From an uncultured bacterium (GTDB taxonomy: Bacteria > Patescibacteriota > Minisyncoccia > Moranbacterales > GWC2-37-73): DNA of 64,000 nt. Shown piece by piece: positions 1 through 64,000 of this stretch. The stretch covers positions 819 through 64,818 of the forward strand of contig CAILTR010000055.1 of the NCBI GenBank assembly GCA_903837175.1, read 5' to 3'. The notes under the pieces are model-generated. The model was not told the DNA's origin, did not search any database, and worked only from the letters and a program-made list of their open reading frames with translations. The position numbers and the translations under genes are program-made. Numbering within the stretch: position 1 is the stretch's first letter; the number at the start of each line of letters is the position of its first letter.

Positions 1-2964
1 TCAGACTGGGATTATAGTTTAAGCACAATCGCACCGCACGCTACCATTGATACTACAACTTTTAATGCAGAAAAAACTATACTAACCGTTCATTACACTG
101 GAACACTCGTGGAGCAAATAGACAAGCATTATGTTGTTGATTCTTGGACATCGGTAGGTGGTTGGGATGTAAGGGATTTAGCTGGCAATCCTGACAATTT
201 GCAGACGATTCAGAATGGTACACCAGTTTATCCGATTGCGTTTGCCGTGACTGCTGATACCATAGCACCAACTGAATCATCGGTTATTCTTAACCAAACA
301 GCCAAAACAGTCACCACGATTTTCAGTGAGCCAGTTCAACTGAAGAATGGTTCCACCGTCACTGCCTATGGGGATGTTACAAAAAATGATCTTGGAATTT
401 ATAAACTTACTGGTACAATGACGTGGGAAAACGCTGCAGTCGGTGGTGTCGAGGTCTCAGCTGTCCACTTTTCAGATGCTACCCATCTTACGGTTACCTA
501 CACTGGAACACTTCCAGTCGGAATCTATATCGTGGATACTTTTGGAGCTGACGTGACCGACCTTGCTGGCAATAAGCTGACTGACGCTGGAGCGTTGACG
601 TTTGAAGTGACTGACGCCACGCTTCCGACTGCAACAGTAACTCATGTCGATTCAACAAAGACAATTGTCTATACTTTTAACGAACCAGTACAGCTAATCA
701 ATGAAGGTAGCCTTGTGGTTACCGCGGCTTCAGCTATAACCCCATCAATGTTAGGTATTCATGCAGTAGTTATGCCAGGAATGACGTGGGATAGTACCGT
801 AAAAGTAGATACAATTTTATCAGCCAGTTTTGACGGTACGGGCAAGATTCTAACTATTGTATATACTGGAACACTACCAACAGGAAGCTATGTCGTGGAT
901 ACGTACGGATACAGCGTAACTGATTTAGCGGGCAACGAGATAGTAGATGATCCAAGTTTGATATTTGCAGCTGATAGTACTGCACCAGCCGGTGGACTGC
1001 TAACAGTGCTGACAACAAATCATCCAACACCTGGAATTACAGTTGATACCCCAACAGCTGGCGTCTATGCTATTACTCCAGCGCTCACTGGATCGGATCA
1101 ATTAACTTCACTCACAGTTGTGGTTACAGATGCTGATTTAAACAAGACAGCTGTTCCTGCCTATATTGATGGAGGTGGAACTGCAAACGGAACAATGGTT
1201 TGGAGTAGTGGTAGTGTTTGGACTTGGACTCCAGGTTCAGCCGTAAATTTCACAGAAGGCGAACATTATCTCACAGCTACATTTGCTGATAATGCAGGCA
1301 ATACTACACTGCTGAGAGCTAACTTTACAACTGACAAGACTGCACCAGTAATTACGCGGCTAGGAACTTCACCTCTTAATGTTATATATGGCTCAACCTA
1401 TACTGATTCAGGGGCTACCGCGAACGATACTTTAGATGCAAATATTACTGAAAATATTGTAACGGTTAATCCAGTTAATACGGCTATTCCAGGTGATTAT
1501 ACAATAACTTATAATGTTGTTGATGGGGCTGGTAATCACGCCTTAGAGGTTTCGAGAATAGTACATGTGATTAAGGCGAATGCAGACTGTACCTCAATTA
1601 TTGGATATGATGACGTCTATGACGGAAGCGCTCATGGCGCATCCGGCACTTGTGAAGGCGTCGGCAGTGACGGAACTTTAGCAGGTCTTAATCTTGGCGC
1701 CTCATTTACGGATGTTCCTGGCGGTACGGCTAATTGGACCTTTACCGATACGACTGGAAACTATAATAATGCAAGTGGCAGTGTAGATATCTCGATCGGA
1801 CAAACTGAACCTGATGAGGATGGAAATGCTACGCTTAATAATAGTAATCCTCAAGTTGTTTTAACCGACGGAGAGCAATCTGTAACCATCAAAGTTACGC
1901 CCGGCACCGAAAGCCCAACCATTGACGTGAGCGCATTGCTTACAGGGACACTCCCTGAAATTACCATAAATACTGAGGTTGCTGAGGTTTTCATCCCAGC
2001 GGGGACAGTGGTAACTGGCCCGGCTGGTTGGGATGGCGTTATTAACGCACCGACAGCCGGTACGCCGAGCGGTGGCAACGCGCCAGCAGGTTTTGCAGTC
2101 GGCGAGACGGTTATTACCCTTGGCTCAGCAAGCGGGATGCTGCTCTTTAACCCAGCAGTGGTTATCACGCTTCCAGGCGTGACTGGCGCAGTGGGCTATC
2201 GTCCAGCTGGCTCGAATCAATGGATTGAAATTACGAATGTTTGCACTGGAAACTATGATGATCCAACTGGTGCACCAGCGGGTGGGGAATGCGCCATCAA
2301 TGATGGAGTTGATACGAAGATTCTAACTTATCATTTTACCTCTTTTGGCGATTTATTAGATACGAGAGCCCCAGAGACCGTCGATAATTTCAAAGGAGTT
2401 TATCGCCCGATTACTGGAGACGTTGAATTAACTTGGGATATTAACGATAGCGACACCTCGAAAGTTTTAATTTATCGCGGGACAACTTATCATTATACTT
2501 TAAACAGTCACTCACACCTAAATACCCAAGATAGGCGAGACGAGAATTATATTGATAAAGACGTTACCCCAGGCAAAACTTATTATTATAGAATAATAAC
2601 TAAAGACGAAGCTGGAAATAAAAGTGATGTCAAAGTAATTAAAATTACAATCCCAATTAATGGAAGCGTCGCCATTAGTACGCCAGAACCTACCGAGCCA
2701 GCGCCAACAGGGGCTACTATTCAAGAAGAAACGACAACCACTGGTGGATCCGGCACTTCGGTAACGGGTGGAATGAGTGGTAGTGACCAAGGCAGTTCGA
2801 CGAAAGGCTCCGTCTTAGGTGAAACAACCGACCAAGGCAATGGAAATCAGCAACCAGGCTTCTGGGCCTCGAACTGGAAATGGTTTCTAGCCCTAATCTT
2901 TGCTGGCGGGGGATTCTTCTTCTGGCTAAGGCGTCGACAGGGAGGCGGGAACGTCGTTGGCTAA
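1..2964 (+). CDS. Large surface protein, 5'-truncated by the window edge. It has repeated Ig-like domains (DUF5011/BIG-like), an Fn3 domain, a Ser/Thr/Gly-rich stalk, and a C-terminal TM anchor with a basic tail.
   Basis: The ORF 109..2964 continues in frame to position 1, where the upstream residues (...ILTVHYTGTLVEQ) match the internal repeat 'ILTIVYTGTLPTGSYVVDTYGYSVTDLAGN'. There are about four ~100-aa repeats and a DUF5011-like segment 'APVITRLG...GDYTITYNVVDGAGN'. 'YYYRIITKDEAGNKS' is Fn3-like. The C-terminus is '...VLGETTDQG...WKWFLALIFAGGGFFFWLRRRQ'. Confidence 0.6.
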   Translation, partial: SDWDYSLSTIAPHATIDTTTFNAEKTILTVHYTGTLVEQIDKHYVVDSWTSVGGWDVRDLAGNPDNLQTIQNGTPVYPIAFAVTADTIAPTESSVILNQTAKTVTTIFSEPVQLKNGSTVTAYGDVTKNDLGIYKLTGTMTWENAAVGGVEVSAVHFSDATHLTVTYTGTLPVGIYIVDTFGADVTDLAGNKLTDAGALTFEVTDATLPTATVTHVDSTKTIVYTFNEPVQLINEGSLVVTAASAITPSMLGIHAVVMPGMTWDSTVKVDTILSASFDGTGKILTIVYTGTLPTGSYVVDTYGYSVTDLAGNEIVDDPSLIFAADSTAPAGGLLTVLTTNHPTPGITVDTPTAGVYAITPALTGSDQLTSLTVVVTDADLNKTAVPAYIDGGGTANGTMVWSSGSVWTWTPGSAVNFTEGEHYLTATFADNAGNTTLLRANFTTDKTAPVITRLGTSPLNVIYGSTYTDSGATANDTLDANITENIVTVNPVNTAIPGDYTITYNVVDGAGNHALEVSRIVHVIKANADCTSIIGYDDVYDGSAHGASGTCEGVGSDGTLAGLNLGASFTDVPGGTANWTFTDTTGNYNNASGSVDISIGQTEPDEDGNATLNNSNPQVVLTDGEQSVTIKVTPGTESPTIDVSALLTGTLPEITINTEVAEVFIPAGTVVTGPAGWDGVINAPTAGTPSGGNAPAGFAVGETVITLGSASGMLLFNPAVVITLPGVTGAVGYRPAGSNQWIEITNVCTGNYDDPTGAPAGGECAINDGVDTKILTYHFTSFGDLLDTRAPETVDNFKGVYRPITGDVELTWDINDSDTSKVLIYRGTTYHYTLNSHSHLNTQDRRDENYIDKDVTPGKTYYYRIITKDEAGNKSDVKVIKITIPINGSVAISTPEPTEPAPTGATIQEETTTTGGSGTSVTGGMSGSDQGSSTKGSVLGETTDQGNGNQQPGFWASNWKWFLALIFAGGGFFFWLRRRQGGGNVVG

Positions 2965-2986
2965 AACTTTAATTTAATTTTGCTAA

Positions 2987-3040
2987 AAAACGAAAAACGT
3001 TGCATTTAATTCTTGCAACGTTTTTCGTTTTGGATTTTTG
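2987..3040 (+). terminator. Rho-independent terminator: an 18-bp perfect stem followed by a T-run.
   Basis: 'aaaacgaaaaacgttgca' (2987-3004), a loop, then 'tgcaacgtttttcgtttt' followed by 'ggatttttg'. It lies immediately after the stop at 2964. Confidence 0.65.
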
Positions 3041-3089
3041 CGAAGGTGTGGTATATTTTAAAAAAGAACCTTTCTAACTTTCAACTTAG

Positions 3090-4637
3090 TTGCTAAAAAA
3101 CATCAGGAGAATTAAAATAATTTTTCAGCGTATTTTTTTACCTGGAGTTTTTTTAACGTTTAGGCAACTGGTTTTTACTGGTTTAATCTTCAGCCTAACT
3201 TTTTATCTGGCTGGTCTAAATTTTTCCGCTACGGAATTGATGACGGTCAAGGCTGAAGAAATAGCTATTGATGCACCAACTTTTGCAATACCGGATGAAG
3301 TAGGGGACGTAGTTCTTTATGCCGAGGTTGATCGGGCCGTCCTGACTGATTTAGCTCAAGCGGTAACAATTTATGTGTATGAGGGAGCAGTTAATCCAAA
3401 CGTTGATGTCAACGCTTTTATTAATAGTGAAAGTAAAGCTGGGACTTTACCTGAAATTACCATTAATACTGACGTTGCGAGTGTTTTTATCCCAAGCGGA
3501 ACAGTGGTGACTGGCCCAGTCGATTGGGATGGGATAATAAATTTGCCGACTCTTGGTGAACCGGACGGAGGCAAAAATCCTGCAGGTCTTATAGTTGGGG
3601 AGACAGTTATTACCCTTGGCTCAATAAAAGGGGCGTTAAATTTCAGTAAACCCGTCGTGATAACTTTGCTTGGCGTGACTGGTGCAGTGGGTTATCGGCC
3701 TGCCGGTTTAGGCCAATGGGTGGAAATTTCTAATATTTGTACAGGCACCTACGAAAATCCAACTGGCGCGCCAGCGGGGGGAGCATGTGTAATTAGTAAT
3801 GACACAGACACTAAAATTTTAACTTACCATCTTACTTCTTTTGGAAATTTAATTGATGAACAATTACCAGAAGTTTTTTCCGCGGAAACGCAAGATCTAA
3901 ATGGGAATGGTAAGCTCGATGCGATTAAACTTACTTTTTCGGAAAGGATCGATGACGATAGATTAGCGAAAGGCACGCCAGATAATTGGGACGTGCTTGG
4001 CTATGAAGGTGAATCAATTAGTACTGGCAGTACCGAAAATGATAAAATTCTCTGGCTTAGTTTTAGCGAAGGTTTAGCTACCGACCTGGACGCTTTGCCA
4101 ATAGTTACGTATACGCAGGCGCCACCTCCTACTAATGGGTGTAGTACTCATGACTTAGCTGGTAATGAATTAGCAAATGGTAGTTGGGAGTCAGCGGCTA
4201 AGATTTTAATTCCTGACCCACCGACCGATAGTCGCGAAAATATCGCTGACCCGGTAAATATTAGTAATGAAGTTACTGAAGTTGTTATTGATAAGAATAA
4301 AAGTAAAGCTAAACATAAAGCAGCCCACAAAAAATCCAAGGTAAAATCAGCTCAAACTATTCAGCCAGTTCGGGCTCTTGCGAAAAAAAATATTGTGCCA
4401 GAAAAAAACGCTGATATTGTGCCGGATATTTCAAAACTGGTGGCAGATATTCAACCAGCCCTAAGTAGCGGTGCAGTCCTCGGTGAGGCAACCGAGCAAG
4501 GTGATAAAAAGCAAATAGTTCTTTGGTTTTTAAGCTGGAGATGGTTTTTAATCGCACTGCTTATTCTCCTAATCATTCTCATCGCCTTAGAGAGTCTTCT
4601 CTGGCGAAAGCAACGACAAAGAAATAAGGTTACCTAA
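3090..4637 (+). CDS. Membrane-anchored surface protein, paralogous to the upstream gene. It shares a ~140-aa domain and the same C-terminal motif, TM helix and basic tail.
   Basis: It has an N-terminal signal/TM. The segment 'TLPEITINTDVASVFIPSGTVVTGP...GAVGYRPAG...CTGTYENPTGAPAGG' is ~65% identical to residues ~600-750 of the first protein. The C-terminus is 'AVLGEATEQG...WRWFLIALLILLIILIA...RKQRQRNK'. Confidence 0.55.
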   Translation: MLKNIRRIKIIFQRIFLPGVFLTFRQLVFTGLIFSLTFYLAGLNFSATELMTVKAEEIAIDAPTFAIPDEVGDVVLYAEVDRAVLTDLAQAVTIYVYEGAVNPNVDVNAFINSESKAGTLPEITINTDVASVFIPSGTVVTGPVDWDGIINLPTLGEPDGGKNPAGLIVGETVITLGSIKGALNFSKPVVITLLGVTGAVGYRPAGLGQWVEISNICTGTYENPTGAPAGGACVISNDTDTKILTYHLTSFGNLIDEQLPEVFSAETQDLNGNGKLDAIKLTFSERIDDDRLAKGTPDNWDVLGYEGESISTGSTENDKILWLSFSEGLATDLDALPIVTYTQAPPPTNGCSTHDLAGNELANGSWESAAKILIPDPPTDSRENIADPVNISNEVTEVVIDKNKSKAKHKAAHKKSKVKSAQTIQPVRALAKKNIVPEKNADIVPDISKLVADIQPALSSGAVLGEATEQGDKKQIVLWFLSWRWFLIALLILLIILIALESLLWRKQRQRNKVT

Positions 4638-4710
4638 AAATAGTAATTTCCTGTTTTTTTAAAAAAGCCAAAAGTGTGCTATAATATTAAGTAATATTAA
4701 TTTAACTAGT

Positions 4711-4747
4711 AGTTGCAAGACGTTGGAGGCTTAGCCTCCTTGCAACT
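4711..4747 (+). repeat. Hairpin containing the palindrome GGAGGCTTAGCCTCC. Possible terminator or small structured RNA; it lies downstream of extended -10 'tgtgctataat' (4675-4685).
   Basis: Outer stem 'gttgcaag' / 'cttgcaac' and inner 'ggaggc tta gcctcc'. The same palindrome is duplicated at 57053-57091. Confidence 0.4.
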
Positions 4748-4821
4748 GGCCGTGATTTAATAGCTTCGGTATAATGAGGACATTCCCTTGAATATCAGCT
4801 CTTATTTTTTAAGAAAACTTT

Positions 4822-5025
4822 ATGGAAGAAATCCTAAAAAAACTCACTGAACAAGAAGTTAAAATTGACGCGATGTACGCTTCCGTCGAAAAGCTTCGGA
4901 AATATTTTATGTGGACGCTGATTATAACAGCCGTTACCGTAATCTTGCCACTATTGGTTATGATTATTGCGGTGCCTTATTTGATGAGTACTTTTTCTTC
5001 GCTGTACCAGTTGCCAATAAACTAG
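4822..5025 (+). CDS. Small single-TM hypothetical protein.
   Basis: 67-aa ORF with a C-terminal hydrophobic helix. It is preceded by a -10-like 'cggtataat'. No homology was recognised. Confidence 0.3.
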   Translation: MEEILKKLTEQEVKIDAMYASVEKLRKYFMWTLIITAVTVILPLLVMIIAVPYLMSTFSSLYQLPIN

Positions 5026-5112
5026 TGGAGCCTTAAGTTAGTTTTGAATAAAGTAAATTTTGTGGTATAATAAAAAAGCAGTTCAATAAGAATAATTTTT
5101 TTAAAAACCTAT

Positions 5113-5730
5113 ATGAAAGCGAAAACAAAAGCGAAAACAAAAGCGAAAACAACAACGAAAGCGAAAGTAAAAGCAAATGTAAAAGTTAGTGGCAGTAAAA
5201 GTGGTAATCCGCGACTGGCCAGTGAATTTGCAATCGGCGTAATCTTTTTTGTGGCAGTTATCATTGGTGGAATTTTCTGGTATATGGGCATCGGGGATAA
5301 ACAGGCTCCTACGCTTAGCGAAAATCAGGTAACGAATATTACCAAGCAAAAAACCGTAGCGCAATCAGGCGCTGAAAAAGCTTCTAAAAATTTAGCGGTA
5401 GCTAGTAGTGAATGTAAACCGCATTATTATGAAGGCGAAAAAGAAGTTGAGGGTTGGCTTGTTTCGCAGGGTGAGGATGGCGTCGTCATGCTTGGCGTTA
5501 AGAAAGAAGAGCTCGCAAAGCTTCCGACTGAAAATTCTAACTTAATGGCCGATGGGGAAGATTATACTTTTAAATTAATTGATCCAACCGACGAAGTAAA
5601 AACTAAAATTAAAGATTCTTCAAAAGAAAAGCCAGTTAAATTAACTGTGCGCGGTTACGCAGAAATTTGCCAACAGCCACCGCTATTGAGTCTCCAGCCA
5701 GCAAAGGTCGCTTTCAAGAAGCAATCCTAA
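5113..5730 (+). CDS. Hypothetical membrane-anchored protein with an N-terminal KAKT repeat.
   Basis: 205-aa ORF. The extended -10 'tgtggtataat' sits at 5061-5071. The N-terminal '(KAKT)n' is encoded by a 12-nt tandem repeat. One TM helix is followed by a soluble domain. Confidence 0.45.
   Translation: MKAKTKAKTKAKTTTKAKVKANVKVSGSKSGNPRLASEFAIGVIFFVAVIIGGIFWYMGIGDKQAPTLSENQVTNITKQKTVAQSGAEKASKNLAVASSECKPHYYEGEKEVEGWLVSQGEDGVVMLGVKKEELAKLPTENSNLMADGEDYTFKLIDPTDEVKTKIKDSSKEKPVKLTVRGYAEICQQPPLLSLQPAKVAFKKQS
5116..5151 (+). repeat. In-frame 12-nt tandem repeat (aaagcgaaaaca x3) encoding KAKT repeats.
   Basis: Direct reading of the sequence. Confidence 0.8.
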
Positions 5731-5790
5731 ACTAAAGCTAAAAAAAGCTTAAGGCTACTCAGAAGTTTTTAGCTGTGTTATAATCTAGCA

Positions 5791-6939
5791 ATGTTTAATA
5801 AAATTAGAAAAATTGTAAAGTCCAGCGTGGTTTTCTTTTTGATTTTCCCCGCATATATCGCTGCTCATATGGCAGTTTATTTTTCGTTGGCTTATTTTTT
5901 CCCATTTTCCTTGCCGTTCGAAAAGAATATTGTTAAATTAGTCCTGTTTTTATTGGGTGCTTTTCTCGGCTTTAGCATTATGATCTCGACGTTGCTAGCG
6001 CATCGTTGGGATAATCATTTTAACCGCAAATACTATTTTCTTTCCGGCGTCTGGGTTGGTTTGATGATAAATCTTCTCCTCTTTTTTGCTTTCGGTTGGC
6101 TGGTTATTTTATTCAGTGATTTAGTTGGAATTAATCCGCCCGAAAAAACCATCGGAGCGCTGGCTATTTTTGGGGCCGTAATTTATTCCTTGTATGGGAT
6201 TTTGAATGCCTTTACCCCGATTGTAAAAAAGATTAATGTTTCGATTAATAACTTGCCTAAAAAATGGATTGGTAAAAAAATTGTCCAAATTTCAGACGTG
6301 CATCTCGGGCATATTTATCGGGATCATTATTTAAGCGAAGTTGCTAAGCGGATTAATCGCTTAGAACCGGATGCAATTGTAATTACGGGCGATCTTTTCG
6401 ATGGCACTGACGGTAATATTGAGATTTTTATTAAACCGCTTAATCTGCTCGAGGCTCCGAAAGGTATTTTTTACGCCCTGGGAAATCATGAAACTTATTT
6501 GGGAACTGATAAAACTTTTAAAACTTTAGCCAAGACTAAAATTACTTGTCTGCGAAATGAAATTAAAACCGTAGATGGTTTGCAGTTTATCGGGATCGAA
6601 TTTCCAGGCCATGGCGAAAAAATTAATGTCGTTAAAACGATCAAAGAGATTTCGAATTTTAAGCGAGCTTGTCCGAGCGTTTTACTCTGGCATATGCCGA
6701 CTCAGGTTGCAAGAATTAGAAAACTCGGAATTTCCCTGATGCTTGCTGGCCACACGCACAAGGGTCAACTTTTTCCCTTCGGCTTTGCGACCAGTTTTAT
6801 GTTTCGTGGCTACGATTACGGTTTAAGACAAAAAGATAATTTTTCTATTTATACTTCTTGTGGGCTTGGCGCGTGGGGGACGCCGATGCGAACCGAGGGC
6901 CATTCGGAAATTGTTGAGATAACCTTAGCGAAGGGATAG
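5791..6939 (+). CDS. Membrane-bound metallophosphoesterase (calcineurin-like, YkuE/YaeI-like).
   Basis: N-terminal TM helices are followed by the motifs 'ISDVHLG', 'ITGDLFDG' and 'GNHE' and a C-terminal 'GHTH'. The extended -10 'tgtgttataat' ends 7 nt before the ATG, suggesting a possibly leaderless transcript. Confidence 0.8.
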   Translation: MFNKIRKIVKSSVVFFLIFPAYIAAHMAVYFSLAYFFPFSLPFEKNIVKLVLFLLGAFLGFSIMISTLLAHRWDNHFNRKYYFLSGVWVGLMINLLLFFAFGWLVILFSDLVGINPPEKTIGALAIFGAVIYSLYGILNAFTPIVKKINVSINNLPKKWIGKKIVQISDVHLGHIYRDHYLSEVAKRINRLEPDAIVITGDLFDGTDGNIEIFIKPLNLLEAPKGIFYALGNHETYLGTDKTFKTLAKTKITCLRNEIKTVDGLQFIGIEFPGHGEKINVVKTIKEISNFKRACPSVLLWHMPTQVARIRKLGISLMLAGHTHKGQLFPFGFATSFMFRGYDYGLRQKDNFSIYTSCGLGAWGTPMRTEGHSEIVEITLAKG

Positions 6940-7117
6940 GCGGGCATAAATGCCTAATGCCAAATTTAAAATGTCAAATTTCTAAGGCCTAATGCCTAAT
7001 TTCTAAGGACTATTGTTTGGGCTTTAAGGGAGCCTTAACTTTGATACCTTGAAAGATTGAGGGCTATCTTTTGTATATATAAAGGTTATGCTTTTTTAAT
7101 CCTTTTTAATTAAAAGT

Positions 7118-7900
7118 ATGATTGTTTTTTCAGCTATTGTCCCGCATCCCTTGGAAAGTATCCCAGGTATCGGACAGCCTAGCGATCGAAAAAAAATTAA
7201 ACAAACGCTGGCGGCTTTTAAAGAGCTTCGAATTGCGCTGGAAAAAGCGACGCCCGATACAGTGATTATCATTTCGCCCCACGCTAAATTGGAGCGTTAT
7301 TCTTTCGTGATTAATTCAGCGAAAAAATTAGGGGGCGACTTTAGTCAGTTTGGGCTTGCGGAGAAGTATAGCTATGAAAATGACAAAGCGATTTTTAATA
7401 AGCTAGCTTTTACTTGCAAGGAAGATGAGCTTTCTTTTCGTTTGCGAAATAACCCGCTTGATTATGGCGCCCTGATTCCGCTCCAGCATCTACTAAAAAA
7501 TATCCAACCCAAAGTGGTCCATTTAGCTTTTTCGCTGATGAACTATCAGCAACATTTCCGTTACGGTCAACTTATCGAAAGCGTAATTGGCGGCCATCAA
7601 TCCAAGCGAATTGCCATTATCGCTAGCGCTGAATTGTCTCATCGGCTAACTCCTAACGCTCCCGCGGGCTTTTCGCCTGAGGCGGAAAAGTTCGACCGCG
7701 AAATTATTCATCAACTCGGGGGCAATAACTTGCTCAGCATTATGAGCATGCACAAGGAAGTTATCGACCAAGCCGCTGAATGCGGTCTGCGAGCCATTAT
7801 CATTTTAATGGGCGCTTTGCATGAAGAAAAATACGCCTTTAAATTACTCAGCTACGAAGGCCCCTCCGGCATCGGCTATCTGATGGCAAGACTGATTTAA
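7118..7900 (+). CDS. LigB / Memo1-family protein (class III extradiol dioxygenase fold).
   Basis: 'IVPHPLESIPG', 'IIISPH' and 'ASAELSHRL' with C-terminal 'GPSGIGY' resemble the LigB/AmmeMemoRadiSam protein B family. This rests on motif-level evidence only. Confidence 0.45.
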   Translation: MIVFSAIVPHPLESIPGIGQPSDRKKIKQTLAAFKELRIALEKATPDTVIIISPHAKLERYSFVINSAKKLGGDFSQFGLAEKYSYENDKAIFNKLAFTCKEDELSFRLRNNPLDYGALIPLQHLLKNIQPKVVHLAFSLMNYQQHFRYGQLIESVIGGHQSKRIAIIASAELSHRLTPNAPAGFSPEAEKFDREIIHQLGGNNLLSIMSMHKEVIDQAAECGLRAIIILMGALHEEKYAFKLLSYEGPSGIGYLMARLI

Positions 7901-7922
7901 GATATGATTGAATATTTCCTAT

Positions 7923-7958
7923 AAACAGCTTTTGTTTTTACGAGAGCTGTTTTTTTTG
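7923..7958 (+). terminator. Rho-independent terminator.
   Basis: Stem 'aaacagct' / 'agctgttt' followed by a T8 run after the stop at 7900. Confidence 0.45.
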
Positions 7959-8217
7959 TTATCCAAGAGGATTTGCTTGAAGACGGGTTGAATTGGTGGT
8001 ATGATAAGGGTATTAAGGGAATTATGAAATTTTAGGCTCTATCATGAAATAAGTTGTGCAGTTCGTGCTCAGATTTGCGTCAGATTTGTTCCAAAAAAAT
8101 TGAGAAGCTATCGAGATAACTTTGAAATTTTTTTGAGCAAAGATGGTGTAAAGATGAGCGCTAGATGCATAAGTTATTTCGCGGTAGAGACTTAGTTAAT
8201 TTTGGAAATAAAAGGGT

Positions 8218-8260
8218 AATAAAAATTTTTTGAAAGTTACATAGCACGCTATACAATAAA
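8218..8260 (+). promoter_or_regulatory. Promoter-like element. It is direct-repeat copy 1, with TTGAAA, a 17-nt spacer and TACAAT.
   Basis: 'ttgaaagttacatagcacgctatacaataaa' lies immediately upstream of the ATG at 8267. A ~75% identical copy sits at 9428-9470. Confidence 0.4.
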
Positions 8261-8266
8261 AAAAAT

Positions 8267-9409
8267 ATGTCAAAAATAATCACAGCGAGCAAAGGAAATC
8301 TTTTTCAAGAAATAAAAAAACTGCTTGAAAATGCCAAAAATAAGGTTGTGCAAACAGTAAACACGACTATGGTTTTGACTTATTTTGAAATTGGTCGTTT
8401 GATTGTGGAGGATGAACAAAAAGGCAAAATTAGAGCGGAATATGGTTCAGAAACCTTGGAAATCTTGAGTAAAAAATTAATGAAAGAATTCGGTAAGGGT
8501 TGTTCAGTAACAAACCTGAAGCAAATGAAGACATTTTTCTTATTGTATAAGAAAGGTCAGACAGTGTCTGACGAATTTAAAAACTCCAAAGTGTTGTCTC
8601 GAAAAATTGAAAAAACAGGAAATCAGCAGACATTGCCTGTCAATTTTCAGGAATACCATTTTTCTCTTTCATGGTCGCACTATGTTCGCCTAATTTCCCT
8701 CAAAGATACTCAAGAGCGCAATTTTTATGAAAAAGAATGCTCAGAAAATTGTTGGTCAATAAGAGAACTTGATCGACAAATAAATTCGGCTTTGTTTGAA
8801 AGGATTGTTTTAAGTAAGGACAAGAAAGGTGTTTTGGTGGATAATTTGAAAAAATATCATACTCCAGAAAATCCCCAAGATATTCTAAAGGATCCTTATA
8901 TTTTAGAATTTTTAGATCTTGATGAAAATGTAAAATATTCCGAAAATGAGTTAGAGCAGGCAATTATTGATAATTTGCAAAAATTTTTACTTGAATTTGG
9001 CAAAGGTTTTAGTTTTATTGCTCGTCAAAAAAGATTCAGTTTTGGCTCAGATCATTTTTATATTGACTTGGTTTTTTATAATCGACTTTTGAAAGCCTTT
9101 GTATTGATTGATCTCAAAATTAACAAGCTAACTCATCAGGATTTGGGGCAAATGCAAATGTATGTGAATATGTTTAATCGCTTGGAGAAGAAAGCCTGGG
9201 AAAATCCTACTATCGGTTTAATTTTGTGCAAAGAAAAAAATGAAATTGTGATTGAATATACTTTGCCGGAAAATAGCAATATTTTTGCTCGAGAATATAA
9301 ATTGTATCTTCCGAGTAAAATTGAATTGAAAAAGCAAATCCAGAAAGCAGAGAAGTCGTTCAAGGAAAGAGAGCGAACAGCTGCTCGAATAGGCAAAGCA
9401 AAAAGTTAA
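8267..9409 (+). CDS. DUF1016 / YhcG-family PD-(D/E)xK nuclease.
   Basis: The C-terminal 'FYIDLVFYNRLLKAFVLIDLKINKLTHQDLGQMQMYVNMFN' matches the YhcG PDDEXK core. The N-terminal 'LTYFEIGRLIVE' is typical of the family. The gene is flanked by 43-nt direct repeats. Confidence 0.7.
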   Translation: MSKIITASKGNLFQEIKKLLENAKNKVVQTVNTTMVLTYFEIGRLIVEDEQKGKIRAEYGSETLEILSKKLMKEFGKGCSVTNLKQMKTFFLLYKKGQTVSDEFKNSKVLSRKIEKTGNQQTLPVNFQEYHFSLSWSHYVRLISLKDTQERNFYEKECSENCWSIRELDRQINSALFERIVLSKDKKGVLVDNLKKYHTPENPQDILKDPYILEFLDLDENVKYSENELEQAIIDNLQKFLLEFGKGFSFIARQKRFSFGSDHFYIDLVFYNRLLKAFVLIDLKINKLTHQDLGQMQMYVNMFNRLEKKAWENPTIGLILCKEKNEIVIEYTLPENSNIFAREYKLYLPSKIELKKQIQKAEKSFKERERTAARIGKAKS

Positions 9410-9427
9410 AGCAGAGATTGAGAAATA

Positions 9428-9470
9428 ATAAAGAATCTTTTGAAAGTTATGTAACACACTGCGTAATAAA
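9428..9470 (+). promoter_or_regulatory. Direct-repeat copy 2 of the promoter-like element.
   Basis: 'ttgaaagttatgtaacacactgcgtaataaa' lies just after the YhcG stop. It is probably the original promoter of the downstream unit. Confidence 0.35.
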
Positions 9471-9755
9471 GTTTGAGGAATAGTGCAAGCACCTGCAAAA
9501 TATTTTCACCGAGGGAGAATTGAAAGAAGAAAAGGTATGTTCCATTTTGGAATATACCACAAAACACGGTGCTATTCTTGGTAAATAGTGGAAAAGCCAC
9601 TCAAGAAGCTTTTTATTCAGGCAGTTATTCGAAAATTTCGAATAACTCAATTGCAAGCTGATTTTGATCGCGAAGTGAAGAAATTTTTGCAAAATAATAG
9701 TCAGGAGACTTAAAAGATGTTAAACTTAAAATATTAAGAAATAGTTTTTAAAAAA

Positions 9756-10226
9756 ATGCAAAAAGAAATTGTAATGTATACCGATGGTGGATCGCGGGGA
9801 AATCCGGGACCGGCAGGGATTGGAGTTTATATCTCCGCTAAAAGCGGATCCGCCTCGGGCGGAGAAACTACCCAATGGAAATACGGCGAGTGCATTGGGA
9901 TTAAAACTAACAACGACGCTGAATACGAAGCGCTGATTTTTGGACTGAAAAAAATAAAACAACTCCTAGGTAACGTTTCCGCCAAGCAAGCCCACGTGGA
10001 TTGCTTTTTGGACAGTGAGTTAGTCGTCAAGCAACTCAAGCATGAATATAAGCTAAAAGAACCTCGCATCCAGCAGTATTTTTTGGAAATTTGGAATTTA
10101 ATGCTAGACTTTAAACAGGTGACGTTTACCCATGTCCTGCGCGAGAAAAATAAAATTGCCGACGCGCTGGTTAATGAAGCGCTGGATGGAGAAGGGAAGC
10201 AGGGCAGTTTAATTTCTAATTTCTAA
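9756..10226 (+). CDS. rnhA: Ribonuclease HI.
   Basis: 'MYTDGGSRGNPGPAGIGV', 'NNDAEYEALIFGL' and 'ADALVNEA' form the RNase H DEDD motif context. Confidence 0.85.
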   Translation: MQKEIVMYTDGGSRGNPGPAGIGVYISAKSGSASGGETTQWKYGECIGIKTNNDAEYEALIFGLKKIKQLLGNVSAKQAHVDCFLDSELVVKQLKHEYKLKEPRIQQYFLEIWNLMLDFKQVTFTHVLREKNKIADALVNEALDGEGKQGSLISNF

Positions 10227-10266
10227 TTTCTAAACAATTTCCAGTGATTAAATTATAAAATATATT

Positions 10267-10368
10267 TTTTGTCATCCTGAATTTAGTTCAGGATCTTGCA
10301 CGCAGGAAGTTATCTTATGCAAAGGAAGTAGATGCTGAATCCGCCAGCTGGCGGACAGCATGACAAAG
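10267..10368 (+). ncRNA. Possible structured 5' leader or cis-regulatory RNA upstream of the HlyD-ABC operon.
   Basis: Nested helices are present. The outer stem is 'ttttgtcat' / 'atgacaaag'. There is an 8-bp hairpin 'atcctgaa tttag ttcaggat', a 14-nt perfect palindrome 'ccgccagctggcgg', and a 'ttgca..tgcaa' stem. Confidence 0.25.
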
Positions 10369-10381
10369 GCTTGAAATAAAA

Positions 10382-11686
10382 ATGAAGAAAACAAAAAAAA
10401 TCTTAATCTGGGTCGGGGTGGCGGTTTTAATTGTGATTGTCGTTATTTTTTATTTTAAAAGTAAAAAGCCAGTGACAACTTATACGACAGCTGACGCAGT
10501 TAAGGGCACGCTAGTGCAAACTGTCTCGGTTACGGGCGACCTGGTAGCCAAAGATGAGATTACGCTTAATTTTGAACTGGGCGGGCGAGTGAGTAAGGTT
10601 TTTGTTAAAACTAGCGATGAGGTTGCCGCTGGGGATAAGATTGCAACTTTAACTGACGCTTCGCTGCAAAAGCAACTTGACCAGGCTCAAGCTGGGCTTG
10701 ATCAGGCGATTGCTAACGCTGGCGCTAACAGTGATACGCTCAGAGAAGCGAAAGTTTCTAAAGACAATACCGAAAATACCTTGGATGATACGGAAAACTT
10801 AAATAAGCAAAGTATCGATGCCTCGCAGCAAGCCGTGGATAATGCCCAAAAATATTATGATGATGCAAAAGATTTTTATGATGGTTCTCCAAGCGCGCAA
10901 AATAAACTGACGCTCACAACAGCTGAAAATGCCTTGGATTCTGCTAAAGAAAGTTTAAAGACGGTAAGGGAGCAAGCAGATTTAAGTCAAACGAATGCCG
11001 AGAACGCAGTAGCTAGCGCCAAGGCTAGAGTTAAAACAGTCGAGTCTGACTTTGCCAAGGCCTCTAGAAATGCAACCGTGGCTGGGGCGCGCGCCGCTTA
11101 TGGTCAAGCAATGCTTAATTTAGCCAAGGCGACCCTAGTTTCTCCAGTTAACGGGATTATTACGGAAGTCAATAATAAGCCGGGCGAAATTTTAGGCACG
11201 GGCGTAATTAAGGAAGCTTTTTCAAGGGTGATGTCTATGGATATGATTATCGAGTCTAAAGTACCGGAATCAGACATTGTCAAACTAAAACTCGGGCAAC
11301 ACGCTAAAATTACTTTTGATGCCTTAACTTTAGAGGATATCTATGAGGGGGAAGTGATTGAAATTGATCCAGCCTCGACGACGATTCAGGACGTGGTTTA
11401 TTACCAAATTAAATTAAAACTAAATAGTGTTGATATCCGCATTAAACCTGGGATGAGCACCAACATTGCCATCAGCACGGCGGAAAAAACTGGCATTATT
11501 TCGGTACCTCAACGAGCGATTAAGCTTGAGGGTGAAAAGAAATATGTTGATGTTTTACAAATAGCTGATAATACGACGAAAAAAGTTTATATTGAAACTG
11601 GGCTAGAAGGAGACGAAGGCATGGTCGAAGTTAAATCCGGACTTAAAGGCGGCGAGAAGGTAGTGACGTTCGTGGTGACGAAGTAG
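10382..11686 (+). CDS. HlyD-family membrane fusion protein / periplasmic adaptor (MacA-like).
   Basis: An N-terminal TM is followed by a biotinyl-lipoyl-like 'GDKIATLTD' segment, a long coiled-coil, and a beta-barrel/MPD C-terminus. It lies in an operon with the ABC ATPase and FtsX permeases. Confidence 0.75.
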   Translation: MKKTKKILIWVGVAVLIVIVVIFYFKSKKPVTTYTTADAVKGTLVQTVSVTGDLVAKDEITLNFELGGRVSKVFVKTSDEVAAGDKIATLTDASLQKQLDQAQAGLDQAIANAGANSDTLREAKVSKDNTENTLDDTENLNKQSIDASQQAVDNAQKYYDDAKDFYDGSPSAQNKLTLTTAENALDSAKESLKTVREQADLSQTNAENAVASAKARVKTVESDFAKASRNATVAGARAAYGQAMLNLAKATLVSPVNGIITEVNNKPGEILGTGVIKEAFSRVMSMDMIIESKVPESDIVKLKLGQHAKITFDALTLEDIYEGEVIEIDPASTTIQDVVYYQIKLKLNSVDIRIKPGMSTNIAISTAEKTGIISVPQRAIKLEGEKKYVDVLQIADNTTKKVYIETGLEGDEGMVEVKSGLKGGEKVVTFVVTK

Positions 11687-11841
11687 TTTTTTAGGCTTTA
11701 GCTTATTAGCTTCGTTAGCTTTTAGGGAAATGCAAAAGATGGGTGGGTTGAAAATTTGGAAATAAAAAAATCCCCGTACCTTTTTGCTTGGAATATTAAA
11801 TATTCACAACCAGCAGGGACGAGGAAAGGAGTAATTCACGG

Positions 11842-12093
11842 CTATCTATGGTCTCCGCAGTTTGGACACGTTGGCCCACTGCCTAAAATATGCATAGGTT
11901 TTCTCCAAGAATTACAGATATGCGTGCGACACCGAGTAAGGTGCCCCGCTATTCCGTAAAAGAAAGCTAAGATGGCAAGGGTGATGCCTTCCAGCGGATG
12001 GTAGGTGGCTGTGCCGACTGCATAAAAGACAATTGCAAGACAGATCAATCCCCACATTTTAAAAAGCGAAAACTTTTTGTTAGTTAATTTCAT
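11842..12093 (-). CDS. Small membrane protein with a Cys-rich C-terminus (possible zinc ribbon).
   Basis: 83-aa ORF antisense to the operon direction in an intergenic gap. It has two predicted TM helices and a 'C..C...CPNC' C-terminus. Support is weak. Confidence 0.3.
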   Translation of the reverse strand: MKLTNKKFSLFKMWGLICLAIVFYAVGTATYHPLEGITLAILAFFYGIAGHLTRCRTHICNSWRKPMHILGSGPTCPNCGDHR

Positions 12094-12293
12094 TTTTTTG
12101 CCTTTGGCTTCATTGAGCCACTAAGTTAGTAAATACTAAAAAGAACCACGATATCTAATTATACGCTAAAATAATGGAAGTGTCAACAGTTTGAAAGCCT
12201 GTGCTACACTCGCTCGCATTCGCCTTCTTGCTAAAGAGGGGAATAAAAATAATTTGTAAATTTGTGGGGACTGTAATTTGTAGAAAATATTTT

Positions 12294-13019
12294 ATGTCAT
12301 TGATTGTTGTTCAAAATTTAAGTAAGACTTACGAAACCGAAGGCGTGAAAACGCCGGTTTTGCATGAGGTTACTTTCGAAATTAAAAAAGGCGAGTTTAT
12401 TTCCATTATGGGTCCATCAGGCTCTGGCAAATCAACCCTAATGCAAATTTTAGGGATGCTGGATCGGCCGACGGAGGGAACCTATTTATTGGAAGGAAAA
12501 AATATTACCCAATATTCTGATGATGAAATGGCAAAAATTCGCAATAAGAAAATTGGTTTTGTTTTTCAGTCCTTTAATTTATTGCCGAGAACTTCGGTGT
12601 ATGAAAATACGGAGCTGCCCCTGCTTTATGATGAAGATCATTTGGAGATGAATAACGAGAAAAAAATAACCAAAGCTTTAGCGGCCGTTGATATGAGTCA
12701 TCGCACAAACTATCTTTCTAACCAACTTTCTGGTGGAGAAAAACAACGGGTAGCGATTGCGCGCGCTTTAGTTAATAATCCAGAAGTTATTTTTGCTGAT
12801 GAGCCAACGGGGAACTTGGATTCAAAGTCTGGCTTGGCGGTAATGCGAATTCTCCAACAACTCAATGACGTTGGGCACACGGTAATTTTAGTCACACATG
12901 AAACTTATACCGCTCGTCACGCCAAACGCATCCTAAATATGCTCGATGGCCGCATTGTTTCCGACGAACTCGTCAAAGACCGCTTGATTGCTGATGGAGA
13001 AGGAGAACTCCTAAAATAA
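12294..13019 (+). CDS. ABC transporter ATP-binding protein (MacB/LolD-like).
   Basis: Walker A 'GPSGSGKST', signature '[15 protein letters not shown]' and Walker B '[11 protein letters not shown]'. The start was chosen at '[11 protein letters not shown]'. Confidence 0.9.
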
Positions 13020-13029
13020 ATTAAAAAGC

Positions 13030-13140
13030 AAAAATCAAAATGGAAAATGACATTGTAAAATGTAAAATTTTTCATGCATTTGATAATTTTTAATTTTAAT
13101 TTGTCATTTTGATTTTTGAGATTTACATTTTACATTTCAT
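13030..13140 (+). repeat. Composite inverted-repeat element of modules X (tgtcattttgattttt) and Y (tttacattttacattt). This 'empty' copy lacks an internal gene.
   Basis: The left arm 'aaaaatcaaaatggaaaatgaca ttgtaaaatgtaaaa' and right arm 'tgtcattttgatttttgagatttacattttacattt' are related to the ends flanking the four-helix-bundle pseudogene at 14415-14886 and to 52285-52320. Confidence 0.5.
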
Positions 13141-13166
13141 TCTTTGATTAATAAGTTATAAATTAG

Positions 13167-14408
13167 ATGAAATTAAGTTCCCCCATCAAAATTTCCTATA
13201 ACAACCTGCTGGCGGCTAAATTCCGTTCTTTTTTAACGATTTTGGGAATTATCATTGGGATAGCCTCGGTGATTATCGTGATGGCAATTGGCGCCAGCGC
13301 CCAGCAACTCATTTTGAGTCAAGTTTCGGGAATTGGTTCTAATCTGGTCAGTGTCCTGCCGGGAGGCTCGGATGAAAAAGGTCCGCCAGCTTCGGCGCTG
13401 GGGATTGTGGTGACAACCTTAAAAGAAACTGATCTTGAAGCTATCCTTCAGAAAAGGAATGTGCCAAATGCTGCGAGTGGCTCGGCTTACGTGAGTGGAG
13501 TTGGCCTGATGAAATATCGAAGTAATTCAGCCGAAAGTAGTTTTCAAGGCGTTTCGGCTAGCTTTCCAAATGTGGAAAGTGTTATTCTAAAGTCGGGAAG
13601 ATTTTTTACAAATGAAGAAGAATCCGGACTAGCTCGGGTAGCGGTATTGGGACCTGGTCGTGCGGTTCAGCTTTTTGGCAATGAAGATCCTATGGGAAAA
13701 GTTTTTTCGATTAAAGATACGAACTTTACCGTCATTGGCGTTTTTGAGGAAAGAGGCTCGAGCGGTTTTACAAATACCGATGACCTGGCTTATATTCCGC
13801 TGGAAACCGCGCAGAAAATCTTGCTGGGAATTAGTCATATCAATAGCATGCGCATTAAAATTGACTCGCCCGCTAATATGGAAAGGGCCACTGCTGATGT
13901 TAAATATGTCCTGAGAACTCAGCATAAAATAAAAAATGTAACGGATGAGGATTTTTCGGTGCGTAATACCGCCCAGGCAATTTCGACGATTACGAATATT
14001 ACTAATGTTTTAAAATATTTTCTTACCGGGATTGCTGGAATTTCACTTTTGGTTGGGGGGATTGGCATTATGAATATCATGCTCATTTCGGTTAATCAAC
14101 GAATTCGGGAAATTGGACTTCGCAAAGCCGTTGGCGCTAGAGCGCGGCACATCATTGCCCAATTTTTAATTGAAGCGGTTTTTCTGACTTTGATTGGCGG
14201 TCTGGCGGGTATTGTTTTTGGAATTGCGCTTTCATTTTTAGCCTCCGTGGTTATTAACGCCTTAGGTTATAAATGGGAGTTTATTATTTCGCTTACCTCC
14301 ATCGGGGTAGCAACCTCCGTAGCGATTTTGATCGGCGTTATTTTCGGACTGTATCCAGCCCGCAAGGCTTCGCGAATTTCACCAATGGAAGCACTGAGAT
14401 ATGAATGA
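13167..14408 (+). CDS. ABC transporter permease, FtsX/MacB-type.
   Basis: A MacB_PCD-like periplasmic domain sits between TM1 and TM2. The C-terminal four-TM FtsX domain has the 'REIGLRKAVGA' motif. Confidence 0.85.
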   Translation: MKLSSPIKISYNNLLAAKFRSFLTILGIIIGIASVIIVMAIGASAQQLILSQVSGIGSNLVSVLPGGSDEKGPPASALGIVVTTLKETDLEAILQKRNVPNAASGSAYVSGVGLMKYRSNSAESSFQGVSASFPNVESVILKSGRFFTNEEESGLARVAVLGPGRAVQLFGNEDPMGKVFSIKDTNFTVIGVFEERGSSGFTNTDDLAYIPLETAQKILLGISHINSMRIKIDSPANMERATADVKYVLRTQHKIKNVTDEDFSVRNTAQAISTITNITNVLKYFLTGIAGISLLVGGIGIMNIMLISVNQRIREIGLRKAVGARARHIIAQFLIEAVFLTLIGGLAGIVFGIALSFLASVVINALGYKWEFIISLTSIGVATSVAILIGVIFGLYPARKASRISPMEALRYE

Positions 14409-14414
14409 TTTTAA

Positions 14415-14458
14415 ATTAAAATTAAAAAATCAAAATGGAAAATGACAAAGCAAAATTT
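14415..14458 (+). repeat. Left inverted-repeat end (rc of module X) of the four-helix-bundle cassette.
   Basis: 'aaaaatcaaaatggaaaatgaca'. Its reverse complement occurs at 14851-14868. Confidence 0.5.
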
Positions 14459-14806
14459 AAAAATGAATTCAAAAAAAGATTATATAATTTTGTGTTACGT
14501 CTGATAAGATTTATTGATACTCTCCCAAAAAGTTCCGTAAATGACATTATGGGTAAGCAATTATTAAGAAGTGGGACAAGTATCTTAGCAAATTATGTAG
14601 AAGCTAATTCGGCAAGTTCGAAAAAAGATTTTATAAACTTTTTTACCCATTCCTTGAAATCATCAAATGAATCAAAAGTTTAGTTGACTTTACTGAGAGA
14701 CACGCATAAAGGAGAAAAGCAAGAAATAGTGTGGTTGCTAGCAGAGTTAATCGAAATTTCTAATATTATAGCCAGTAGTATCCTTACGCTAAAAGGTAAG
14801 AAATAA
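14435..14806 (+). pseudogene. Four-helix-bundle protein (23S rRNA intervening-sequence protein family) interrupted by an in-frame TAG at 14681-14683.
   Basis: '...LANYVEANSASSKKDFINFFTHSLKSSNESKV*LTLLRDTHKGEKQEIVWLLAELIEISNIIASSILTLKGKK' aligns end-to-end with the intact paralog at 29709-30059. The stop replaces the conserved Gln of 'ETQL' (CAG to TAG). Confidence 0.55.
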
Positions 14807-14846
14807 TTTCTTATCATCTAGTGAAGAGACCAAAATTTTTTATTTT

Positions 14847-14886
14847 AAATTGTCATTTTCCATTTTGAGATTTACATTTTTCATTT
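14847..14886 (+). repeat. Right inverted-repeat end (modules X-ga-Y) of the four-helix-bundle cassette. It directly abuts the start of the second permease gene.
   Basis: 'tgtcattttccattttgagatttacatttttcattt'. Confidence 0.5.
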
Positions 14887-14889
14887 ATT

Positions 14890-16146
14890 ATGTTTAAACG
14901 CCTTCTCTTATCAATAAAACTTGCCTCCCGCAGTTTGACCATTAACATTGGTCGAACGGTTTTGACATTGGTGGGAATTATTATTGGAATTTTATCCGTA
15001 ATTGTCGTCACTTCCAGTGGTCAAGGTGTTAAGGAATATATTTTAGGCCAAGTCAATAGTTTTGGGACGGATATTATTCAGGTTGAAACGAAAGTTCCAG
15101 CTACGGGCAAAACTTCTTCGGCTAACGCGACAGGTCAAGCGCAAGGGATTCAAATTACAACGCTAAAAGTTTCCGACGGGGAAATGCTGAAAAAAATTCC
15201 AAATATTGATAAAGCCGCCCCAGCTTCGATTGGCCAAGAGTTGGCTACTTATCAAGCTACGAATAAACGGGCGATGATTTTTGGGGTTGGCGCTGATTAT
15301 CCTTTTGTGGATACAGCTACCAAGGTCGCGCAGGGGGCTTTTTATTCGCAGGGCGATGATAATGGCCTAGCGCAAGTAGTTGTGATTGGGAGCGACGTTA
15401 AAGACGCCCTCTTTGGCGATCAAGAAGCCATCGGCAAGGAAATTAAAATTAAAAGTTTAAATTTCCGCGTGGTTGGCGTGGCTGAAAAAAGAGGGGCGGT
15501 AACTTTTTTAAATTATGATGAATTTATTTTTATGCCGGTGCAAACGCTCCAAAAGAAAATCTTGGGGATCGATTATGTCCGCATGATTACGCTAAAAGTT
15601 AAAGATGCGAATTTAATTGACGTGACGGCCGCTGACGTTTCCGACGCGCTTAAGCGTCAGCATAAAACGCCCAGGGAGGAACAAGAGGATTTTTCCGTTT
15701 CAACCATCCAAGAAGCCCAGAAAATAATTGGTGACGTTTTTGGAACGATTAATATTTTGCTTTTGGCGCTTACTTCAATTTCCTTGGTCGTCGGTGGGGT
15801 GGGGATTATGAACGTCATGTATGTGGCGGTCGTCGAACGAACTTTTGAAATTGGTTTGCGCAAAGCGGTCGGCGCCACCGCCTCAGATATTCGCAACCAA
15901 TTTTTATTTGAAGCGATTTTTATAACGCTAATTGGCGGCTTGATTGGGATTTTACTGGGCTACTTAATTTCTTTCGGACTTTCTTATTTAATTAAGAGTC
16001 TTGGTTTTAACTTAAATTTCCCCGTGACGCTAAGCGCAATTTTCCTTGCCACCAGCTTTTCGATGGCTACCGGCATTATCTTTGGCTACTATCCCGCCTA
16101 CAAAGCCTCTAAGCTCTCGCCCATGGAAGCGCTCAGAAAAGAATAA
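14890..16146 (+). CDS. Second ABC transporter permease, FtsX/MacB-type.
   Basis: Same architecture as 13167..14408, with 'FEIGLRKAVGA'. Confidence 0.85.
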   Translation: MFKRLLLSIKLASRSLTINIGRTVLTLVGIIIGILSVIVVTSSGQGVKEYILGQVNSFGTDIIQVETKVPATGKTSSANATGQAQGIQITTLKVSDGEMLKKIPNIDKAAPASIGQELATYQATNKRAMIFGVGADYPFVDTATKVAQGAFYSQGDDNGLAQVVVIGSDVKDALFGDQEAIGKEIKIKSLNFRVVGVAEKRGAVTFLNYDEFIFMPVQTLQKKILGIDYVRMITLKVKDANLIDVTAADVSDALKRQHKTPREEQEDFSVSTIQEAQKIIGDVFGTINILLLALTSISLVVGGVGIMNVMYVAVVERTFEIGLRKAVGATASDIRNQFLFEAIFITLIGGLIGILLGYLISFGLSYLIKSLGFNLNFPVTLSAIFLATSFSMATGIIFGYYPAYKASKLSPMEALRKE

Positions 16147-16274
16147 GACAGCTTAAAAGCTTTTTAGGCGTTAGCTTTTTAGGTAAATGAAGAAATGGAT
16201 AAAAGTGGCTGGAATGGCTTAGTTGTGGTAAGCTTGAGTAGTAAATAATTGAATAATTAAATTAATTGAGCAAT

Positions 16275-17714
16275 ATGAAATTAAAACTCCAGGAATTTTT
16301 TGCGAAAAAAGAAAATTTGTATCTTGTTTTAGCCTTGACCTTTGGTTTAATAATGGCTTTATTTAATCCACCTTTTGCCGGAGTTCCAGATGAACATGCT
16401 CATTATTGGAAAGCGTGGTCAATTGCAGAAGGATATTGGAAGTGTACAGGACAAGATGCTATTCCAGAATCGGCTCAGAAGCTCCCAGACCAAATAAAGC
16501 CAGTTGCTTATGAGGGGATAAAGGATAAGAAAATTGTTTTGGCGAAATTGAAAGAAAAGCTTGGACAGAAAGACACAAACAAAAATGCCGTGATTGGTGG
16601 AGCCGTATGCACGGCCACACCTTTTGGATATTTTGCTCAGTCAATAGGGCTACGTTTTGGAAAACTTTTTAATTTATCAGCTCTTGCTGATTTTTATCTT
16701 GCTAGGATTGCTAATTTAATATTAGTGGTCATCTTGATTTTTTTTGCAATAAAAATTATTCCTTTCGGAAAAACAATTCTCTTGATTATTGCTCTTTTCC
16801 CATTAACTATTCAGCAAGCTTCTTCTTTGAGTTATGATGCTCCTCAGATTGGATTTGCCTTTTTATTTTTTGCTTATATCTTAAGATTGACTGTTGAAAA
16901 AGAGAAGCAAATCAGAAAGAAAGATATTGTTATATTGTTTGCTCTTTCTTTGTTTGGATTAAACATAAAACTTGGCTATTTCGTTCTTTCCCTTTTAGTG
17001 TTGCTCATTCCCAAGGAAAAATTTAAAAGTGTAAAGAATTATTTTATCTTTATCTTAACTTTCCTTATATCGAATGTGGCCCTGTTTTTTCTCGATAGGC
17101 GTCTTTATTTAGAATTAAAAGCTCCAGACTGGACTAACCCCGCAGAACAGCTTAAGTTTGTTATGTCATCCCCATTTCATTTTCTGAATGTCTTGTTTGA
17201 AACTTTGTATCAAAGTAATTTAGTGACTTATGTTACTGGCGTGATATATAGACCAGGTTGGGGAGCCTCTACTTCTCACATCCTCTTAATCTGTATATTT
17301 GTTGGTATTATTTTATTTGTGAAAAATGAGGAAGAATCTGTCCCTCTGACCAAGCGGCAACGTTGGATCATCATGACTGTTTTTATTTTAAATTTTATTT
17401 TGATATACTTAGCTTTATATTTAGGATGGACAACCGTGGGGGCTAGTAAAATTTCAGGAGTGCAAGGGCGCTATTTGATTCCGCTACTCCCTTTGTTCAT
17501 AATCTTTTTTTACAAGGCCTCTTTCAACCTGCAATATAAGTTTATAAAAAAACATCTCAATTTATTGTTACTTATTTCTCTTGTTACGGTTTTTGTATTT
17601 GTTGTGTGGGATGCATATAATAGTTATTATAATAAAGCTGGAGCAAATCCGGTGCCTGCTTCAGTAGGTGTAGCCCCAGTTTCTGAGGCTATTCAATCTT
17701 CAAGCTCTGAGTAA
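16275..17714 (+). CDS. Polytopic membrane protein, probably a GT-C-like glycosyltransferase.
   Basis: At least 10 TM helices. The first extracytoplasmic loop 'VPDEHAHYW' resembles the DE(H) loop motif of the downstream GT-C paralogs ('ADEHFW'). Confidence 0.45.
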   Translation: MKLKLQEFFAKKENLYLVLALTFGLIMALFNPPFAGVPDEHAHYWKAWSIAEGYWKCTGQDAIPESAQKLPDQIKPVAYEGIKDKKIVLAKLKEKLGQKDTNKNAVIGGAVCTATPFGYFAQSIGLRFGKLFNLSALADFYLARIANLILVVILIFFAIKIIPFGKTILLIIALFPLTIQQASSLSYDAPQIGFAFLFFAYILRLTVEKEKQIRKKDIVILFALSLFGLNIKLGYFVLSLLVLLIPKEKFKSVKNYFIFILTFLISNVALFFLDRRLYLELKAPDWTNPAEQLKFVMSSPFHFLNVLFETLYQSNLVTYVTGVIYRPGWGASTSHILLICIFVGIILFVKNEEESVPLTKRQRWIIMTVFILNFILIYLALYLGWTTVGASKISGVQGRYLIPLLPLFIIFFYKASFNLQYKFIKKHLNLLLLISLVTVFVFVVWDAYNSYYNKAGANPVPASVGVAPVSEAIQSSSSE

Positions 17715-17755
17715 GAAAGAGAGAGCCAATTAAGTTATATAAAAAGTGAAATAAT

Positions 17756-20107
17756 ATGCTTCTAAATATACAACTCCTGTTGCTCGCTGTTTGTGTGATT
17801 GTTTTTATATGGATAAATTCAAAAAATAGAGACTGGCTCGAGAGCATTCGTTCATTTGGTTTCTTGCTCTCATTGTTAATAGTCTTCACCTTTAATCTTA
17901 ACTGGCTTTTAAAAACTCCGCTAACTCTTTGGAATTCGTTTTTTTTCCTTAGTTTGGTTGATGGTGTAGCTATTTATTGGCAGAGGGTTATTCTTAGCGA
18001 TAAATTCAGGAATGATCTTGGTAGGTTAAGAAAAATAGACCTTAAAGAAGCACTGGCTTATTTTCTGAAAAGTCTTATTTTTCCTGGAATTCTTGTTGTT
18101 TTTACATTCTTATACTTTCAAGGAGACATTTCTGTTCCTCGGTACGAGTCTCCAGACCCAGGAGAACATTATTTGCAAATGTCACGTACTGCCCAAACAG
18201 GATTTATGCCATTATTTTTACCCGTGAATGAGATGTATGAAGCATCAGGATTTAATGCGATTTTTCTGCATCATCACGATACTTATTTTCCAGGCGCAAC
18301 AGTGCCGTTTTTCTTTATATATAAAACAATAAATGGCGAAAGCAGTGCGGTATCTCTGCAAGTTTTCAATATATTATTCTATATAATGCTGGTCGTGTAT
18401 CTCTATTTACTTGTCGTTAGGGACTACACATTTAAATGGAGGGCATTGAACGTATTTTTATTTTTAATGCTTTCCTTGGGAACCATCTTCGATTTCTTGA
18501 TAACGTCTTTTTCTACACAGTTATTTGGACTTTTTTTGTTGGTTTGTTTTGCAGATTCGTTTTATGAATTTTATAAGGGAAAGACCTCATTTATCCAGCC
18601 AGCGATTGTATTAAGCTCTTTACTGATGGCTTATGTCTATTGGATTCCAGCTGCATTTCTTTTTATTGGTATTATTGTAATGAAAGAGATTATGGAAAAT
18701 AGGCAAAATGATCTTAATACTCTTTTAAAAAAAATCTTCACTAGAGAGATGTTTCCATTTGTTGCAGTCGCGCTCCTCCTGAGTGTTGGATATATTATTA
18801 ATATGATACGCGTCAGTCTTTTGGGATATTCAACTGCGGATGGGGCATTTAATTTTTACAATCTCTTCATTTCTGACACATTATTACTCTTACCATTCGC
18901 AGCGGTTGGTTTTTATTATCTATTCAAAAAGCAAACTGAAAAGTCATTTTTATTTTTGTTTAGCTTATCAATCCTTAGCTATAGCGGAATACTATATATT
19001 GCATACAAATTCACAACACACATTGTTTCAAATTATGCTAGACTAAAAGTTTTATACATAGCAATTCCAGTGATTTGGATTATTTCGCTCATTGCTTTTG
19101 AGAAAGTTTTTTTATTTGTGATGGAAAAAAGGGGGAAAATATTTTCAAAATTAATTTTTAAAAAGCATCAAGTTTTGATTTACGTTTTTATTTTGGGTTT
19201 TATATTGTCTTTAATTAATATTATATTGGGCGCTAAGCCAAAATTTTTCCCTGTTGTTAAAAATAATATCGAGCACATTATAAGTGCAAATAATAGTCCA
19301 AATTTAACTAAGGATCAAATAGAGCTTTTAAATATTGTTAAAGATAAGTATCGTTTTGCATTAGAAGATAATAGGAGAATGTTTATTATCGCTCCAAGCA
19401 AGACGGCATTGTGGGCTTTTGCATATTCTGGAATTTGGCCTCGCACATATTCATTGCTTGCTGATGATGAAAAAAATAATACCATTTGGTCAAGTATGAG
19501 TTTTTATTCTGCCGGAATAGCAAATTATGGAACATGGCTCAGGAACGATAAAAGTCATATTTTATTATATTTTGATAATTCTGAAAGTGCATCATGGATA
19601 AAGGAAATGGGTTTCAATATCGATGATTATAAAGTTCTTGCTTTTCAGGGTGAGAATAAATTATTGCAGTTAAAAAGTAATTTAATTACGGATTATTCTA
19701 ATGTTAATAATCATCCAGGCTTAAAAAACGCTGAAAAAATAACCTTTCCATACGCTGACGAAATTATTCCGAGCGAGGATTATTTGAAAAGCCTTTCATT
19801 CAAGTTTGCAGTCAGCAATAGAAAGCTTAAGGACACTGATAATTATGATTTTACTTTTTCTGCGGGTGATTGCTCAATGAACGGAGTTGTTATTCTTAGA
19901 AAAGAATTTCCAATAAGTTATTTCAAGGATCTTAATGAAAATGATTTTTTTGAAATCAATTTTGAACACCCCTTGTTAGATTCAAAAAATAAAAAATATT
20001 GCATTAAAATTATGTCGAAGGACGGAGAGGGGAAGGGGTTGCGAATTGTGAGAGTAATTAAAGAAAAAGAACTCGTGTTAAGTGAGATTTATGGCTATCA
20101 AAACTAG
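17756..20107 (+). CDS. Large polytopic membrane protein with a ~300-aa C-terminal soluble domain. Function unknown; a glycan-related membrane enzyme is possible.
   Basis: 783-aa ORF with a multi-TM N-terminal half. No diagnostic motif was recognised. Confidence 0.45.
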   Translation: MLLNIQLLLLAVCVIVFIWINSKNRDWLESIRSFGFLLSLLIVFTFNLNWLLKTPLTLWNSFFFLSLVDGVAIYWQRVILSDKFRNDLGRLRKIDLKEALAYFLKSLIFPGILVVFTFLYFQGDISVPRYESPDPGEHYLQMSRTAQTGFMPLFLPVNEMYEASGFNAIFLHHHDTYFPGATVPFFFIYKTINGESSAVSLQVFNILFYIMLVVYLYLLVVRDYTFKWRALNVFLFLMLSLGTIFDFLITSFSTQLFGLFLLVCFADSFYEFYKGKTSFIQPAIVLSSLLMAYVYWIPAAFLFIGIIVMKEIMENRQNDLNTLLKKIFTREMFPFVAVALLLSVGYIINMIRVSLLGYSTADGAFNFYNLFISDTLLLLPFAAVGFYYLFKKQTEKSFLFLFSLSILSYSGILYIAYKFTTHIVSNYARLKVLYIAIPVIWIISLIAFEKVFLFVMEKRGKIFSKLIFKKHQVLIYVFILGFILSLINIILGAKPKFFPVVKNNIEHIISANNSPNLTKDQIELLNIVKDKYRFALEDNRRMFIIAPSKTALWAFAYSGIWPRTYSLLADDEKNNTIWSSMSFYSAGIANYGTWLRNDKSHILLYFDNSESASWIKEMGFNIDDYKVLAFQGENKLLQLKSNLITDYSNVNNHPGLKNAEKITFPYADEIIPSEDYLKSLSFKFAVSNRKLKDTDNYDFTFSAGDCSMNGVVILRKEFPISYFKDLNENDFFEINFEHPLLDSKNKKYCIKIMSKDGEGKGLRIVRVIKEKELVLSEIYGYQN

Positions 20108-20131
20108 CAGAAAATTATATGGAGTTTGTTG

Positions 20132-20509
20132 TCAGCGCGTAACTAGGAAAATACCGAAAAGAATGATAAAAATTCCTAGTCCTTGACTAGCATTTATTTT
20201 TTCCCCAAGGAAATAGTAATTGGCTATAATAACAAAAACCAGGGCTATCGAGGTTATGAACGTTGTTATCGTAGTGGAGCTATTTGCCAGGTGGGGGATT
20301 TTGAGGAGACTATTGTTGATCATAATGAAGAATAACCTTGCCATAAAGGCGAAGCCTGCTCCAAGAATAAAATGCCAATCAAGGAGCATTTTAAAAACTC
20401 CCATGGGCGTTAAATTTGACCCATTAATAAAGGACCGCGATCCGGTCAATAGAATTGAAATTACGGTAACTAATGAGAATAGCGCCGTGTAGAGAATGAC
20501 GTATGACAT
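20132..20509 (-). CDS. Small EamA/DMT-like four-TM protein (ArnE/ArnF-like lipid-linked sugar flippase subunit).
   Basis: The C-terminal 'YYFLGEKINASQGLGIFIILFGIFLV' resembles the EamA signature. It lies downstream of the GT2 and DUF2304 genes. Confidence 0.45.
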   Translation of the reverse strand: MSYVILYTALFSLVTVISILLTGSRSFINGSNLTPMGVFKMLLDWHFILGAGFAFMARLFFIMINNSLLKIPHLANSSTTITTFITSIALVFVIIANYYFLGEKINASQGLGIFIILFGIFLVTR

Positions 20510-20519
20510 ATTTTTTCTC

Positions 20520-21320
20520 TTAATTATTATTATTATTTTTATAGCTAAGCCCATAGAGCTTGCTCATTATAATGGCGATTGTTGATGGCAAGAACCGTTG
20601 GAACATTTCTAAATCTTCTTTTTGTCTTCGATTATCGGCAATCCCTTGGCTTGTTGTGCTTTCGGCATAAATCCTGTGTGAAACGAGGGTTTTTTTGACC
20701 CAAATAAAAGCTCCCTTTTTTTCGGCCAAATCGGCCCAAGCTTTCCAGTCCATATTGATACTAAAATTTTTATCAAACTTAAAATCTCCAAGGTTGTTTT
20801 TTTGAAAGGTGACAGTGGGACATCCAATTGGATCTCCAAGGGCGAGCAAACGTTGTTTGTTTTTTGTGAGGCTATTTTTGTTTCTAAAAAATAGTTTCAG
20901 CATTGTTGCTTTAATAAAAAAATTGAGTGATTTTTTTCGGACGAATGTGCGGTTTTTATTAATAACAACCTCATCATAGTTTGAGAAAATAATTAAGGTG
21001 TCCTTTCTGGTTTCAGCTAATTGCAGCACCTCTTTACTGTAATTAGGAAAATAAATATCATCTTGGTGCGCTAGGGTTACATAGTCGGTCGTCGCACTGC
21101 TGAGCGCAAAGTTCCAATCGCTAGCAATACCTTTTCTTTCTGGGTTGATACATAATTTTAAATTGTTTTTAGTTGCAATGTTGGTTAGAAAAGTGCTTGG
21201 AGTCGAAGTGCAAATAATAATTTCACTTTTGGTAGTTTGATTTTTGAGTGAATCAATACATTCTTGTAAATGAGGAGATTCCTTGTATGCTAAAATTGCA
21301 AACGTATGAATTGCTTTCAT
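20520..21320 (-). CDS. Glycosyltransferase family 2.
   Basis: 'FAILAYKESPHLQECIDSLKNQT' marks a GT-A N-terminus, with a DxD-like 'HQDD'. Confidence 0.7.
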   Translation of the reverse strand: MKAIHTFAILAYKESPHLQECIDSLKNQTTKSEIIICTSTPSTFLTNIATKNNLKLCINPERKGIASDWNFALSSATTDYVTLAHQDDIYFPNYSKEVLQLAETRKDTLIIFSNYDEVVINKNRTFVRKKSLNFFIKATMLKLFFRNKNSLTKNKQRLLALGDPIGCPTVTFQKNNLGDFKFDKNFSINMDWKAWADLAEKKGAFIWVKKTLVSHRIYAESTTSQGIADNRRQKEDLEMFQRFLPSTIAIIMSKLYGLSYKNNNNN

Positions 21321-21325
21321 GCTGA

Positions 21326-21673
21326 TTATTTTTCAGTTAGTTTGCTTAACGCTTCTTTCCTGACAATCTCCGAAACATTTCGCTCAATCCGCTCTAAGAT
21401 GTTGATAACTTTAAAAAGAATTACAAAGACAACCACAAAGCCGATAAAAATAAAAGTATTAAGACTTTCGCCGAAGCCCAATTGTTGGGAGATTTTATGC
21501 GTTGCGTTTGGAAAGAGGGAAAAAGCCGCGATGCTAAGCCAGATTATATTGCTGGTGACGAGTTTAAAAAAAGTTTGGCTCTGCTCTCCTTTTAAAAACT
21601 TTAGCCAAGCGCTAAGCAGGAAACTAAGCGCCCCAAGCGCCATAATAATTCTAAAGATAAAGACTAGGGTCAT
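21326..21673 (-). CDS. DUF2304-like small membrane protein accompanying GT2.
   Basis: 115 aa with three TM helices and a C-terminal amphipathic 'ILERIERNVSEIVRKEALS'. Its position upstream of a GT2 is typical. Confidence 0.5.
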   Translation of the reverse strand: MTLVFIFRIIMALGALSFLLSAWLKFLKGEQSQTFFKLVTSNIIWLSIAAFSLFPNATHKISQQLGFGESLNTFIFIGFVVVFVILFKVINILERIERNVSEIVRKEALSKLTEK

Positions 21674-21677
21674 AGGG

Positions 21678-21760
21678 TTCTTGAAGTTATAACGTTTTTA
21701 ACGTTCATAACGTTATAAAGTTATAAAGTAATAAAGTTGTGAAGTAGTAAAATTCTAACG
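21678..21760 (+). repeat. Array of tandem 8-9-nt units (ACGTTATAA / AGTTATAAA / AGTAATAAA).
   Basis: Direct reading. An inverted counterpart sits at 23500-23567. Confidence 0.6.
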
Positions 21761-22399
21761 TTAAGAACTTTTTAGCACTTTCCAATAACCACCCTTGTCG
21801 GGGCCGATTCTTTTTAAGAGTCCAGCTTTCTTTAGGTTGGTTATATTTTTTTCAATAGCTCGACTGGAGATACCAATTTTATCAGCGATGTCCTCAGCGC
21901 TTAATTTACCATCTTTTTGCAATAAATGCAATATTTTCTCCGAACTTTTCTCCGAACTTTTCTCCGAACTTTTCTCCGAAACGTTTTCTCCAAAAATATT
22001 TACATCAATCCCGCCCGAGACTTCTTTTAGCTCAGGCCTTGGAAGCCCATAAGCCGTAATTTCATCAATAGCTCTTTTTACTCCGCTGCCATATTTTTCA
22101 ATTAGTCCAACCTCTTTGAAAATTTCAGCAATTTTTAAATTTCTAGGGGTAGACTTTTCCGAGCCAGCGTATAAATCCTCGATTGAGATATTAGTTGGTA
22201 ATTTTCCAATGTTCCAGATAACGAGTTTGTTTTGGTAAACCCTAAATTGCGAATGAACTCCACTTCGGTAGTCACGATGGATGATAGCATTTACGATAAA
22301 CTCTCTCACTGCAGAGAGGGGATATTGCCAGCGTTCATCGCGCTCGGGCTTACCAGTGATGATGTATTCCTTGGTTATGTGGGACATGACAAAATCCAT
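21761..22399 (-). CDS. HATPase_c_4 (RecG C-terminal-like) plus winged-HTH putative transcriptional regulator. It is a Schlafen/AlbA_2-type regulator lacking the N-terminal AlbA_2 domain.
   Basis: 'REFIVNAIIHRDY', 'RNLKIAEIFKEVGLIEKYGSGVKR' and C-terminal HTH 'LSAEDIADKIGISSRAIEKNITNLKKAGLLKRIG'. The linker (SEKS)n is encoded by a 12-nt tandem repeat. Confidence 0.6.
   Translation of the reverse strand: MDFVMSHITKEYIITGKPERDERWQYPLSAVREFIVNAIIHRDYRSGVHSQFRVYQNKLVIWNIGKLPTNISIEDLYAGSEKSTPRNLKIAEIFKEVGLIEKYGSGVKRAIDEITAYGLPRPELKEVSGGIDVNIFGENVSEKSSEKSSEKSSEKILHLLQKDGKLSAEDIADKIGISSRAIEKNITNLKKAGLLKRIGPDKGGYWKVLKSS
21935..21981 (-). repeat. In-frame 12-nt tandem repeat (ttttctccgaac x~4) encoding the (SEKS)n linker.
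   Basis: Direct reading. Confidence 0.8.
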
Positions 22400-22494
22400 T
22401 ACCAGGTCAACCTCGCTCAGTAAATATATTGTGACGGAGCTAAGCTCCGAATCGGAGCTTAGCTCCGGGATAGCAAACTACAACTAATTAAGTT

Positions 22495-22600
22495 AAGTTG
22501 GTATTATAACGTTAAGAACATTACAAGCGTTCTAACTTTACAAACATTTTAACGTTACAAGCTTTATAAACGTGCTAACGTTAGGAACTTTTAGAGCCTC
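22495..22600 (+). repeat. Array of degenerate 8-9-nt AACGTT-containing units.
   Basis: 'aacgttaag aacattaca agcgttcta ... aacgttaca ... aacgttagg'. Confidence 0.5.
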
Positions 22601-22604
22601 CAAC

Positions 22605-23288
22605 CTACCCTGAAATTATCATCTTAACTAAAGTTTTGAGGCCATTTTTAAGATTCATTTTGTGAACTTTACTCATGGAATATTTAGTATAGCGAACCTC
22701 AATCGGCGTCTCAACGAATTTGAGTTGGTTGCGATGAATTTCGCGGATAACTTCGCTGTCATATTCGTAGCGATCAGTTTTAGTCTCAATCAGGTTGATA
22801 GCTTTTTTAGAATAAGCGCGAAAGCCAGATTGGCTGTCAGTAACCCAAAGTCCATAAATAACTAAGGTACAAAAATTTCCAAAATAGTTAGCGGCAATTT
22901 TCCAAACTGGCATTCCTTTCGGATTTTGTAGTCTAGAACCAAGCACTACGTCATTTCCTTGCTCGATAAAGGCTAGCATTTTTGCAATGTCGCTGGGGTT
23001 GTGTTGGCCGTCTCCGTCAATGGTAACTACAATATCCGCGCCAAGGAGTTTAGCCGCTTCAATTCCAGTTTTAGCTGCCGCGCCCTTCCCCCGATTTAGG
23101 AAGTGCTTTAACGCAATAACTCCAGCTTCTTTCCCAGCTAGCGCATAGGTTTCATCTGCGCTCCCATCATCTATGACGATAATATCGCGATAGCCCGCCG
23201 TCTGAACTTCCTTAATAACAGAAATAATCACCGTCGCCTCATTATACGCTGGGATCAAAATATAAATTTTCTTTGAAATTGTTTCCAT
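22605..23288 (-). CDS. GT2 polyprenyl-phosphate glycosyltransferase (DPM1-like, soluble).
   Basis: 'ILIPAYNEATVI', 'IVIDDGSADET' and 'DGDGQHNP'. Confidence 0.8.
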   Translation of the reverse strand: METISKKIYILIPAYNEATVIISVIKEVQTAGYRDIIVIDDGSADETYALAGKEAGVIALKHFLNRGKGAAAKTGIEAAKLLGADIVVTIDGDGQHNPSDIAKMLAFIEQGNDVVLGSRLQNPKGMPVWKIAANYFGNFCTLVIYGLWVTDSQSGFRAYSKKAINLIETKTDRYEYDSEVIREIHRNQLKFVETPIEVRYTKYSMSKVHKMNLKNGLKTLVKMIISG

Positions 23289-23499
23289 TAGTTAACAATA
23301 GCTTAAATATTAGGAAAAGCAATACCGTGGACCATGGGGCACAGGGCCTTAAAATTTCGAATTTCCAATTCTGAATTTTGAATCAATTTTGAATTATTTA
23401 ATGTTTCAAACATTGGGTCATTAGAATTTTATTCAAAATTCGAAATTCAAAATTCAAAATTATTTCCGTATTCTAAAATCTACCCTTTACTCTTTATCA

Positions 23500-23567
23500 C
23501 TTTACAAACGTTATGAACGTTAAAAACGTTATAACTTTCAACTTTATTACTTTATTACTTTATTCAC
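23500..23567 (+). repeat. Array 'aaacgttatgaacgttaaaaacgttata' followed by (AACTTTATT)x3. It is the inverted counterpart of 21705-21734.
   Basis: Direct reading. 23533-23560 is the reverse complement of 'ataaagtaataaagtt' at 21715-21730. Confidence 0.55.
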
Positions 23568-23614
23568 CCCGTAAAACTCGATTCTCTCGTCACGGGGCAC
23601 GCTTTCAACTTTCT

Positions 23615-24598
23615 TTATTCCCTAAACCCATCTGGATTTTTTCTGTGCCAATTCCAGGCGGTTTCGACAATCTGCTCAATTTCTGGAAACTGCGGTTGCC
23701 AGCCGAGAATAGCTTGGGCTTTTTGGGAGCTAGCAAAGAGATTAGCTGGGTCGCCATCGCGACGGGGCTCTTCGATAACTTTAAAGTCAACGCCGGTAAT
23801 TTTCTTTGAGATATCAATAACTTGGCGCACCGAAGTTCCTTTTTCATTACCAAGATTAAATTTATTAGAGACATTGTTTTTTTCTAGATAAGTCAGTGCT
23901 AGGACGTGCGCCTCGGCTAAATCATTAACGTGGACGTAGTCGCGAACGCCAGTGCCGTCGGCGGTTGGGAAGTCGGTGCCAAAAACTTTAATGGCGTCAT
24001 GTTTACCTAGCGCCGTTAGCAGAATCAAAGTTATTAGATGAGTTTTATTTTTATGGTCAGCTCCAATTTCGCCTGTTGGGTCAGCGCCAGCAGCGTTAAA
24101 ATAGCGCAGGGCGACGGACTTAAGCCCGTAGGCGTGATCGTAAGCGTCAAGGACTTGCTCAAACATTAGTTTAGTCAGGCCGTAGACGTTGGTTGGATTT
24201 TTTGGCGCAGTTTCTTGGATGGGCATTTCCTCAGGTTCGCCATAGACCGCAGCCGAGGAAGAAAAAATAATTTTTTTTACACCGCGCTCGAGCATGGCTT
24301 CTAAGAGATTAAGCCCACACACAAAATTATTTTCAAAAAATCTTTTTGGGTCAGTCATTGACTCGCCAGCTTCAATACTGCCAGCGAAATGCACTACGCC
24401 GTCAAAAGAGTTTTGGGCAAAAACTTTCTTTAAATCTGCTTTACTGGCTAAATCGCCTTCGAAAAGCTCAAAATCTTTAATTGCATCGCGGTGTCCTGAA
24501 GAAAGATTGTCAAAAATAATAATCTCGTGGCCAGCTTCTTTTAATTTTCGAACCGTGTGGCTTCCGATATAACCTGCGCCACCAGTGACTAATAGTTT
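23615..24598 (-). CDS. galE: UDP-glucose 4-epimerase.
   Basis: 'MKLLVTGGAGYIGSH', 'YGLTK' and 'SSSAAVYG'. The start was chosen at MKLLVTGG. Confidence 0.9.
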   Translation of the reverse strand, partial: KLLVTGGAGYIGSHTVRKLKEAGHEIIIFDNLSSGHRDAIKDFELFEGDLASKADLKKVFAQNSFDGVVHFAGSIEAGESMTDPKRFFENNFVCGLNLLEAMLERGVKKIIFSSSAAVYGEPEEMPIQETAPKNPTNVYGLTKLMFEQVLDAYDHAYGLKSVALRYFNAAGADPTGEIGADHKNKTHLITLILLTALGKHDAIKVFGTDFPTADGTGVRDYVHVNDLAEAHVLALTYLEKNNVSNKFNLGNEKGTSVRQVIDISKKITGVDFKVIEEPRRDGDPANLFASSQKAQAILGWQPQFPEIEQIVETAWNWHRKNPDGFRE

Positions 24599-24602
24599 CA
24601 TA

Positions 24603-24640
24603 AAACATAGAACATAGAACATGGAACATATAGCATAAAC
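24603..24640 (+). repeat. Tandem heptamers (AAAACAT AGAACAT AGAACAT GGAACAT ATAGCAT) abutting the galE start codon.
   Basis: On the galE coding strand this reads ATGCTAT ATGTTCC ATGTTCT ATGTTCT ATGTTTT then ATG (the start). Confidence 0.6.
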
Positions 24641-24730
24641 TAGTAAATGCAAATTTAAACTCAAGTTTAAATTGAAATTCGCAAACCATAGTTTATGAAA
24701 TGTCCAATGCCTCGTTTTTAAAAAAGAAAA

Positions 24731-24765
24731 ACTGCTACCTTGATAGTAGCAGTTTTTCTGGGTTT
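24731..24765 (-). terminator. Hairpin terminator for the lipoprotein gene (bidirectional shape).
   Basis: 'ctgctac cttgata gtagcag' is flanked by an A-run upstream and a T-run downstream. Confidence 0.45.
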
Positions 24766-24788
24766 CTTCAACTAACCGGAGGTGCGGT

Positions 24789-25097
24789 CTAAAGTCCGAG
24801 TTCGCCGTCTGGGGTGTCTGTGCCCAGGGCTTTATCGGTGTCTTGAAGCGCTTGGTCGATACCGCTGACTTCGCTGTCGATAGCTTGCTTATTATCGGCT
24901 GGTAGGGGCGCTAATTCAGTAGGCGCAGGTGCCGTAGCCTCTGGGGTGGCTGGCTGAGTCGCTGGGGTAGCTATTGGCGTAGTAGTAATTGGACTTGTCG
25001 TTGTTGATGGTTTAGTGTTAAAGCCACAACCAGAAAAAAGTAAAACTGCTATCGGAAGCATCGAAAGTGCTAAGATACGTTTGAAAGAGGTTTGCAT
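24789..25097 (-). CDS. Thr/Pro-rich lipoprotein.
   Basis: The lipobox is 'LLFSGC' and the mature region is low-complexity TTTP-rich. Confidence 0.5.
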   Translation of the reverse strand: MQTSFKRILALSMLPIAVLLFSGCGFNTKPSTTTSPITTTPIATPATQPATPEATAPAPTELAPLPADNKQAIDSEVSGIDQALQDTDKALGTDTPDGELGL

Positions 25098-25132
25098 AGT
25101 TTTGTTTCTAATGTTTATAAAGCTGATAAATT

Positions 25133-25822
25133 TTATAAGGTTGGTTCTGTTGCAGGGGTAGTAGTTGTTTTTTGGGTAGCTAGAAATTCTCGGATTGTTT
25201 TTAAGTCAGCTTTAATCGTCTTTTCAAAAAAGCTTTTAATCTCTTGGCGGTCAGCCCTGATCAAATCTGGAACTTTGCGGGCAGTTTCTAATTTAGCTTT
25301 AAATTCTCCTTCGGCTTTTCCACAAGCGAAACTCTGGGTTTCTTCCAAACTTGAGATAAAGGTGGCTTGGTCGGTTTTAAGTTTAGCAATTTTAGCTTGC
25401 AGGGTGGCAAGGTCAGTCTCGAATTGTTTAGTATCAGCACCAGCCGTTTTAAGTTTGGTTAGTAGTCTGGTTAATCTCGTTTGCATATTGCCATAGACGT
25501 TTTCAATCATTTGGCCATTGTTTTCATAACGATTGATTCGGTTAGCAATTTTGGTTTCAAGGTTCTTGCATTTTTCTGCAGTAAGTTTTTCTTTGCTATC
25601 TTTAAATTCTAGACGTTGTTGGGCTAACTCATTTTTTCCGTTTCGAATATCTTCTTTTAAGCCAAGACGTTCATTTCTAAGTTGTTGTCGTTGAGTCTGA
25701 AGCTCACTGCGCGTTTGCGGATTGGGGCTATCAGTGCTTGTTTCGGGAGTGCTCCCGAACGCTGGGATAGTGGGTACTGTTAAGGCAAAAGCCATTGACA
25801 AGAGAACGAGTTTTTTGTTCAT
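25133..25822 (-). CDS. Secreted coiled-coil protein.
   Basis: A signal peptide is followed by Gln/Lys/Glu-rich heptad sequence. Confidence 0.45.
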   Translation of the reverse strand: MNKKLVLLSMAFALTVPTIPAFGSTPETSTDSPNPQTRSELQTQRQQLRNERLGLKEDIRNGKNELAQQRLEFKDSKEKLTAEKCKNLETKIANRINRYENNGQMIENVYGNMQTRLTRLLTKLKTAGADTKQFETDLATLQAKIAKLKTDQATFISSLEETQSFACGKAEGEFKAKLETARKVPDLIRADRQEIKSFFEKTIKADLKTIREFLATQKTTTTPATEPTL

Positions 25823-25930
25823 TTGTTTGTTTATTAAAATTAATTATTCTAAAAATATTTTTTTAAAACTTCTTTAATTATATCGCAGCTCTGCTAAATC
25901 TCCAAGAGCTTAAAAGTTGCTTGGTTCTCA

Positions 25931-26058
25931 AATGCTTGTATGATTACATGCTTACATGTTTATATGTTTATATGTTTATATGATTATATGATTGTATGTT
26001 TATATGCTTACATGCTTACATGTTTATATGATTATATGCTTACATGTTTATATGATTA
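25931..26058 (+). repeat. 16 tandem copies of the octamer ATGNTTRY (atgtttat / atgattat / atgcttac). It sits in the divergent promoter region.
   Basis: Direct reading. Every unit starts with ATG. Confidence 0.85.
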
Positions 26059-26126
26059 TGCCTTTACTGGGCCTGACTTTATGCTATACTTTAAATACGT
26101 TAACTAAAGCTAAATAATTTCAACTT

Positions 26127-27068
26127 ATGCAATCAATTCTTATTGTTGTTCCAGCTTATAACGAGGAAAAAAACATTCCCTTGCTTTATAGTGAGCTTAA
26201 AAAAGTTTTTGTGCCACTGTGCGACAATTACTCCTTTGAAATTTTATTTATTAACGATGGCAGTAAGGACAATACTCTAGGAGAAATTGAAAAATTAGCG
26301 GAAATTGATGAACACGTTAAATATCTGGATTTTTCGAGGAACTTTGGTAAAGAAGTTGCCAGCACGGCAGGTCTGAATAATTGCCAAGCCGATGCTTGTC
26401 TGATGATTGATAGCGACCTCCAACATCCCGTGGAGCTAATTCCGCAGTTTCTTGAAAAATGGCAAGCGGGAGCAGAGGTGGTGGTGGGAATTCGAAAGAA
26501 AAATAAAAGCGATTCAATCGTTAAAAGGTTAGGTTCAGCTTTTTTTTATAAAGTTATTAATTGCATTTCAGAAGTGGAGGTTGTGCCAAATGCAACCGAC
26601 TTTCGACTCTTGGATAAAAAAGTGGTGGAGGAATTTAACCGTTTTTCTGAGACAAATCGGATGACGCGGGCTTTAATAGATTGGCTAGGCTTTAGGCGAG
26701 AGTATATTTATTTTGAGGCGAATGAACGAGTTAATGGTACGGCTAGCTATAGCTTTTGGAAGCTTTTTGGTTTGGCGATGAATAGTTTTGTTTCATTAAG
26801 CTTAATGCCCCTCAAGCTGGCTGGTTATCTTGGCGCTGTGATTACCTTAATTGCTGGGGTTTCTGGCGCTTATATTTTACTGGGAAAATATTTTCTGCAT
26901 TTTACCTTGGCCTCAACTTTTTCAGACTCCGAAAATTTAGCAATCTTAATTTTGTTTTTAGTTGGAATCATGCTGACTTCAATTGGGCTAATTTCTTTTT
27001 ACGTTGCCAATATCCATACAGAAGTTATCAGGAGGCCAATGTATGTAACTAGGAAAAGAGAGTTGTAG
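26127..27068 (+). CDS. GT2 polyprenyl-phosphate sugar transferase (GtrB/ArnC-like) with C-terminal TM helices.
   Basis: 'IVVPAYNEEKNI', 'DSDLQHP' and two C-terminal TM helices. Confidence 0.8.
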   Translation: MQSILIVVPAYNEEKNIPLLYSELKKVFVPLCDNYSFEILFINDGSKDNTLGEIEKLAEIDEHVKYLDFSRNFGKEVASTAGLNNCQADACLMIDSDLQHPVELIPQFLEKWQAGAEVVVGIRKKNKSDSIVKRLGSAFFYKVINCISEVEVVPNATDFRLLDKKVVEEFNRFSETNRMTRALIDWLGFRREYIYFEANERVNGTASYSFWKLFGLAMNSFVSLSLMPLKLAGYLGAVITLIAGVSGAYILLGKYFLHFTLASTFSDSENLAILILFLVGIMLTSIGLISFYVANIHTEVIRRPMYVTRKREL

Positions 27069-27137
27069 ACGGTTGCTTTTTTCAGGAAAATTAGCTAAAA
27101 TTAGGGGTGTAATCTAATTATTTTTTCGTTTAAAAGT

Positions 27138-28076
27138 ATGAATGAAAATCCTTTTATGTCAGTAGTTGTGCCTTTGTATGATGAGGAAGGTAATGTAAAG
27201 GAACTACATCGTCGCATTTTAGAGGCTTGTCAGGAAATTGGAAAGCCTTTCGAAATTATTTTCGTTGATGATGGTTCTAAGGATAAAACCGTTGAAAACT
27301 GCAAAGGTCTTTCGCCGCTTACGCTGATTAAATTTCGCAAGAATTTTGGCCAAACCGCTTCTTTCGACGCCGGGATTAAACAAGCCAAAGGTGAAATTAT
27401 TGTGATGATGGATGGGGATTTACAAAATGATCCTGCCGATATTAAGCTATTACTGGCTAAAATCGAAGAAGGTTTTGACGTGGTGGCTGGTTGGCGTTGG
27501 AAGCGAAAAGATAGCCTAAGTAAAAAAATCTTTTCCCGTACAGCTAATCTTTTGCGCAAGATTTTAATTCAAGACAAAATTCACGATAGTGGTTGTTCGC
27601 TAAAAGCCTATAAGCGAAGTTGTTTTGAAGACATGGATCTTTTTGGCGAAATGCATCGTTTTATCCCAGCACTTTTGGAGTTACAAGGTTATAGCGTTGG
27701 GGAAGTTAAGGTTAGCCACCATCCTCGAACTTCTGGGGTGACAAAATATAATTGGAAGCGCGCGATGAAGGGTTTTGTGGATATGCTTTCAATTTGGTTT
27801 TGGCGAAAATATTCGAACCGACCACTCCACCTTTTCGGGGGAACTGGCATTATTTTCTCAATTATCGGTTTTGGAATTTTGGCTTGGATGGCAATTGAAA
27901 AGATCTTTTTTGGAGCTAAGCTTATGAATACTAACTGGCCACTGATTGGAATTTTCTTCGTTTTAGTCGGCATCCAGCTTTTTATCTTTGGCCTGCTAGC
28001 TGATATCTTGCTTAAGGTTTACTATAGAAATCAAAAGCGGATGAATTATAATATTAAAGAGGTGGTTAAGGTCTAG
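27138..28076 (+). CDS. Second GtrB/ArnC-like GT2 with C-terminal TM helices.
   Basis: 'VVVPLYDEEGNV', 'FVDDGSKDKT', 'DGDLQNDP' and two C-terminal TM helices. Confidence 0.8.
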   Translation: MNENPFMSVVVPLYDEEGNVKELHRRILEACQEIGKPFEIIFVDDGSKDKTVENCKGLSPLTLIKFRKNFGQTASFDAGIKQAKGEIIVMMDGDLQNDPADIKLLLAKIEEGFDVVAGWRWKRKDSLSKKIFSRTANLLRKILIQDKIHDSGCSLKAYKRSCFEDMDLFGEMHRFIPALLELQGYSVGEVKVSHHPRTSGVTKYNWKRAMKGFVDMLSIWFWRKYSNRPLHLFGGTGIIFSIIGFGILAWMAIEKIFFGAKLMNTNWPLIGIFFVLVGIQLFIFGLLADILLKVYYRNQKRMNYNIKEVVKV

Positions 28077-28078
28077 AA

Positions 28079-28113
28079 CATAGAACATATAACATATAAC
28101 ATGTAACAGGGGA
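28079..28113 (+). repeat. Tandem heptamers AGAACAT AGAACAT ATAACAT ATAACAT GTAACAG.
   Basis: Same family as 24603-24640. Confidence 0.6.
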
Positions 28114-28255
28114 TAATATAAAGTAAGTAAATATAAAAAATAATAAATTTATCGGAGGAGCTTGGTAAGATGCCTTGGTTGAAAATCAATCGCATTAACA
28201 ATGAATGTGGAAATTTTTTGTTCCATGTTATGTGTTCTATGCTCCATATAATAAT

Positions 28256-29581
28256 ATGAAAATTGGCGTTATTGGCACTGGCTATGTGGGGTCTGTGACG
28301 GGGGCGTGTTTTGCAGAGATGGGCAATACGGTTATTTGCGTCGATAAAGATAAACATAAAATTGCCCAATTCGAATCCGGCAAAGCGCCACTGCACGAAA
28401 AAGGTTTAGACGAATTGGTCCTGCGAAATCTAAAAAATAAAACGCTGACCTTTACGACTGATTTTGAAGATGCAGTTAAAAAAAGTGATATTCTTTTTAT
28501 CGCAGTTGGAACGCCGCCTAATGAAGATGGAAGCGCTGATCTAAGTCACGTCTTAGGCGTAGCAACTTCAATCGGAAAGTCGTTGGATCATGAAATTATT
28601 GTCGTCGATAAATCAACGGTACCAGTTGGGACGGCGGAAAAAGTTCGTCAGCATATTGCTCAGGAACTTCAAAGTCGGGGAGTTGAAATTCCTTTTCACG
28701 TCGTTAGTAATCCAGAGTTTTTAGCTCAAGGCACAGCGGTAAAAGATTTCCTAGAGCCCAGTCGGATTGTAATCGGAGCCGATGAACCAAAAGTTATTGA
28801 GACGATGCGAGAACTTTATGAACCCTTTATGCGACGCGAGGGCAGGTTTTTTGCGATGGACCCCAAAACGGCTGAAATTGTCAAATATGCTTCAAATTGT
28901 TTTTTAGCTGCTAAAATTTCAGTCAATAATGAGCTAGCCAACATTTGCTCTAAAGCTGGCGCTGATTTTGATCATGTGCGTAAGGCGATGGGCGCTGATC
29001 CGCGGATTGGAGAACCTTTTATGTATGCAGGTCCAGGGTTTGGCGGCTCTTGTTTTCCGAAGGATGTCAAAGCTCTAGTAAGGACCGCTAAGGATTTTGG
29101 CTATGATGCTCAAATGCTCCGCCAAACTTTGGAAACTAATGAGCAGCAGAAATTTGTTTTATCGCAAATGGTGGTTGATAAATTGGGGCAGGATTTGAGT
29201 GGAAAAGTTTTTGGCGTGTGGGGCCTGGCTTTTAAGGCTGGCACGGATGATATGCGCGAATCTTCTGCGATTACAATCTTGAATGAATTGATTGCTAGAG
29301 GTGCAAAAATTCAAGCGCACGATCCAGAGTCAATGAAAATGGCAGCCACGCCGGAATATTTTGGAGCTAATCCAAGTATCACCTATTTTGAAAATAAATA
29401 TGAAGCTTTAAGGGATACTGATGCAATGCTAATTATTACGGAATGGAAAGAATTCCGCACGCCTGATTTTACGGAAATTAAGAAACTCCTAAAAACTCCG
29501 CTAATCTTCGATGGTCGTCTTTTATACGAACCAAAGAAAATGCAAGAATTCGATTTTGATTATAATTCGATCGGAAGATAA
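28256..29581 (+). CDS. ugd: UDP-glucose 6-dehydrogenase.
   Basis: 'MKIGVIGTGYVGSV' and 'GFGGSCFPKDV'. Confidence 0.9.
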   Translation: MKIGVIGTGYVGSVTGACFAEMGNTVICVDKDKHKIAQFESGKAPLHEKGLDELVLRNLKNKTLTFTTDFEDAVKKSDILFIAVGTPPNEDGSADLSHVLGVATSIGKSLDHEIIVVDKSTVPVGTAEKVRQHIAQELQSRGVEIPFHVVSNPEFLAQGTAVKDFLEPSRIVIGADEPKVIETMRELYEPFMRREGRFFAMDPKTAEIVKYASNCFLAAKISVNNELANICSKAGADFDHVRKAMGADPRIGEPFMYAGPGFGGSCFPKDVKALVRTAKDFGYDAQMLRQTLETNEQQKFVLSQMVVDKLGQDLSGKVFGVWGLAFKAGTDDMRESSAITILNELIARGAKIQAHDPESMKMAATPEYFGANPSITYFENKYEALRDTDAMLIITEWKEFRTPDFTEIKKLLKTPLIFDGRLLYEPKKMQEFDFDYNSIGR

Positions 29582-29587
29582 AATAGT

Positions 29588-29660
29588 TCATAAGGTTATA
29601 AAGTTCATAAAGTTCATAAGGCTTTGAACTCATAAGGTTTTTAGATTTATAAAGCTGTGA
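29588..29660 (+). repeat. Array of 8-9-nt units (GTTCATAAG / GTTATAAAG / GTTCATAAA ...).
   Basis: Direct reading. An inverted array sits at 30084-30125. Confidence 0.6.
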
Positions 29661-29708
29661 GGCTATAGAGTCTTCAGAATTGTAAATTTTGAACAGGAAA
29701 ATAAAAAA

Positions 29709-30059
29709 ATGGCAAAATTTGAGAGCTTTGAAGATATGCTTGTTTGGCAAAAATCAAGAATTCTTGTTTTGGACAGCTATAAAGCATTTAATAATAGTAG
29801 AGACTTTTCTTTCAGGGATCAAATTTGTAGGGCTGCGGTTTCAGTCATGAACAATATAGCTGAAGGATATGAGAGAAAGGGAAATAAGGAATTTGTGAAA
29901 TTTTTGTATATAGCAAAGGGTTCTTGCGCCGAAGTTAGATCGATGCTTTATTTGGCGGTCGATTTGAAGTATATAGATAAGACTGAATTCGAAAAGACAT
30001 ATAATCAGACTCTTGAAATTTCAAAAATGTTATCGAGCTTAATAAAAAAGATTTGTTAG
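29709..30059 (+). CDS. Four-helix-bundle protein (23S rRNA IVS protein family), intact.
   Basis: 'FEDMLVWQKSRILVLDSY...AAVSVMNNIAEGYERKGNKEFVKFLYIAKGSCAEVRSMLYLAVDL' matches the canonical family pattern. Confidence 0.8.
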   Translation: MAKFESFEDMLVWQKSRILVLDSYKAFNNSRDFSFRDQICRAAVSVMNNIAEGYERKGNKEFVKFLYIAKGSCAEVRSMLYLAVDLKYIDKTEFEKTYNQTLEISKMLSSLIKKIC

Positions 30060-30083
30060 AGATACTCAGAATTTGTATTCAAT

Positions 30084-30125
30084 AAGACTTTAAAAACTTT
30101 ACAAACTTTAAGAACTTTATAACTA
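30084..30125 (+). repeat. Array (AACTTTAAA AACTTTACA AACTTTAAG AACTTTATA). It is the inverted counterpart of the array at 29588-29660.
   Basis: Direct reading. Confidence 0.6.
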
Positions 30126-30127
30126 CT

Positions 30128-31300
30128 ATGAGAATACTTTTTTTTAATTATGAGTTTCCGCCGTTGGGTGGGGGAGCTGGCAATGCCTCCTCTTATTTAC
30201 TGAGAGAATACGCTAAGATGCCTGGGGTGGAAGTTGATTTTGTGACGGCGTCCTTTGATGAAAAATTCCACTGTGAAAATTTTGGAGGAAGTGTTGTTGT
30301 GCATCGTCTGCCGATTGGCAAGAACCAGGAGAATATTCATTTCCAAACGAAAAAGGAAATGCTGAAGTATAGTTGGGAATCCTATAAATATGGTCGAAAA
30401 TTAGCAAAAGAAAGAAAATACGACTTGACCCACTCTTTTTTCTCAGTGCCTTGTGGGTTTATCTCCTTATTGCTTCGTTGGGAATTTAAGCTTCCGTACA
30501 TTATTTCTTTGCGGGGTAGCGACGTTCCAGGTTATAGTGAGCGCTTTGGTTTGCTGTATAAATTCATTACCCCAATTATTAAATTGATTTGGCGACAAGC
30601 TTATTTTGTAATTGCTAATAGTGATGGACTTAAACAGCTAGCCCTACAGTCAGCGCCTCAAAAAGAAATTGGAGTGATTCTTAACGGAATAGATATTGAA
30701 GAATTTTTTCCTGACCATAGCAAAGTTAATCCAGATCAATTTCAGATCGTCTGCATTTCTCGGGTTACGCCACGTAAAGGCATTCGTTTTTTAGTGCAAG
30801 CGTTTAAAATTCTAGCGAGTCGCTATGCTCAAGTTAGAATGCTTATTGCTGGCGAAGGAAACGAATTAAAATCGCTTCAGCAACTAGTCCAAGGACTGGG
30901 GCTAGAGGATAAAGTTGTTTTCCTGGGCGCTGTTCCGCACGCTAAAGTACGGGAGTATTACCAAAAGGCTAACGTTTTTGTATTGCCTTCTTTAAACGAA
31001 GGGATGAGTAATACAATGCTGGAAGCGCTGGCTTGTGGACTGCCAATTGTCGCAACTGATACGGGCGGGACTAAGGAAATGGTAAGGGATGGTCAAAATG
31101 GCTTAATCGTAAAAATGAAAGATTCGAATGATTTGGTCGAAAAAATTGAAAAAATTATGCTTGATCGCGAGCTGGAAAAAGGGATGGGCGTCGCTAGCCG
31201 GCTAATGGCGGAGGAACTTAGTTGGGGGAAGGTTGCCGGTCAATATTTGGATTTATATGAAAAGACGATCAATTTAAGGAAAATTCGTGAAGGAAAATAG
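30128..31300 (+). CDS. Glycosyltransferase family 4.
   Basis: GT-B with the 'EGMSNTMLEALACGLPIVATDTGG' E-x7-E motif. Confidence 0.85.
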   Translation: MRILFFNYEFPPLGGGAGNASSYLLREYAKMPGVEVDFVTASFDEKFHCENFGGSVVVHRLPIGKNQENIHFQTKKEMLKYSWESYKYGRKLAKERKYDLTHSFFSVPCGFISLLLRWEFKLPYIISLRGSDVPGYSERFGLLYKFITPIIKLIWRQAYFVIANSDGLKQLALQSAPQKEIGVILNGIDIEEFFPDHSKVNPDQFQIVCISRVTPRKGIRFLVQAFKILASRYAQVRMLIAGEGNELKSLQQLVQGLGLEDKVVFLGAVPHAKVREYYQKANVFVLPSLNEGMSNTMLEALACGLPIVATDTGGTKEMVRDGQNGLIVKMKDSNDLVEKIEKIMLDRELEKGMGVASRLMAEELSWGKVAGQYLDLYEKTINLRKIREGK

Positions 31301-31359
31301 GCTAAAAGAATTCCTAATTCCTAATGTCTAATACCAAATTGATTTAACACAAGCTATGT

Positions 31360-31426
31360 CATTCCCGTGAAAACAGCCTGCCTACCTGCCCGAAGTGCTA
31401 CATTGTTGCAGGCGGGCGCGGGAATG
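31360..31426 (+). repeat. GC-rich (~60% GC) imperfect palindromic element in the AT-rich intergenic DNA.
   Basis: 'gtcattcccg' ... 'cgggaatggc' encloses 'cctgc...gcagg'. The direct repeat 'tgcaatgtgcgg' / 'tgcaaaatgcgg' follows. Confidence 0.4.
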
Positions 31427-31476
31427 GCAAGGTGTGCAATGTGCGGAGGGGGATGCAAAATGCGGAATACAAAAAT

Positions 31477-32421
31477 ATGATGATTTTTTCTAAAAATAAA
31501 ATTTTTAAGTTTTTACTGAAATTGACGGTGAGTCTTTTTTTTATTGTTTGGTTGGTGCTGAAAATAAAGTGGGGAGAGGTTTTAAATCATGCTTTGCAAA
31601 TTTCTTGGTGGCAAATAGTTTTATATGTAGCGGTGCTACTTTTAGGGATGGTAATCTCAGCCTATAAATGGGAAATGCTTGCCCGAGCCAAGGGCTTTAA
31701 TTTTCCGCTGAAAAAATATTTTCAACTATATTTAACCGGCACATTTTTAAATAACTTTTTCCCTTCTTTTATCGGGGGCGATACTTATCGGGCTTATCAA
31801 ATTGGCAAACCAGAACGAAAATATATCGCAGCAACCTCGACAGTCGTGATGGACCGCGTAACGGGCTTATTGGGTGCGATGATTTTATCGGTTTTTTTCG
31901 CGGTCTTAAATTGGCGCGTCGTAATAGAACATCGTCCACTGCTCCTTATCGCGGGGATTGCCTTGGCAGTTTTACTAGGCGTGCTAGCCACGAGCTTGGT
32001 GGTTAATCTGCCCTTCTGGAAATTGCTAGCTAAATTTACGCCGAAAAAGATTTTAGAAGTGATTAAAGATTTTGGACAATATCAGGGAAGTGTTGCCTTA
32101 AAAAAAGCTTTATGGCTCTCGGTCGGCTATGGGCTAGTTGGGCTGGCCTTAGTTAACTATGTGCTTTTTTCAGCGCTGGGTATTCAGCTAGGTTTGCTAA
32201 ATTATTTAACGGTTATCTTTTTAGTTAGTATTGTTTCTTCTATTCCAGTTAGCGTCAATAATATCGGAATTAAGGAATGGGCGTACGTAACCTTCTTTGG
32301 CTTTTTCGGAGTCAGCGCTTCGGCCGTCGTGACTATCGCAATTATCAGCCGAGTCCTCCAGATGTTAGTCAGTTTTGTAGCTTTGCCGATGTATTTAAAA
32401 AGCAAGGCAGAAAAAAATTAG
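31477..32421 (+). CDS. Flippase-like / lysylphosphatidylglycerol-synthase-TM-region family membrane protein (UPF0104).
   Basis: Eight TM helices and 'FFPSFIGGDTYRAYQ'. This family commonly partners with GT2 in glycosylation loci. Confidence 0.55.
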   Translation: MMIFSKNKIFKFLLKLTVSLFFIVWLVLKIKWGEVLNHALQISWWQIVLYVAVLLLGMVISAYKWEMLARAKGFNFPLKKYFQLYLTGTFLNNFFPSFIGGDTYRAYQIGKPERKYIAATSTVVMDRVTGLLGAMILSVFFAVLNWRVVIEHRPLLLIAGIALAVLLGVLATSLVVNLPFWKLLAKFTPKKILEVIKDFGQYQGSVALKKALWLSVGYGLVGLALVNYVLFSALGIQLGLLNYLTVIFLVSIVSSIPVSVNNIGIKEWAYVTFFGFFGVSASAVVTIAIISRVLQMLVSFVALPMYLKSKAEKN

Positions 32422-32600
32422 ATTTGATTTATTTAAATTAGAATAAAAAATAAAGGTTGTTAGTTAATAATTTTATCTTGCATGAAAGGAAAAGAGGACA
32501 TTTATTAACGAGATGTTCTTTTTGCTTTTTGTGCTAAGTTATGAGAATAGGTGTTATTCCGTTTTGGCATATTACAAGTTGGAATATATTATGAAAATAT

Positions 32601-32822
32601 ATGAGAAATGAAATTTATTCAAATGGTCATAGGTTTTTAACGCAACAGTTAAAGAAGGCACGAGAAAATTCTGGCTTTAGTCAGAAAGATGTTGCTGAGC
32701 TTTTAACTAAAACTCAATCTTATGTTTCCAAGATTGAGGCGGGGCAACGTCGTATCGATGTAATTCAATTACAAGAATTTGCAAAAATTTATAGAAAGAA
32801 GATTAATTTTTTTATTAAGTAA
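32601..32822 (+). CDS. XRE-family HTH protein. It is a controller (C)-like regulator of the R-M cassette.
   Basis: 'GFSQKDVAELLTKTQSYVSKIEAGQRRIDVIQLQEFAKIY'. It is 73 aa and sits immediately upstream of the small nuclease candidate. Confidence 0.65.
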   Translation: MRNEIYSNGHRFLTQQLKKARENSGFSQKDVAELLTKTQSYVSKIEAGQRRIDVIQLQEFAKIYRKKINFFIK

Positions 32823-32826
32823 ATTT

Positions 32827-33273
32827 ATGTGGGCAAAAAATCTAACTAAGATTAATGATGGAATTTTTAGGACTATTAATGGTAATTCCGATGAAATGAT
32901 AGGCGTCGGAAGGTGCATGAAGGCAGGTTTTCCATGTTCTCGGGCAGATGTAACTAACGGGAGATATGATGCCATTATTGATGTGGGTAATAACAAGTTA
33001 CTAAGAGTTCAAATAAAAGGAACATCTGGTGGAAGCGTTAGTTTTACGGGTGGAGGAAGAAGTGGAAAGCAAATCAGTAGAACAGTTAAACAACGGACAT
33101 ATCGATATTCTCCGGATGATTGTGATTTAATTCTGGTCGTAGATGGAAGAAGTGGGGAATGTTATATTATTCCAATTGAAGATATTCAACAAATGAGTAA
33201 TTCAAAGTCACTCGATAAACTGAGTAAATATAAAGAAAATTGGGATATTCTGAAAACGATGGCAGGAATCTAA
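32827..33273 (+). CDS. Candidate small restriction endonuclease (PD-(D/E)xK-like). Alternatively, a toxin partner of the XRE protein.
   Basis: 148 aa, translationally coupled to the XRE gene. The possible motif is 'YDAIIDV...LLRVQIKG' (D...QxK). It converges on, and overlaps by 4 nt, the methyltransferase gene. Confidence 0.35.
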   Translation: MWAKNLTKINDGIFRTINGNSDEMIGVGRCMKAGFPCSRADVTNGRYDAIIDVGNNKLLRVQIKGTSGGSVSFTGGGRSGKQISRTVKQRTYRYSPDDCDLILVVDGRSGECYIIPIEDIQQMSNSKSLDKLSKYKENWDILKTMAGI

Positions 33274-34835
33274 TTTAGAGCTTTTTTTATTTCTCTTGCA
33301 ACTGCCTCTAGAACAGTTACGGTTACGGAGTTTCCAGCTTGCTTGTAAAGCGCGGAGTCAGCTAAATTTGGAAGCTCAAAATCTCTCGGGAAACCTTGTA
33401 GCCTGAAACATTCAATCGGCGTTAGTTTTCTGATCCCATGCCTATCTTTTATAATTGGAACATTATGTCCTCCCATCCCCATGTTGGCAGTGAGCGTTGG
33501 GCAGACACCTTTTTTATTTTCTCTAACATATTGTCTTCGCCATTGGTAAACCTTACCTTCTTGCGTAACAAAATCTTTAAGTTTTTCGAAAAGAGGCTTA
33601 CCATTATAATAATATTTTTCAGGCACTTTTTGCTCAAGTAGATCAGTAACTTTTATTGATAATTTTTGTGGTTCGGGAAACTTAAATTTGTCTGTGTAAT
33701 TTTTATTTTTAAATCCTATGATATATATCCTTTCGCGATTTTGAGGAATATTTCCATACTCCATACTATTTAAAACCTTAGTTTTTACATGATAACCCAA
33801 GTCTTCCAGGGTTTTGATAATTATTTTAAAAGTTTTTCCTCCGTCATGTCCTTTTAGGTTTTTTACATTTTCCAGTAGAAACCCTGCCGGATTGCGAGCT
33901 TCTAGAATTCTAGCAACATCGAAAAATAAATTACCGCGGTCTTTTTCATCATTAAACCCCTTGCGGTATCCAGCTATAGAGAAAGCTTGGCAGGGAAATC
34001 CTCCCAAGAGAAAGTCGAATTCCGGAAGATCTTCAATGCCAATTTTGCGGATATCCTCTACGACAAGTTTTGATTTTTTGAAATTTAAATCGTAAGTAGT
34101 CTTACAATTTTTTTCAAAGTCATTCGCAAAGACAGTTTCAAAGCCAGCTTTTTCAAAACCAAGTCTAATACCCCCGACGCCAGCAAATAAGTCCAGGGTT
34201 CGGAAAAGTTTTTGATCTGTTTTGCTGCTGTTTTCAAGATTTCTTTTTATCTCAACAACTACGCCTCTAATTTCAACCTCCTTTCTATAAATGGGAAGCA
34301 TTGTTTGGTTAGCTGGTTGCAATCTAAATCGATTTTTTTCTCGATAAATCTTTTTTAGAGTAGCTTCATTATCATCAATTATCGCAACGACAGTTTGTCC
34401 ATTTTCGGCGACGGATTGTTTTTTAATAACGACAATGTCACCATCAAAGATTCCTTCATCAATCATGCTATTTCCCTGAACTTGTAGTGCATAATAATTG
34501 CCAGCTTTATTTACGGCGCTTGTCGCAATCATCACAGTTTCTCCTCTAGTTTCGATAGCTTCAATGGGTTGCCCAGCGGCGATGGTTCCGATTAACGGTA
34601 TCTTAATGAGATTGTAGGGGTTCCTTTTTTTAAGTTCGATACCTCTAGCAGAACTGCCATTTTTTTCTATAAATCCTTTTTTTTCTAAAGTTTCAATATG
34701 TTGATGCACGGTTGAAATAGCAGAAAGTTTGAAATGTTTTCTGATTTCTTCAATAGTTGGAGAAAAAGTTTTTTTATTAATAAACAAGGTTATAAAATCT
34801 AGGATTTGTTTTTGTTTTTTTGTTAGGGTTGGCAT
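33270..34835 (-). CDS. LexA repressor (wHTH plus S24 peptidase) fused in-frame to a C5 cytosine-specific DNA methyltransferase.
   Basis: The N-terminal ~205 aa align along LexA: 'LTKKQKQILDFI', 'SSARGIEL', the 'IAAGQP' Ala-Gly cleavage site, the nucleophile Ser in 'VQGNSM', the general-base Lys in 'VVIKKQ', and 'VVAIIDD'. The C-terminal ~315 aa carry Dcm motifs I 'DLFAGVGG', IV 'GGFPCQAFSIAG' and 'ENVKNL'. There is no stop or start between the two parts. Confidence 0.8.
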   Translation of the reverse strand: MPTLTKKQKQILDFITLFINKKTFSPTIEEIRKHFKLSAISTVHQHIETLEKKGFIEKNGSSARGIELKKRNPYNLIKIPLIGTIAAGQPIEAIETRGETVMIATSAVNKAGNYYALQVQGNSMIDEGIFDGDIVVIKKQSVAENGQTVVAIIDDNEATLKKIYREKNRFRLQPANQTMLPIYRKEVEIRGVVVEIKRNLENSSKTDQKLFRTLDLFAGVGGIRLGFEKAGFETVFANDFEKNCKTTYDLNFKKSKLVVEDIRKIGIEDLPEFDFLLGGFPCQAFSIAGYRKGFNDEKDRGNLFFDVARILEARNPAGFLLENVKNLKGHDGGKTFKIIIKTLEDLGYHVKTKVLNSMEYGNIPQNRERIYIIGFKNKNYTDKFKFPEPQKLSIKVTDLLEQKVPEKYYYNGKPLFEKLKDFVTQEGKVYQWRRQYVRENKKGVCPTLTANMGMGGHNVPIIKDRHGIRKLTPIECFRLQGFPRDFELPNLADSALYKQAGNSVTVTVLEAVAREIKKALN

Positions 34836-34989
34836 AAGCTTTATTTGATATAAGTTTGTTAATATTTATATTATATACCGAAAATTTACCGAAGTGCAAA
34901 CAACTATTTTTAAAACTTAAAATAGCCTATAAGAAAGCCAAAAAATGCTTTAATTGAAAAATTACTTTTTCTGAAATTTTAATTAGCGA

Positions 34990-35009
34990 GCAGAATAATT
35001 GAGTTCTGC
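34990..35009 (+). promoter_or_regulatory. Palindrome GCAGAA-N8-TTCTGC in the divergent promoter region. It is a candidate operator.
   Basis: 'gcagaataattgagttctgc' lies 155 nt upstream of the lexA-methylase start and 77 nt upstream of the GT-C gene. Confidence 0.3.
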
Positions 35010-35085
35010 GTTGCCTTGCCTTTTCTACTTGAATAACCTATAATTAACCTTATAAGAAAGGGAAAAATATAAGAATTTTAGGACT

Positions 35086-37194
35086 ATGCTACAAGAAAAA
35101 TTAGCTTCTTTTTTCGTTAAAATAAGCCAAAATGAAAAAGTATTGGTCAGATTTTTGCTGGGCATTTCAATTGTGGTTTATTTTGTTTTTGGTTTTTATC
35201 ATCTAGCAAATTTTATTTCAGCAGATGAGCATTTTTGGTTGCCTAATTCTGGTAGTGAGCGCATCCAAGATTATTGGAAGGCAATTTCTAAGCAGGACTG
35301 GAAAGATACGAAGATTAATGATAAGCCTGGAATAACTTTGGCATATACCTCGGGTATTGCCATGCTTTTTGAAAAAAATCCCGGGGGTCAATTGATTTCA
35401 AATGGTGGCACTGTCAAATTATTTAATCCTGAAATAACCAAACGGATTAATTTTCTTTATCGGCTTCCAATCCTTTTGATCAGTGGCTTTTTCTCCTTGT
35501 TCTTTTTCTGGATTATCAGAAAAATTACAAACAATCCATGGATGGCGTTGTTTTCGGCCATGGGAATTTTACTTTCTCCAGTTTTGTTGGGGATGTCCCA
35601 AATTGTAAATCCAGATTCTCTTTTTTGGCTTTTCGCTTCAGCTTCGATGTTTTCTTTCTTTGCTTTTTTACAACATGGTCAGAAAAAGCTAGCGATTTGG
35701 AGTTCAATTTTCCTGGGGTTGGGGTTGGCGAGTAAATACGTGAGTGTGATTTTGTTTCCATTTTTCTTTTTTATGATGGTTGTTTATTATTTCTTTGAGT
35801 TTTTTAGGTGGGATAATCGACAAAAAGATTTTGCAAAAATGGTAATTAGAAATAGTTTTTCTTATTTGGGGGTTTTATTTGGTGGAATGCTTATTTTTGC
35901 AATTCTGATGCCAGCTTCTTTTGTGGAGCCAAAAGTTTTCTACGAAGGTACAATTGGCTTTCCTGGGATGCAACCTATCTTTTGGACAGTGATGATTATT
36001 AATGCGATTTTAATTTTGGATGCTCGCTTCTTTGTTAGTGGCGGTTTTGTCTGGCTAATAAAAAGACTAAAGCCACTCGAGGAAATCCTGCCAAAAATAG
36101 TCTATGCTATTTTATTTGGAACGGTTTTCTTTGTGCTCACAAATTGGCTTTCGAGAAATAGTATTATTGATTTATCTGGCATCCCTTTTAACTTAAAGAG
36201 AAGTGATCTTTTCAGCGAGCTTCCTTATTTTAAAAGATTTATTATGGAGTTTGTTCCGTTGACGTTTGCGTTGACGCCAGTAGCCTTGTTTATGCTCATG
36301 TTTGCTTGGTTTAGGGGCTTTTTAAATCAAACAAAGATAAAAACATTCTCTTTCTTGTTGTCGATATTCTTCTTGATATTTATAGTGGCAGTTATCGAGC
36401 AGGGGCTGCTGATTACTGTTCGATATAGTATTATTTTGTTTCCACTCTCAATGATTATTGGCTCTATTTCCTTGGTGGAGTTCTTTTCTGACATTCGAGA
36501 AAAAAAACTTGATGCTAGGGGGCTCAAGGTTTTTGCATTTGGCTTTTCGCTAGTGCTTATCTTGTTTACTAGCTTGATAATTCAACAGTATTTTCTTAAT
36601 AGCATTTATAAGAATGCTTTCGTCGATAGAGTATATCGCAGTTGGTATGGTATATTGTTTATTTTAGTTGCTACAATAGCGCTTGTTTTTACTTTGCGTA
36701 AAGTTGCTATTAGGAAAAAAATTGCTGACGTCTCAATGGTTTGGATTTTTTCTTTGGTGGCTTTGCTTAATATTGTTAGTATTTCCTTGATAGCACCTTT
36801 TTATTTCAGTTATACTAATAATCTTTTGCCAAAAAATTATATTATTAGTGGTGCTTGGGGCTATGGGGGATATGAGGCTGCGCAATATATGAACAGCTTG
36901 CCAGAGGCAAAAAATCTAACTTTATGGGTGGATGCTTATGGGGTTTGTGAATTTTTTGTTGGTAAATGCATCCATAAAGCTAAAGTGGATACTCAAAAAT
37001 ATCCAATTGACTATTATTTCCAATCCTTGCAATCGACAATTGCTATTAATTTTCCCCATGCGATGGAAAAGAATTCCGTTTGGAGATTAGAGATTGATGG
37101 ACGAGAAAAAAGTTTCTTGAAAATCAGGCAATCAAAACCTCTCATTACTGGGCAATCGGTTCAGGGCGATGCTTCTTCGGTAGATGATAACTAA
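35086..37194 (+). CDS. GT-C fold integral-membrane glycosyltransferase (PMT/ArnT-like, GT39/GT83-type).
   Basis: 'FISADEHFW' DE-loop after TM1 and at least 12 TM helices. The conserved C-terminal 'ISGAWGYGGYEAAQYMNSLP...GVCEFFVGKC' is shared with the next gene. Confidence 0.6.
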   Translation: MLQEKLASFFVKISQNEKVLVRFLLGISIVVYFVFGFYHLANFISADEHFWLPNSGSERIQDYWKAISKQDWKDTKINDKPGITLAYTSGIAMLFEKNPGGQLISNGGTVKLFNPEITKRINFLYRLPILLISGFFSLFFFWIIRKITNNPWMALFSAMGILLSPVLLGMSQIVNPDSLFWLFASASMFSFFAFLQHGQKKLAIWSSIFLGLGLASKYVSVILFPFFFFMMVVYYFFEFFRWDNRQKDFAKMVIRNSFSYLGVLFGGMLIFAILMPASFVEPKVFYEGTIGFPGMQPIFWTVMIINAILILDARFFVSGGFVWLIKRLKPLEEILPKIVYAILFGTVFFVLTNWLSRNSIIDLSGIPFNLKRSDLFSELPYFKRFIMEFVPLTFALTPVALFMLMFAWFRGFLNQTKIKTFSFLLSIFFLIFIVAVIEQGLLITVRYSIILFPLSMIIGSISLVEFFSDIREKKLDARGLKVFAFGFSLVLILFTSLIIQQYFLNSIYKNAFVDRVYRSWYGILFILVATIALVFTLRKVAIRKKIADVSMVWIFSLVALLNIVSISLIAPFYFSYTNNLLPKNYIISGAWGYGGYEAAQYMNSLPEAKNLTLWVDAYGVCEFFVGKCIHKAKVDTQKYPIDYYFQSLQSTIAINFPHAMEKNSVWRLEIDGREKSFLKIRQSKPLITGQSVQGDASSVDDN

Positions 37195-37229
37195 GCTCTT
37201 AAAGTATGAGCTAAACAAGAACTAAAAAT

Positions 37230-39044
37230 ATGAATACTATTGCCTCATATCTGAAAAGACCAGCATTCTTACTAAGCATCCCCCTGCTTTTGTATTTCGT
37301 TTTTTCCGTTCATCATTTGACGAAATTTGAAACGGCGGATGAGCATTTTTGGTTTAATGATCCTGCTCATGACAGAATCCATCAATATTGGACTGCCGTT
37401 TCTCAGCATAATTGGATTGCAACTAGAATTAATGATAAACCAGGAATTTCTTTGGTTTTTATTTCAGGTGCGGGTCTTCTTTTTGAGAGAGCTATTTTAA
37501 ACGGAGGCCAAGTCAATGTTCAAAACGTTGAGCGGCTTAATTTTGTTTTTCGCTTTCCTCAGGTTTTTTTTACTGCGTTGGCCGCAATCTATTTTTTTTG
37601 GGCCCTACGGAGAATAACAAAAAAGGATTTCCTTGCGCTTTTAGCTGTTAGTTTTATCTTGCTCAGTCCTATTTTAATTGGGATTTCCCAGATTGTTAAT
37701 CCTGATTCAATGCTTTGGATTTTTTCATTTGCAACTGTGTTGGCGTTCTTTCTTTATCTGCAAGAAGAGAAAAAAATTCATTTGTTTTCAGCTGCAATCT
37801 TTTTTGGAATGGCACTTCTGAGCAAATATGCCGCACTTATGCTAGTGCCATTTTTTCTAGCAATGATCGGTTTCTTTTTGATTTTTGAAGGAACTAACTG
37901 GGATAGGGTTACACTTAAAAAGAAAATTTTTAAATTCTCAATAGCCTATTTTAGTCTTATTTTTGGAGGTTTCTTGTTGTTCTCAATCCTGATGCCTGCC
38001 GTATTAGTAGATCCCATGCTTGCCTATAAGAGCACGATAGGGTTTAAGGGAATGCAATATATTTTTTGGCCATTAATTTTTCTGAATTCTCTACTGCTGC
38101 TTGATTCTGCCTTGAGTGAGAGTCGGTTTGCAGTTTTTTTAATAAAAAAGAGTAATAAGCTCAAAAGAGTATTGCCAAAAATTCTGTATGTATTTTTAAG
38201 TGGCATGTTTTTGCTTGTTTTGCTGAATTGGTCAGTCGGCAAAAATTTTATGAATGTTTTGAGTGTAGCCTTTGATTCAGCGGAAGGATCGAAATATCAG
38301 CATGCTTCCTTGTTCGATCAATTAATGCTCCAATTTAAGCCGATTGTTTTTTCGCTCACCCCACTTGTCCTTGCTAGTTTGCTTTTCCTTTGGCTGAAAG
38401 CGATTTTTAGAAAAATTGAAAATGAGCTGTTAGTGTTCTTATTCTCATTGTTTGTTTTTATTTTTTATGTGGCGGTGATGAGACAGGGGCTGCTTGTTAC
38501 TATTCGCTATGCTATAATTTTATACCCAGTTTTATTTGCGCTGGCAGCATTTGGAATAGCAGAGTTATTTTTATCTGTGAAGAAGTTTACTTTCCCAAAG
38601 ACTATAATTCTTATGGTTATTGTTGGAGTTTCAATAGTTAGCCTTTGGCAAAGCAAGCCGTTTTATTTTAATTATACAAATAGCTTGATGCCAAAAAATA
38701 GCGTCATCACTGGTGCCTGGGGTTATGGTGGTTATGAAGCTGCTCAATATCTCAATAGTCTGCCTGGCGCTGAAAACCTAGTTGTTTGGTCTGATTATTA
38801 TGGCGTTTGTCCATTTTTTGTTGGTAAATGTATGAAAGCTTATGCGCTAAGCGATTATGCCAAGAAAAATTCTTTGGAATCAATTAATTATGCGGTGGCA
38901 ACGCGCAGAGGCAAAAAGCAAAATATAAATATGTGGAAAAAATTTGATCATTATGATATTAAAAAAGCTTGGGCCTTATTTATTGACGGACGGCAGGCAA
39001 ACTTTGTAGAAATTTACAAGAATGGGGGACCCGTTGAAGATTAG
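37230..39044 (+). CDS. GT-C fold glycosyltransferase, tandem paralog of 35086..37194.
   Basis: 'FETADEHFWF' and 'ITGAWGYGGYEAAQYLNSLPGAENL...GVCPFFVGKC'. Confidence 0.6.
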   Translation: MNTIASYLKRPAFLLSIPLLLYFVFSVHHLTKFETADEHFWFNDPAHDRIHQYWTAVSQHNWIATRINDKPGISLVFISGAGLLFERAILNGGQVNVQNVERLNFVFRFPQVFFTALAAIYFFWALRRITKKDFLALLAVSFILLSPILIGISQIVNPDSMLWIFSFATVLAFFLYLQEEKKIHLFSAAIFFGMALLSKYAALMLVPFFLAMIGFFLIFEGTNWDRVTLKKKIFKFSIAYFSLIFGGFLLFSILMPAVLVDPMLAYKSTIGFKGMQYIFWPLIFLNSLLLLDSALSESRFAVFLIKKSNKLKRVLPKILYVFLSGMFLLVLLNWSVGKNFMNVLSVAFDSAEGSKYQHASLFDQLMLQFKPIVFSLTPLVLASLLFLWLKAIFRKIENELLVFLFSLFVFIFYVAVMRQGLLVTIRYAIILYPVLFALAAFGIAELFLSVKKFTFPKTIILMVIVGVSIVSLWQSKPFYFNYTNSLMPKNSVITGAWGYGGYEAAQYLNSLPGAENLVVWSDYYGVCPFFVGKCMKAYALSDYAKKNSLESINYAVATRRGKKQNINMWKKFDHYDIKKAWALFIDGRQANFVEIYKNGGPVED

Positions 39045-39096
39045 GGGGCGTAATGAATTTATAGAATGAATAATTATTTTTTGTGACTAAAAATAT

Positions 39097-40659
39097 ATGC
39101 AAAAAAACCTACAATCATTTAGGAAATACTTTCTGCGAAATAAATTGCGCTTCAATATGATTATTTTGCTTGCGATTATTATCTTGGGTGGAGTGCTACG
39201 GATGTATGATCTTGGAAAAAATTCTTTTATTGCTGATGAGTATTTGGATATGAATTCAGCTTATGCATACCGAATGACACATGTTTGGCAAGCCTGGGAT
39301 TTTAATTTTGGCAAGCCAAATACAGCAGATGTTAATCAGGCAAGGGATGTGAGAGCTTGGATGTATAAATGGCAAGTTGCGCAGGTTTTCAAGCTGCTCC
39401 CCCCAACGGAAGAAATGGCGCGGTTAGTGAGCGTGTTTTGGGGCTTGGTTAGTATTGCTTTAATATATGGAGTTGCATTCTCTTTTACGAAAAAACGTCA
39501 AATTGGGTTGCTAGCCGCTTTTTTGTTTGCGATAAGTGCGATGGGCATTATGTTTGATAGAAAATTGAGGATGTATGCGATGTTTTATCCAATGTATTTG
39601 GCATTGTCCTGGACTTTGTTTATGGCCTATGAGAAAGCGTATGAAGGCAAGAATAAGCTTGCAAGGAAAATCTGGGAATATTGTAGTGTGAATATCCTTT
39701 ATATAATCCCAACCTTAATCCTCGGGTATGTTAGTTTAGAATTGCAGCTTCTGACTGTAAACATCGCGGCAGCCTTTTTTGGCTTTGTGCTTGTTCAGGC
39801 TGTTCTGCAATGGAAAAAGGAACGGAAAATAACGGCTAATAAATATAGTATTTCAACTCTGCTGATAATTTTTGTTTCGGCTTTTGCAATTAAATTTCTC
39901 CCAGGTATTACTGGAATTTTCGTGACATCGATAAAGTTCTTCATTAATAATGGTGGATATTTTGAAAAAATTCTTTCAGATTATAATAATTGGATGCTGG
40001 GAGTTTTATTTTTTATTGTCGGGGGATATTTTTTGTATCAAAAGGAAGGGAAAAAGAAAGAAACTATTTGGCTCTTGACTTCTATTCTTGTTCCTCTTCT
40101 TATGGCGGCTTTCATGTGGAAGAGAACCCAAGGTATCCAGTATGTTTTTTTCTTGCAATCATTTTTGATTATCTTGGTCGCAACGGGAATATATGCAGTC
40201 GCAGTGTTTTTTGAGAAACATCTTTTAAGCATTTCGAAAAAAGCATATTTGGTAACAATCGTACTGGCTTTATTGCTCCTTCCAAATTACGCTTATTTTT
40301 CAGGTGAGAATAATACTTATCACAGAACAGATGTAGGTGATTATCGCAAAGTTTTTTTGTATGTCAAAAAGAATTTCAAGCCTGGCGACGTGATCGTTAC
40401 CAGAAATTTTAGAAATTATTATCTTTCTGGAATGCACGCCAAAGTCTTTGATTTCGGAGGAGAATCGGCCGTGAATGATTTTTCAGTTGATCAGCTCAGG
40501 CAAGTTGTGGAGCAAAATAATAGCGGCTGGGTAGTACTTTTTGATAATGACACTTTGTTTTTAACTAAAGACGCCAAACTATATCTTGAAAGTAATCTTT
40601 CCAAGACCGACAATGCTGCGGTCAGAGGTCAGGCTACGGTTTATTTTTGGCGAAGGTGA
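39097..40659 (+). CDS. GT-C fold glycosyltransferase (ArnT/PMT-like).
   Basis: 'SFIADEYLD' loop motif and multi-TM topology. Confidence 0.55.
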   Translation: MQKNLQSFRKYFLRNKLRFNMIILLAIIILGGVLRMYDLGKNSFIADEYLDMNSAYAYRMTHVWQAWDFNFGKPNTADVNQARDVRAWMYKWQVAQVFKLLPPTEEMARLVSVFWGLVSIALIYGVAFSFTKKRQIGLLAAFLFAISAMGIMFDRKLRMYAMFYPMYLALSWTLFMAYEKAYEGKNKLARKIWEYCSVNILYIIPTLILGYVSLELQLLTVNIAAAFFGFVLVQAVLQWKKERKITANKYSISTLLIIFVSAFAIKFLPGITGIFVTSIKFFINNGGYFEKILSDYNNWMLGVLFFIVGGYFLYQKEGKKKETIWLLTSILVPLLMAAFMWKRTQGIQYVFFLQSFLIILVATGIYAVAVFFEKHLLSISKKAYLVTIVLALLLLPNYAYFSGENNTYHRTDVGDYRKVFLYVKKNFKPGDVIVTRNFRNYYLSGMHAKVFDFGGESAVNDFSVDQLRQVVEQNNSGWVVLFDNDTLFLTKDAKLYLESNLSKTDNAAVRGQATVYFWRR

Positions 40660-40688
40660 GGTTTTTAGAGATTTACTAAAAATGAACA

Positions 40689-42317
40689 ATGAAAAAAATT
40701 TATAATTTTGTATTGAAAAATAGAATTGTTTTAGTCCTAAATGTCATTTTGGCAATGGGAATTTTTGTGCGGGTTTACAACTTTCATGATTGGCTTAGGT
40801 TCCACAAGGACGAGGCGCGTGATGCTTCTATCATAAGGGACGTTATTTCGAATGGTCATGCGTTGCCTCTACTCGGTCCAGTTGTTGGCACGACTGATTT
40901 TAAACTTGGTCCAATCTTCTATTATTTTCAATATGTTTCTGCGAAAATATTTGGCCTTGCTCCGGATGTGTTGGCCTATCCGGATTTGTTTTTTTCAATT
41001 TTAAGTATTCCACTTCTGTATTTTCTGCTAAAAAGATTTTTTTCAAAAAATATTTCATTATTACTAATGGCTTTGTATGCTGTTGATTTTTTTGCTATCA
41101 GATATGCTAGGTTTGCTTGGAATCCTAATTCGCAGCCATTCTTTTTAATGCTTTTTCTATATGCTTTTCTGGAAATTGTTTCAGCAAAGACTGATAAATC
41201 CAAATGGTTTTGGGCGACAGTCGTTGGCATTTCTCTAGGTGTGGGCGTTCAATTGCATATTTTGTTTTTGTTGTCGATACCGGTTATGACACTTATCTTT
41301 TTCTTCTATTTAAGAAGGGAAGGTAAGTTGAATTGGAAGATGTTATTTTGGATAGTATCAATTGCCTTTTTTCTCAATTTGCCAGTGGTTTTTTCGGAAA
41401 TAGGAAGTGGTGGCAAGAATACTCTGGAATTTATCAAGGTTGTTTTTTATGAGCCGCCACAGCTTGGAACCCCAATAACTACCATGCAATGCTTGTCTCA
41501 TGTTAATACCTATATTCTGACTTCAATTGGGGAGGATAATTACTGCAAGACTATTACGAAGAATGACGGTAAAATTCTGGTTGATTTTTTCACGAACGGT
41601 TTTAAAAATATCCTTACAGCTTCCATTGTGTTTTTTAGCTTACTCCTTACTTTAGGCGGGTATGTTTTATTAGGGTATTTCATCAAGCGAGAAGCTAATT
41701 TTGAAAAGAAAATTTTTTTGCATTTTATTTCAATTTTTTTTATAGTCAGTTTTATTGTTTGCTTGTTAGTTCTTAATCCGATGACTATGCGGTACTTTGT
41801 CATCGTTGAAATAGTTCCGTTTATATTCTTAGGATTGTGGCTCAAATACATTTTAGGATTCAAGAGGTTTTGGAAATATTTGATTGCCTTTGTTCTTTTT
41901 TTGTTTTTGTTCGGAATGAATTTCCAATCCATTGCTGCAGAAGTTGAATATCTCAATGGCAGAGCCCCGGAAATGCCTTATGGGGTTATAAATCTTACCT
42001 TAGGAGAGGCTGAACTTTTTTCTAATTTTATTTTCGAGCATGCTAATCATTCCAAACCAGTTTATCTTAATGGGCGAAATGTCAGCCTGGAGAATGTGCT
42101 GGCTGCTTTGGATTATCTCCCAGCTTCTTCACAGCTAAAGATTTCTTCAATTAAGAAGCAACAGACAACGGATGCTACTTTCTTTGCTTTTGGTCCAATC
42201 TCGAACCCTGATTTGGAAAAAAATCTCACTGAAGATGAAAAAAACATTTATCAGCTCAAAAACTATGCTTCCAATGGAAGATATTTTATCATGCAACTTG
42301 AGCGTAAGCAAAAATAA
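40689..42317 (+). CDS. GT-C fold glycosyltransferase (ArnT-like).
   Basis: 'FHKDEARDASI' after TM1 and a multi-TM N-terminal half. Confidence 0.55.
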   Translation: MKKIYNFVLKNRIVLVLNVILAMGIFVRVYNFHDWLRFHKDEARDASIIRDVISNGHALPLLGPVVGTTDFKLGPIFYYFQYVSAKIFGLAPDVLAYPDLFFSILSIPLLYFLLKRFFSKNISLLLMALYAVDFFAIRYARFAWNPNSQPFFLMLFLYAFLEIVSAKTDKSKWFWATVVGISLGVGVQLHILFLLSIPVMTLIFFFYLRREGKLNWKMLFWIVSIAFFLNLPVVFSEIGSGGKNTLEFIKVVFYEPPQLGTPITTMQCLSHVNTYILTSIGEDNYCKTITKNDGKILVDFFTNGFKNILTASIVFFSLLLTLGGYVLLGYFIKREANFEKKIFLHFISIFFIVSFIVCLLVLNPMTMRYFVIVEIVPFIFLGLWLKYILGFKRFWKYLIAFVLFLFLFGMNFQSIAAEVEYLNGRAPEMPYGVINLTLGEAELFSNFIFEHANHSKPVYLNGRNVSLENVLAALDYLPASSQLKISSIKKQQTTDATFFAFGPISNPDLEKNLTEDEKNIYQLKNYASNGRYFIMQLERKQK

Positions 42318-42415
42318 TAATTTTAATAATAATTAATTTCAAAAAATTGAATAAAATAAATCTCAATAATTTTTCAAAAAAGCTACTAAAATTTAAATAC
42401 CTCAAAAGGTCGATA

Positions 42416-43753
42416 ATGTTTCTCCTGTTACTTGTAGTTATTTTTTTCGCGTTGAGCTTTAGGAGTTATCCATTTAAGCTTATTTATGAAAATAAACAAA
42501 GGTATCTTTTAATAATGTCTCAAATAAAAAAACCTCAAATCCCAGAAAGGCAGTGTAATATTTTGGATTATGGCGCGATTGGAGATGGTAAAACAAAAAA
42601 TACCGAAGCTATTAAACAGGCAATAGGTGATTGCTCGCAAAAAGGTGGTGGGAAGGTTATTTTTCCTGCGGGAAAGTGGCTCACTGGTCAGATTCATTTT
42701 TTAGATAACATTGAACTTTCACTAGTAAAAGACGCCGAAATTAATTTTAGCGATGACCGAAATGATTATTTGCCGTTGGTTTTTTCACGCTATCAAGGCA
42801 TGGAATACTTTAATTATTCTCCGCTCATTTATGCTAATAATTGTCGCAACATTGCAATAACGGGGGAAGGAAAACTTATCGGAAACGGAGTAATGTGGAG
42901 AGTTTGGAGCGATAAGCCACAAGATCCCAATGCGGGAGCAGAGCTTTTGGCTATGGTCAAAGCAGGCGTGCCAGCAGAGCAAAGAATTTTCGGTGAGCAG
43001 TATGGTCTTAGGCCATCCTTCATCCAGTTTATTAATTGCAAAAATATTTTAGTGCAGGGAATTTCAATTGAGGACGGTCCAATGTGGACTATTCATCCTA
43101 TATATTCTGAAAATATTATCATTGATAATGTTAAAATAGATACCTACGGAATAAACACTGATGGTGTGGACGTTGATTCTTCGAAAAATGTGCTTATTAA
43201 AAATTCTGATATTTCTGCGGGTGATGATGCAATTTCAATAAAAGCAGGTCTGGGGGAAGATGGTCTGAGAATAAATAAACCAGCTGAAAATGTCATAATT
43301 AAAAATTGTAAAATGAGAGATGGGCATAGTGGAATTTCAATCGGAAGTGAACTCACTGGTGGGGTAAAGAATATCATTATGCAAAATAACACTTTTGATT
43401 CAACAGAGGATGGTTTCAAGATAAAGTCTTCGCCTGGTCGAGGTGGAATTGTTGAAAATATTTGGCTAGATGGTTCTAATATGTTAGTTAATAGCCATGC
43501 TATTTCTTTGGATATGTTTTATGGATCTAATATTTTGACAAACGGAGAGCAGGAATCAATCTTTAGAAATATTCTTATTTCTAAAACTAATATAACGAAA
43601 GCACAGAATGCTTTTAGCGTAAATTCTTTAGACAAGGATCATATTTATAATATAACCGTGACAAATTTCAAAGCAGTCTCTGGGAGAGGCATCCAGATTG
43701 AAAAAGCGGGGAGAATTGACTTTAATATGCTTAATATAAAGTCAAAACGCTAG
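42416..43753 (+). CDS. Glycoside hydrolase family 28 (polygalacturonase-like right-handed beta-helix), secreted.
   Basis: 'ILDYGAIGDGKTKNTEAIKQAI', 'SAGDDAISIKAG', 'DGHSGISIGSE' and 'GFKIKS' are GH28 catalytic motifs. A signal-anchor precedes them. Confidence 0.75.
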   Translation: MFLLLLVVIFFALSFRSYPFKLIYENKQRYLLIMSQIKKPQIPERQCNILDYGAIGDGKTKNTEAIKQAIGDCSQKGGGKVIFPAGKWLTGQIHFLDNIELSLVKDAEINFSDDRNDYLPLVFSRYQGMEYFNYSPLIYANNCRNIAITGEGKLIGNGVMWRVWSDKPQDPNAGAELLAMVKAGVPAEQRIFGEQYGLRPSFIQFINCKNILVQGISIEDGPMWTIHPIYSENIIIDNVKIDTYGINTDGVDVDSSKNVLIKNSDISAGDDAISIKAGLGEDGLRINKPAENVIIKNCKMRDGHSGISIGSELTGGVKNIIMQNNTFDSTEDGFKIKSSPGRGGIVENIWLDGSNMLVNSHAISLDMFYGSNILTNGEQESIFRNILISKTNITKAQNAFSVNSLDKDHIYNITVTNFKAVSGRGIQIEKAGRIDFNMLNIKSKR

Positions 43754-43765
43754 GAGTGCCGTTGA

Positions 43766-45583
43766 TTATGGGAGTTCCTCTTCTGAAACACTTGATTTAA
43801 TTGTTTCATCTGGAGTTGATTGTGGCGAAAATGGCTTGCTGAGCTTATCCCAGGTCATTAGTTGAGATATTTGTTCTTTTTGAATAGTTATTTGCTTTGT
43901 ATCCTCAGCTTGTCTGGTAGCTGTTATCCTTTCCCTTCTTGGGTTTAAATAAAAAACAGTCAGTGAACCCAGCTCTTTTTTTTCAACAATCAAAAAATCA
44001 TCGGAAATTTTTTTGAGCTGATTTTTATTGATTTGGTTTGTGCGATATATGGAAAAATAGTTAGCTTGCTCATAGACTGAATTTTTTTCAACAGGAATTA
44101 AGAATGGGGTATAATATTTAATTCCTTTTTGATTTAAAAAATACCAAAAAGAGGGTTCGTATTCATGATCACAAGCTAAATATACAGGATATGTGTTATC
44201 GATGTATTTTGAGGCTATGTAATTTGTGACTAGCTGTTCTTGCTGAAGGGTCACTCTTGAATTAGTCGGAAAAACATCTTTCATTTTAGCTGAACTTTCC
44301 GTGGTAGTAGCATTCCTTAAGCCATTAAGGTAATTAAAATCTTTAATTATGTTTGATACAGAAAAGGATGCAATTATTATAATAAAAAAAGATAACCTTT
44401 GTTTATTTTTTTCTGGCTTGATGTTTTCAAGGATTAGCCCAAGTAAAATGAAGGCAAGTGGACTGACTACTAGAAAAAATCTTGGAAAAAGAATATTTGA
44501 AGAAAATATAGCATAGAAATAGAGGAATGAAAAAACAAGCCAAAGTGATGAAAGAATAAGAAAATCTTTACGCTGACCAGCTGGTTCTTTTTTCGTTTTT
44601 CGTATCAAAAGAAAAACTCCAACTAAAAAATAAAGCAGGGCAGTAATTCGAACTGGGAGACGAGAAAAACAGGTTGTTTTGCAAGTCATACCTAGCGTAT
44701 ATCCATCTGGAGTTGATACCCCATTGATTTGATCGTTCCCACTTAGAATGAGAAAATATTCATAGGTGTGGTATTGAGTAATAAGAAAGGCTTTTTCTGC
44801 AAAGTTCTTTCGGTGGGATTCACCTTTGCCTATTTTTTCAACAAAAAATTTAGAATTTTCACCGCTAGTTTTGATTTCATTGGCAATCATTGGGGAATAT
44901 AGCAGAATTACTATGGCAATTGCCAGGCCCCAAGTTTTGAAGTTAAACCTCGGTCGCTTGATAAACAGGAACGAGATTACAATTGCTGGAATAGTGAAAA
45001 AAGCATTGAAATGAATTTGGGTGCTAATGCTAGCCATTAAAACCATTATTAAAAACCAGATTCGCGGGTGCTTTTCATTTTTTGAAACACACCTGAGTAG
45101 GGCATAGAAAGTAAGCAGAATTAAAAATGGTAGCACATTGGGGCTCCAGGAAAAACGAGCATAGAGAATAAGATAAAGCGAAACAGCAAAGACCGATAGT
45201 AATCCAGAAGAAATTAGTACGGAAAAATATCTTCTAATGAATACATAAAAAAGAGGAAGAGTTAAAATGGAAAAAATGAGTACAGTCATGGAATGACCTG
45301 CGGGCGTGTTACCAAAGAGCAGGGCGCTGACGTATTCCATGTAGTAAAAAGCAGGCCCAAGGCGGAGTGCGCGACCTCCTCCAGCCGTTGGCCCAAGCAG
45401 GGGAAGGTTGCTAATTCCGCCAGTCACCGCATTAGAAACAATGTGATAGTCCCAGGTTTGATCAACTTCAAAATGAAGCCATTTGTCATGATTATAGGCA
45501 CGAAATGCTATTCCGATGGCACAAATCGTAATAAGAAAAAGCAATTCCCATTTATGTGGAGCTATTTTTTTAAAAAAAGTCAT
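43766..45583 (-). CDS. GT-C fold glycosyltransferase (ArnT-like), paralog of 40689..42317.
   Basis: 'LPLLGPTAGGGRALRLGPAFYYMEYVSALLFG' resembles 'LPLLGPVVGTTDFKLGPIFYYFQYVSAKIFG' in the 40689 protein. Confidence 0.55.
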   Translation of the reverse strand: MTFFKKIAPHKWELLFLITICAIGIAFRAYNHDKWLHFEVDQTWDYHIVSNAVTGGISNLPLLGPTAGGGRALRLGPAFYYMEYVSALLFGNTPAGHSMTVLIFSILTLPLFYVFIRRYFSVLISSGLLSVFAVSLYLILYARFSWSPNVLPFLILLTFYALLRCVSKNEKHPRIWFLIMVLMASISTQIHFNAFFTIPAIVISFLFIKRPRFNFKTWGLAIAIVILLYSPMIANEIKTSGENSKFFVEKIGKGESHRKNFAEKAFLITQYHTYEYFLILSGNDQINGVSTPDGYTLGMTCKTTCFSRLPVRITALLYFLVGVFLLIRKTKKEPAGQRKDFLILSSLWLVFSFLYFYAIFSSNILFPRFFLVVSPLAFILLGLILENIKPEKNKQRLSFFIIIIASFSVSNIIKDFNYLNGLRNATTTESSAKMKDVFPTNSRVTLQQEQLVTNYIASKYIDNTYPVYLACDHEYEPSFWYFLNQKGIKYYTPFLIPVEKNSVYEQANYFSIYRTNQINKNQLKKISDDFLIVEKKELGSLTVFYLNPRRERITATRQAEDTKQITIQKEQISQLMTWDKLSKPFSPQSTPDETIKSSVSEEELP

Positions 45584-45639
45584 TTACTTATAAATAAAAA
45601 ATTAATTAATTTGATTACTTATTATCTAGCGTAGTGAGA

Positions 45640-45663
45640 GAAATGAAAGTACTCTTTCATTTC
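45640..45663. other. Perfect 10-bp-stem hairpin (gaaatgaaag tact ctttcatttc) in the intergenic region.
   Basis: Direct reading. A second palindrome 'gggtattaataccc' at 45716-45729 abuts the stop of the Wzx gene. Confidence 0.4.
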
Positions 45664-45729
45664 GCAGCGAGCGACGATAACAAAAGGTTTATTTGCCTAC
45701 GAGGCTTGCCCTGGGGTATTAATACCCTT

Positions 45730-47199
45730 TTATTTTTTCTTAAAACCTGGAATCATATTTTTAAATATCGCAAAATCTTCCTGAGTCAGTTCTTTTAGTA
45801 AATAAAGAATACTGAAATATACCAGGAACAAAAATGCACCGGAAAAAATGAATAGAATTTTCGTGCTAGGTAGGAGAAAGGAAAGAAAATAAATCATGAC
45901 TGCTGAAAATATTATTTTCAAAGCACTTGAAATTTTTAACTGGACGGAAAAGGTTTTTTTGAGAAAATAGAAAAGTGCCATGGTGACAAAGCTTGCTGTG
46001 ATGCTAGTTGCAATGCCTGCACCTATGAGACCGTAAGCCTTAACTAGGATGACGTTAAGTGTTGTATTCAATAGCATTCCAAAAAAGGCGATTTTTAGGG
46101 GTAATTTAACAAGACCGGCGCCTTGAAAAGCAAAACTCATGACGTAAAAAAGCGTCAGTAGACCCACACCAAAAGCCATGAATTGGAGAGCGTTAGCGCC
46201 ACCGGCATATTGCGCACCAAAAAAGAAAATCATAAGTGGTTGAGCATAGCTAATAATTAGGGCAATGGTTGGAATAAGCAAGATAGTCATCATGCGAAGG
46301 GCTATGCTGATTGCAGCAGTTGTTTTTTCTTTGTGTTCGTTGGCAGTTGAATGTGAAATAACAGGTAAAAGTACAATAGTGAGAGCATAGAAAAGATAAT
46401 TTGGAATTTGGGAAATAGTAAAAGCTCCGTTAAAAAGGCCAGTGGCATAATCATCACGCAGAATTGATTTTACCACAAAAAGATCAAGTGAAATCATGGT
46501 TTGGTATAAAACCAAAAAACCCGTTATCGGCAGAGCATAGGAAAGCAATTTCTTAATAGGGAAAGCTTCATTTCTGGTAGCTTTAACTGTCGGAAAGCGT
46601 TTGACATATATAAGCCGATCAATAACAAGTGCGATAAGAAATATAGCCAGCGATACATAGATGTAACCCGTGATGAAACCTTCTAGCGACAAAAAGTATC
46701 CTAGGCCCACAATTATAGCGACTCGCAGTACCGACCTTAATGATTTCAAAATAGACTGCATGTTAAATTGATGGATTCCGGTATAGTAGTAGAAATAAAA
46801 AGAATCGGCAGCGTAGCAGGGAATTATGAAAGCAGAAATTCTGAGTAACTTTTCTAGGGATGGATCATGTAGCATAATTGCGATGATGGGTGCTCCGAAA
46901 AAAAATACTGCAGTTACCGCGCCCATTAAAATTAATTGGGCAAGCGCTGCCTTTTTTTTAATGACAGAAATAAGTCCTGGTTTTTTAGTCAGGTCTGCAC
47001 TCAGGAATTTACTCATCGCAATTGGAATGCCATTGCCGATTAGGGAAGCAATTAAGATCGTCAGAGTGATAATAATGCCATAGACGCCGTAATCAGCCGG
47101 CCCAAGGATGCGTCCAGCGGCGCTGTGGACAATGAAGCCAGAAATATAAAAAAGAATTTCGGCTAGTCCTAACCAAAAAATGTATGCGGTTACGGCCAT
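45730..47199 (-). CDS. wzx: Wzx-like oligosaccharide flippase (MOP superfamily).
   Basis: ~14 TM helices and an N-terminal 'GRILGPADYGVYGIIITL' polysaccharide-biosynthesis-protein signature. Confidence 0.75.
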   Translation of the reverse strand: MAVTAYIFWLGLAEILFYISGFIVHSAAGRILGPADYGVYGIIITLTILIASLIGNGIPIAMSKFLSADLTKKPGLISVIKKKAALAQLILMGAVTAVFFFGAPIIAIMLHDPSLEKLLRISAFIIPCYAADSFYFYYYTGIHQFNMQSILKSLRSVLRVAIIVGLGYFLSLEGFITGYIYVSLAIFLIALVIDRLIYVKRFPTVKATRNEAFPIKKLLSYALPITGFLVLYQTMISLDLFVVKSILRDDYATGLFNGAFTISQIPNYLFYALTIVLLPVISHSTANEHKEKTTAAISIALRMMTILLIPTIALIISYAQPLMIFFFGAQYAGGANALQFMAFGVGLLTLFYVMSFAFQGAGLVKLPLKIAFFGMLLNTTLNVILVKAYGLIGAGIATSITASFVTMALFYFLKKTFSVQLKISSALKIIFSAVMIYFLSFLLPSTKILFIFSGAFLFLVYFSILYLLKELTQEDFAIFKNMIPGFKKK

Positions 47200-47287
47200 A
47201 GGGTTAAGTTAAGATGGGTCTTGCGCGGATTATATTTAGAGGTAACCTCTAGCTAGAACTATTTATTGTGCATGACCCAAATATTTT

Positions 47288-47662
47288 TTATAAATTTTTA
47301 TAAATTTCTTTAGAACTTTTCGGGGTTGAAATTTTTAGATTAATCTTTTTTCCAGCGATATCCTGGAGAGCCTTAACTGTGATTTTCTTTTTCTCTCCTA
47401 AGCCAGCCGTGGTATCTCCTTGGGAAAGGGGATTTTTATCGACTGAAATTTCCCAATGAAAATTCTTTTCGCTACTATGATTTTCAATGATAAAGGAAAG
47501 GTCATTTGTTCGCGGGTCAGCAAAATAAATACTCCACCAGGACTTACCGTAGTTATAATCTTGCTGTTGCTGCTGCGTATAAGCTAAATAGAAAAGACAG
47601 CCTAAAAAGAAAAGGGCAAGCGCGAGGATAACTTTTTTAGCGTAGGTCATGGATGTTTGCAT
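47288..47662 (-). CDS. Hypothetical signal-anchored protein.
   Basis: 124 aa with an N-terminal TM. It is translationally adjacent to the upstream membrane-protein gene. Confidence 0.4.
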   Translation of the reverse strand: MQTSMTYAKKVILALALFFLGCLFYLAYTQQQQQDYNYGKSWWSIYFADPRTNDLSFIIENHSSEKNFHWEISVDKNPLSQGDTTAGLGEKKKITVKALQDIAGKKINLKISTPKSSKEIYKNL

Positions 47663-49633
47663 TTATTTGCGGAGATAAATATTTATTTCATCGTTAGCGT
47701 AAATTTGCCAAAAGGCGGAATTTTTTTGAAATTGAACGGCGTCATTTTTACTGTTAACCATTACAAAATTAACGTTAAGGTCGGTAAAACATTTCTGACT
47801 ATCGGGAGCGCTAGGGTTAGAAAGCATATTGAGCGTGCATTTTTCGTTGCGGTCGATCCCGTTCTCATAACGCTCAAGGTTGGCTCGGTAAAGTGGAAAA
47901 TTATAATCCTGCATTAGAAAAACCTTAGTCCAGGCATCAGCTTTAATGTAAATATGGTCACTTTCAACTTGGTCGCCAGGGGCAAGCTTACTGGCTAGAA
48001 ACTGTGAAGCGTTAAAAGTTTGATTAATAACTTTAGGGGCAGTGGTTTGGGTAAGATTTGCAACATTATCAAAAAAACCAGCGGTAAGTAAATACGCTAC
48101 GGTTAGACTAAGCGTATAAAAGAAAAGGGGAGCCTTAATGAATAGCTGGTGTTTTTCGTGTTTATTTGTTTGAAAAAATAAAGCAACTAAGCAGAAAGAA
48201 GCTGTGATTGAAAAAGGATAAGTCCCATAATTGGCTACGCGCGCCGAAGGGATCCCAATCTTAATCAATTGCGGAAAGAGTGAAATGATTGTGATAATAC
48301 CAATCCAACCGGCTAGGATAAAAAGCTGGAAGGGTAATTGCTCGTAAGTAAAGTTATTTTTTCGACTTCGAGTTTTTTTAATTAATAAGTAGCCGAGGAT
48401 TAAAATTCCAACGACAGCTAGGGCTAACCTAGGTTCGCCAAGAGCGTCTTTGAACTGAGTTAAGGTTAGGCCAGTGTGTTCTATTTTCTTCGGAGCTCCC
48501 ACGACGGTTTTAATTGCTTGGTTTGTAATATAGGTAGGAGTGTAGACGGTAAACGCAAAGATCAACATGAGTAGCAGGGAACCCATGACGGGCAAAGAGA
48601 AAAGCATTTTTGACCAAATTTTAAGGAGCACTAGTGCATTTTTAAAATTAAAAATTAAAACCAATAAAATGCTAAGTAAAAGTGAAAGGGTAAATAAAAA
48701 AGCGGTTAAGTGATGCGTATAAAAAAGATTCATTGTCGAAACTAACGCTAGTACCAGTAGGACCTTATTTTTTTCGCGCACCGCTCGTAAGAAAAAATAA
48801 AGCGCTAGCGGTAAAAGTAAATTTCCAATAATGTTGCCGACCACCCCACCACTGATGAATTTAGCTTGCGGTGGCGTAATCGCAAAAAGTGGCCCAAGTA
48901 AAAAGAGGGTAAAAATAGCGATCGTTACTCTCTCTTTATTTTTTTCAAAAAGACGCAGGGTCAAAATAAAAATTGCTAGCAGGGAAAAAATGTTAATGAT
49001 GAAAAGCACCAGCGCTGGAAAATAGGAAATGACGCTCAGCCCTGAAATTAGCGCAACAGCTGCAAAAATTAAATGTTCGCCAATAATAAAGTCGCTAATG
49101 TTTTGAGGTTCGCTGATGGTATAAGTTGCGCCGCTGGTGAGGATATTTTTTTGTTGATAATTAGGAATTTCGCCTTTTTGGACAATTAGATTTGTCCAAT
49201 ACATATGATGCCCTAAGTCTGTGGCGGAAGGTAAGATGGAGTCTTTCAGGTAAAGCGTCCGAAAGAAGATAGCGAGGCCCAAGATAAGGCAAGTCAGGAG
49301 AATTTGTTTTTTTGAAAAAATTAGACTATCCGTGCCTGGGTAGTTAGGTTTTTTTTGAAAGAAGATTTTTTCCAATAAAAAACAAAGTAAAGAAAAAAAG
49401 CCTATTGTCAGTAAAAGGCTCCAACGCGTGAGGCTAATTTGCAAAGCTCCTAGAATTAGCATTAAGGAATTTGAAACAAAGATACTGAAACCAACCGAAA
49501 GCACCGTTTCTTCTAATTTTGTAAAAAAGCCAAATTTAGCGTTAAGCATTCTAGTTAAAAAATAACCTGGCCAAAAAAGCACTACGAGGAGTGAAAAGTA
49601 AAAAGCAAATTGGGAAAAAATAAAACTAAACAT
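47663..49633 (-). CDS. Large polytopic membrane protein, a possible additional GT-C-like enzyme.
   Basis: 656 aa with a multi-TM N-terminus. The loop 'DLGHHMYW' is reminiscent of 'DEHAHYW' / 'ADEHFW' in neighbours. Confidence 0.45.
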   Translation of the reverse strand: MFSFIFSQFAFYFSLLVVLFWPGYFLTRMLNAKFGFFTKLEETVLSVGFSIFVSNSLMLILGALQISLTRWSLLLTIGFFSLLCFLLEKIFFQKKPNYPGTDSLIFSKKQILLTCLILGLAIFFRTLYLKDSILPSATDLGHHMYWTNLIVQKGEIPNYQQKNILTSGATYTISEPQNISDFIIGEHLIFAAVALISGLSVISYFPALVLFIINIFSLLAIFILTLRLFEKNKERVTIAIFTLFLLGPLFAITPPQAKFISGGVVGNIIGNLLLPLALYFFLRAVREKNKVLLVLALVSTMNLFYTHHLTAFLFTLSLLLSILLVLIFNFKNALVLLKIWSKMLFSLPVMGSLLLMLIFAFTVYTPTYITNQAIKTVVGAPKKIEHTGLTLTQFKDALGEPRLALAVVGILILGYLLIKKTRSRKNNFTYEQLPFQLFILAGWIGIITIISLFPQLIKIGIPSARVANYGTYPFSITASFCLVALFFQTNKHEKHQLFIKAPLFFYTLSLTVAYLLTAGFFDNVANLTQTTAPKVINQTFNASQFLASKLAPGDQVESDHIYIKADAWTKVFLMQDYNFPLYRANLERYENGIDRNEKCTLNMLSNPSAPDSQKCFTDLNVNFVMVNSKNDAVQFQKNSAFWQIYANDEINIYLRK

Positions 49634-49645
49634 GCTGGTAGTGAG

Positions 49646-50764
49646 TTACTGATTACTGATTACTTTCTCTATTTCAGTTAGATATTGTTTGGCGATATTC
49701 TGCCACTGATAATTTTCAAGTATGTAATCTCTGACCGCTTGGCCATAAATTTCTCGTGGACTTTCATTGGTAAAAAGCTCAGTGATTTTTAGTAGATATG
49801 CCCCAGCATTTTCTGGCTCAACCAAAAAGCCATTTTTTCCATCTTTGATGGCATCTTTGAGACCTTCAAGATTTGAAGCCAAAACTGGCAAGCGACAAGC
49901 CCCAGCCTCAATCACGGAAATCCCAAAACCCTCCATGTCGCCAGCAATTTTAATGTTAGGTTGAATAAAAAGATCGCAAGTTGCCCAAAGCTGGTTGCGG
50001 ACGTCGTCGCTTACATATCCGAGCGCTAAAACTCTGGTGCTTAAGTTTTTTTCTGCAATTGCGCTGGTTACATTTTCTTTATCTTTACCATCGCCTGCAA
50101 TGACGTAGATATATTCCGCAGGTAGCAATGGCATCACGTTGTGAATAAACCAAGCTGCACCCTTGTGCTTGGCAAGTCGGCCAGAAGTTAATAAGATTTT
50201 TTTGCCTTCGACTGAAATTCCTAGAGTTTTTTCTAAATCAAGTTTGGAGGCTTTAAGTAAATTTTTCTCAGTGTCGACACCATTGGGAATGAAAACAATT
50301 TTTTCGATCGGAATGCCTTTTTCGATCGCAACTTTTATGGTTTCATTGCCAACGGCGATAAACTTGTCAAATTTTGGTAGAAAAACTTTAGTCCAAAGTG
50401 TTTGATAAATGAGAATTAAGCCTTTTTCATACCAAACCCCCAATGAGGCTGAATTCCAATTAATATCCAACCCATGGATAACGCAAAGGACTGGTTTCTT
50501 GCTAAATAGTTTTACCACCCATCCATTGATAGCTATTACGCCACTCCCTAAAAGCACCACATCATTTTTAGGCAGCAGCCAGAGTGTTTTTATGAGAGCG
50601 TAGGGCGCGAAAAATGGTAGAAACCAACGTCCACGCGTATTGGCAATAGTGGTAACTTCGGCTAATTGGCCGAGCCATTTTGAAAGTTCAAAATTATGGC
50701 TCTCGACTCCGCCAACAGTTGGGGGATAAGCATGCGAAATGAAGATGATTTTAAGCTTTTGCAT
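49646..50764 (-). CDS. Glycosyltransferase family 4.
   Basis: 'GFGISVIEAGACRLPVLASNLEGLKDAI'. Confidence 0.8.
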   Translation of the reverse strand: MQKLKIIFISHAYPPTVGGVESHNFELSKWLGQLAEVTTIANTRGRWFLPFFAPYALIKTLWLLPKNDVVLLGSGVIAINGWVVKLFSKKPVLCVIHGLDINWNSASLGVWYEKGLILIYQTLWTKVFLPKFDKFIAVGNETIKVAIEKGIPIEKIVFIPNGVDTEKNLLKASKLDLEKTLGISVEGKKILLTSGRLAKHKGAAWFIHNVMPLLPAEYIYVIAGDGKDKENVTSAIAEKNLSTRVLALGYVSDDVRNQLWATCDLFIQPNIKIAGDMEGFGISVIEAGACRLPVLASNLEGLKDAIKDGKNGFLVEPENAGAYLLKITELFTNESPREIYGQAVRDYILENYQWQNIAKQYLTEIEKVISNQ

Positions 50765-50805
50765 ATAAATAAATTATAGCTTAAAGGGGGATTAATTTCA
50801 AGCAA

Positions 50806-50840
50806 AAAAGATGCTTTATGACTAGCATCTTTTTAAGCTT
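50806..50840. terminator. Bidirectional hairpin terminator.
   Basis: 'aaaaaagatgct ttatgact agcatcttttt'. Confidence 0.45.
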
Positions 50841-50913
50841 ATATTGTGGTAATCTTTTTAGGGTTGTATGTGATATACGGGTCTAGCTAAAAGTCACCTT
50901 TGAATTTTTACGA

Positions 50914-51005
50914 GCTTGTTTACTTTTTAGGCCATGCGAACGAGAGAGAGCTAAGCGTTTGACCATTGTTTTTGGTCAAACGCGGGCTCTAAAAAGTAAA
51001 CAAGC
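50914..51005. repeat. Nested inverted-repeat element. A 17-bp perfect inverted repeat encloses a 9-bp hairpin.
   Basis: 'gcttgtttactttttag' (50914-50930) pairs with 'ctaaaaagtaaacaagc' (50989-51005). The inner hairpin is 'tttgaccattgtttttggtcaaa'. Confidence 0.6.
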
Positions 51006-51064
51006 GAAGTAAAAATTTCTGACTTAGTTTCTGAAAACCATAATTTACTTATAGCCCACTCTTT

Positions 51065-52045
51065 TTATTTTTTGTATTTTTCCGTTTTCAATAGGTACAT
51101 TTGTTCTTCGGTTAAATTGCGGTTTGATTTAATCATATCAGCAATTAAGGCGAAAACTAAAAATTGAATTCCAACAAGCAGTAGGGTGATGCCGACCAAG
51201 AGATAATTTCGATGAGCCGTAATTTTAAAATCTTGGAAATATAAAGAAGCAAAATAAGCAAAAAAACCAAGCGAAACAAGAATTAAAAATAAGGCTGGAC
51301 CGCCAAAGAACTTCATTGGTCGTACGTCACGAACGGCTTTGATGATAATTTTAAAACCATTATTAACAAATTTGAAAATAGATTTAGTAATTTTCGCTTT
51401 GCGGTCAGCAAAATAGGTGACTTGAATTGGGACCCACTTAAGTTTTAAATTTTTTCCAATCGCGTCAATAATAGTTTCTTGGGTATAAGTAAAATTAACG
51501 TTAGTTAAATTAAAGCGCAGTAACGTCTCTCGATTATGAGCGCGAAAACCGCAAGTCAGGTCTTCAGTCTTATAATTTAAAAAGAAGCCAACCACGGAGG
51601 CTGCAAAACGGTTTAAAAAGCTTTTAATCCAAGGAATATTCTTAGCTTCTAAATGACTAAAGCGATTAGCGATAACCATGTCATAATTGCCTTCTAAAAT
51701 TGGGGTTAGTAGTTTTGGAATATCGTTAGGATTAAATTGGCCATCAGCATCAATGTTTACCATGATATCAGCTCCGTTTTCTAAGGAACTTTCGACCGCA
51801 CGCTTGAAAGAATAGGCGAGTTTGCGGTTTGGTTTGTAGGAGACGATGATATCAGCGCCAGCTTCTTTGGCTATTTCAGCAGTTTTATCAGTTGAGCCAT
51901 CGTCAACAACTTGAATAAGCTTTTCCTTTATTACGCTGCCTGCTTTTAAATAAAAGTCTAACTGAAAACTTTCCTTAATTTTTTTAATTGTGGCTCCGAT
52001 GTCCTTTTCTTCGTTATAGGCTGGAATATTGACGATTAGTTTCAT
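51065..52045 (-). CDS. GT2 polyprenyl-phosphate sugar transferase (GtrB/ArnC-like) with C-terminal TM helices.
   Basis: 'IVNIPAYNEEKDI', 'VDDGSTDKT', 'DADGQFNP' and C-terminal TM helices. Confidence 0.8.
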   Translation of the reverse strand: MKLIVNIPAYNEEKDIGATIKKIKESFQLDFYLKAGSVIKEKLIQVVDDGSTDKTAEIAKEAGADIIVSYKPNRKLAYSFKRAVESSLENGADIMVNIDADGQFNPNDIPKLLTPILEGNYDMVIANRFSHLEAKNIPWIKSFLNRFAASVVGFFLNYKTEDLTCGFRAHNRETLLRFNLTNVNFTYTQETIIDAIGKNLKLKWVPIQVTYFADRKAKITKSIFKFVNNGFKIIIKAVRDVRPMKFFGGPALFLILVSLGFFAYFASLYFQDFKITAHRNYLLVGITLLLVGIQFLVFALIADMIKSNRNLTEEQMYLLKTEKYKK

Positions 52046-52047
52046 AG

Positions 52048-52278
52048 CTATTTCTTTTTAAGAATTAACTCAGGGTTGACACACTGTAAATCACACTTTG
52101 CGTTCTTAGCGCCGTTTTCAAGCATCTTTTTTGAGCAATCGCTAAGGGTTTGTTGACAACGGCTGGTGCTTTTATCAAAATAATTTAAATTTACCTCATA
52201 GCCAAAAAGGGGAAGAGCTAGATAAATAATTACCGTGATACCGGCAACCCAGACGATAAATTTTAAGAAATGAAACAT
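52048..52278 (-). CDS. Small single-TM protein with a four-Cys C-terminus.
   Basis: It is translationally adjacent to the GT2 gene. The start was set at the second Met, with the repeat element immediately upstream. Confidence 0.35.
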   Translation of the reverse strand: MFHFLKFIVWVAGITVIIYLALPLFGYEVNLNYFDKSTSRCQQTLSDCSKKMLENGAKNAKCDLQCVNPELILKKK

Positions 52279-52284
52279 AAAAAA

Positions 52285-52320
52285 TGAAAAATGCAAATCT
52301 CAAAATGGAAAATTTCGGAA
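52285..52320 (-). repeat. Third copy of the X-gaga-Y element, in reverse-complement orientation.
   Basis: Its reverse complement 'gaaattttccattttgagatttgcatttttcattttt' matches 14851-14886. Confidence 0.5.
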
Positions 52321-52415
52321 TCGCTATATAATATTTTAAAAATATGAGCGAAGCGAATATTAAAATTTTGATTTTTGATTTTTAAATTTTGATTTATTAT
52401 TATCTCCCTATTCCC

Positions 52416-53681
52416 TTATAAATTATGCCATTTTTTTTCAAGCTCTATTTTGTCTAAACAGTTTTTACCGTCAATGATAATTTGGATGTTATGTTCTTTG
52501 AAGAGGCTTGGCGCAAGCGCTTTAAATTCGTTGTGATCAGTTGCAATAATAAGGGCGGTGGATTTTTCCAAAATAGCTTCCAAAGATTCTTCCGTTGAAT
52601 AGCTCGGGGTATGCGGATCAAAAGTGAGAACCTCGGCCCCGTGTTTTTCGAGATGCTTAATAATCTGCATTGAAGGCGATTCGCGCAAATCAGCCACATT
52701 GGCTTTGTAGGAAATTCCCAGAAGCCCTACAGCAGTTCCATTTAAAGGTAACTTTATAGTATTTAGGGCGTCTTGCAACAATTCAACGGTATATTCTGGC
52801 ATCGAATTATTAATTTTGCGAGCAATCTTTAAAAATTCATGATCAAAACCGGAAGCCTTTGCGCGTTCGATTAAGTAATAAGGGTCAACTGGAATGCAAT
52901 GTCCACCAACTCCGCAACTTGGCCAATGAGGCATAAAAGCGTAAGGCTTGGTTGATGCTCCCTTGATTACGTTAACAATATTAATACCTAGTCGGTCGAA
53001 AGATTTAGCCAGCTCATTAACAAAGGCAATGTTAACATCTCGAAAAGAGTTTTCCATAATTTTAACCGCCTCAGCTTCCCGAATCGTTTCCATTGGCATG
53101 ATGCTAGCCTCAATGATATCTTCATAAAATTCCAACGCTAGCGCTAGGCCCGCCTTCGTAAAAGAGCCAACGACGCGGGGGATATTAGTGACGTTCCATT
53201 TTGGATCGCCGGGATTGATGCGTTCTGGCGAATGGGCAAGCTCATAATCCTTGCCAACAACGAATCCAGCTTTAGCAAAAATCGGCTCAACAATTTCTTC
53301 GCAAACTCCAGGATTAATAGTAGATTCAACGACGACTAATTGGCCAGGTTTTAGATTGGCGACAATGGTGGCGATCGCTGTTTTTACGGGTTCAAGATCT
53401 GGAAAGAAATTTTCATCAACCGGCGTTGGAACGCAGACAAGGACGATATCCGCCTTTGAAATGATGGCGGGGTCGTTGGTGGCGACTATTTTTACTTTAG
53501 GTAAATTTGTTTCTAAGAATTCTTCTTTAATGGGACTCTTGCCAGCGTTGATAAGTTCATTTTTCTTAGTATCATTTTCAAGGCCATAAACAGTGTAACC
53601 TTTTAGGGCGCTTTGTACTGCTAAGGGTAAGCCCACATAACCTAATCCAATAATGCAAATAGATTTTTTTGATTTTTCCAT
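52416..53681 (-). CDS. UDP-N-acetyl-D-mannosamine / UDP-GlcNAc 6-dehydrogenase family (WecC/WbpA-like).
   Basis: 'ICIIGLGYVGLPLA' and 'CGVGGHCIPVDPYYL'. Confidence 0.85.
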   Translation of the reverse strand: MEKSKKSICIIGLGYVGLPLAVQSALKGYTVYGLENDTKKNELINAGKSPIKEEFLETNLPKVKIVATNDPAIISKADIVLVCVPTPVDENFFPDLEPVKTAIATIVANLKPGQLVVVESTINPGVCEEIVEPIFAKAGFVVGKDYELAHSPERINPGDPKWNVTNIPRVVGSFTKAGLALALEFYEDIIEASIMPMETIREAEAVKIMENSFRDVNIAFVNELAKSFDRLGINIVNVIKGASTKPYAFMPHWPSCGVGGHCIPVDPYYLIERAKASGFDHEFLKIARKINNSMPEYTVELLQDALNTIKLPLNGTAVGLLGISYKANVADLRESPSMQIIKHLEKHGAEVLTFDPHTPSYSTEESLEAILEKSTALIIATDHNEFKALAPSLFKEHNIQIIIDGKNCLDKIELEKKWHNL

Positions 53682-53854
53682 GATAGTTTAGTTAAGATTA
53701 ACTCCTATTTATCTTAGAACAATTGCTCAAATTGTACAAGCACGCCAGGCTCAATTTTTTAGCTAGGCTTTTTAATTTGGACAATTTCTTGTATACTATC
53801 TATAGAGAGGGAGGCAATAAAATATTTAATTTAATTCAAAATTACTTCTAAATT

Positions 53855-55069
53855 ATGCGTATTGGCATTAACGCTTCGTTTCTGCGGAAACAGGGCACTG
53901 GGCTAGGGCAAGTCACGGCTAATTTTTTAAAGGAATTAGTGGAACTTGAAAGCATGCAGGTTGATTTAGCCGTAGCTAAAATAAAAAATCAGGAAATTAA
54001 GGAAATCGAAGTCATCCTATATCTCGAAGAAGATGTAAAATTAAAATTGCCAAAGAAGACTGCTTTGTCGGCAGTTAAATTCAGTAAGCAAGTTTTCCTG
54101 CCAGCTTATAAGCGGGATGATTTAATTCGTAAAATTTGGTGGGAAAAATTTTTATTGCCGCAGAAGGTTAAGCAAGATAAATGCGACATTTTTTTAAGTC
54201 TTTATCAATCAACCACAATTTTAACTGGAGAGACAAAACATTTAATGGTGGTACATGATCTGATTCCGAAGTTTTTTCCAAATTATCTTAATAATTGGCG
54301 TAAGAAAATTTATCAAAACTTAGTTGAAAAAGCAATTAAAAAAGTTGATAAGCTGATTGCTATTTCGCATCGAACCGAAAAGGACCTTATTACTCAGCTC
54401 CAAATCGATCCTAAAAAAATTACCGTTTCATATATTGATGTGGATCCGATTTATAAGCAGCAGTTTAGCTCGGCGCAACTCCAAAAAGTGCTAAAAAAAT
54501 ATAAGCTTGAGCCAGGCTATCTTTATAGTGGGGGAGGCTTGGAAGTACGAAAAAATGTGGAGAGTGTTTTGCGCGCGTATAAGTTATTATTAGCCAATGT
54601 AGCCGGCGCTGAAAAAATTCCAAAGTTAGTTATTTTCGGTAAACTACTTCCGCAGCTTGCACCCCTAGTGACAGATGTGGAAAAACTTATTGGCGAACTT
54701 GGCTTAGCAAGGCAGGTTGTTTTGCTTAATCAGGTTCCGCAGGCTGACTTGCCAGCGCTTTACGCTAGCGCGCTGGTTTTCATCTACCCTTCTTTTTATG
54801 AGGGTTTTGGCCTTCCGATTTTGGAGGCAATGAATCAAGGTACGCCGGTAATTACTTCAAAAACTTCTTCGCTCCCAGAGGTTGGCAGAGACAGCGTGCT
54901 TTATTGTGATCCGAAGGACGTGGAGGATTTAGCAATGGTGTTGAAAAATGTTTTAGCTAATAATCATCTTAAAATCGCACTTTCGCTAAAGGGCCGAGAA
55001 CGAGCAGCTTATTTTTCGTGGGAGAAGTTTGTCAGAAAGTTTTTAAATATTGTCGGAGAAATGAAATAA
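53855..55069 (+). CDS. Glycosyltransferase family 4.
   Basis: 'EGFGLPILEAMNQGTPVITSKTSSLPEV'. Confidence 0.8.
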   Translation: MRIGINASFLRKQGTGLGQVTANFLKELVELESMQVDLAVAKIKNQEIKEIEVILYLEEDVKLKLPKKTALSAVKFSKQVFLPAYKRDDLIRKIWWEKFLLPQKVKQDKCDIFLSLYQSTTILTGETKHLMVVHDLIPKFFPNYLNNWRKKIYQNLVEKAIKKVDKLIAISHRTEKDLITQLQIDPKKITVSYIDVDPIYKQQFSSAQLQKVLKKYKLEPGYLYSGGGLEVRKNVESVLRAYKLLLANVAGAEKIPKLVIFGKLLPQLAPLVTDVEKLIGELGLARQVVLLNQVPQADLPALYASALVFIYPSFYEGFGLPILEAMNQGTPVITSKTSSLPEVGRDSVLYCDPKDVEDLAMVLKNVLANNHLKIALSLKGRERAAYFSWEKFVRKFLNIVGEMK

Positions 55070-55093
55070 GAAAATTGTTATTGCGATCCGCCC

Positions 55094-55131
55094 AGGGCGG
55101 AGTGGAAAATAGTGAGCAGGGCAACGCCCTG
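55094..55131 (+). repeat. GC-rich hairpin (ccagggcg ... cgccctgg).
   Basis: 8-bp perfect stem. Local GC is well above the genome background. Confidence 0.45.
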
Positions 55132-55175
55132 GATTGCTTCGGGTGATTACACCCTCGCAAAGACAGATTAAAAAA

Positions 55176-56858
55176 ATGCAAAACTATTTTCAACAACTCG
55201 CTAAGCAGTTTTCTAAAAATCCAACTAAGGCTTATTTGCTTTTAGCTAATTTTATTTTGACGATTTTTGCAATTTGGTTTGCTAATCTTGGATTGTTGCC
55301 TTTCCAGAAGCTAGGAGATTTTATTTTCTTTATTGTTTTAGTTTTAGTTTTTGCGCTCTATCGTCCAGGCTGGGCCTTTGTGCTCTTTATTGGGGCTCTT
55401 GCCTTAGAAAATGTTAATTTAGCGCCAACTTCAATTGGTCTTACCTTGAAGCCCTATCAATTGCTGGGCGCTTTAACTTTGCTTAGTCTTTTTGTGCGTC
55501 AATTAATCGGTCGACAGGTTATAACTCTCCCGAAATTTAGTTGGGCAGACGTGCTCCCACTTCTTTTCGGGTTAGGCGGTTTTTTGAGCGCTTTGGGCGG
55601 AATGGAAAGAGGCTTAAATTTAAAACAGGCCATAATTGCAACTTCTTTCGTCGCGCTTTATTTTTTAGTGCGGATTTATGTGCAATCACTTGCTGAGCTT
55701 AAAAGAATAATACCTTTTTTCCTAAGTAGTGGTTTAATTGTCGCTTGCTACGCGATTTGGCAAAATTTGCATCCGACACTCGAAGTGATGCCAGGTAGGC
55801 CAAATAGCACTTTTACTGAGCCTGATTGGTTGGGAGTTTACCTCACTTTTCTTTTAGCTTCACTGCTTATTTGGCTTTTTTATATTTCTAAGAATTATAA
55901 AGAAAAAGAAAATCACTTAATTTTCAATTTTCAATTTTCAATTCTCAATCAATTTTTCAATGTCCACATTTTCAAAAAATTAGTTGTTTACATTTTTTTA
56001 TTGATTGTAGCTATTACATTAATATTGACTGTTTCTCGCAGTGCCTGGTTGGGCGCGCTGGTAGTTGTTTTGGCTTTTCTGAAACTTACTTTAATCTATG
56101 GTGAGGCTTCTTTGATTAATAATGAAACAAGTGGTTTTTGGTCAAACATTAGCTTAGCTATTAAAAAACCATGGCATTGGAAAAAGTTTTTTGCTGCGCT
56201 GGGTAGCTTAGTTTTAACTATTATTTTAAGTCTTGGAATTATTTATGTTTTTCAGCTAACTACTTTTCAGCTTGGTAGTCGCGCCCAGTCAACAGGCGGA
56301 CTTCAGAAAATAACTATTGCTTGCCAAGGCGGACTGGATGTTGCCGTGCCTGAAAAAATTAGTAATATTGAAGAGTTGGAACGTTATCATTGTCGACATA
56401 TTAATTTAGAAGAGATTGAGACCGAGAAAACAATTGGCAAGCTTATTTTTGAAGTTTATCGTCCAGATCCTAATGTTAATATTCGCGCCAAAATTTATGC
56501 TACAGTTTTTGAGCAAATTAAAAACCATCCAATTTTTGGCATTGGCTGGGGGAGTATTGGAAAAGTTTTGGGTCAGGATGCGCGCGGAACAGGATTTAAT
56601 GCTAGTAATATCTTCCTAGAAGTTTGGTTAGGTGCTGGGCTACTAGGCTTTTTAGCTTTTGTAGTTTTGCTGGTTTACTTGCTGGGGCTTAGCTATCTTA
56701 AGCTAGTTAAATCAGCTGCCAATGACGTTGCGAGCTTATTTGTTTTTCTTGGCCTGGTTGCTATCATCATCCCAAATCTATTTAACTCTGGAATTTTCCT
56801 TGGTTTCCTCTGGGTTTATCTCGCAATCGCCGTCAGCTTGTTGACGCTAAAGAAGTAA
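55176..56858 (+). CDS. O-antigen ligase / polymerase-family membrane protein (Wzy_C domain).
   Basis: 'TVSRSAWLGALVVVLAFL' is the Wzy_C core, with ~12 TM helices. It contains the heptamer repeat at 55921-55948. Confidence 0.6.
   Translation: MQNYFQQLAKQFSKNPTKAYLLLANFILTIFAIWFANLGLLPFQKLGDFIFFIVLVLVFALYRPGWAFVLFIGALALENVNLAPTSIGLTLKPYQLLGALTLLSLFVRQLIGRQVITLPKFSWADVLPLLFGLGGFLSALGGMERGLNLKQAIIATSFVALYFLVRIYVQSLAELKRIIPFFLSSGLIVACYAIWQNLHPTLEVMPGRPNSTFTEPDWLGVYLTFLLASLLIWLFYISKNYKEKENHLIFNFQFSILNQFFNVHIFKKLVVYIFLLIVAITLILTVSRSAWLGALVVVLAFLKLTLIYGEASLINNETSGFWSNISLAIKKPWHWKKFFAALGSLVLTIILSLGIIYVFQLTTFQLGSRAQSTGGLQKITIACQGGLDVAVPEKISNIEELERYHCRHINLEEIETEKTIGKLIFEVYRPDPNVNIRAKIYATVFEQIKNHPIFGIGWGSIGKVLGQDARGTGFNASNIFLEVWLGAGLLGFLAFVVLLVYLLGLSYLKLVKSAANDVASLFVFLGLVAIIIPNLFNSGIFLGFLWVYLAIAVSLLTLKK
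55921..55948 (+). repeat. Heptanucleotide tandem repeat (TTTTCAA x3 plus TTCTCAA) inside the coding sequence.
   Basis: Direct reading. The unit is not a multiple of 3. Confidence 0.8.
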
Positions 56859-56859
56859 A

Positions 56860-57042
56860 ATGAAAAAAGTTATCGAGTCTGGAATTTATTTGTTGATTTT
56901 TTTACTGCCCTGGCAAACGAGGTGGATTATTGAGGCTGGGAAAATAAAGGGGGGAGCGAGCGAATATTTAACATATAGTCTTTACGGGGTTGATCTTTTA
57001 TTAATAGGGTTATTTTTTTTTAGCCTTGTTGTATTTTCATAA
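56860..57042 (+). CDS. Small two-TM ORF. It is probably the detached N-terminal segment of the downstream O-antigen-ligase-like gene.
   Basis: 'IYLLIFLLPWQTRWII' resembles the N-terminus of ligase-family proteins. It is separated from 57113 by a duplicated palindrome. Confidence 0.3.
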   Translation: MKKVIESGIYLLIFLLPWQTRWIIEAGKIKGGASEYLTYSLYGVDLLLIGLFFFSLVVFS

Positions 57043-57052
57043 AAGTTTTTTC

Positions 57053-57091
57053 TTGGAGGCTAAGCCTCCAACTGGAGGCTTAGCCTCCAAG
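57053..57091 (+). repeat. Tandem pair of palindromes (ttggaggct a agcctccaa / ctggaggct t agcctccaag).
   Basis: Direct reading. The same GGAGGCTTAGCCTCC core occurs at 4724-4739. Confidence 0.7.
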
Positions 57092-57112
57092 AAAACTTCC
57101 ATATATCCATTT

Positions 57113-58204
57113 ATGGAAGTGAAACTCCTTGGAGTTTTTTTGTTGGTAACGTTGGTTTCAGTCTGCTTGGCGGAAAATAAAAATTTAGCGCTGCTTGCCG
57201 AGACTAGAATTTTTTTAGCTTTGATTTTAGCTTGGCTGATTTTAAATTTTACGCAACTTAAAAAACTTGCTATTTGGTTCCTCGCAAGTCTCTGGTTACC
57301 AACCCTCTTGGCTTTGGGCCAATTTTTTTCGCAGGCAACTTTTGCTAATAAATGGTTGGGACTTGCCCGACACGAGGCTGGTTTAGGCGGGTCAGCTGTG
57401 ATTGAAACTTTTTTAAATGGCGCTGTTTCTGGTAGGTGGCTACGAGCTTATGGTAGTTTTGATCACCCCAACATTTTGGGCGCGACCTTGGCGATTGGAC
57501 TTTTGGTTGTGCTAGCTCTTTCGCTAAGCTTAAAAAAAGTAGCAAGGCCTGATTATTTGAAATTATTTTTGCTCGCTAGCCTAGTACTTTTTTCGGCGGG
57601 ACTTTTTGTTAGCTTTAGTCGCAGCGCTTGGCTGGGACTGGCGCTTGGCCTTATTTTCATGAGCGCAACTTTATTTTTTCAAAAGAAGTTTGCTGATTTA
57701 AAAAAGTTGTCTTTGGGCGCTGTCATTATCGGCGTGGTATTTTTAATGCTAACCGTTAGCTACGGTAAACTTATTAGCGTTAGAGTTGAGGGCGGTACTC
57801 GATTAGAAAATCTTTCAACGGATCAGCGCGCAATTTATTGGAAGCAAGCTGAAACATTGATTTCGCAAAAGCCTATCATTGGAGTAGGTATTGGAAATTA
57901 TATTCCAACTCTTATAAAAATAGAACCAAATGAACCAGCTTGGGAATACCAGCCAGTACATAATGTTTTATTGCTGATTTGGGCTGAACTGGGAATTTTT
58001 GGGTTGCTGACTTTTCTTAGCTTGCTGTTAGTTTGGTTTTGGAAATATGGCCGAAAGTATGAATTGGTCGGTGCGCTTCTAATCGCGCTTTTGCCGATGT
58101 TGCTACTGGATCACTGGCTCTGGAGTTTCCACTACGGGGTTTTGTTTTTTGCCCTCGTGATCGTTTTGGCGACTGGCTTTTCTGGGGAAAAGAAGGTAAA
58201 GTAG
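57113..58204 (+). CDS. O-antigen ligase-like membrane protein (Wzy_C).
   Basis: 'FVSFSRSAWLGLALGLIF' and multi-TM topology. The start was chosen at MEVKLLG. Confidence 0.6.
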   Translation: MEVKLLGVFLLVTLVSVCLAENKNLALLAETRIFLALILAWLILNFTQLKKLAIWFLASLWLPTLLALGQFFSQATFANKWLGLARHEAGLGGSAVIETFLNGAVSGRWLRAYGSFDHPNILGATLAIGLLVVLALSLSLKKVARPDYLKLFLLASLVLFSAGLFVSFSRSAWLGLALGLIFMSATLFFQKKFADLKKLSLGAVIIGVVFLMLTVSYGKLISVRVEGGTRLENLSTDQRAIYWKQAETLISQKPIIGVGIGNYIPTLIKIEPNEPAWEYQPVHNVLLLIWAELGIFGLLTFLSLLLVWFWKYGRKYELVGALLIALLPMLLLDHWLWSFHYGVLFFALVIVLATGFSGEKKVK

Positions 58205-58341
58205 AGATAGAGATAGGTTTGTGTTGTTTCCAGAGATTATTGCAAGAGGCCCACAAATCTACAAATTAGCTGCCTGCCTCGTCGGCAGACGGGCAAATTT
58301 ACAAAGAGAAAGAAAGTTGGTGTAATTTTTTCTGTGTATAT

Positions 58342-58378
58342 ATTCGTAGATTCGTATTTAATTCGTAGTTTCGTATCG
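58342..58378 (+). repeat. Tandem ATTCGTAG / ATTCGTAT array immediately upstream of the GT4 gene.
   Basis: 'attcgtagattcgtatttaattcgtagtttcgtatcg'. Confidence 0.6.
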
Positions 58379-58383
58379 TTTAT

Positions 58384-59523
58384 ATGAAAATTGGTATCGA
58401 CATCAGATTAATAGGTAAAAAGCGAACCGGTGATGAAGTGGTGTTTTTCAATTTGGTGAAAAATTTGGCCCGGATTAACCCTGAGCATAATTTTGAATTG
58501 TTTACGGATATTGTTGATAAAGAAATATTGCAAGAAATCAGCCAGGATCTGGGAATTGAAGGAAAAAATAATTTTAAAATTATTTCTTTGCCAACCAAAA
58601 ATAAATTCAGCTGGAATTTTTGGACTTTGCCAAAGTATCTTAAAACTAATCCTGTCGATACTTATTTAACGCAGTATATTACGCCGTTCTTTGTCCCGCG
58701 TTCGGTTAAAATTGTTACAATTATCCATGATATCTCATTTAACTTTTTTCCGCAGTTTATTAAGTTTTCTGATTTAATCTTCTTAAAAACCCTGATTCCG
58801 CTGAGCTTAAGGCGCGCGGATAAAGTTATTGGCGTCTCTAAATTTACTAGAGCTGAAATAATTAAATTTTATAAGGTTGGCCCCGAAAAAGTCGATTACA
58901 TCTATGATGCCATCAGCGATGACTTCTTGAAAGGTGAAGTTTCTCTTGAGGAAAAGGAGAGGGTGAAAAAAAAGTATAAACTTCCAGAAAAATTCATCTT
59001 ATATCTTGGAACCTTGCAACCTCGCAAAAATATCCCGCACCTAATTGAAGCGTTCGCTCGTATTAAGGACAGACTTGAGAATGTGAAGCTGGTCGTTTGT
59101 GGAGATTTGAAAGCGCACAATTGCGACTCAGCGATTGAAAGAAACGTGGTTGTTGATAATTTGGAAAATGATGTTTTGTTTCCTGGCTTTATTGATGAAA
59201 AAGACAAAGTGGTTGTTTTCGCTCAAGCCAGGGTCTTCGTTTTTCCTTCACTATATGAAGGTTTTGGCATTCCTCCCCTGGAGGCGATGAGCCAGGGCGT
59301 GCCAGTCTTAGCTGCTGATATTCCAAGCTTGAGAGAAATAGTGGGCGACGGGGCGCTGTACGTAGATCCTAATAAGGTTGAAGATTTTGCTGAAATGCTT
59401 TATAATCTTGATAAAGACGAAGAGTTGAGACGTAGGCTAATTCAATCAGGAAAGGCGAGAATTAGCTTTTTTTCTTGGGAAAAGTCAGCTAGGCAGCTAC
59501 TTGCCATTTTCGAAAAAATGTAG
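58384..59523 (+). CDS. Glycosyltransferase family 4.
   Basis: 'EGFGIPPLEAMSQGVPVLAADIPSLREIV'. Confidence 0.8.
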   Translation: MKIGIDIRLIGKKRTGDEVVFFNLVKNLARINPEHNFELFTDIVDKEILQEISQDLGIEGKNNFKIISLPTKNKFSWNFWTLPKYLKTNPVDTYLTQYITPFFVPRSVKIVTIIHDISFNFFPQFIKFSDLIFLKTLIPLSLRRADKVIGVSKFTRAEIIKFYKVGPEKVDYIYDAISDDFLKGEVSLEEKERVKKKYKLPEKFILYLGTLQPRKNIPHLIEAFARIKDRLENVKLVVCGDLKAHNCDSAIERNVVVDNLENDVLFPGFIDEKDKVVVFAQARVFVFPSLYEGFGIPPLEAMSQGVPVLAADIPSLREIVGDGALYVDPNKVEDFAEMLYNLDKDEELRRRLIQSGKARISFFSWEKSARQLLAIFEKM

Positions 59524-59567
59524 TACAATAGACGAATTAGTTTTAATTTATATAAAAATGTTATTTT

Positions 59568-60794
59568 ATGGAAAAAGAGCGAAATTTAAGAGGCAATGCT
59601 AAAGGTGGCTTTAAGCAGCTCATCCAAAAAAGATGGGTTAAAATAGCTTTGATTGTCTTGGCGGTTTTTTTAGTTATTGGCGGGCTGCTCAGCTGGCGAG
59701 CCGGAAGCTTACTAAATAAAATATCTTCGAATGGTAATATCTTGGGATCTTTAGGTCACATGGTTCCAGGTCTGTCAGAACAACTAAAGGGCGAGAAAGA
59801 GGGCCGCGTGAACGTGCTACTTTTGGGTATGCGTGGGGCGGATGATCCAGCGGGTGGAAATTTGGCTGATAGTATTATGGTGGTAAGCGTTTTCCCAAAG
59901 GAAAATAAAGTGTCGATGATTTCAGTCCCGCGTGATCTGTATGTCCAAGATATCCAGCAAGATAGTAAAAGTAAGATAAACGCAATTTACGCTCAAGGTG
60001 AATCAACGGGTAAGGGTCAAGGCCTTAAAGATATGGAGAAAAAGATTAGCGAAATTTCTGGGGTAGAAATAAATTATGGAATTGTCATTAATCATCAAGG
60101 TTTTAAGGATTTAGTTAATGCGCTTGGTGGAGTTGAAATTACTTTGGAACAACCATTTTCTGAATCGGTCCAGTTTAATCAAGAAGGGGTTTGTGATGGT
60201 GTTGTTTTTACGGTACCAACTGGAAGATGGGAAAATAAAATCTTTAAGCATCATGCAACTAATGCAGCTGGAGTAAGTGTGGAAGTTAAAGTAAAGAAGC
60301 CGGTTTATCCCTTATGTTTAAATAAAAATCCAGAGTGTGGCGGAAATTTTAAATTACCAGCTGGAACACAAACAATTAATGGCGACCAGGCACTTTGTTT
60401 TGCTCGCTCACGTGACCAGAGTAGTGACTTTGAACGAGCTAAACGTCAACAAATCATTATCCAACAAATTAAAGCCAAGGCACTTTCAATTGGAACTTTG
60501 ACCGATTTTAATAAAATCAACGGCATGATTAATGCTTTAGGTAATAATGTCTCGACTGATTTGCAAGGCTGGGAAATTCAGCGCCTCTATGATATGGAAC
60601 GAAGTTTAAAGGAACCTCAGGTCTTTCAGCGAGTTTTAGAAAACTCTGAAGAGGGTTTATTGTATGCACCAGAGCCTACCAAGGAGTCAGGCTATATTCT
60701 ACTCCCAATCGGTGAAAACTACGATAAAATTCAAAATTTGTTTAAAAATATTTTTACCCTTCCAGCGCAGTCTGATATTAAGCCAAAAAATTAG
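59568..60794 (+). CDS. LytR-CpsA-Psr (LCP) family glycopolymer phosphotransferase.
   Basis: An N-terminal TM is followed by 'RVNVLLLGMRGADDP...ADSIMVVSV...MISVPRDLYV' and 'INHQGFKDLVNALGGVEI'. Confidence 0.85.
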   Translation: MEKERNLRGNAKGGFKQLIQKRWVKIALIVLAVFLVIGGLLSWRAGSLLNKISSNGNILGSLGHMVPGLSEQLKGEKEGRVNVLLLGMRGADDPAGGNLADSIMVVSVFPKENKVSMISVPRDLYVQDIQQDSKSKINAIYAQGESTGKGQGLKDMEKKISEISGVEINYGIVINHQGFKDLVNALGGVEITLEQPFSESVQFNQEGVCDGVVFTVPTGRWENKIFKHHATNAAGVSVEVKVKKPVYPLCLNKNPECGGNFKLPAGTQTINGDQALCFARSRDQSSDFERAKRQQIIIQQIKAKALSIGTLTDFNKINGMINALGNNVSTDLQGWEIQRLYDMERSLKEPQVFQRVLENSEEGLLYAPEPTKESGYILLPIGENYDKIQNLFKNIFTLPAQSDIKPKN

Positions 60795-60814
60795 TTTTTT
60801 CAAAAAAATTCTGC

Positions 60815-61621
60815 ATGGAATTATCAATCATTGTCACAAATTATCGTAATCCAAGTTTATTAAAAATTTGCTTGGATTCTGTTTTAAAGTATGCTAATGA
60901 AATAGCGTATGAGTTAATTGTGGTTGATGGCGAAACTCAAGAAGATACAGAGATGATGATGCGTGAGGATTACCCGGCGGTGAAGTTTTTTCCATTTCAG
61001 GAAAATGTTGGTTTCCAAGCTTTGATTAAAAAAGGAATTGAGGAAAGCATGGGTAAATACCTCTTGATTTTAAACGGGGATATTATTGTAACTCCAGATT
61101 CAATCGGGAAAATGTTAGCGCGAATTAAAGAGGATGAGAAAGTTGGGATGCTGGGACCAAAATTACTGAGTTTTGATGGAACTCTCCAGTATTCCTGTTT
61201 TCGTTTTTATCACTTAATCACGATAATTTATCGCCGAACTTTTTTGGGTCGTTTTGCTTTTGCTAAAAAGCATCTGGATTGGTTTTTAATGAAAGATTAC
61301 GACCATAACACTGAAAAAAATGTAGATTGGCTGATGGGTAGCGCACTGATTTTAACGCGTCAGGCCGTTGAAAAAGTTGGCCTGATGGATCCTGGCTATT
61401 TTATGTATATGGAAGACGTGGATTGGTGTCGTCGTTTCTGGGAAAATGGTTATCGCGTCGTCTATTACCCGCTAGCGGTTATGCATCATTATCATGGGAA
61501 GGCGAGTGCTAAAGGTGGTGTCATTAGGTCCCTTTTACTTAATAAGTTAACTTGGGTGCATATTTTTAGCGCAGTCAGATATTTCAAAAAGTATTGGAAT
61601 AAGCCAGTTCCCAAATATTAA
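60815..61621 (+). CDS. Glycosyltransferase family 2.
   Basis: 'LSIIVTNYRNPSLLKICLDS' and 'LNGDII' (DxD-like). Confidence 0.75.
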   Translation: MELSIIVTNYRNPSLLKICLDSVLKYANEIAYELIVVDGETQEDTEMMMREDYPAVKFFPFQENVGFQALIKKGIEESMGKYLLILNGDIIVTPDSIGKMLARIKEDEKVGMLGPKLLSFDGTLQYSCFRFYHLITIIYRRTFLGRFAFAKKHLDWFLMKDYDHNTEKNVDWLMGSALILTRQAVEKVGLMDPGYFMYMEDVDWCRRFWENGYRVVYYPLAVMHHYHGKASAKGGVIRSLLLNKLTWVHIFSAVRYFKKYWNKPVPKY

Positions 61622-61643
61622 TAAGCTGAAAAATAATAACGCT

Positions 61644-62942
61644 ATGGAAGAAAACCAAATTGAGGAGAAAAAAGTAGAAAGAAAAAATAGAATAAGCAAA
61701 CTCTTAAGTAAAATAACTAAGCGCCAGGTAAATGTTGTCGTGATTATTTTAATGCTTCTTTGCTTTTTTTGGCTAGGTTATCAGCGAGGCAAGCAGGTTA
61801 ATCAGGTAGCTAATGTGCCTATTAAAATGGGCGATGTGGTATTTAAAAATGAAATTAGTAACGCAGATAATACAGTAGACTTCGCTCTTTTTTGGAACGT
61901 TTGGGGGCTTTTGAAGGATAAATATGTAGATTCAGCTAAATTGGATGCTCGGAAACTTCTATATGGTGCTATTCGCGGGATGATGCAAGCTACTGGCGAT
62001 CCTTACACAACTTTTTTTGACCCAGAAGAAAACAAGAAATTTAATGAAGAAATTTCTGGGAACTTCGAGGGGATTGGGGCAGAGTTGGGGGTAAAGAATG
62101 GAATCTTGACAGTTATCGCGCCACTACAAGGAACGCCAGCTGATCAAGCTGGGCTGCGAGCGGGGGATAAAATTATTAAAATTGATGGAAAAACTTCTGG
62201 CGATATGAGTATTGAGGATGCGGTTAGCCATATTCGAGGGCCTAAAGATACGGCAGTAGTCTTGACTATATTTAGAGATGGTAGCAAAGATACGCAGGAA
62301 ATATCTATCACGAGAAATATAATTAATGTGAAAAGCGTGAAGCTTACCTTTAAGGAAAATAACATTGCCGATATTGAAATTACAAAGTTTGGAGACGATA
62401 CAGATAGTGGTTTTTCTCAGGCAATTGCTAAAGTTGGGGCTAGCCAAACGAAAGGATTGATTATCGATTTGCGTAATAATCCCGGTGGTTATTTAGACGC
62501 AGCTGTAACTATTGCAAGTAAGTTGTTGCCAAAGGGCAAGATTGTGGTTATTGAAGAAGATGCCAATAAGAAACAGGATAAAATGTACACACGTGGGGGA
62601 GATGTTGCTAGTGAACTTGAGACAGTGGTGCTGATAAATGAAGGAAGCGCCAGCGCTTCAGAAATTCTGGCTGGCGCGCTGAAAGAAAATCGAACCAATG
62701 TAACCCTAATTGGAAAGAAATCTTTTGGGAAAGGTTCAGTGCAAGAATTTATTAAAACTGCCCAAGGAACGGCTGCAAAAATAACTGTAGCGCACTGGCT
62801 GACGCCAAATGGTAACCAAATAAATGAACTTGGAATTAAGCCTGATCTTGAAATTGAGCTAACTAACGACGACTATCTTAAAAATCGCGATCCTCAAATG
62901 GACGCTGCGATTAAAAAGATTCAAGAGAAAATTGGTAAGTAA
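61644..62942 (+). CDS. ctpA: Carboxyl-terminal processing (tail-specific) protease, S41 family, with a PDZ domain.
   Basis: PDZ 'GLRAGDKIIKIDGK', S41 'LRNNPGGYLDAAV' and 'GKKSFGKGSVQ'. Confidence 0.85.
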   Translation: MEENQIEEKKVERKNRISKLLSKITKRQVNVVVIILMLLCFFWLGYQRGKQVNQVANVPIKMGDVVFKNEISNADNTVDFALFWNVWGLLKDKYVDSAKLDARKLLYGAIRGMMQATGDPYTTFFDPEENKKFNEEISGNFEGIGAELGVKNGILTVIAPLQGTPADQAGLRAGDKIIKIDGKTSGDMSIEDAVSHIRGPKDTAVVLTIFRDGSKDTQEISITRNIINVKSVKLTFKENNIADIEITKFGDDTDSGFSQAIAKVGASQTKGLIIDLRNNPGGYLDAAVTIASKLLPKGKIVVIEEDANKKQDKMYTRGGDVASELETVVLINEGSASASEILAGALKENRTNVTLIGKKSFGKGSVQEFIKTAQGTAAKITVAHWLTPNGNQINELGIKPDLEIELTNDDYLKNRDPQMDAAIKKIQEKIGK

Positions 62943-62951
62943 GGTAACTCT

Positions 62952-62985
62952 TAAAAAACACCGTCAATGTCGACGGTGTTTTTCT
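62952..62985. terminator. Bidirectional rho-independent terminator between convergent genes.
   Basis: 'aaaaaacaccgtc aatgtc gacggtgttttt'. The 8-bp GC-rich stem is flanked by an A-run and a T-run. Confidence 0.7.
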
Positions 62986-63039
62986 TAATGCAGTTTAAAT
63001 TGGAATTTTATGCTATGCTGGATTAAATTAATTATTGTG

Positions 63040-63867
63040 TTATTTAACTAATTCAAATCCTTTTTTCTGCCAAGTATCAATTCCACCTTTGAGGACAAAA
63101 GGTTGAATAAGAATCATATCATAAAGTTGCACGGAGGCTTGAAATTCTTGAAGTTCATTAATCCCAACAACGACAACTTTCGGGAAAGGTTGAATTTCAC
63201 TGCGTCTTTTTTCTAAATCATCAAACGGTACATTCAACGCCCCCTTAAGGTGGCCGCTAGCATATTCGGCTGGCGTGCGAACATCTAAAATAAAAGTAGC
63301 AACCTCTTGCTTTAAGGCTTCATTTAATTTATCCGCTTCAACGTAGGAAACCTTGGCTTGATCGGTAAAAGATTTTGGATCACCAAAATTAATAGTAGCT
63401 CCGATATTTTTTTTCCAAGCTTCCATTCCGCCAGCCAGGACGCGAACGCTTGTGAGATGCTCATCGCTGAGGGACTTTATGGCTGTTTCAACGCTGGCCT
63501 TATCTTCTTCCGCTAGGTCCGTGGTAATAATCACCACTGGGTTCAGGGCGTTTATTTTTGAGCCAACAGGAAAGTCAGCAAGGGGAACATTAACTGAATC
63601 AAGGATATGCTCAACCGCGTAATTTTCAAACGGCCGGATATCTAAAAGGGTCAGCTTGTTTCCAGTACTGAGTTCTTTTTGAAGTTGAATAGAGCTTATG
63701 GTTTGGTATTTTTCTCCAGGGATAAGACTAATTTGATTTTCACTGGAGTTAATTTTGTTTTCTTTTTTAGCTGAAAAAAGACTACCCCGCAAAATTGTAA
63801 TTAATATTACTAGGATAATAAGTCCAAAACCAACGAAGAGTACTTTAAGGTCTTTTTGTTTTTTCAT
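63040..63867 (-). CDS. Tandem rhodanese-like domain protein, signal-anchored. It lacks the catalytic Cys.
   Basis: 'LTLLDIRPFENYAVEHILDSVNVP' and 'FILDVRTPAEYASGHLKGALNVP' are two rhodanese folds. There is no cysteine in the protein. Confidence 0.55.
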   Translation of the reverse strand: MKKQKDLKVLFVGFGLIILVILITILRGSLFSAKKENKINSSENQISLIPGEKYQTISSIQLQKELSTGNKLTLLDIRPFENYAVEHILDSVNVPLADFPVGSKINALNPVVIITTDLAEEDKASVETAIKSLSDEHLTSVRVLAGGMEAWKKNIGATINFGDPKSFTDQAKVSYVEADKLNEALKQEVATFILDVRTPAEYASGHLKGALNVPFDDLEKRRSEIQPFPKVVVVGINELQEFQASVQLYDMILIQPFVLKGGIDTWQKKGFELVK

Positions 63868-64000
63868 TTTTTTAAAATTAATTAACAAATCAAAGCTATT
63901 TTTAAAATAAGATGCTACCAATAAATTTAGGATGACCATTAATAAAGGAGCGGATGTCCGTAGCTTTCTTGCCTTCTTTTTGTAATTCTTTAAGTAAAAT

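What the first reader, a model, noticed from the sequence alone, without database searches (positions are those of the whole stretch)
35086..45583. Expansion of GT-C (PMT/ArnT-like) membrane glycosyltransferases, including a tandem duplicated pair, with a secreted GH28 hydrolase in their midst
Five genes encode 520-700-aa polytopic proteins with the GT-C first-loop acidic motif after TM1: 35086, 37230, 39097, 40689 and 43766-. The motifs are 'ADEHFW', 'ADEYLD' and 'HKDEAR'.

35086 and 37230 are tandem paralogs sharing a distinctive C-terminal 'GAWGYGGYEAAQY.NSLP...GVC.FFVGKC' module. Three further membrane proteins (16275, 47663, possibly 17756) carry related loops.

A bona fide GH28 (polygalacturonase-fold) secreted hydrolase (42416-43753) is embedded between the GT-C genes. 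That is an odd partner for glycan synthesis. It may be a glycan-trimming or remodelling activity, or a depolymerase acting on a host or partner-cell polymer.

The locus also holds Wzx, two Wzy_C-like ligases, LCP and many GT2/GT4 enzymes. The overall picture is elaborate protein or lipid-linked glycan decoration, typical of episymbiotic small-genome bacteria.
Basis: partly seen in the sequence, partly recalled or inferred. Interest (0 to 1): 0.5.

Follow-up and report, generated by a model that had tools for sequence, protein, structure and literature searches.

The report
GT-C glycosyltransferase cluster with partner GH28
A candidate-phylum (Moraniibacteriota-like) bacterium carries a conserved surface-sugar gene cluster in which several membrane glycosyltransferases are always next to, and in some relatives fused to, a membrane-anchored pectinase-type enzyme, which suggests it both builds and trims an acidic sugar coat outside the cell.

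Summary
The core observation holds. Five 520-702-aa polytopic proteins (35086, 37230, 39097, 40689, 43766-) are GT-C glycosyltransferases in three families.
- Family B (40689/43766) is PMT_2/ArnT-like.
- Family C (39097) has an AF2 model that matches only GT-C structures.

The gene at 42347-43753 is a real GH28, closest to the Thermotoga exo-polygalacturonase (E 4e-93), and all catalytic residues are present.

- The A pair is an old duplication (39% identity, both orthologs kept in relatives).
- 43766 has D-Q, not D-E.
- The GH28 starts upstream of 42416 and looks membrane-anchored rather than freely secreted.
- 17756 has no support as a GT-C.

New result: the GH28 is not an oddity. In 14 of 18 distinct related loci fetched through it, it lies within 37 nt of a GT-C gene (GH28 identity down to about 40%). 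Four distinct database proteins are in-frame family-A GT-C–GH28 fusions.

The cluster also holds four polyprenyl-phosphate-sugar synthase GT2s, two sugar 6-dehydrogenases and flippase-like proteins.

Best reading (inferred): the enzymes add alpha-uronic acid, probably GalA, outside the cell from lipid-linked donors, and a cognate exo-hydrolase trims the product. It is a new variant of known kinds, of moderate interest.

The parts
35086..37194 (+). Family A GT-C glycosyltransferase, long form (702 aa), PMT-like; ADEHFW motif after TM1; C-terminal Cys-pair domain
   Evidence: PF13231 35.5 bits and PF02366 34.9 bits, both above cut-off. 39.6% identical to 37230. About 700-aa orthologs in L002, L004, L005 and L009.
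37230..39044 (+). Family A GT-C glycosyltransferase, short form (604 aa); D37-E38 motif; C-terminal alpha/beta domain (about 480-604) with C527/C534
39097..40659 (+). Family C GT-C glycosyltransferase (520 aa); ADEYLD motif (D47-E48 invariant)
   Evidence: Own PMT_2 hit is sub-threshold (22.4 bits). 21 of 56 homologs hit PMT_2 and 14 of 56 hit PMT, and no other family is hit. AF2 pLDDT 94.9. Foldseek: ArnT 5e-8, STT3, AglB.
40689..42317 (+). Family B GT-C glycosyltransferase (542 aa), PMT_2/ArnT-like; HKDEARD motif
   Evidence: PF13231 35.2 bits, above cut-off; TIGR03663 (Agl23) 35.9 bits, below cut-off. hhalign A vs B probability 93.6%. Motif conservation.
42347..43753 (+). GH28 exo-polygalacturonase-like hydrolase (468 aa) with an N-terminal K/R-rich segment plus one hydrophobic helix (signal anchor). 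Catalytic D272, D293, D294, H327, K360. Alternative start ATG 42416.
   Evidence: PF00295 96.9 bits. 3JUR E 3.7e-93, 5OLP 1.5e-83. Anchor conserved in close homologs. Catalytic residues present in 124 of 124 homologs.
43766..45583 (-). Family B GT-C glycosyltransferase (605 aa), paralog of 40689; VDQTWD motif
   Evidence: PF13231 25.8 bits (cut-off 26.1). 30% identity to 40689, E 1.6e-48. Orthologs sit next to the GH28 in L002, L004, L009, L012, L013 and L015.
45730..47199 (-). Wzx/MurJ-superfamily flippase (489 aa)
   Evidence: PF01943 72.7 bits, PF13440, PF03023. Conserved in L002-L010.
47288..47662 (-). Small conserved protein (124 aa): one N-terminal TM helix plus a domain of about 95 aa; function unknown
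   Evidence: No Pfam hit. A 117-125-aa homolog lies next to the DUF6541 gene in L002, L004, L007 and L009.
47663..49633 (-). DUF6541-type polytopic membrane protein (656 aa), possibly GT-C-like
   Evidence: Homologs are annotated PF20176 DUF6541. Its own hit is only DUF1616 at 19 bits. hhalign vs family B gives probability 21%, with the TM helix and Asp in register.
49646..50764 (-). GT4 glycosyltransferase
   Evidence: PF00534 113.5 bits. Conserved in L002, L004, L005 and L009.
51065..52045 (-). GT2, polyprenyl-phosphate-sugar synthase type (AglJ / Dol-P-hexose transferase-like)
   Evidence: PF00535. TIGR04182 122.6 bits, PpgS 70.5 bits, both below cut-off.
52416..53681 (-). Nucleotide-sugar 6-dehydrogenase (closest to UDP-ManNAc / UDP-GlcNAc dehydrogenases)
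   Evidence: TIGR03026 404.9 bits, above cut-off; UDP-ManNAc DH 300.9 bits, TviB 232.7 bits.
26127..27068 (+). GT2, polyprenyl-phosphate-sugar synthase type (PgfS/GtrB/ArnC-like, full length)
   Evidence: PgfS model 220.7 bits, ArnC model 119.4 bits, both below equivalog cut-offs. PF00535.
27138..28076 (+). GT2, polyprenyl-phosphate-sugar synthase type (ArnC-like), directly upstream of UDP-glucose dehydrogenase
   Evidence: ArnC model 171.7 bits, PgfS 154.6 bits. The module of this GT2, UGDH, GT4 and LPG_synthase_TM is conserved in L005/6, L015 and L017, and without UGDH in L019; by Pfam calls also in L026.
28205..29581 (+). UDP-glucose 6-dehydrogenase (makes UDP-glucuronic acid)
   Evidence: TuaD model 466.8 bits, TIGR03026 451.6 bits. 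Pfam UDPG_MGDP_dh N, central and C domains.
30128..31300 (+). GT4 glycosyltransferase
   Evidence: PF00534 155.9 bits. Conserved next to LPG_synthase_TM in most related loci.
31432..32421 (+). LPG_synthase_TM (MprF-flippase-like) membrane protein; candidate flippase for lipid-linked sugar
   Evidence: PF03706 125.4 bits. Present in nearly every related locus, including the minimal fusion loci L023 and L025.
22605..24664 (-). GalE-type UDP-hexose 4-epimerase (23615-24664) followed by a PpgS-like polyprenyl-phosphate-sugar synthase GT2 (22605-23288)
   Evidence: GalE TIGR01179 440.5 bits, above cut-off 262; PpgS model 135.5 bits.
16266..17714 (+). DUF2142 polytopic membrane protein with PDEHAHYW after TM1; probable further GT-C-like enzyme
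   Evidence: PF09913 194.2 bits. Motif seen in the sequence.

Best explanation
The region is the core of a conserved cell-surface glycan cluster of a Moraniibacteriota-like (Patescibacteria) bacterium.

SHOWN
- Five paralogous GT-C-fold membrane glycosyltransferases in three families (A: 35086, 37230; B: 40689, 43766; C: 39097) surround a catalytically intact GH28 of the exo-polygalacturonase type. The GH28 carries an N-terminal signal anchor.
- The GH28 gene abuts a GT-C gene in most related loci, and in some lineages it is fused in frame to the C-terminus of a family-A GT-C.
- The same neighbourhood encodes four GtrB/ArnC/PpgS-type GT2s (polyprenyl-phosphate-sugar synthases). Three of them lie directly beside a nucleotide-sugar enzyme on the same strand (GalE or a sugar 6-dehydrogenase); 26127 reaches UGDH only through 27138.
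- It also encodes flippase-type proteins (LPG_synthase_TM and a Wzx-like protein).

INFERRED MECHANISM
1. In the cytoplasm, UDP-sugars, including uronic acids made by the two dehydrogenases, are loaded onto polyprenyl phosphate by the GT2s.
2. The lipid-linked monosaccharides are flipped across the membrane.
3. On the outer face, each GT-C paralog transfers its sugar, with inversion, onto a growing surface glycan. The acceptor could be a wall polymer, a lipid or a Ser/Thr-rich protein stalk.
4. Family A is proposed to add alpha-linked uronic acid, most likely alpha-D-GalA.
5. The membrane-tethered GH28 removes terminal residues of exactly that kind. It would act as a built-in trimming, length-control or remodelling enzyme, as hydrolases encoded in other exopolysaccharide operons do.
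For: GT-C identity
- Pfam PMT/PMT_2 hits.
- AF2 models with pLDDT 93.8 and 94.9.
- Foldseek hits at E <= 1e-3 are exclusively GT-C.
- Invariant Asp-Glu after TM1 in families A and C, and an invariant Asp in B.
- A vs B hhalign probability 93.6%.
- 21 of 56 family-C homologs hit PMT_2, and no family other than PMT and PMT_2 is hit.

GH28
- 3JUR exo-poly-alpha-D-galacturonosidase, E 3.7e-93.
- D272, D293, D294 and K360 are present in 124 of 124 homologs, including the fused domains.
- The K/R-rich segment plus hydrophobic helix is conserved in close homologs and absent from the cytoplasmic PelB type.

Functional link
- In 14 of 18 distinct related loci fetched through their GH28, the gene lies within 37 nt of, or overlaps, a GT-C gene. 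This holds down to about 40% GH28 identity and through different gene orders.
- Of the four loci without a neighbouring GT-C, three are labelled non-Patescibacteria (KSB1, and Tepidisphaeraceae twice) and one is L011.
- There are four distinct in-frame family-A GT-C–GH28 fusion proteins: P0241 (the 1084-aa L019 ORF), P0242, P0243 and P0249. P0249 is only 40% identical to P0241 and was read on four contigs, among them an NCBI genome assembly and a Logan run assembly.
- The fused GH28 lacks its own anchor. This places it on the same side as the GT-C C-terminal domain, which carries a near-invariant Cys pair.

Donor machinery
- Four polyprenyl-P-sugar-synthase-type GT2s, UGDH, a second sugar 6-dehydrogenase and GalE.
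- LPG_synthase_TM and Wzx.
- The ArnC-like GT2, UGDH, GT4 and LPG_synthase_TM module is conserved.

Stereochemistry and precedent
- Established knowledge: UDP-alpha-D-sugar goes to polyprenyl-P-beta-D-sugar (inverting GT2), then to an alpha-D-glycoside (inverting GT-C). GH28 enzymes hydrolyse alpha-D-galacturonosides.
- RgtD/RgtF are alpha-GalA transferases that use a bactoprenyl-phosphate-GalA donor made by RgtE (PMC7663294).
Against: - No dedicated UDP-glucuronate 4-epimerase lies in the window. The only epimerase scores as a standard GalE (440 bits, against 62 bits for the TviC-type uronate epimerase model). The GalA donor is therefore unproven.
- The sugar specificity of no GT-C here can be read from sequence.
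- The GH28 falls well below every NCBIfam equivalog cut-off (best 337 vs 800 bits), so its exact substrate is unknown.
- A complete related genome keeps three family-A GT-Cs and the UGDH/GT2/flippase module but has no GH28 within 10 kb (L026). The hydrolase is therefore dispensable.
- Related loci share ancestry, so the synteny count is not a set of independent events.
- Topology was inferred from fold homology, charge distribution, the Cys pair and the fusion. It was not computed with a dedicated predictor or from model coordinates.
Confidence: 0.5

Rival explanations
1. The GH28 is a nutritional or partner-directed depolymerase. It would digest a foreign galacturonan-type polymer, such as plant or algal pectin or a host cell's acidic capsule, at the cell surface. 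It would sit in the glycan island only because surface functions cluster together, and the GT-C enzymes would decorate the cell's own envelope independently.
For: - The closest characterised relatives are pectin-degrading exo-polygalacturonases (3JUR, 2UVE).
- Homologs in Planctomycetota, KSB1 and Tepidisphaeraceae occur without GT-C neighbours.
- The GH28 is absent from one otherwise complete cluster (L026), as expected for an accessory foraging gene.
- The membrane anchor puts the enzyme at the contact surface.
Against: - There are recurrent in-frame fusions to a family-A GT-C in at least four protein clusters.
- Adjacency within 37 nt is maintained through rearranged gene orders down to about 40% identity.
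- No galacturonate uptake or catabolism genes are seen in the 64-kb window.
Confidence: 0.2
2. The GT-C paralogs are protein O-glycosyltransferases (PMT / Pgf / GtrB-PgtC2-like). They would glycosylate Ser/Thr-rich extracellular stalks of surface proteins, such as those encoded at 109-2964 and 3090-4637, and the GH28 would edit those O-glycans. This differs from the best explanation mainly in the acceptor.
For: - The family-A motif DEHFW resembles the PMT loop-1 DE motif (own knowledge).
- A PgfS-like GT2 and a GalE-type epimerase lie in the window, as in the streptococcal Pgf system that glycosylates Ser/Thr-rich disordered regions (PMC12041528).
- Both large surface proteins end in S/T/G/P-rich stalks before a C-terminal TM anchor.
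Against: - There is no MIR domain, so family A is not a canonical PMT.
- The island also carries Wzx, two Wzy_C proteins and an LCP ligase, which point to a wall-linked polysaccharide.
Confidence: 0.3
3. The GH28 module works non-hydrolytically in this context. It could be a glycan-binding or chain-measuring domain, or a transglycosylase, that hands the acceptor to the GT-C active site.
For: - The fusion places it directly after the GT-C C-terminal domain.
- The Arg of the RIK substrate-binding motif is Lys in the window protein and varies (K/Q/H/S/N) in some anchored homologs.
Against: - All three catalytic Asp residues and the Lys are kept in 124 of 124 homologs, and His in 108 of 124. The fused domains keep the full set, including Arg. 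That pattern is expected for an active hydrolase.
- GH28 enzymes invert configuration, which makes transglycosylation unlikely (established knowledge).
Confidence: 0.08
4. The grouping is incidental: ordinary, functionally unrelated membrane proteins and a hydrolase that happen to be neighbours, or mis-annotated transporters.
For: - Two of the five GT-C calls are below the Pfam gathering score.
- Hydrophobic proteins give spurious weak profile hits.
Against: - The acidic-loop residues are invariant.
- Synteny is conserved and the two genes are fused in some lineages.
Confidence: 0.02

Closest known systems
Three-component lipid-carrier glycosylation systems (GtrA/GtrB/Gtr-type; ArnC/ArnE-F/ArnT; streptococcal GtrB–PgtC2 and Pgf)
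   Same: - A GT2 makes a polyprenyl-phosphate-monosaccharide, a small or flippase-like membrane protein moves it across, and a GT-C enzyme transfers the sugar on the outer face.
- All three component types are present here: PgfS/ArnC/PpgS-like GT2s, LPG_synthase_TM and Wzx, and GT-C paralogs.
- A GalE-type epimerase next to a GT2 mirrors PgfE/PgfS (PMC12041528).
   Different: - There are five to seven GT-C paralogs and four synthases in one island, rather than one of each.
- No ArnT, GtrB or PgfS equivalog threshold is met.
- A glycoside hydrolase is an integral, sometimes fused, member, which these systems lack.
Rhizobial RgtA-F galacturonosyl transfer system (RgtE bactoprenyl-P-GalA synthase plus ArnT-like GT-C GalA transferases)
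   Same: It uses a polyprenyl-phosphate-uronic acid donor and GT-C transferases to give alpha-GalA products on the outer face (PMC7663294). Here a UDP-glucose dehydrogenase sits beside an ArnC-like GT2, and the partner hydrolase belongs to a family specific for alpha-GalA linkages.
   Different: - The rhizobial acceptor is LPS core or lipid A of a diderm, whereas this organism has a Gram-positive-type toolkit (LCP ligase).
- No UDP-GlcA 4-epimerase was found in the window.
- The Rgt system has no hydrolase partner.
- Homology to Rgt proteins was not tested directly.
Protein O-mannosyltransferases (PMT, GT39)
   Same: - Family A passes the PF02366 gathering score.
- It has an invariant D-E in the loop after TM1.
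   Different: - There is no MIR domain.
- Instead there is a family-specific C-terminal alpha/beta domain with a conserved Cys pair and a WGYG motif.
- Identity to PMTs is only 12-15%.
- The donor sugar is probably not mannose.
Thermotoga maritima exo-polygalacturonase PelB (PDB 3JUR) and other GH28 exo-enzymes
   Same: The catalytic domain aligns over its full length with E 3.7e-93 and identical catalytic motifs (NTD, GDD, GH, xK).
   Different: - PelB-type enzymes lack the N-terminal anchor and work on imported pectin oligomers.
- This clade is membrane-anchored or fused to a GT-C and embedded in a biosynthetic cluster.
- The Arg of RIK is Lys here.
Hydrolases or lyases encoded inside exopolysaccharide biosynthesis operons (BcsZ, PslG, AlgL, PelA, PgaB); GT–GH multidomain synthases such as cyclic beta-1,2-glucan synthase
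   Same: The logic is the same: an enzyme that degrades the pathway's own polymer is co-encoded, and sometimes fused, with the synthase for trimming, length control or release (own knowledge, not tested here).
   Different: - Those systems use cytoplasmic-face GT-A/GT-B synthases and other hydrolase families.
- I found no described case of a GT-C enzyme partnered or fused with GH28.

Membership tests
GT-C glycosyltransferase superfamily (fold level) | Polytopic membrane protein with the GT-C transmembrane fold | tested here: met
   - Family C (39097): 25 Foldseek hits at E <= 1e-3, all GT-C.
- Family B has no model. It rests on PMT_2 35.2 bits and hhalign 93.6% to family A.
GT-C glycosyltransferase superfamily (fold level) | Conserved acidic residue (Asp, often D-E or DxD) in the first loop after TM1 | tested here: met
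   D37-E38 are invariant in 121 family-A sequences. D47-E48 are invariant in 56 family-C sequences. The first Asp is invariant in 26 family-B sequences, with E/Q/T/G at the second position.
GT-C glycosyltransferase superfamily (fold level) | The acidic loop faces the extracytoplasmic side | tested here: inconclusive
   No topology predictor or model coordinates were available. The indirect evidence agrees:
- The N-terminus before TM1 is K/R-rich.
- The fold is homologous to enzymes whose loop 1 is external.
- The C-terminal domain has a near-invariant Cys pair.
- That domain is fused directly to a GH28 whose free form has an N-in signal anchor.
GT-C glycosyltransferase superfamily (fold level) | Uses a polyprenyl-phosphate-linked sugar donor | not testable with these tools
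   Context only: four polyprenyl-P-sugar-synthase-type GT2s and flippase-like proteins lie in the same island.
PMT (GT39) protein O-mannosyltransferases | PF02366 above the gathering score | tested here: met
   35086 scores 34.9 bits and 37230 scores 48.3 bits against a cut-off of 22.7. This is not met by 39097, 40689 or 43766.
PMT (GT39) protein O-mannosyltransferases | Luminal or periplasmic MIR domain in loop 5 | tested here: not met
   None of the five proteins has a MIR Pfam hit. The soluble domain is C-terminal instead. I therefore do not file them as canonical PMTs.
ArnT (GT83) lipid A aminoarabinose transferases | Match to a curated ArnT model, and a lipid A acceptor | tested here: not met
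   NCBIfam gives no ArnT-family hit for any of the five at E <= 0.1. Only the generic PMT_2 domain is hit. 40689 has an ArnT-like DEARDA motif, which is resemblance only. The organism shows no LPS genes in the window.
GH28 glycoside hydrolases | PF00295 above the gathering score and a right-handed beta-helix catalytic domain homologous to solved GH28s | tested here: met
   96.9 bits against a cut-off of 22.9. 3JUR E 3.7e-93 over residues 56-447; 5OLP, 2UVE and 1BHE also match.
GH28 glycoside hydrolases | Catalytic Asp triad (NTD, GDD) plus the conserved His and Lys | tested here: met
   D272, D293, D294 and K360 are present in 124 of 124 aligned homologs, and H327 in 108 of 124. The window protein has all of them. 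The Arg of RIK is Lys358.
GH28 glycoside hydrolases | Specific activity class (exo-polygalacturonase, alpha-D-galacturonidase or rhamnogalacturonidase) | tested here: inconclusive
   The best NCBIfam equivalog is alpha-D-galacturonidase BT4155, at 337 bits against a cut-off of 800. All others are also below cut-off.
Operon-encoded self-polymer hydrolases (BcsZ / PslG / AlgL type; functional analogy) | The hydrolase is conserved within the biosynthetic cluster and acts on the cluster's own product | tested here: inconclusive
   Conservation and fusion are shown. Action on the cluster's own product cannot be tested in silico.

The most novel reading that the evidence does not exclude
Family-A GT-C enzymes and the GH28 form a physically coupled 'write and erase' machine on the outer face of the membrane. 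It would build and size an alpha-galacturonan-like (pectin-like) acidic polymer from lipid-linked GalA on the surface of ultra-small Patescibacteria. That would be a GT-C-dependent route to a homogalacturonan-type polymer. The hydrolase would control chain length or release, and possibly attachment to and detachment from the host cell.
Probability: 0.15. Interest if true: 0.75.

Novelty: new variant of a known kind. Interest (0 to 1): 0.5.

Why it matters
- The cell envelopes of Patescibacteria (candidate phyla radiation) are almost uncharacterised chemically, yet these cells depend on surface contact with hosts.
- This cluster gives a concrete prediction that can be tested. A uronic-acid, probably GalA, glycan would be assembled outside the cell by a set of GT-C paralogs from lipid-linked monosaccharides, with a dedicated GH28 that edits it.
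- The recurrent GT-C–GH28 fusion is, as far as I could find, an undescribed domain architecture.
- It also gives a soluble, easily expressed handle, the GH28 domain, for identifying the glycan that an otherwise intractable membrane enzyme family makes.
- It also corrects a likely systematic mis-annotation: in MAG surveys, GH28 genes in these genomes would be counted as 'pectin degradation' capacity.

Tried and rejected
- **Dedicated GalA pathway in the window.** The epimerase 23615 scores as a standard GalE (440 bits), not a uronate 4-epimerase. GalA remains an inference.
- **AF2 model of a GT-C–GH28 fusion.** Alignment A3 put the GH28 sequences onto the GT-C half, so the job was not submitted.
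- **Sequence search of GT-C proteins against PDB.** There were no hits for 37230 or 40689 at E <= 1. The family-C profile gave only marginal ArnT and Pmt2 hits (E 0.016 and 0.03). Fold comparison was needed.
- **hhalign among families built from locus ORFs.** Only A vs B was convincing. C, DUF6541, DUF2142 and 17756 gave probabilities of 21% or less. The first run timed out.
- **My hydropathy TM caller.** It split and overlapped helices, so I did not use it for topology counts.
- **Promoter and terminator scan of 32300-47400.** Counts equalled the shuffled expectation and were uninformative.
- **tRNA and Rfam scans of the window.** Nothing was found.
- **Literature searches** for Patescibacteria + polygalacturonase, CPR + GT-C, Patescibacteria + ArnT/GT39, and GT-C + GH28 + fusion. 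No relevant prior description was found.
- **17756 as a GT-C.** There was no Pfam hit even at E <= 1. The idea is rejected for lack of evidence, not disproved.
- **Recent tandem duplication of 35086/37230.** This is rejected. Identity is 39%, and separate orthologs of each are kept in loci whose GH28 is only 52% identical.

Full report
**1. What is in the sequence**

The first five genes are on the + strand with gaps of 35, 52, 29 and 29 nt, so they form a probable operon. 43766 converges on the GH28 with 12 nt between the stop codons. The window has no tRNA or Rfam hits, and its GC content is 32-44%.

**2. Are the membrane proteins GT-C enzymes?**

- Pfam gives only PMT (PF02366) and PMT_2 (PF13231) as meaningful hits. 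They are above the gathering score for 35086, 37230 and 40689, and just below it for 39097 and 43766.
- All-vs-all BLASTP resolves three families. Family A is 35086/37230 (39.6% identity, E 5e-108). Family B is 40689/43766 (30%, E 1.6e-48). Family C is 39097 alone.
- Family A: an alignment of 121 homologs shows invariant D37, E38 and W41 directly after TM1, plus R49, K70-P71-G72, N157-P158-D159, K199-Y200 and R426-Y427. The AF2 model is very confident (pLDDT 93.8, pTM 0.94).
- Family C: an exhaustive HMMER search found 502 relatives. Of 56 aligned members, 21 hit PMT_2 and 14 hit PMT, and nothing else is hit. D47-E48 are invariant. The AF2 model (pLDDT 94.9) matches only GT-C structures (ArnT 5e-8, AglB TMq 0.62).
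- Family B: it rests on PMT_2 (35.2 bits), hhalign to family A (probability 93.6%) and an ArnT-like DEARDA loop. Only the first Asp is invariant, and 43766 itself reads VDQ.

The GT-C call is therefore sound for all five. The outward orientation of the acidic loop is inferred, not computed (see the membership table).

**3. The tandem pair**

35086 and 37230 are old paralogs. Loci whose GH28 is only 52% identical still keep one ortholog of each, about 700-755 aa and about 605-647 aa. Many contigs carry both size classes. The C-terminal WGYGGYEAAQY...C...C module is conserved across the whole family. In the model it folds as an alpha/beta domain after the last TM helix. Its near-invariant Cys pair argues for an extracytoplasmic location.

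**4. The GH28**

- PF00295 scores 96.9 bits. The closest solved relative is the Thermotoga maritima exo-poly-alpha-D-galacturonosidase 3JUR (E 3.7e-93).
- The catalytic D272, D293, D294 and K360 are present in all 124 aligned homologs. The Arg of the RIK motif is Lys here.
- The gene caller on the source contig began the protein at 42515, which removes any signal. Against that, the close homologs all have a K/R-rich segment followed by a hydrophobic helix of about 20 residues, and this aligns with the translation upstream of 42416.
- A second pipeline called the 468-aa form (P0511). The cytoplasmic PelB type lacks this segment.
- I therefore take TTG 42347 as the start. I see no small-residue cleavage motif after the helix (ALSF/RS), so I read the protein as a membrane-anchored ectoenzyme. 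That step is inference.

**5. The key new result: the GH28 is a conserved, sometimes fused, partner of the GT-C genes**

- I fetched loci through GH28 homologs at 76, 69, 52 and 43% identity and from reference genomes.
- A phmmer survey with all the window cluster proteins and a distance tally show that in 14 of 18 distinct related loci the nearest GT-C gene lies within 37 nt of the GH28 or overlaps it. One to six GT-C genes lie within 6 kb, despite different gene orders and orientations.
- Of the four loci without GT-C neighbours, three are labelled non-Patescibacteria (KSB1, and Tepidisphaeraceae twice) and one is L011.
- In L019 the GH28 is the C-terminal domain of a 1084-aa ORF. Its first 568 residues are a complete family-A GT-C, with the DEHFW motif and the Cys module included.
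- A database search with this protein found three more fusion clusters: P0242, P0243 and P0249. P0249 is only 40% identical to P0241 and was read on four contigs, among them an NCBI genome assembly and a Logan run assembly. P0243 sits between two more family-A genes.
- The fused GH28 domains lack their own anchor but keep every catalytic residue.
- The closest relative of the GT-C half of P0241 (P0245, 68% identity) is unfused. It lies in a complete 1.29-Mb Moraniibacteriota genome whose cluster has no GH28 within 10 kb. Fusion or loss has therefore happened more than once, and the hydrolase is accessory rather than essential.

**6. The wider cluster**

- The conserved core also contains a Wzx/MurJ-type flippase (45730-47199-), a small anchored protein (47288-47662-), a DUF6541-type membrane protein (47663-49633-) and GT4 enzymes.
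- It further contains an LPG_synthase_TM (MprF-flippase-like) protein (31432-32421+), UDP-glucose 6-dehydrogenase (28205-29581+) and ArnC/PgfS-like GT2s (26127, 27138).
- NCBIfam identifies four GT2s of the polyprenyl-phosphate-sugar-synthase type. Three lie directly beside a nucleotide-sugar enzyme on the same strand: 22605 with GalE 23615, 27138 with UGDH 28205, and 51065 with a second sugar 6-dehydrogenase 52416; 26127 lies just upstream of 27138 in the UGDH group.
- Two Wzy_C proteins, an LCP ligase and further GTs follow downstream.
- The nearest named relatives are Candidatus Moraniibacteriota / Moranbacteria / Parcubacteria.

**7. Mechanism**

Shown: fold and motifs of the GT-Cs, an intact GH28 active site, the anchor, the conserved adjacency and fusion, and the presence of donor-synthesis and flippase-type genes.

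Inferred: UDP-sugars, two of them uronic acids, are transferred to polyprenyl phosphate, flipped, and used by the GT-C paralogs on the outer face. The chemistry is internally consistent. An inverting GT2 followed by an inverting GT-C yields alpha-D-glycosides, and GH28 enzymes hydrolyse alpha-D-galacturonosides. Rhizobial RgtD/F with RgtE provide a precedent for GT-C transfer of alpha-GalA from a bactoprenyl-phosphate donor (PMC7663294).

The weak point is the missing UDP-GlcA 4-epimerase: 23615 is a standard GalE.

The acceptor is open. The PMT-like character of family A and the streptococcal GtrB/PgtC2 and Pgf systems (PMC12041528) make Ser/Thr-rich stalks of the surface proteins at 109-4637 plausible. 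The Wzy_C and LCP genes point instead to a wall polymer.

**8. Comparison and novelty**

The parts are known kinds: GT-C transferases, GtrB/ArnC-type synthases, and a GH28 exo-enzyme. Hydrolases embedded in polysaccharide operons are a familiar theme (own knowledge). What I could not find described is a GT-C family that is systematically partnered, and recurrently fused, with a GH28. I rate it a new variant of a known kind, with interest 0.5.

**9. Caveats**

- The synteny counts are not phylogenetically independent.
- Some MAG labels ('uncultured Bdellovibrionales/Micavibrio') on loci carrying this cluster look wrong but were not checked.
- No model coordinates were available for explicit topology or active-site geometry.
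- Substrate identities are inferred.

Noticed in passing
window 32400-35000 (genes at about 32600-32820+, 32779-33273+, 33270-34835-): A restriction-modification-like island interrupts the glycan cluster between LPG_synthase_TM and the first GT-C. It holds an HTH_3 protein, a PD-(D/E)XK_5 endonuclease, and a 521-aa fusion of a complete LexA (DNA-binding domain plus S24 self-cleaving peptidase, TIGR00498 183.6 bits) to a C5 cytosine methyltransferase (PF00145 316 bits). In relatives L002, L004 and L009 the two flanking genes are about 70-80 nt apart. In phage records only the methylase half matches; 1 of 1700 records covers 80% or more. A methylase that could be cleaved in response to SOS is unusual.
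   Followed up: partly
[not shown]
   Followed up: no
window 47288-47662 (-): A 124-aa protein with one N-terminal TM helix and a domain of about 95 residues, with no Pfam family. A 117-125-aa homolog lies next to the DUF6541 gene in L002, L004, L007 and L009. It is a conserved unknown component of the cluster.
   Followed up: partly
window 17756-20107 (+): A 783-aa polytopic membrane protein with a C-terminal soluble domain of about 290 aa. It has no Pfam hit even at E <= 1 and no profile similarity to the GT-C families. It sits between DUF2142 (16266) and an EamA-like small membrane protein plus GT2 (20132-21320-).
   Followed up: partly
window 29709-30059 (+); L005 19674-20048, L006 17100-17474: A 116-aa '23S rRNA intervening-sequence protein' (a four-helix bundle; the homolog shows a weak bAvd hit) is conserved between UDP-glucose dehydrogenase and the GT4 gene, in the window and in a locus whose GH28 is only 52% identical. 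Its role in a glycan cluster is unexplained.
   Followed up: no
window 109-2964 (+) and 3090-4637 (+): Two large surface proteins share a near-identical internal segment of about 150 aa (GTLPEITINT...GAVGYRPAG...ILTYH.TSFG). Both end in a low-complexity stalk followed by a C-terminal TM anchor with a basic tail. The first also has Ig-like domains. They are candidate glycosylation acceptors.
   Followed up: no
L026 (CP175956.1 72204-94036), complete 1.29-Mb Moraniibacteriota genome: The orthologous cluster has three family-A GT-C genes plus LPG_synthase_TM, GT4, UGDH and GT2, but no GH28 within 10 kb. The middle GT-C is 68% identical to the GT-C half of fusion P0241. The GH28 domain has therefore been gained or lost between close relatives.
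   Followed up: partly
L010, L011, L015, L019 (records CAYTRS01, CAZABS01, CAZIBB01, CAZHQB01): These MAG contigs are labelled 'uncultured Bdellovibrionales' or 'uncultured Micavibrio sp.'. L010, L015 and L019 carry the same Moraniibacteriota-type GT-C/GH28/LPG_synthase_TM cluster. The taxonomic labels are probably wrong.
   Followed up: no
window 42347-42515: The gene call on the source contig starts the GH28 at 42515 and drops the membrane anchor. Surveys that rely on such calls would score this enzyme as cytoplasmic.
   Followed up: yes
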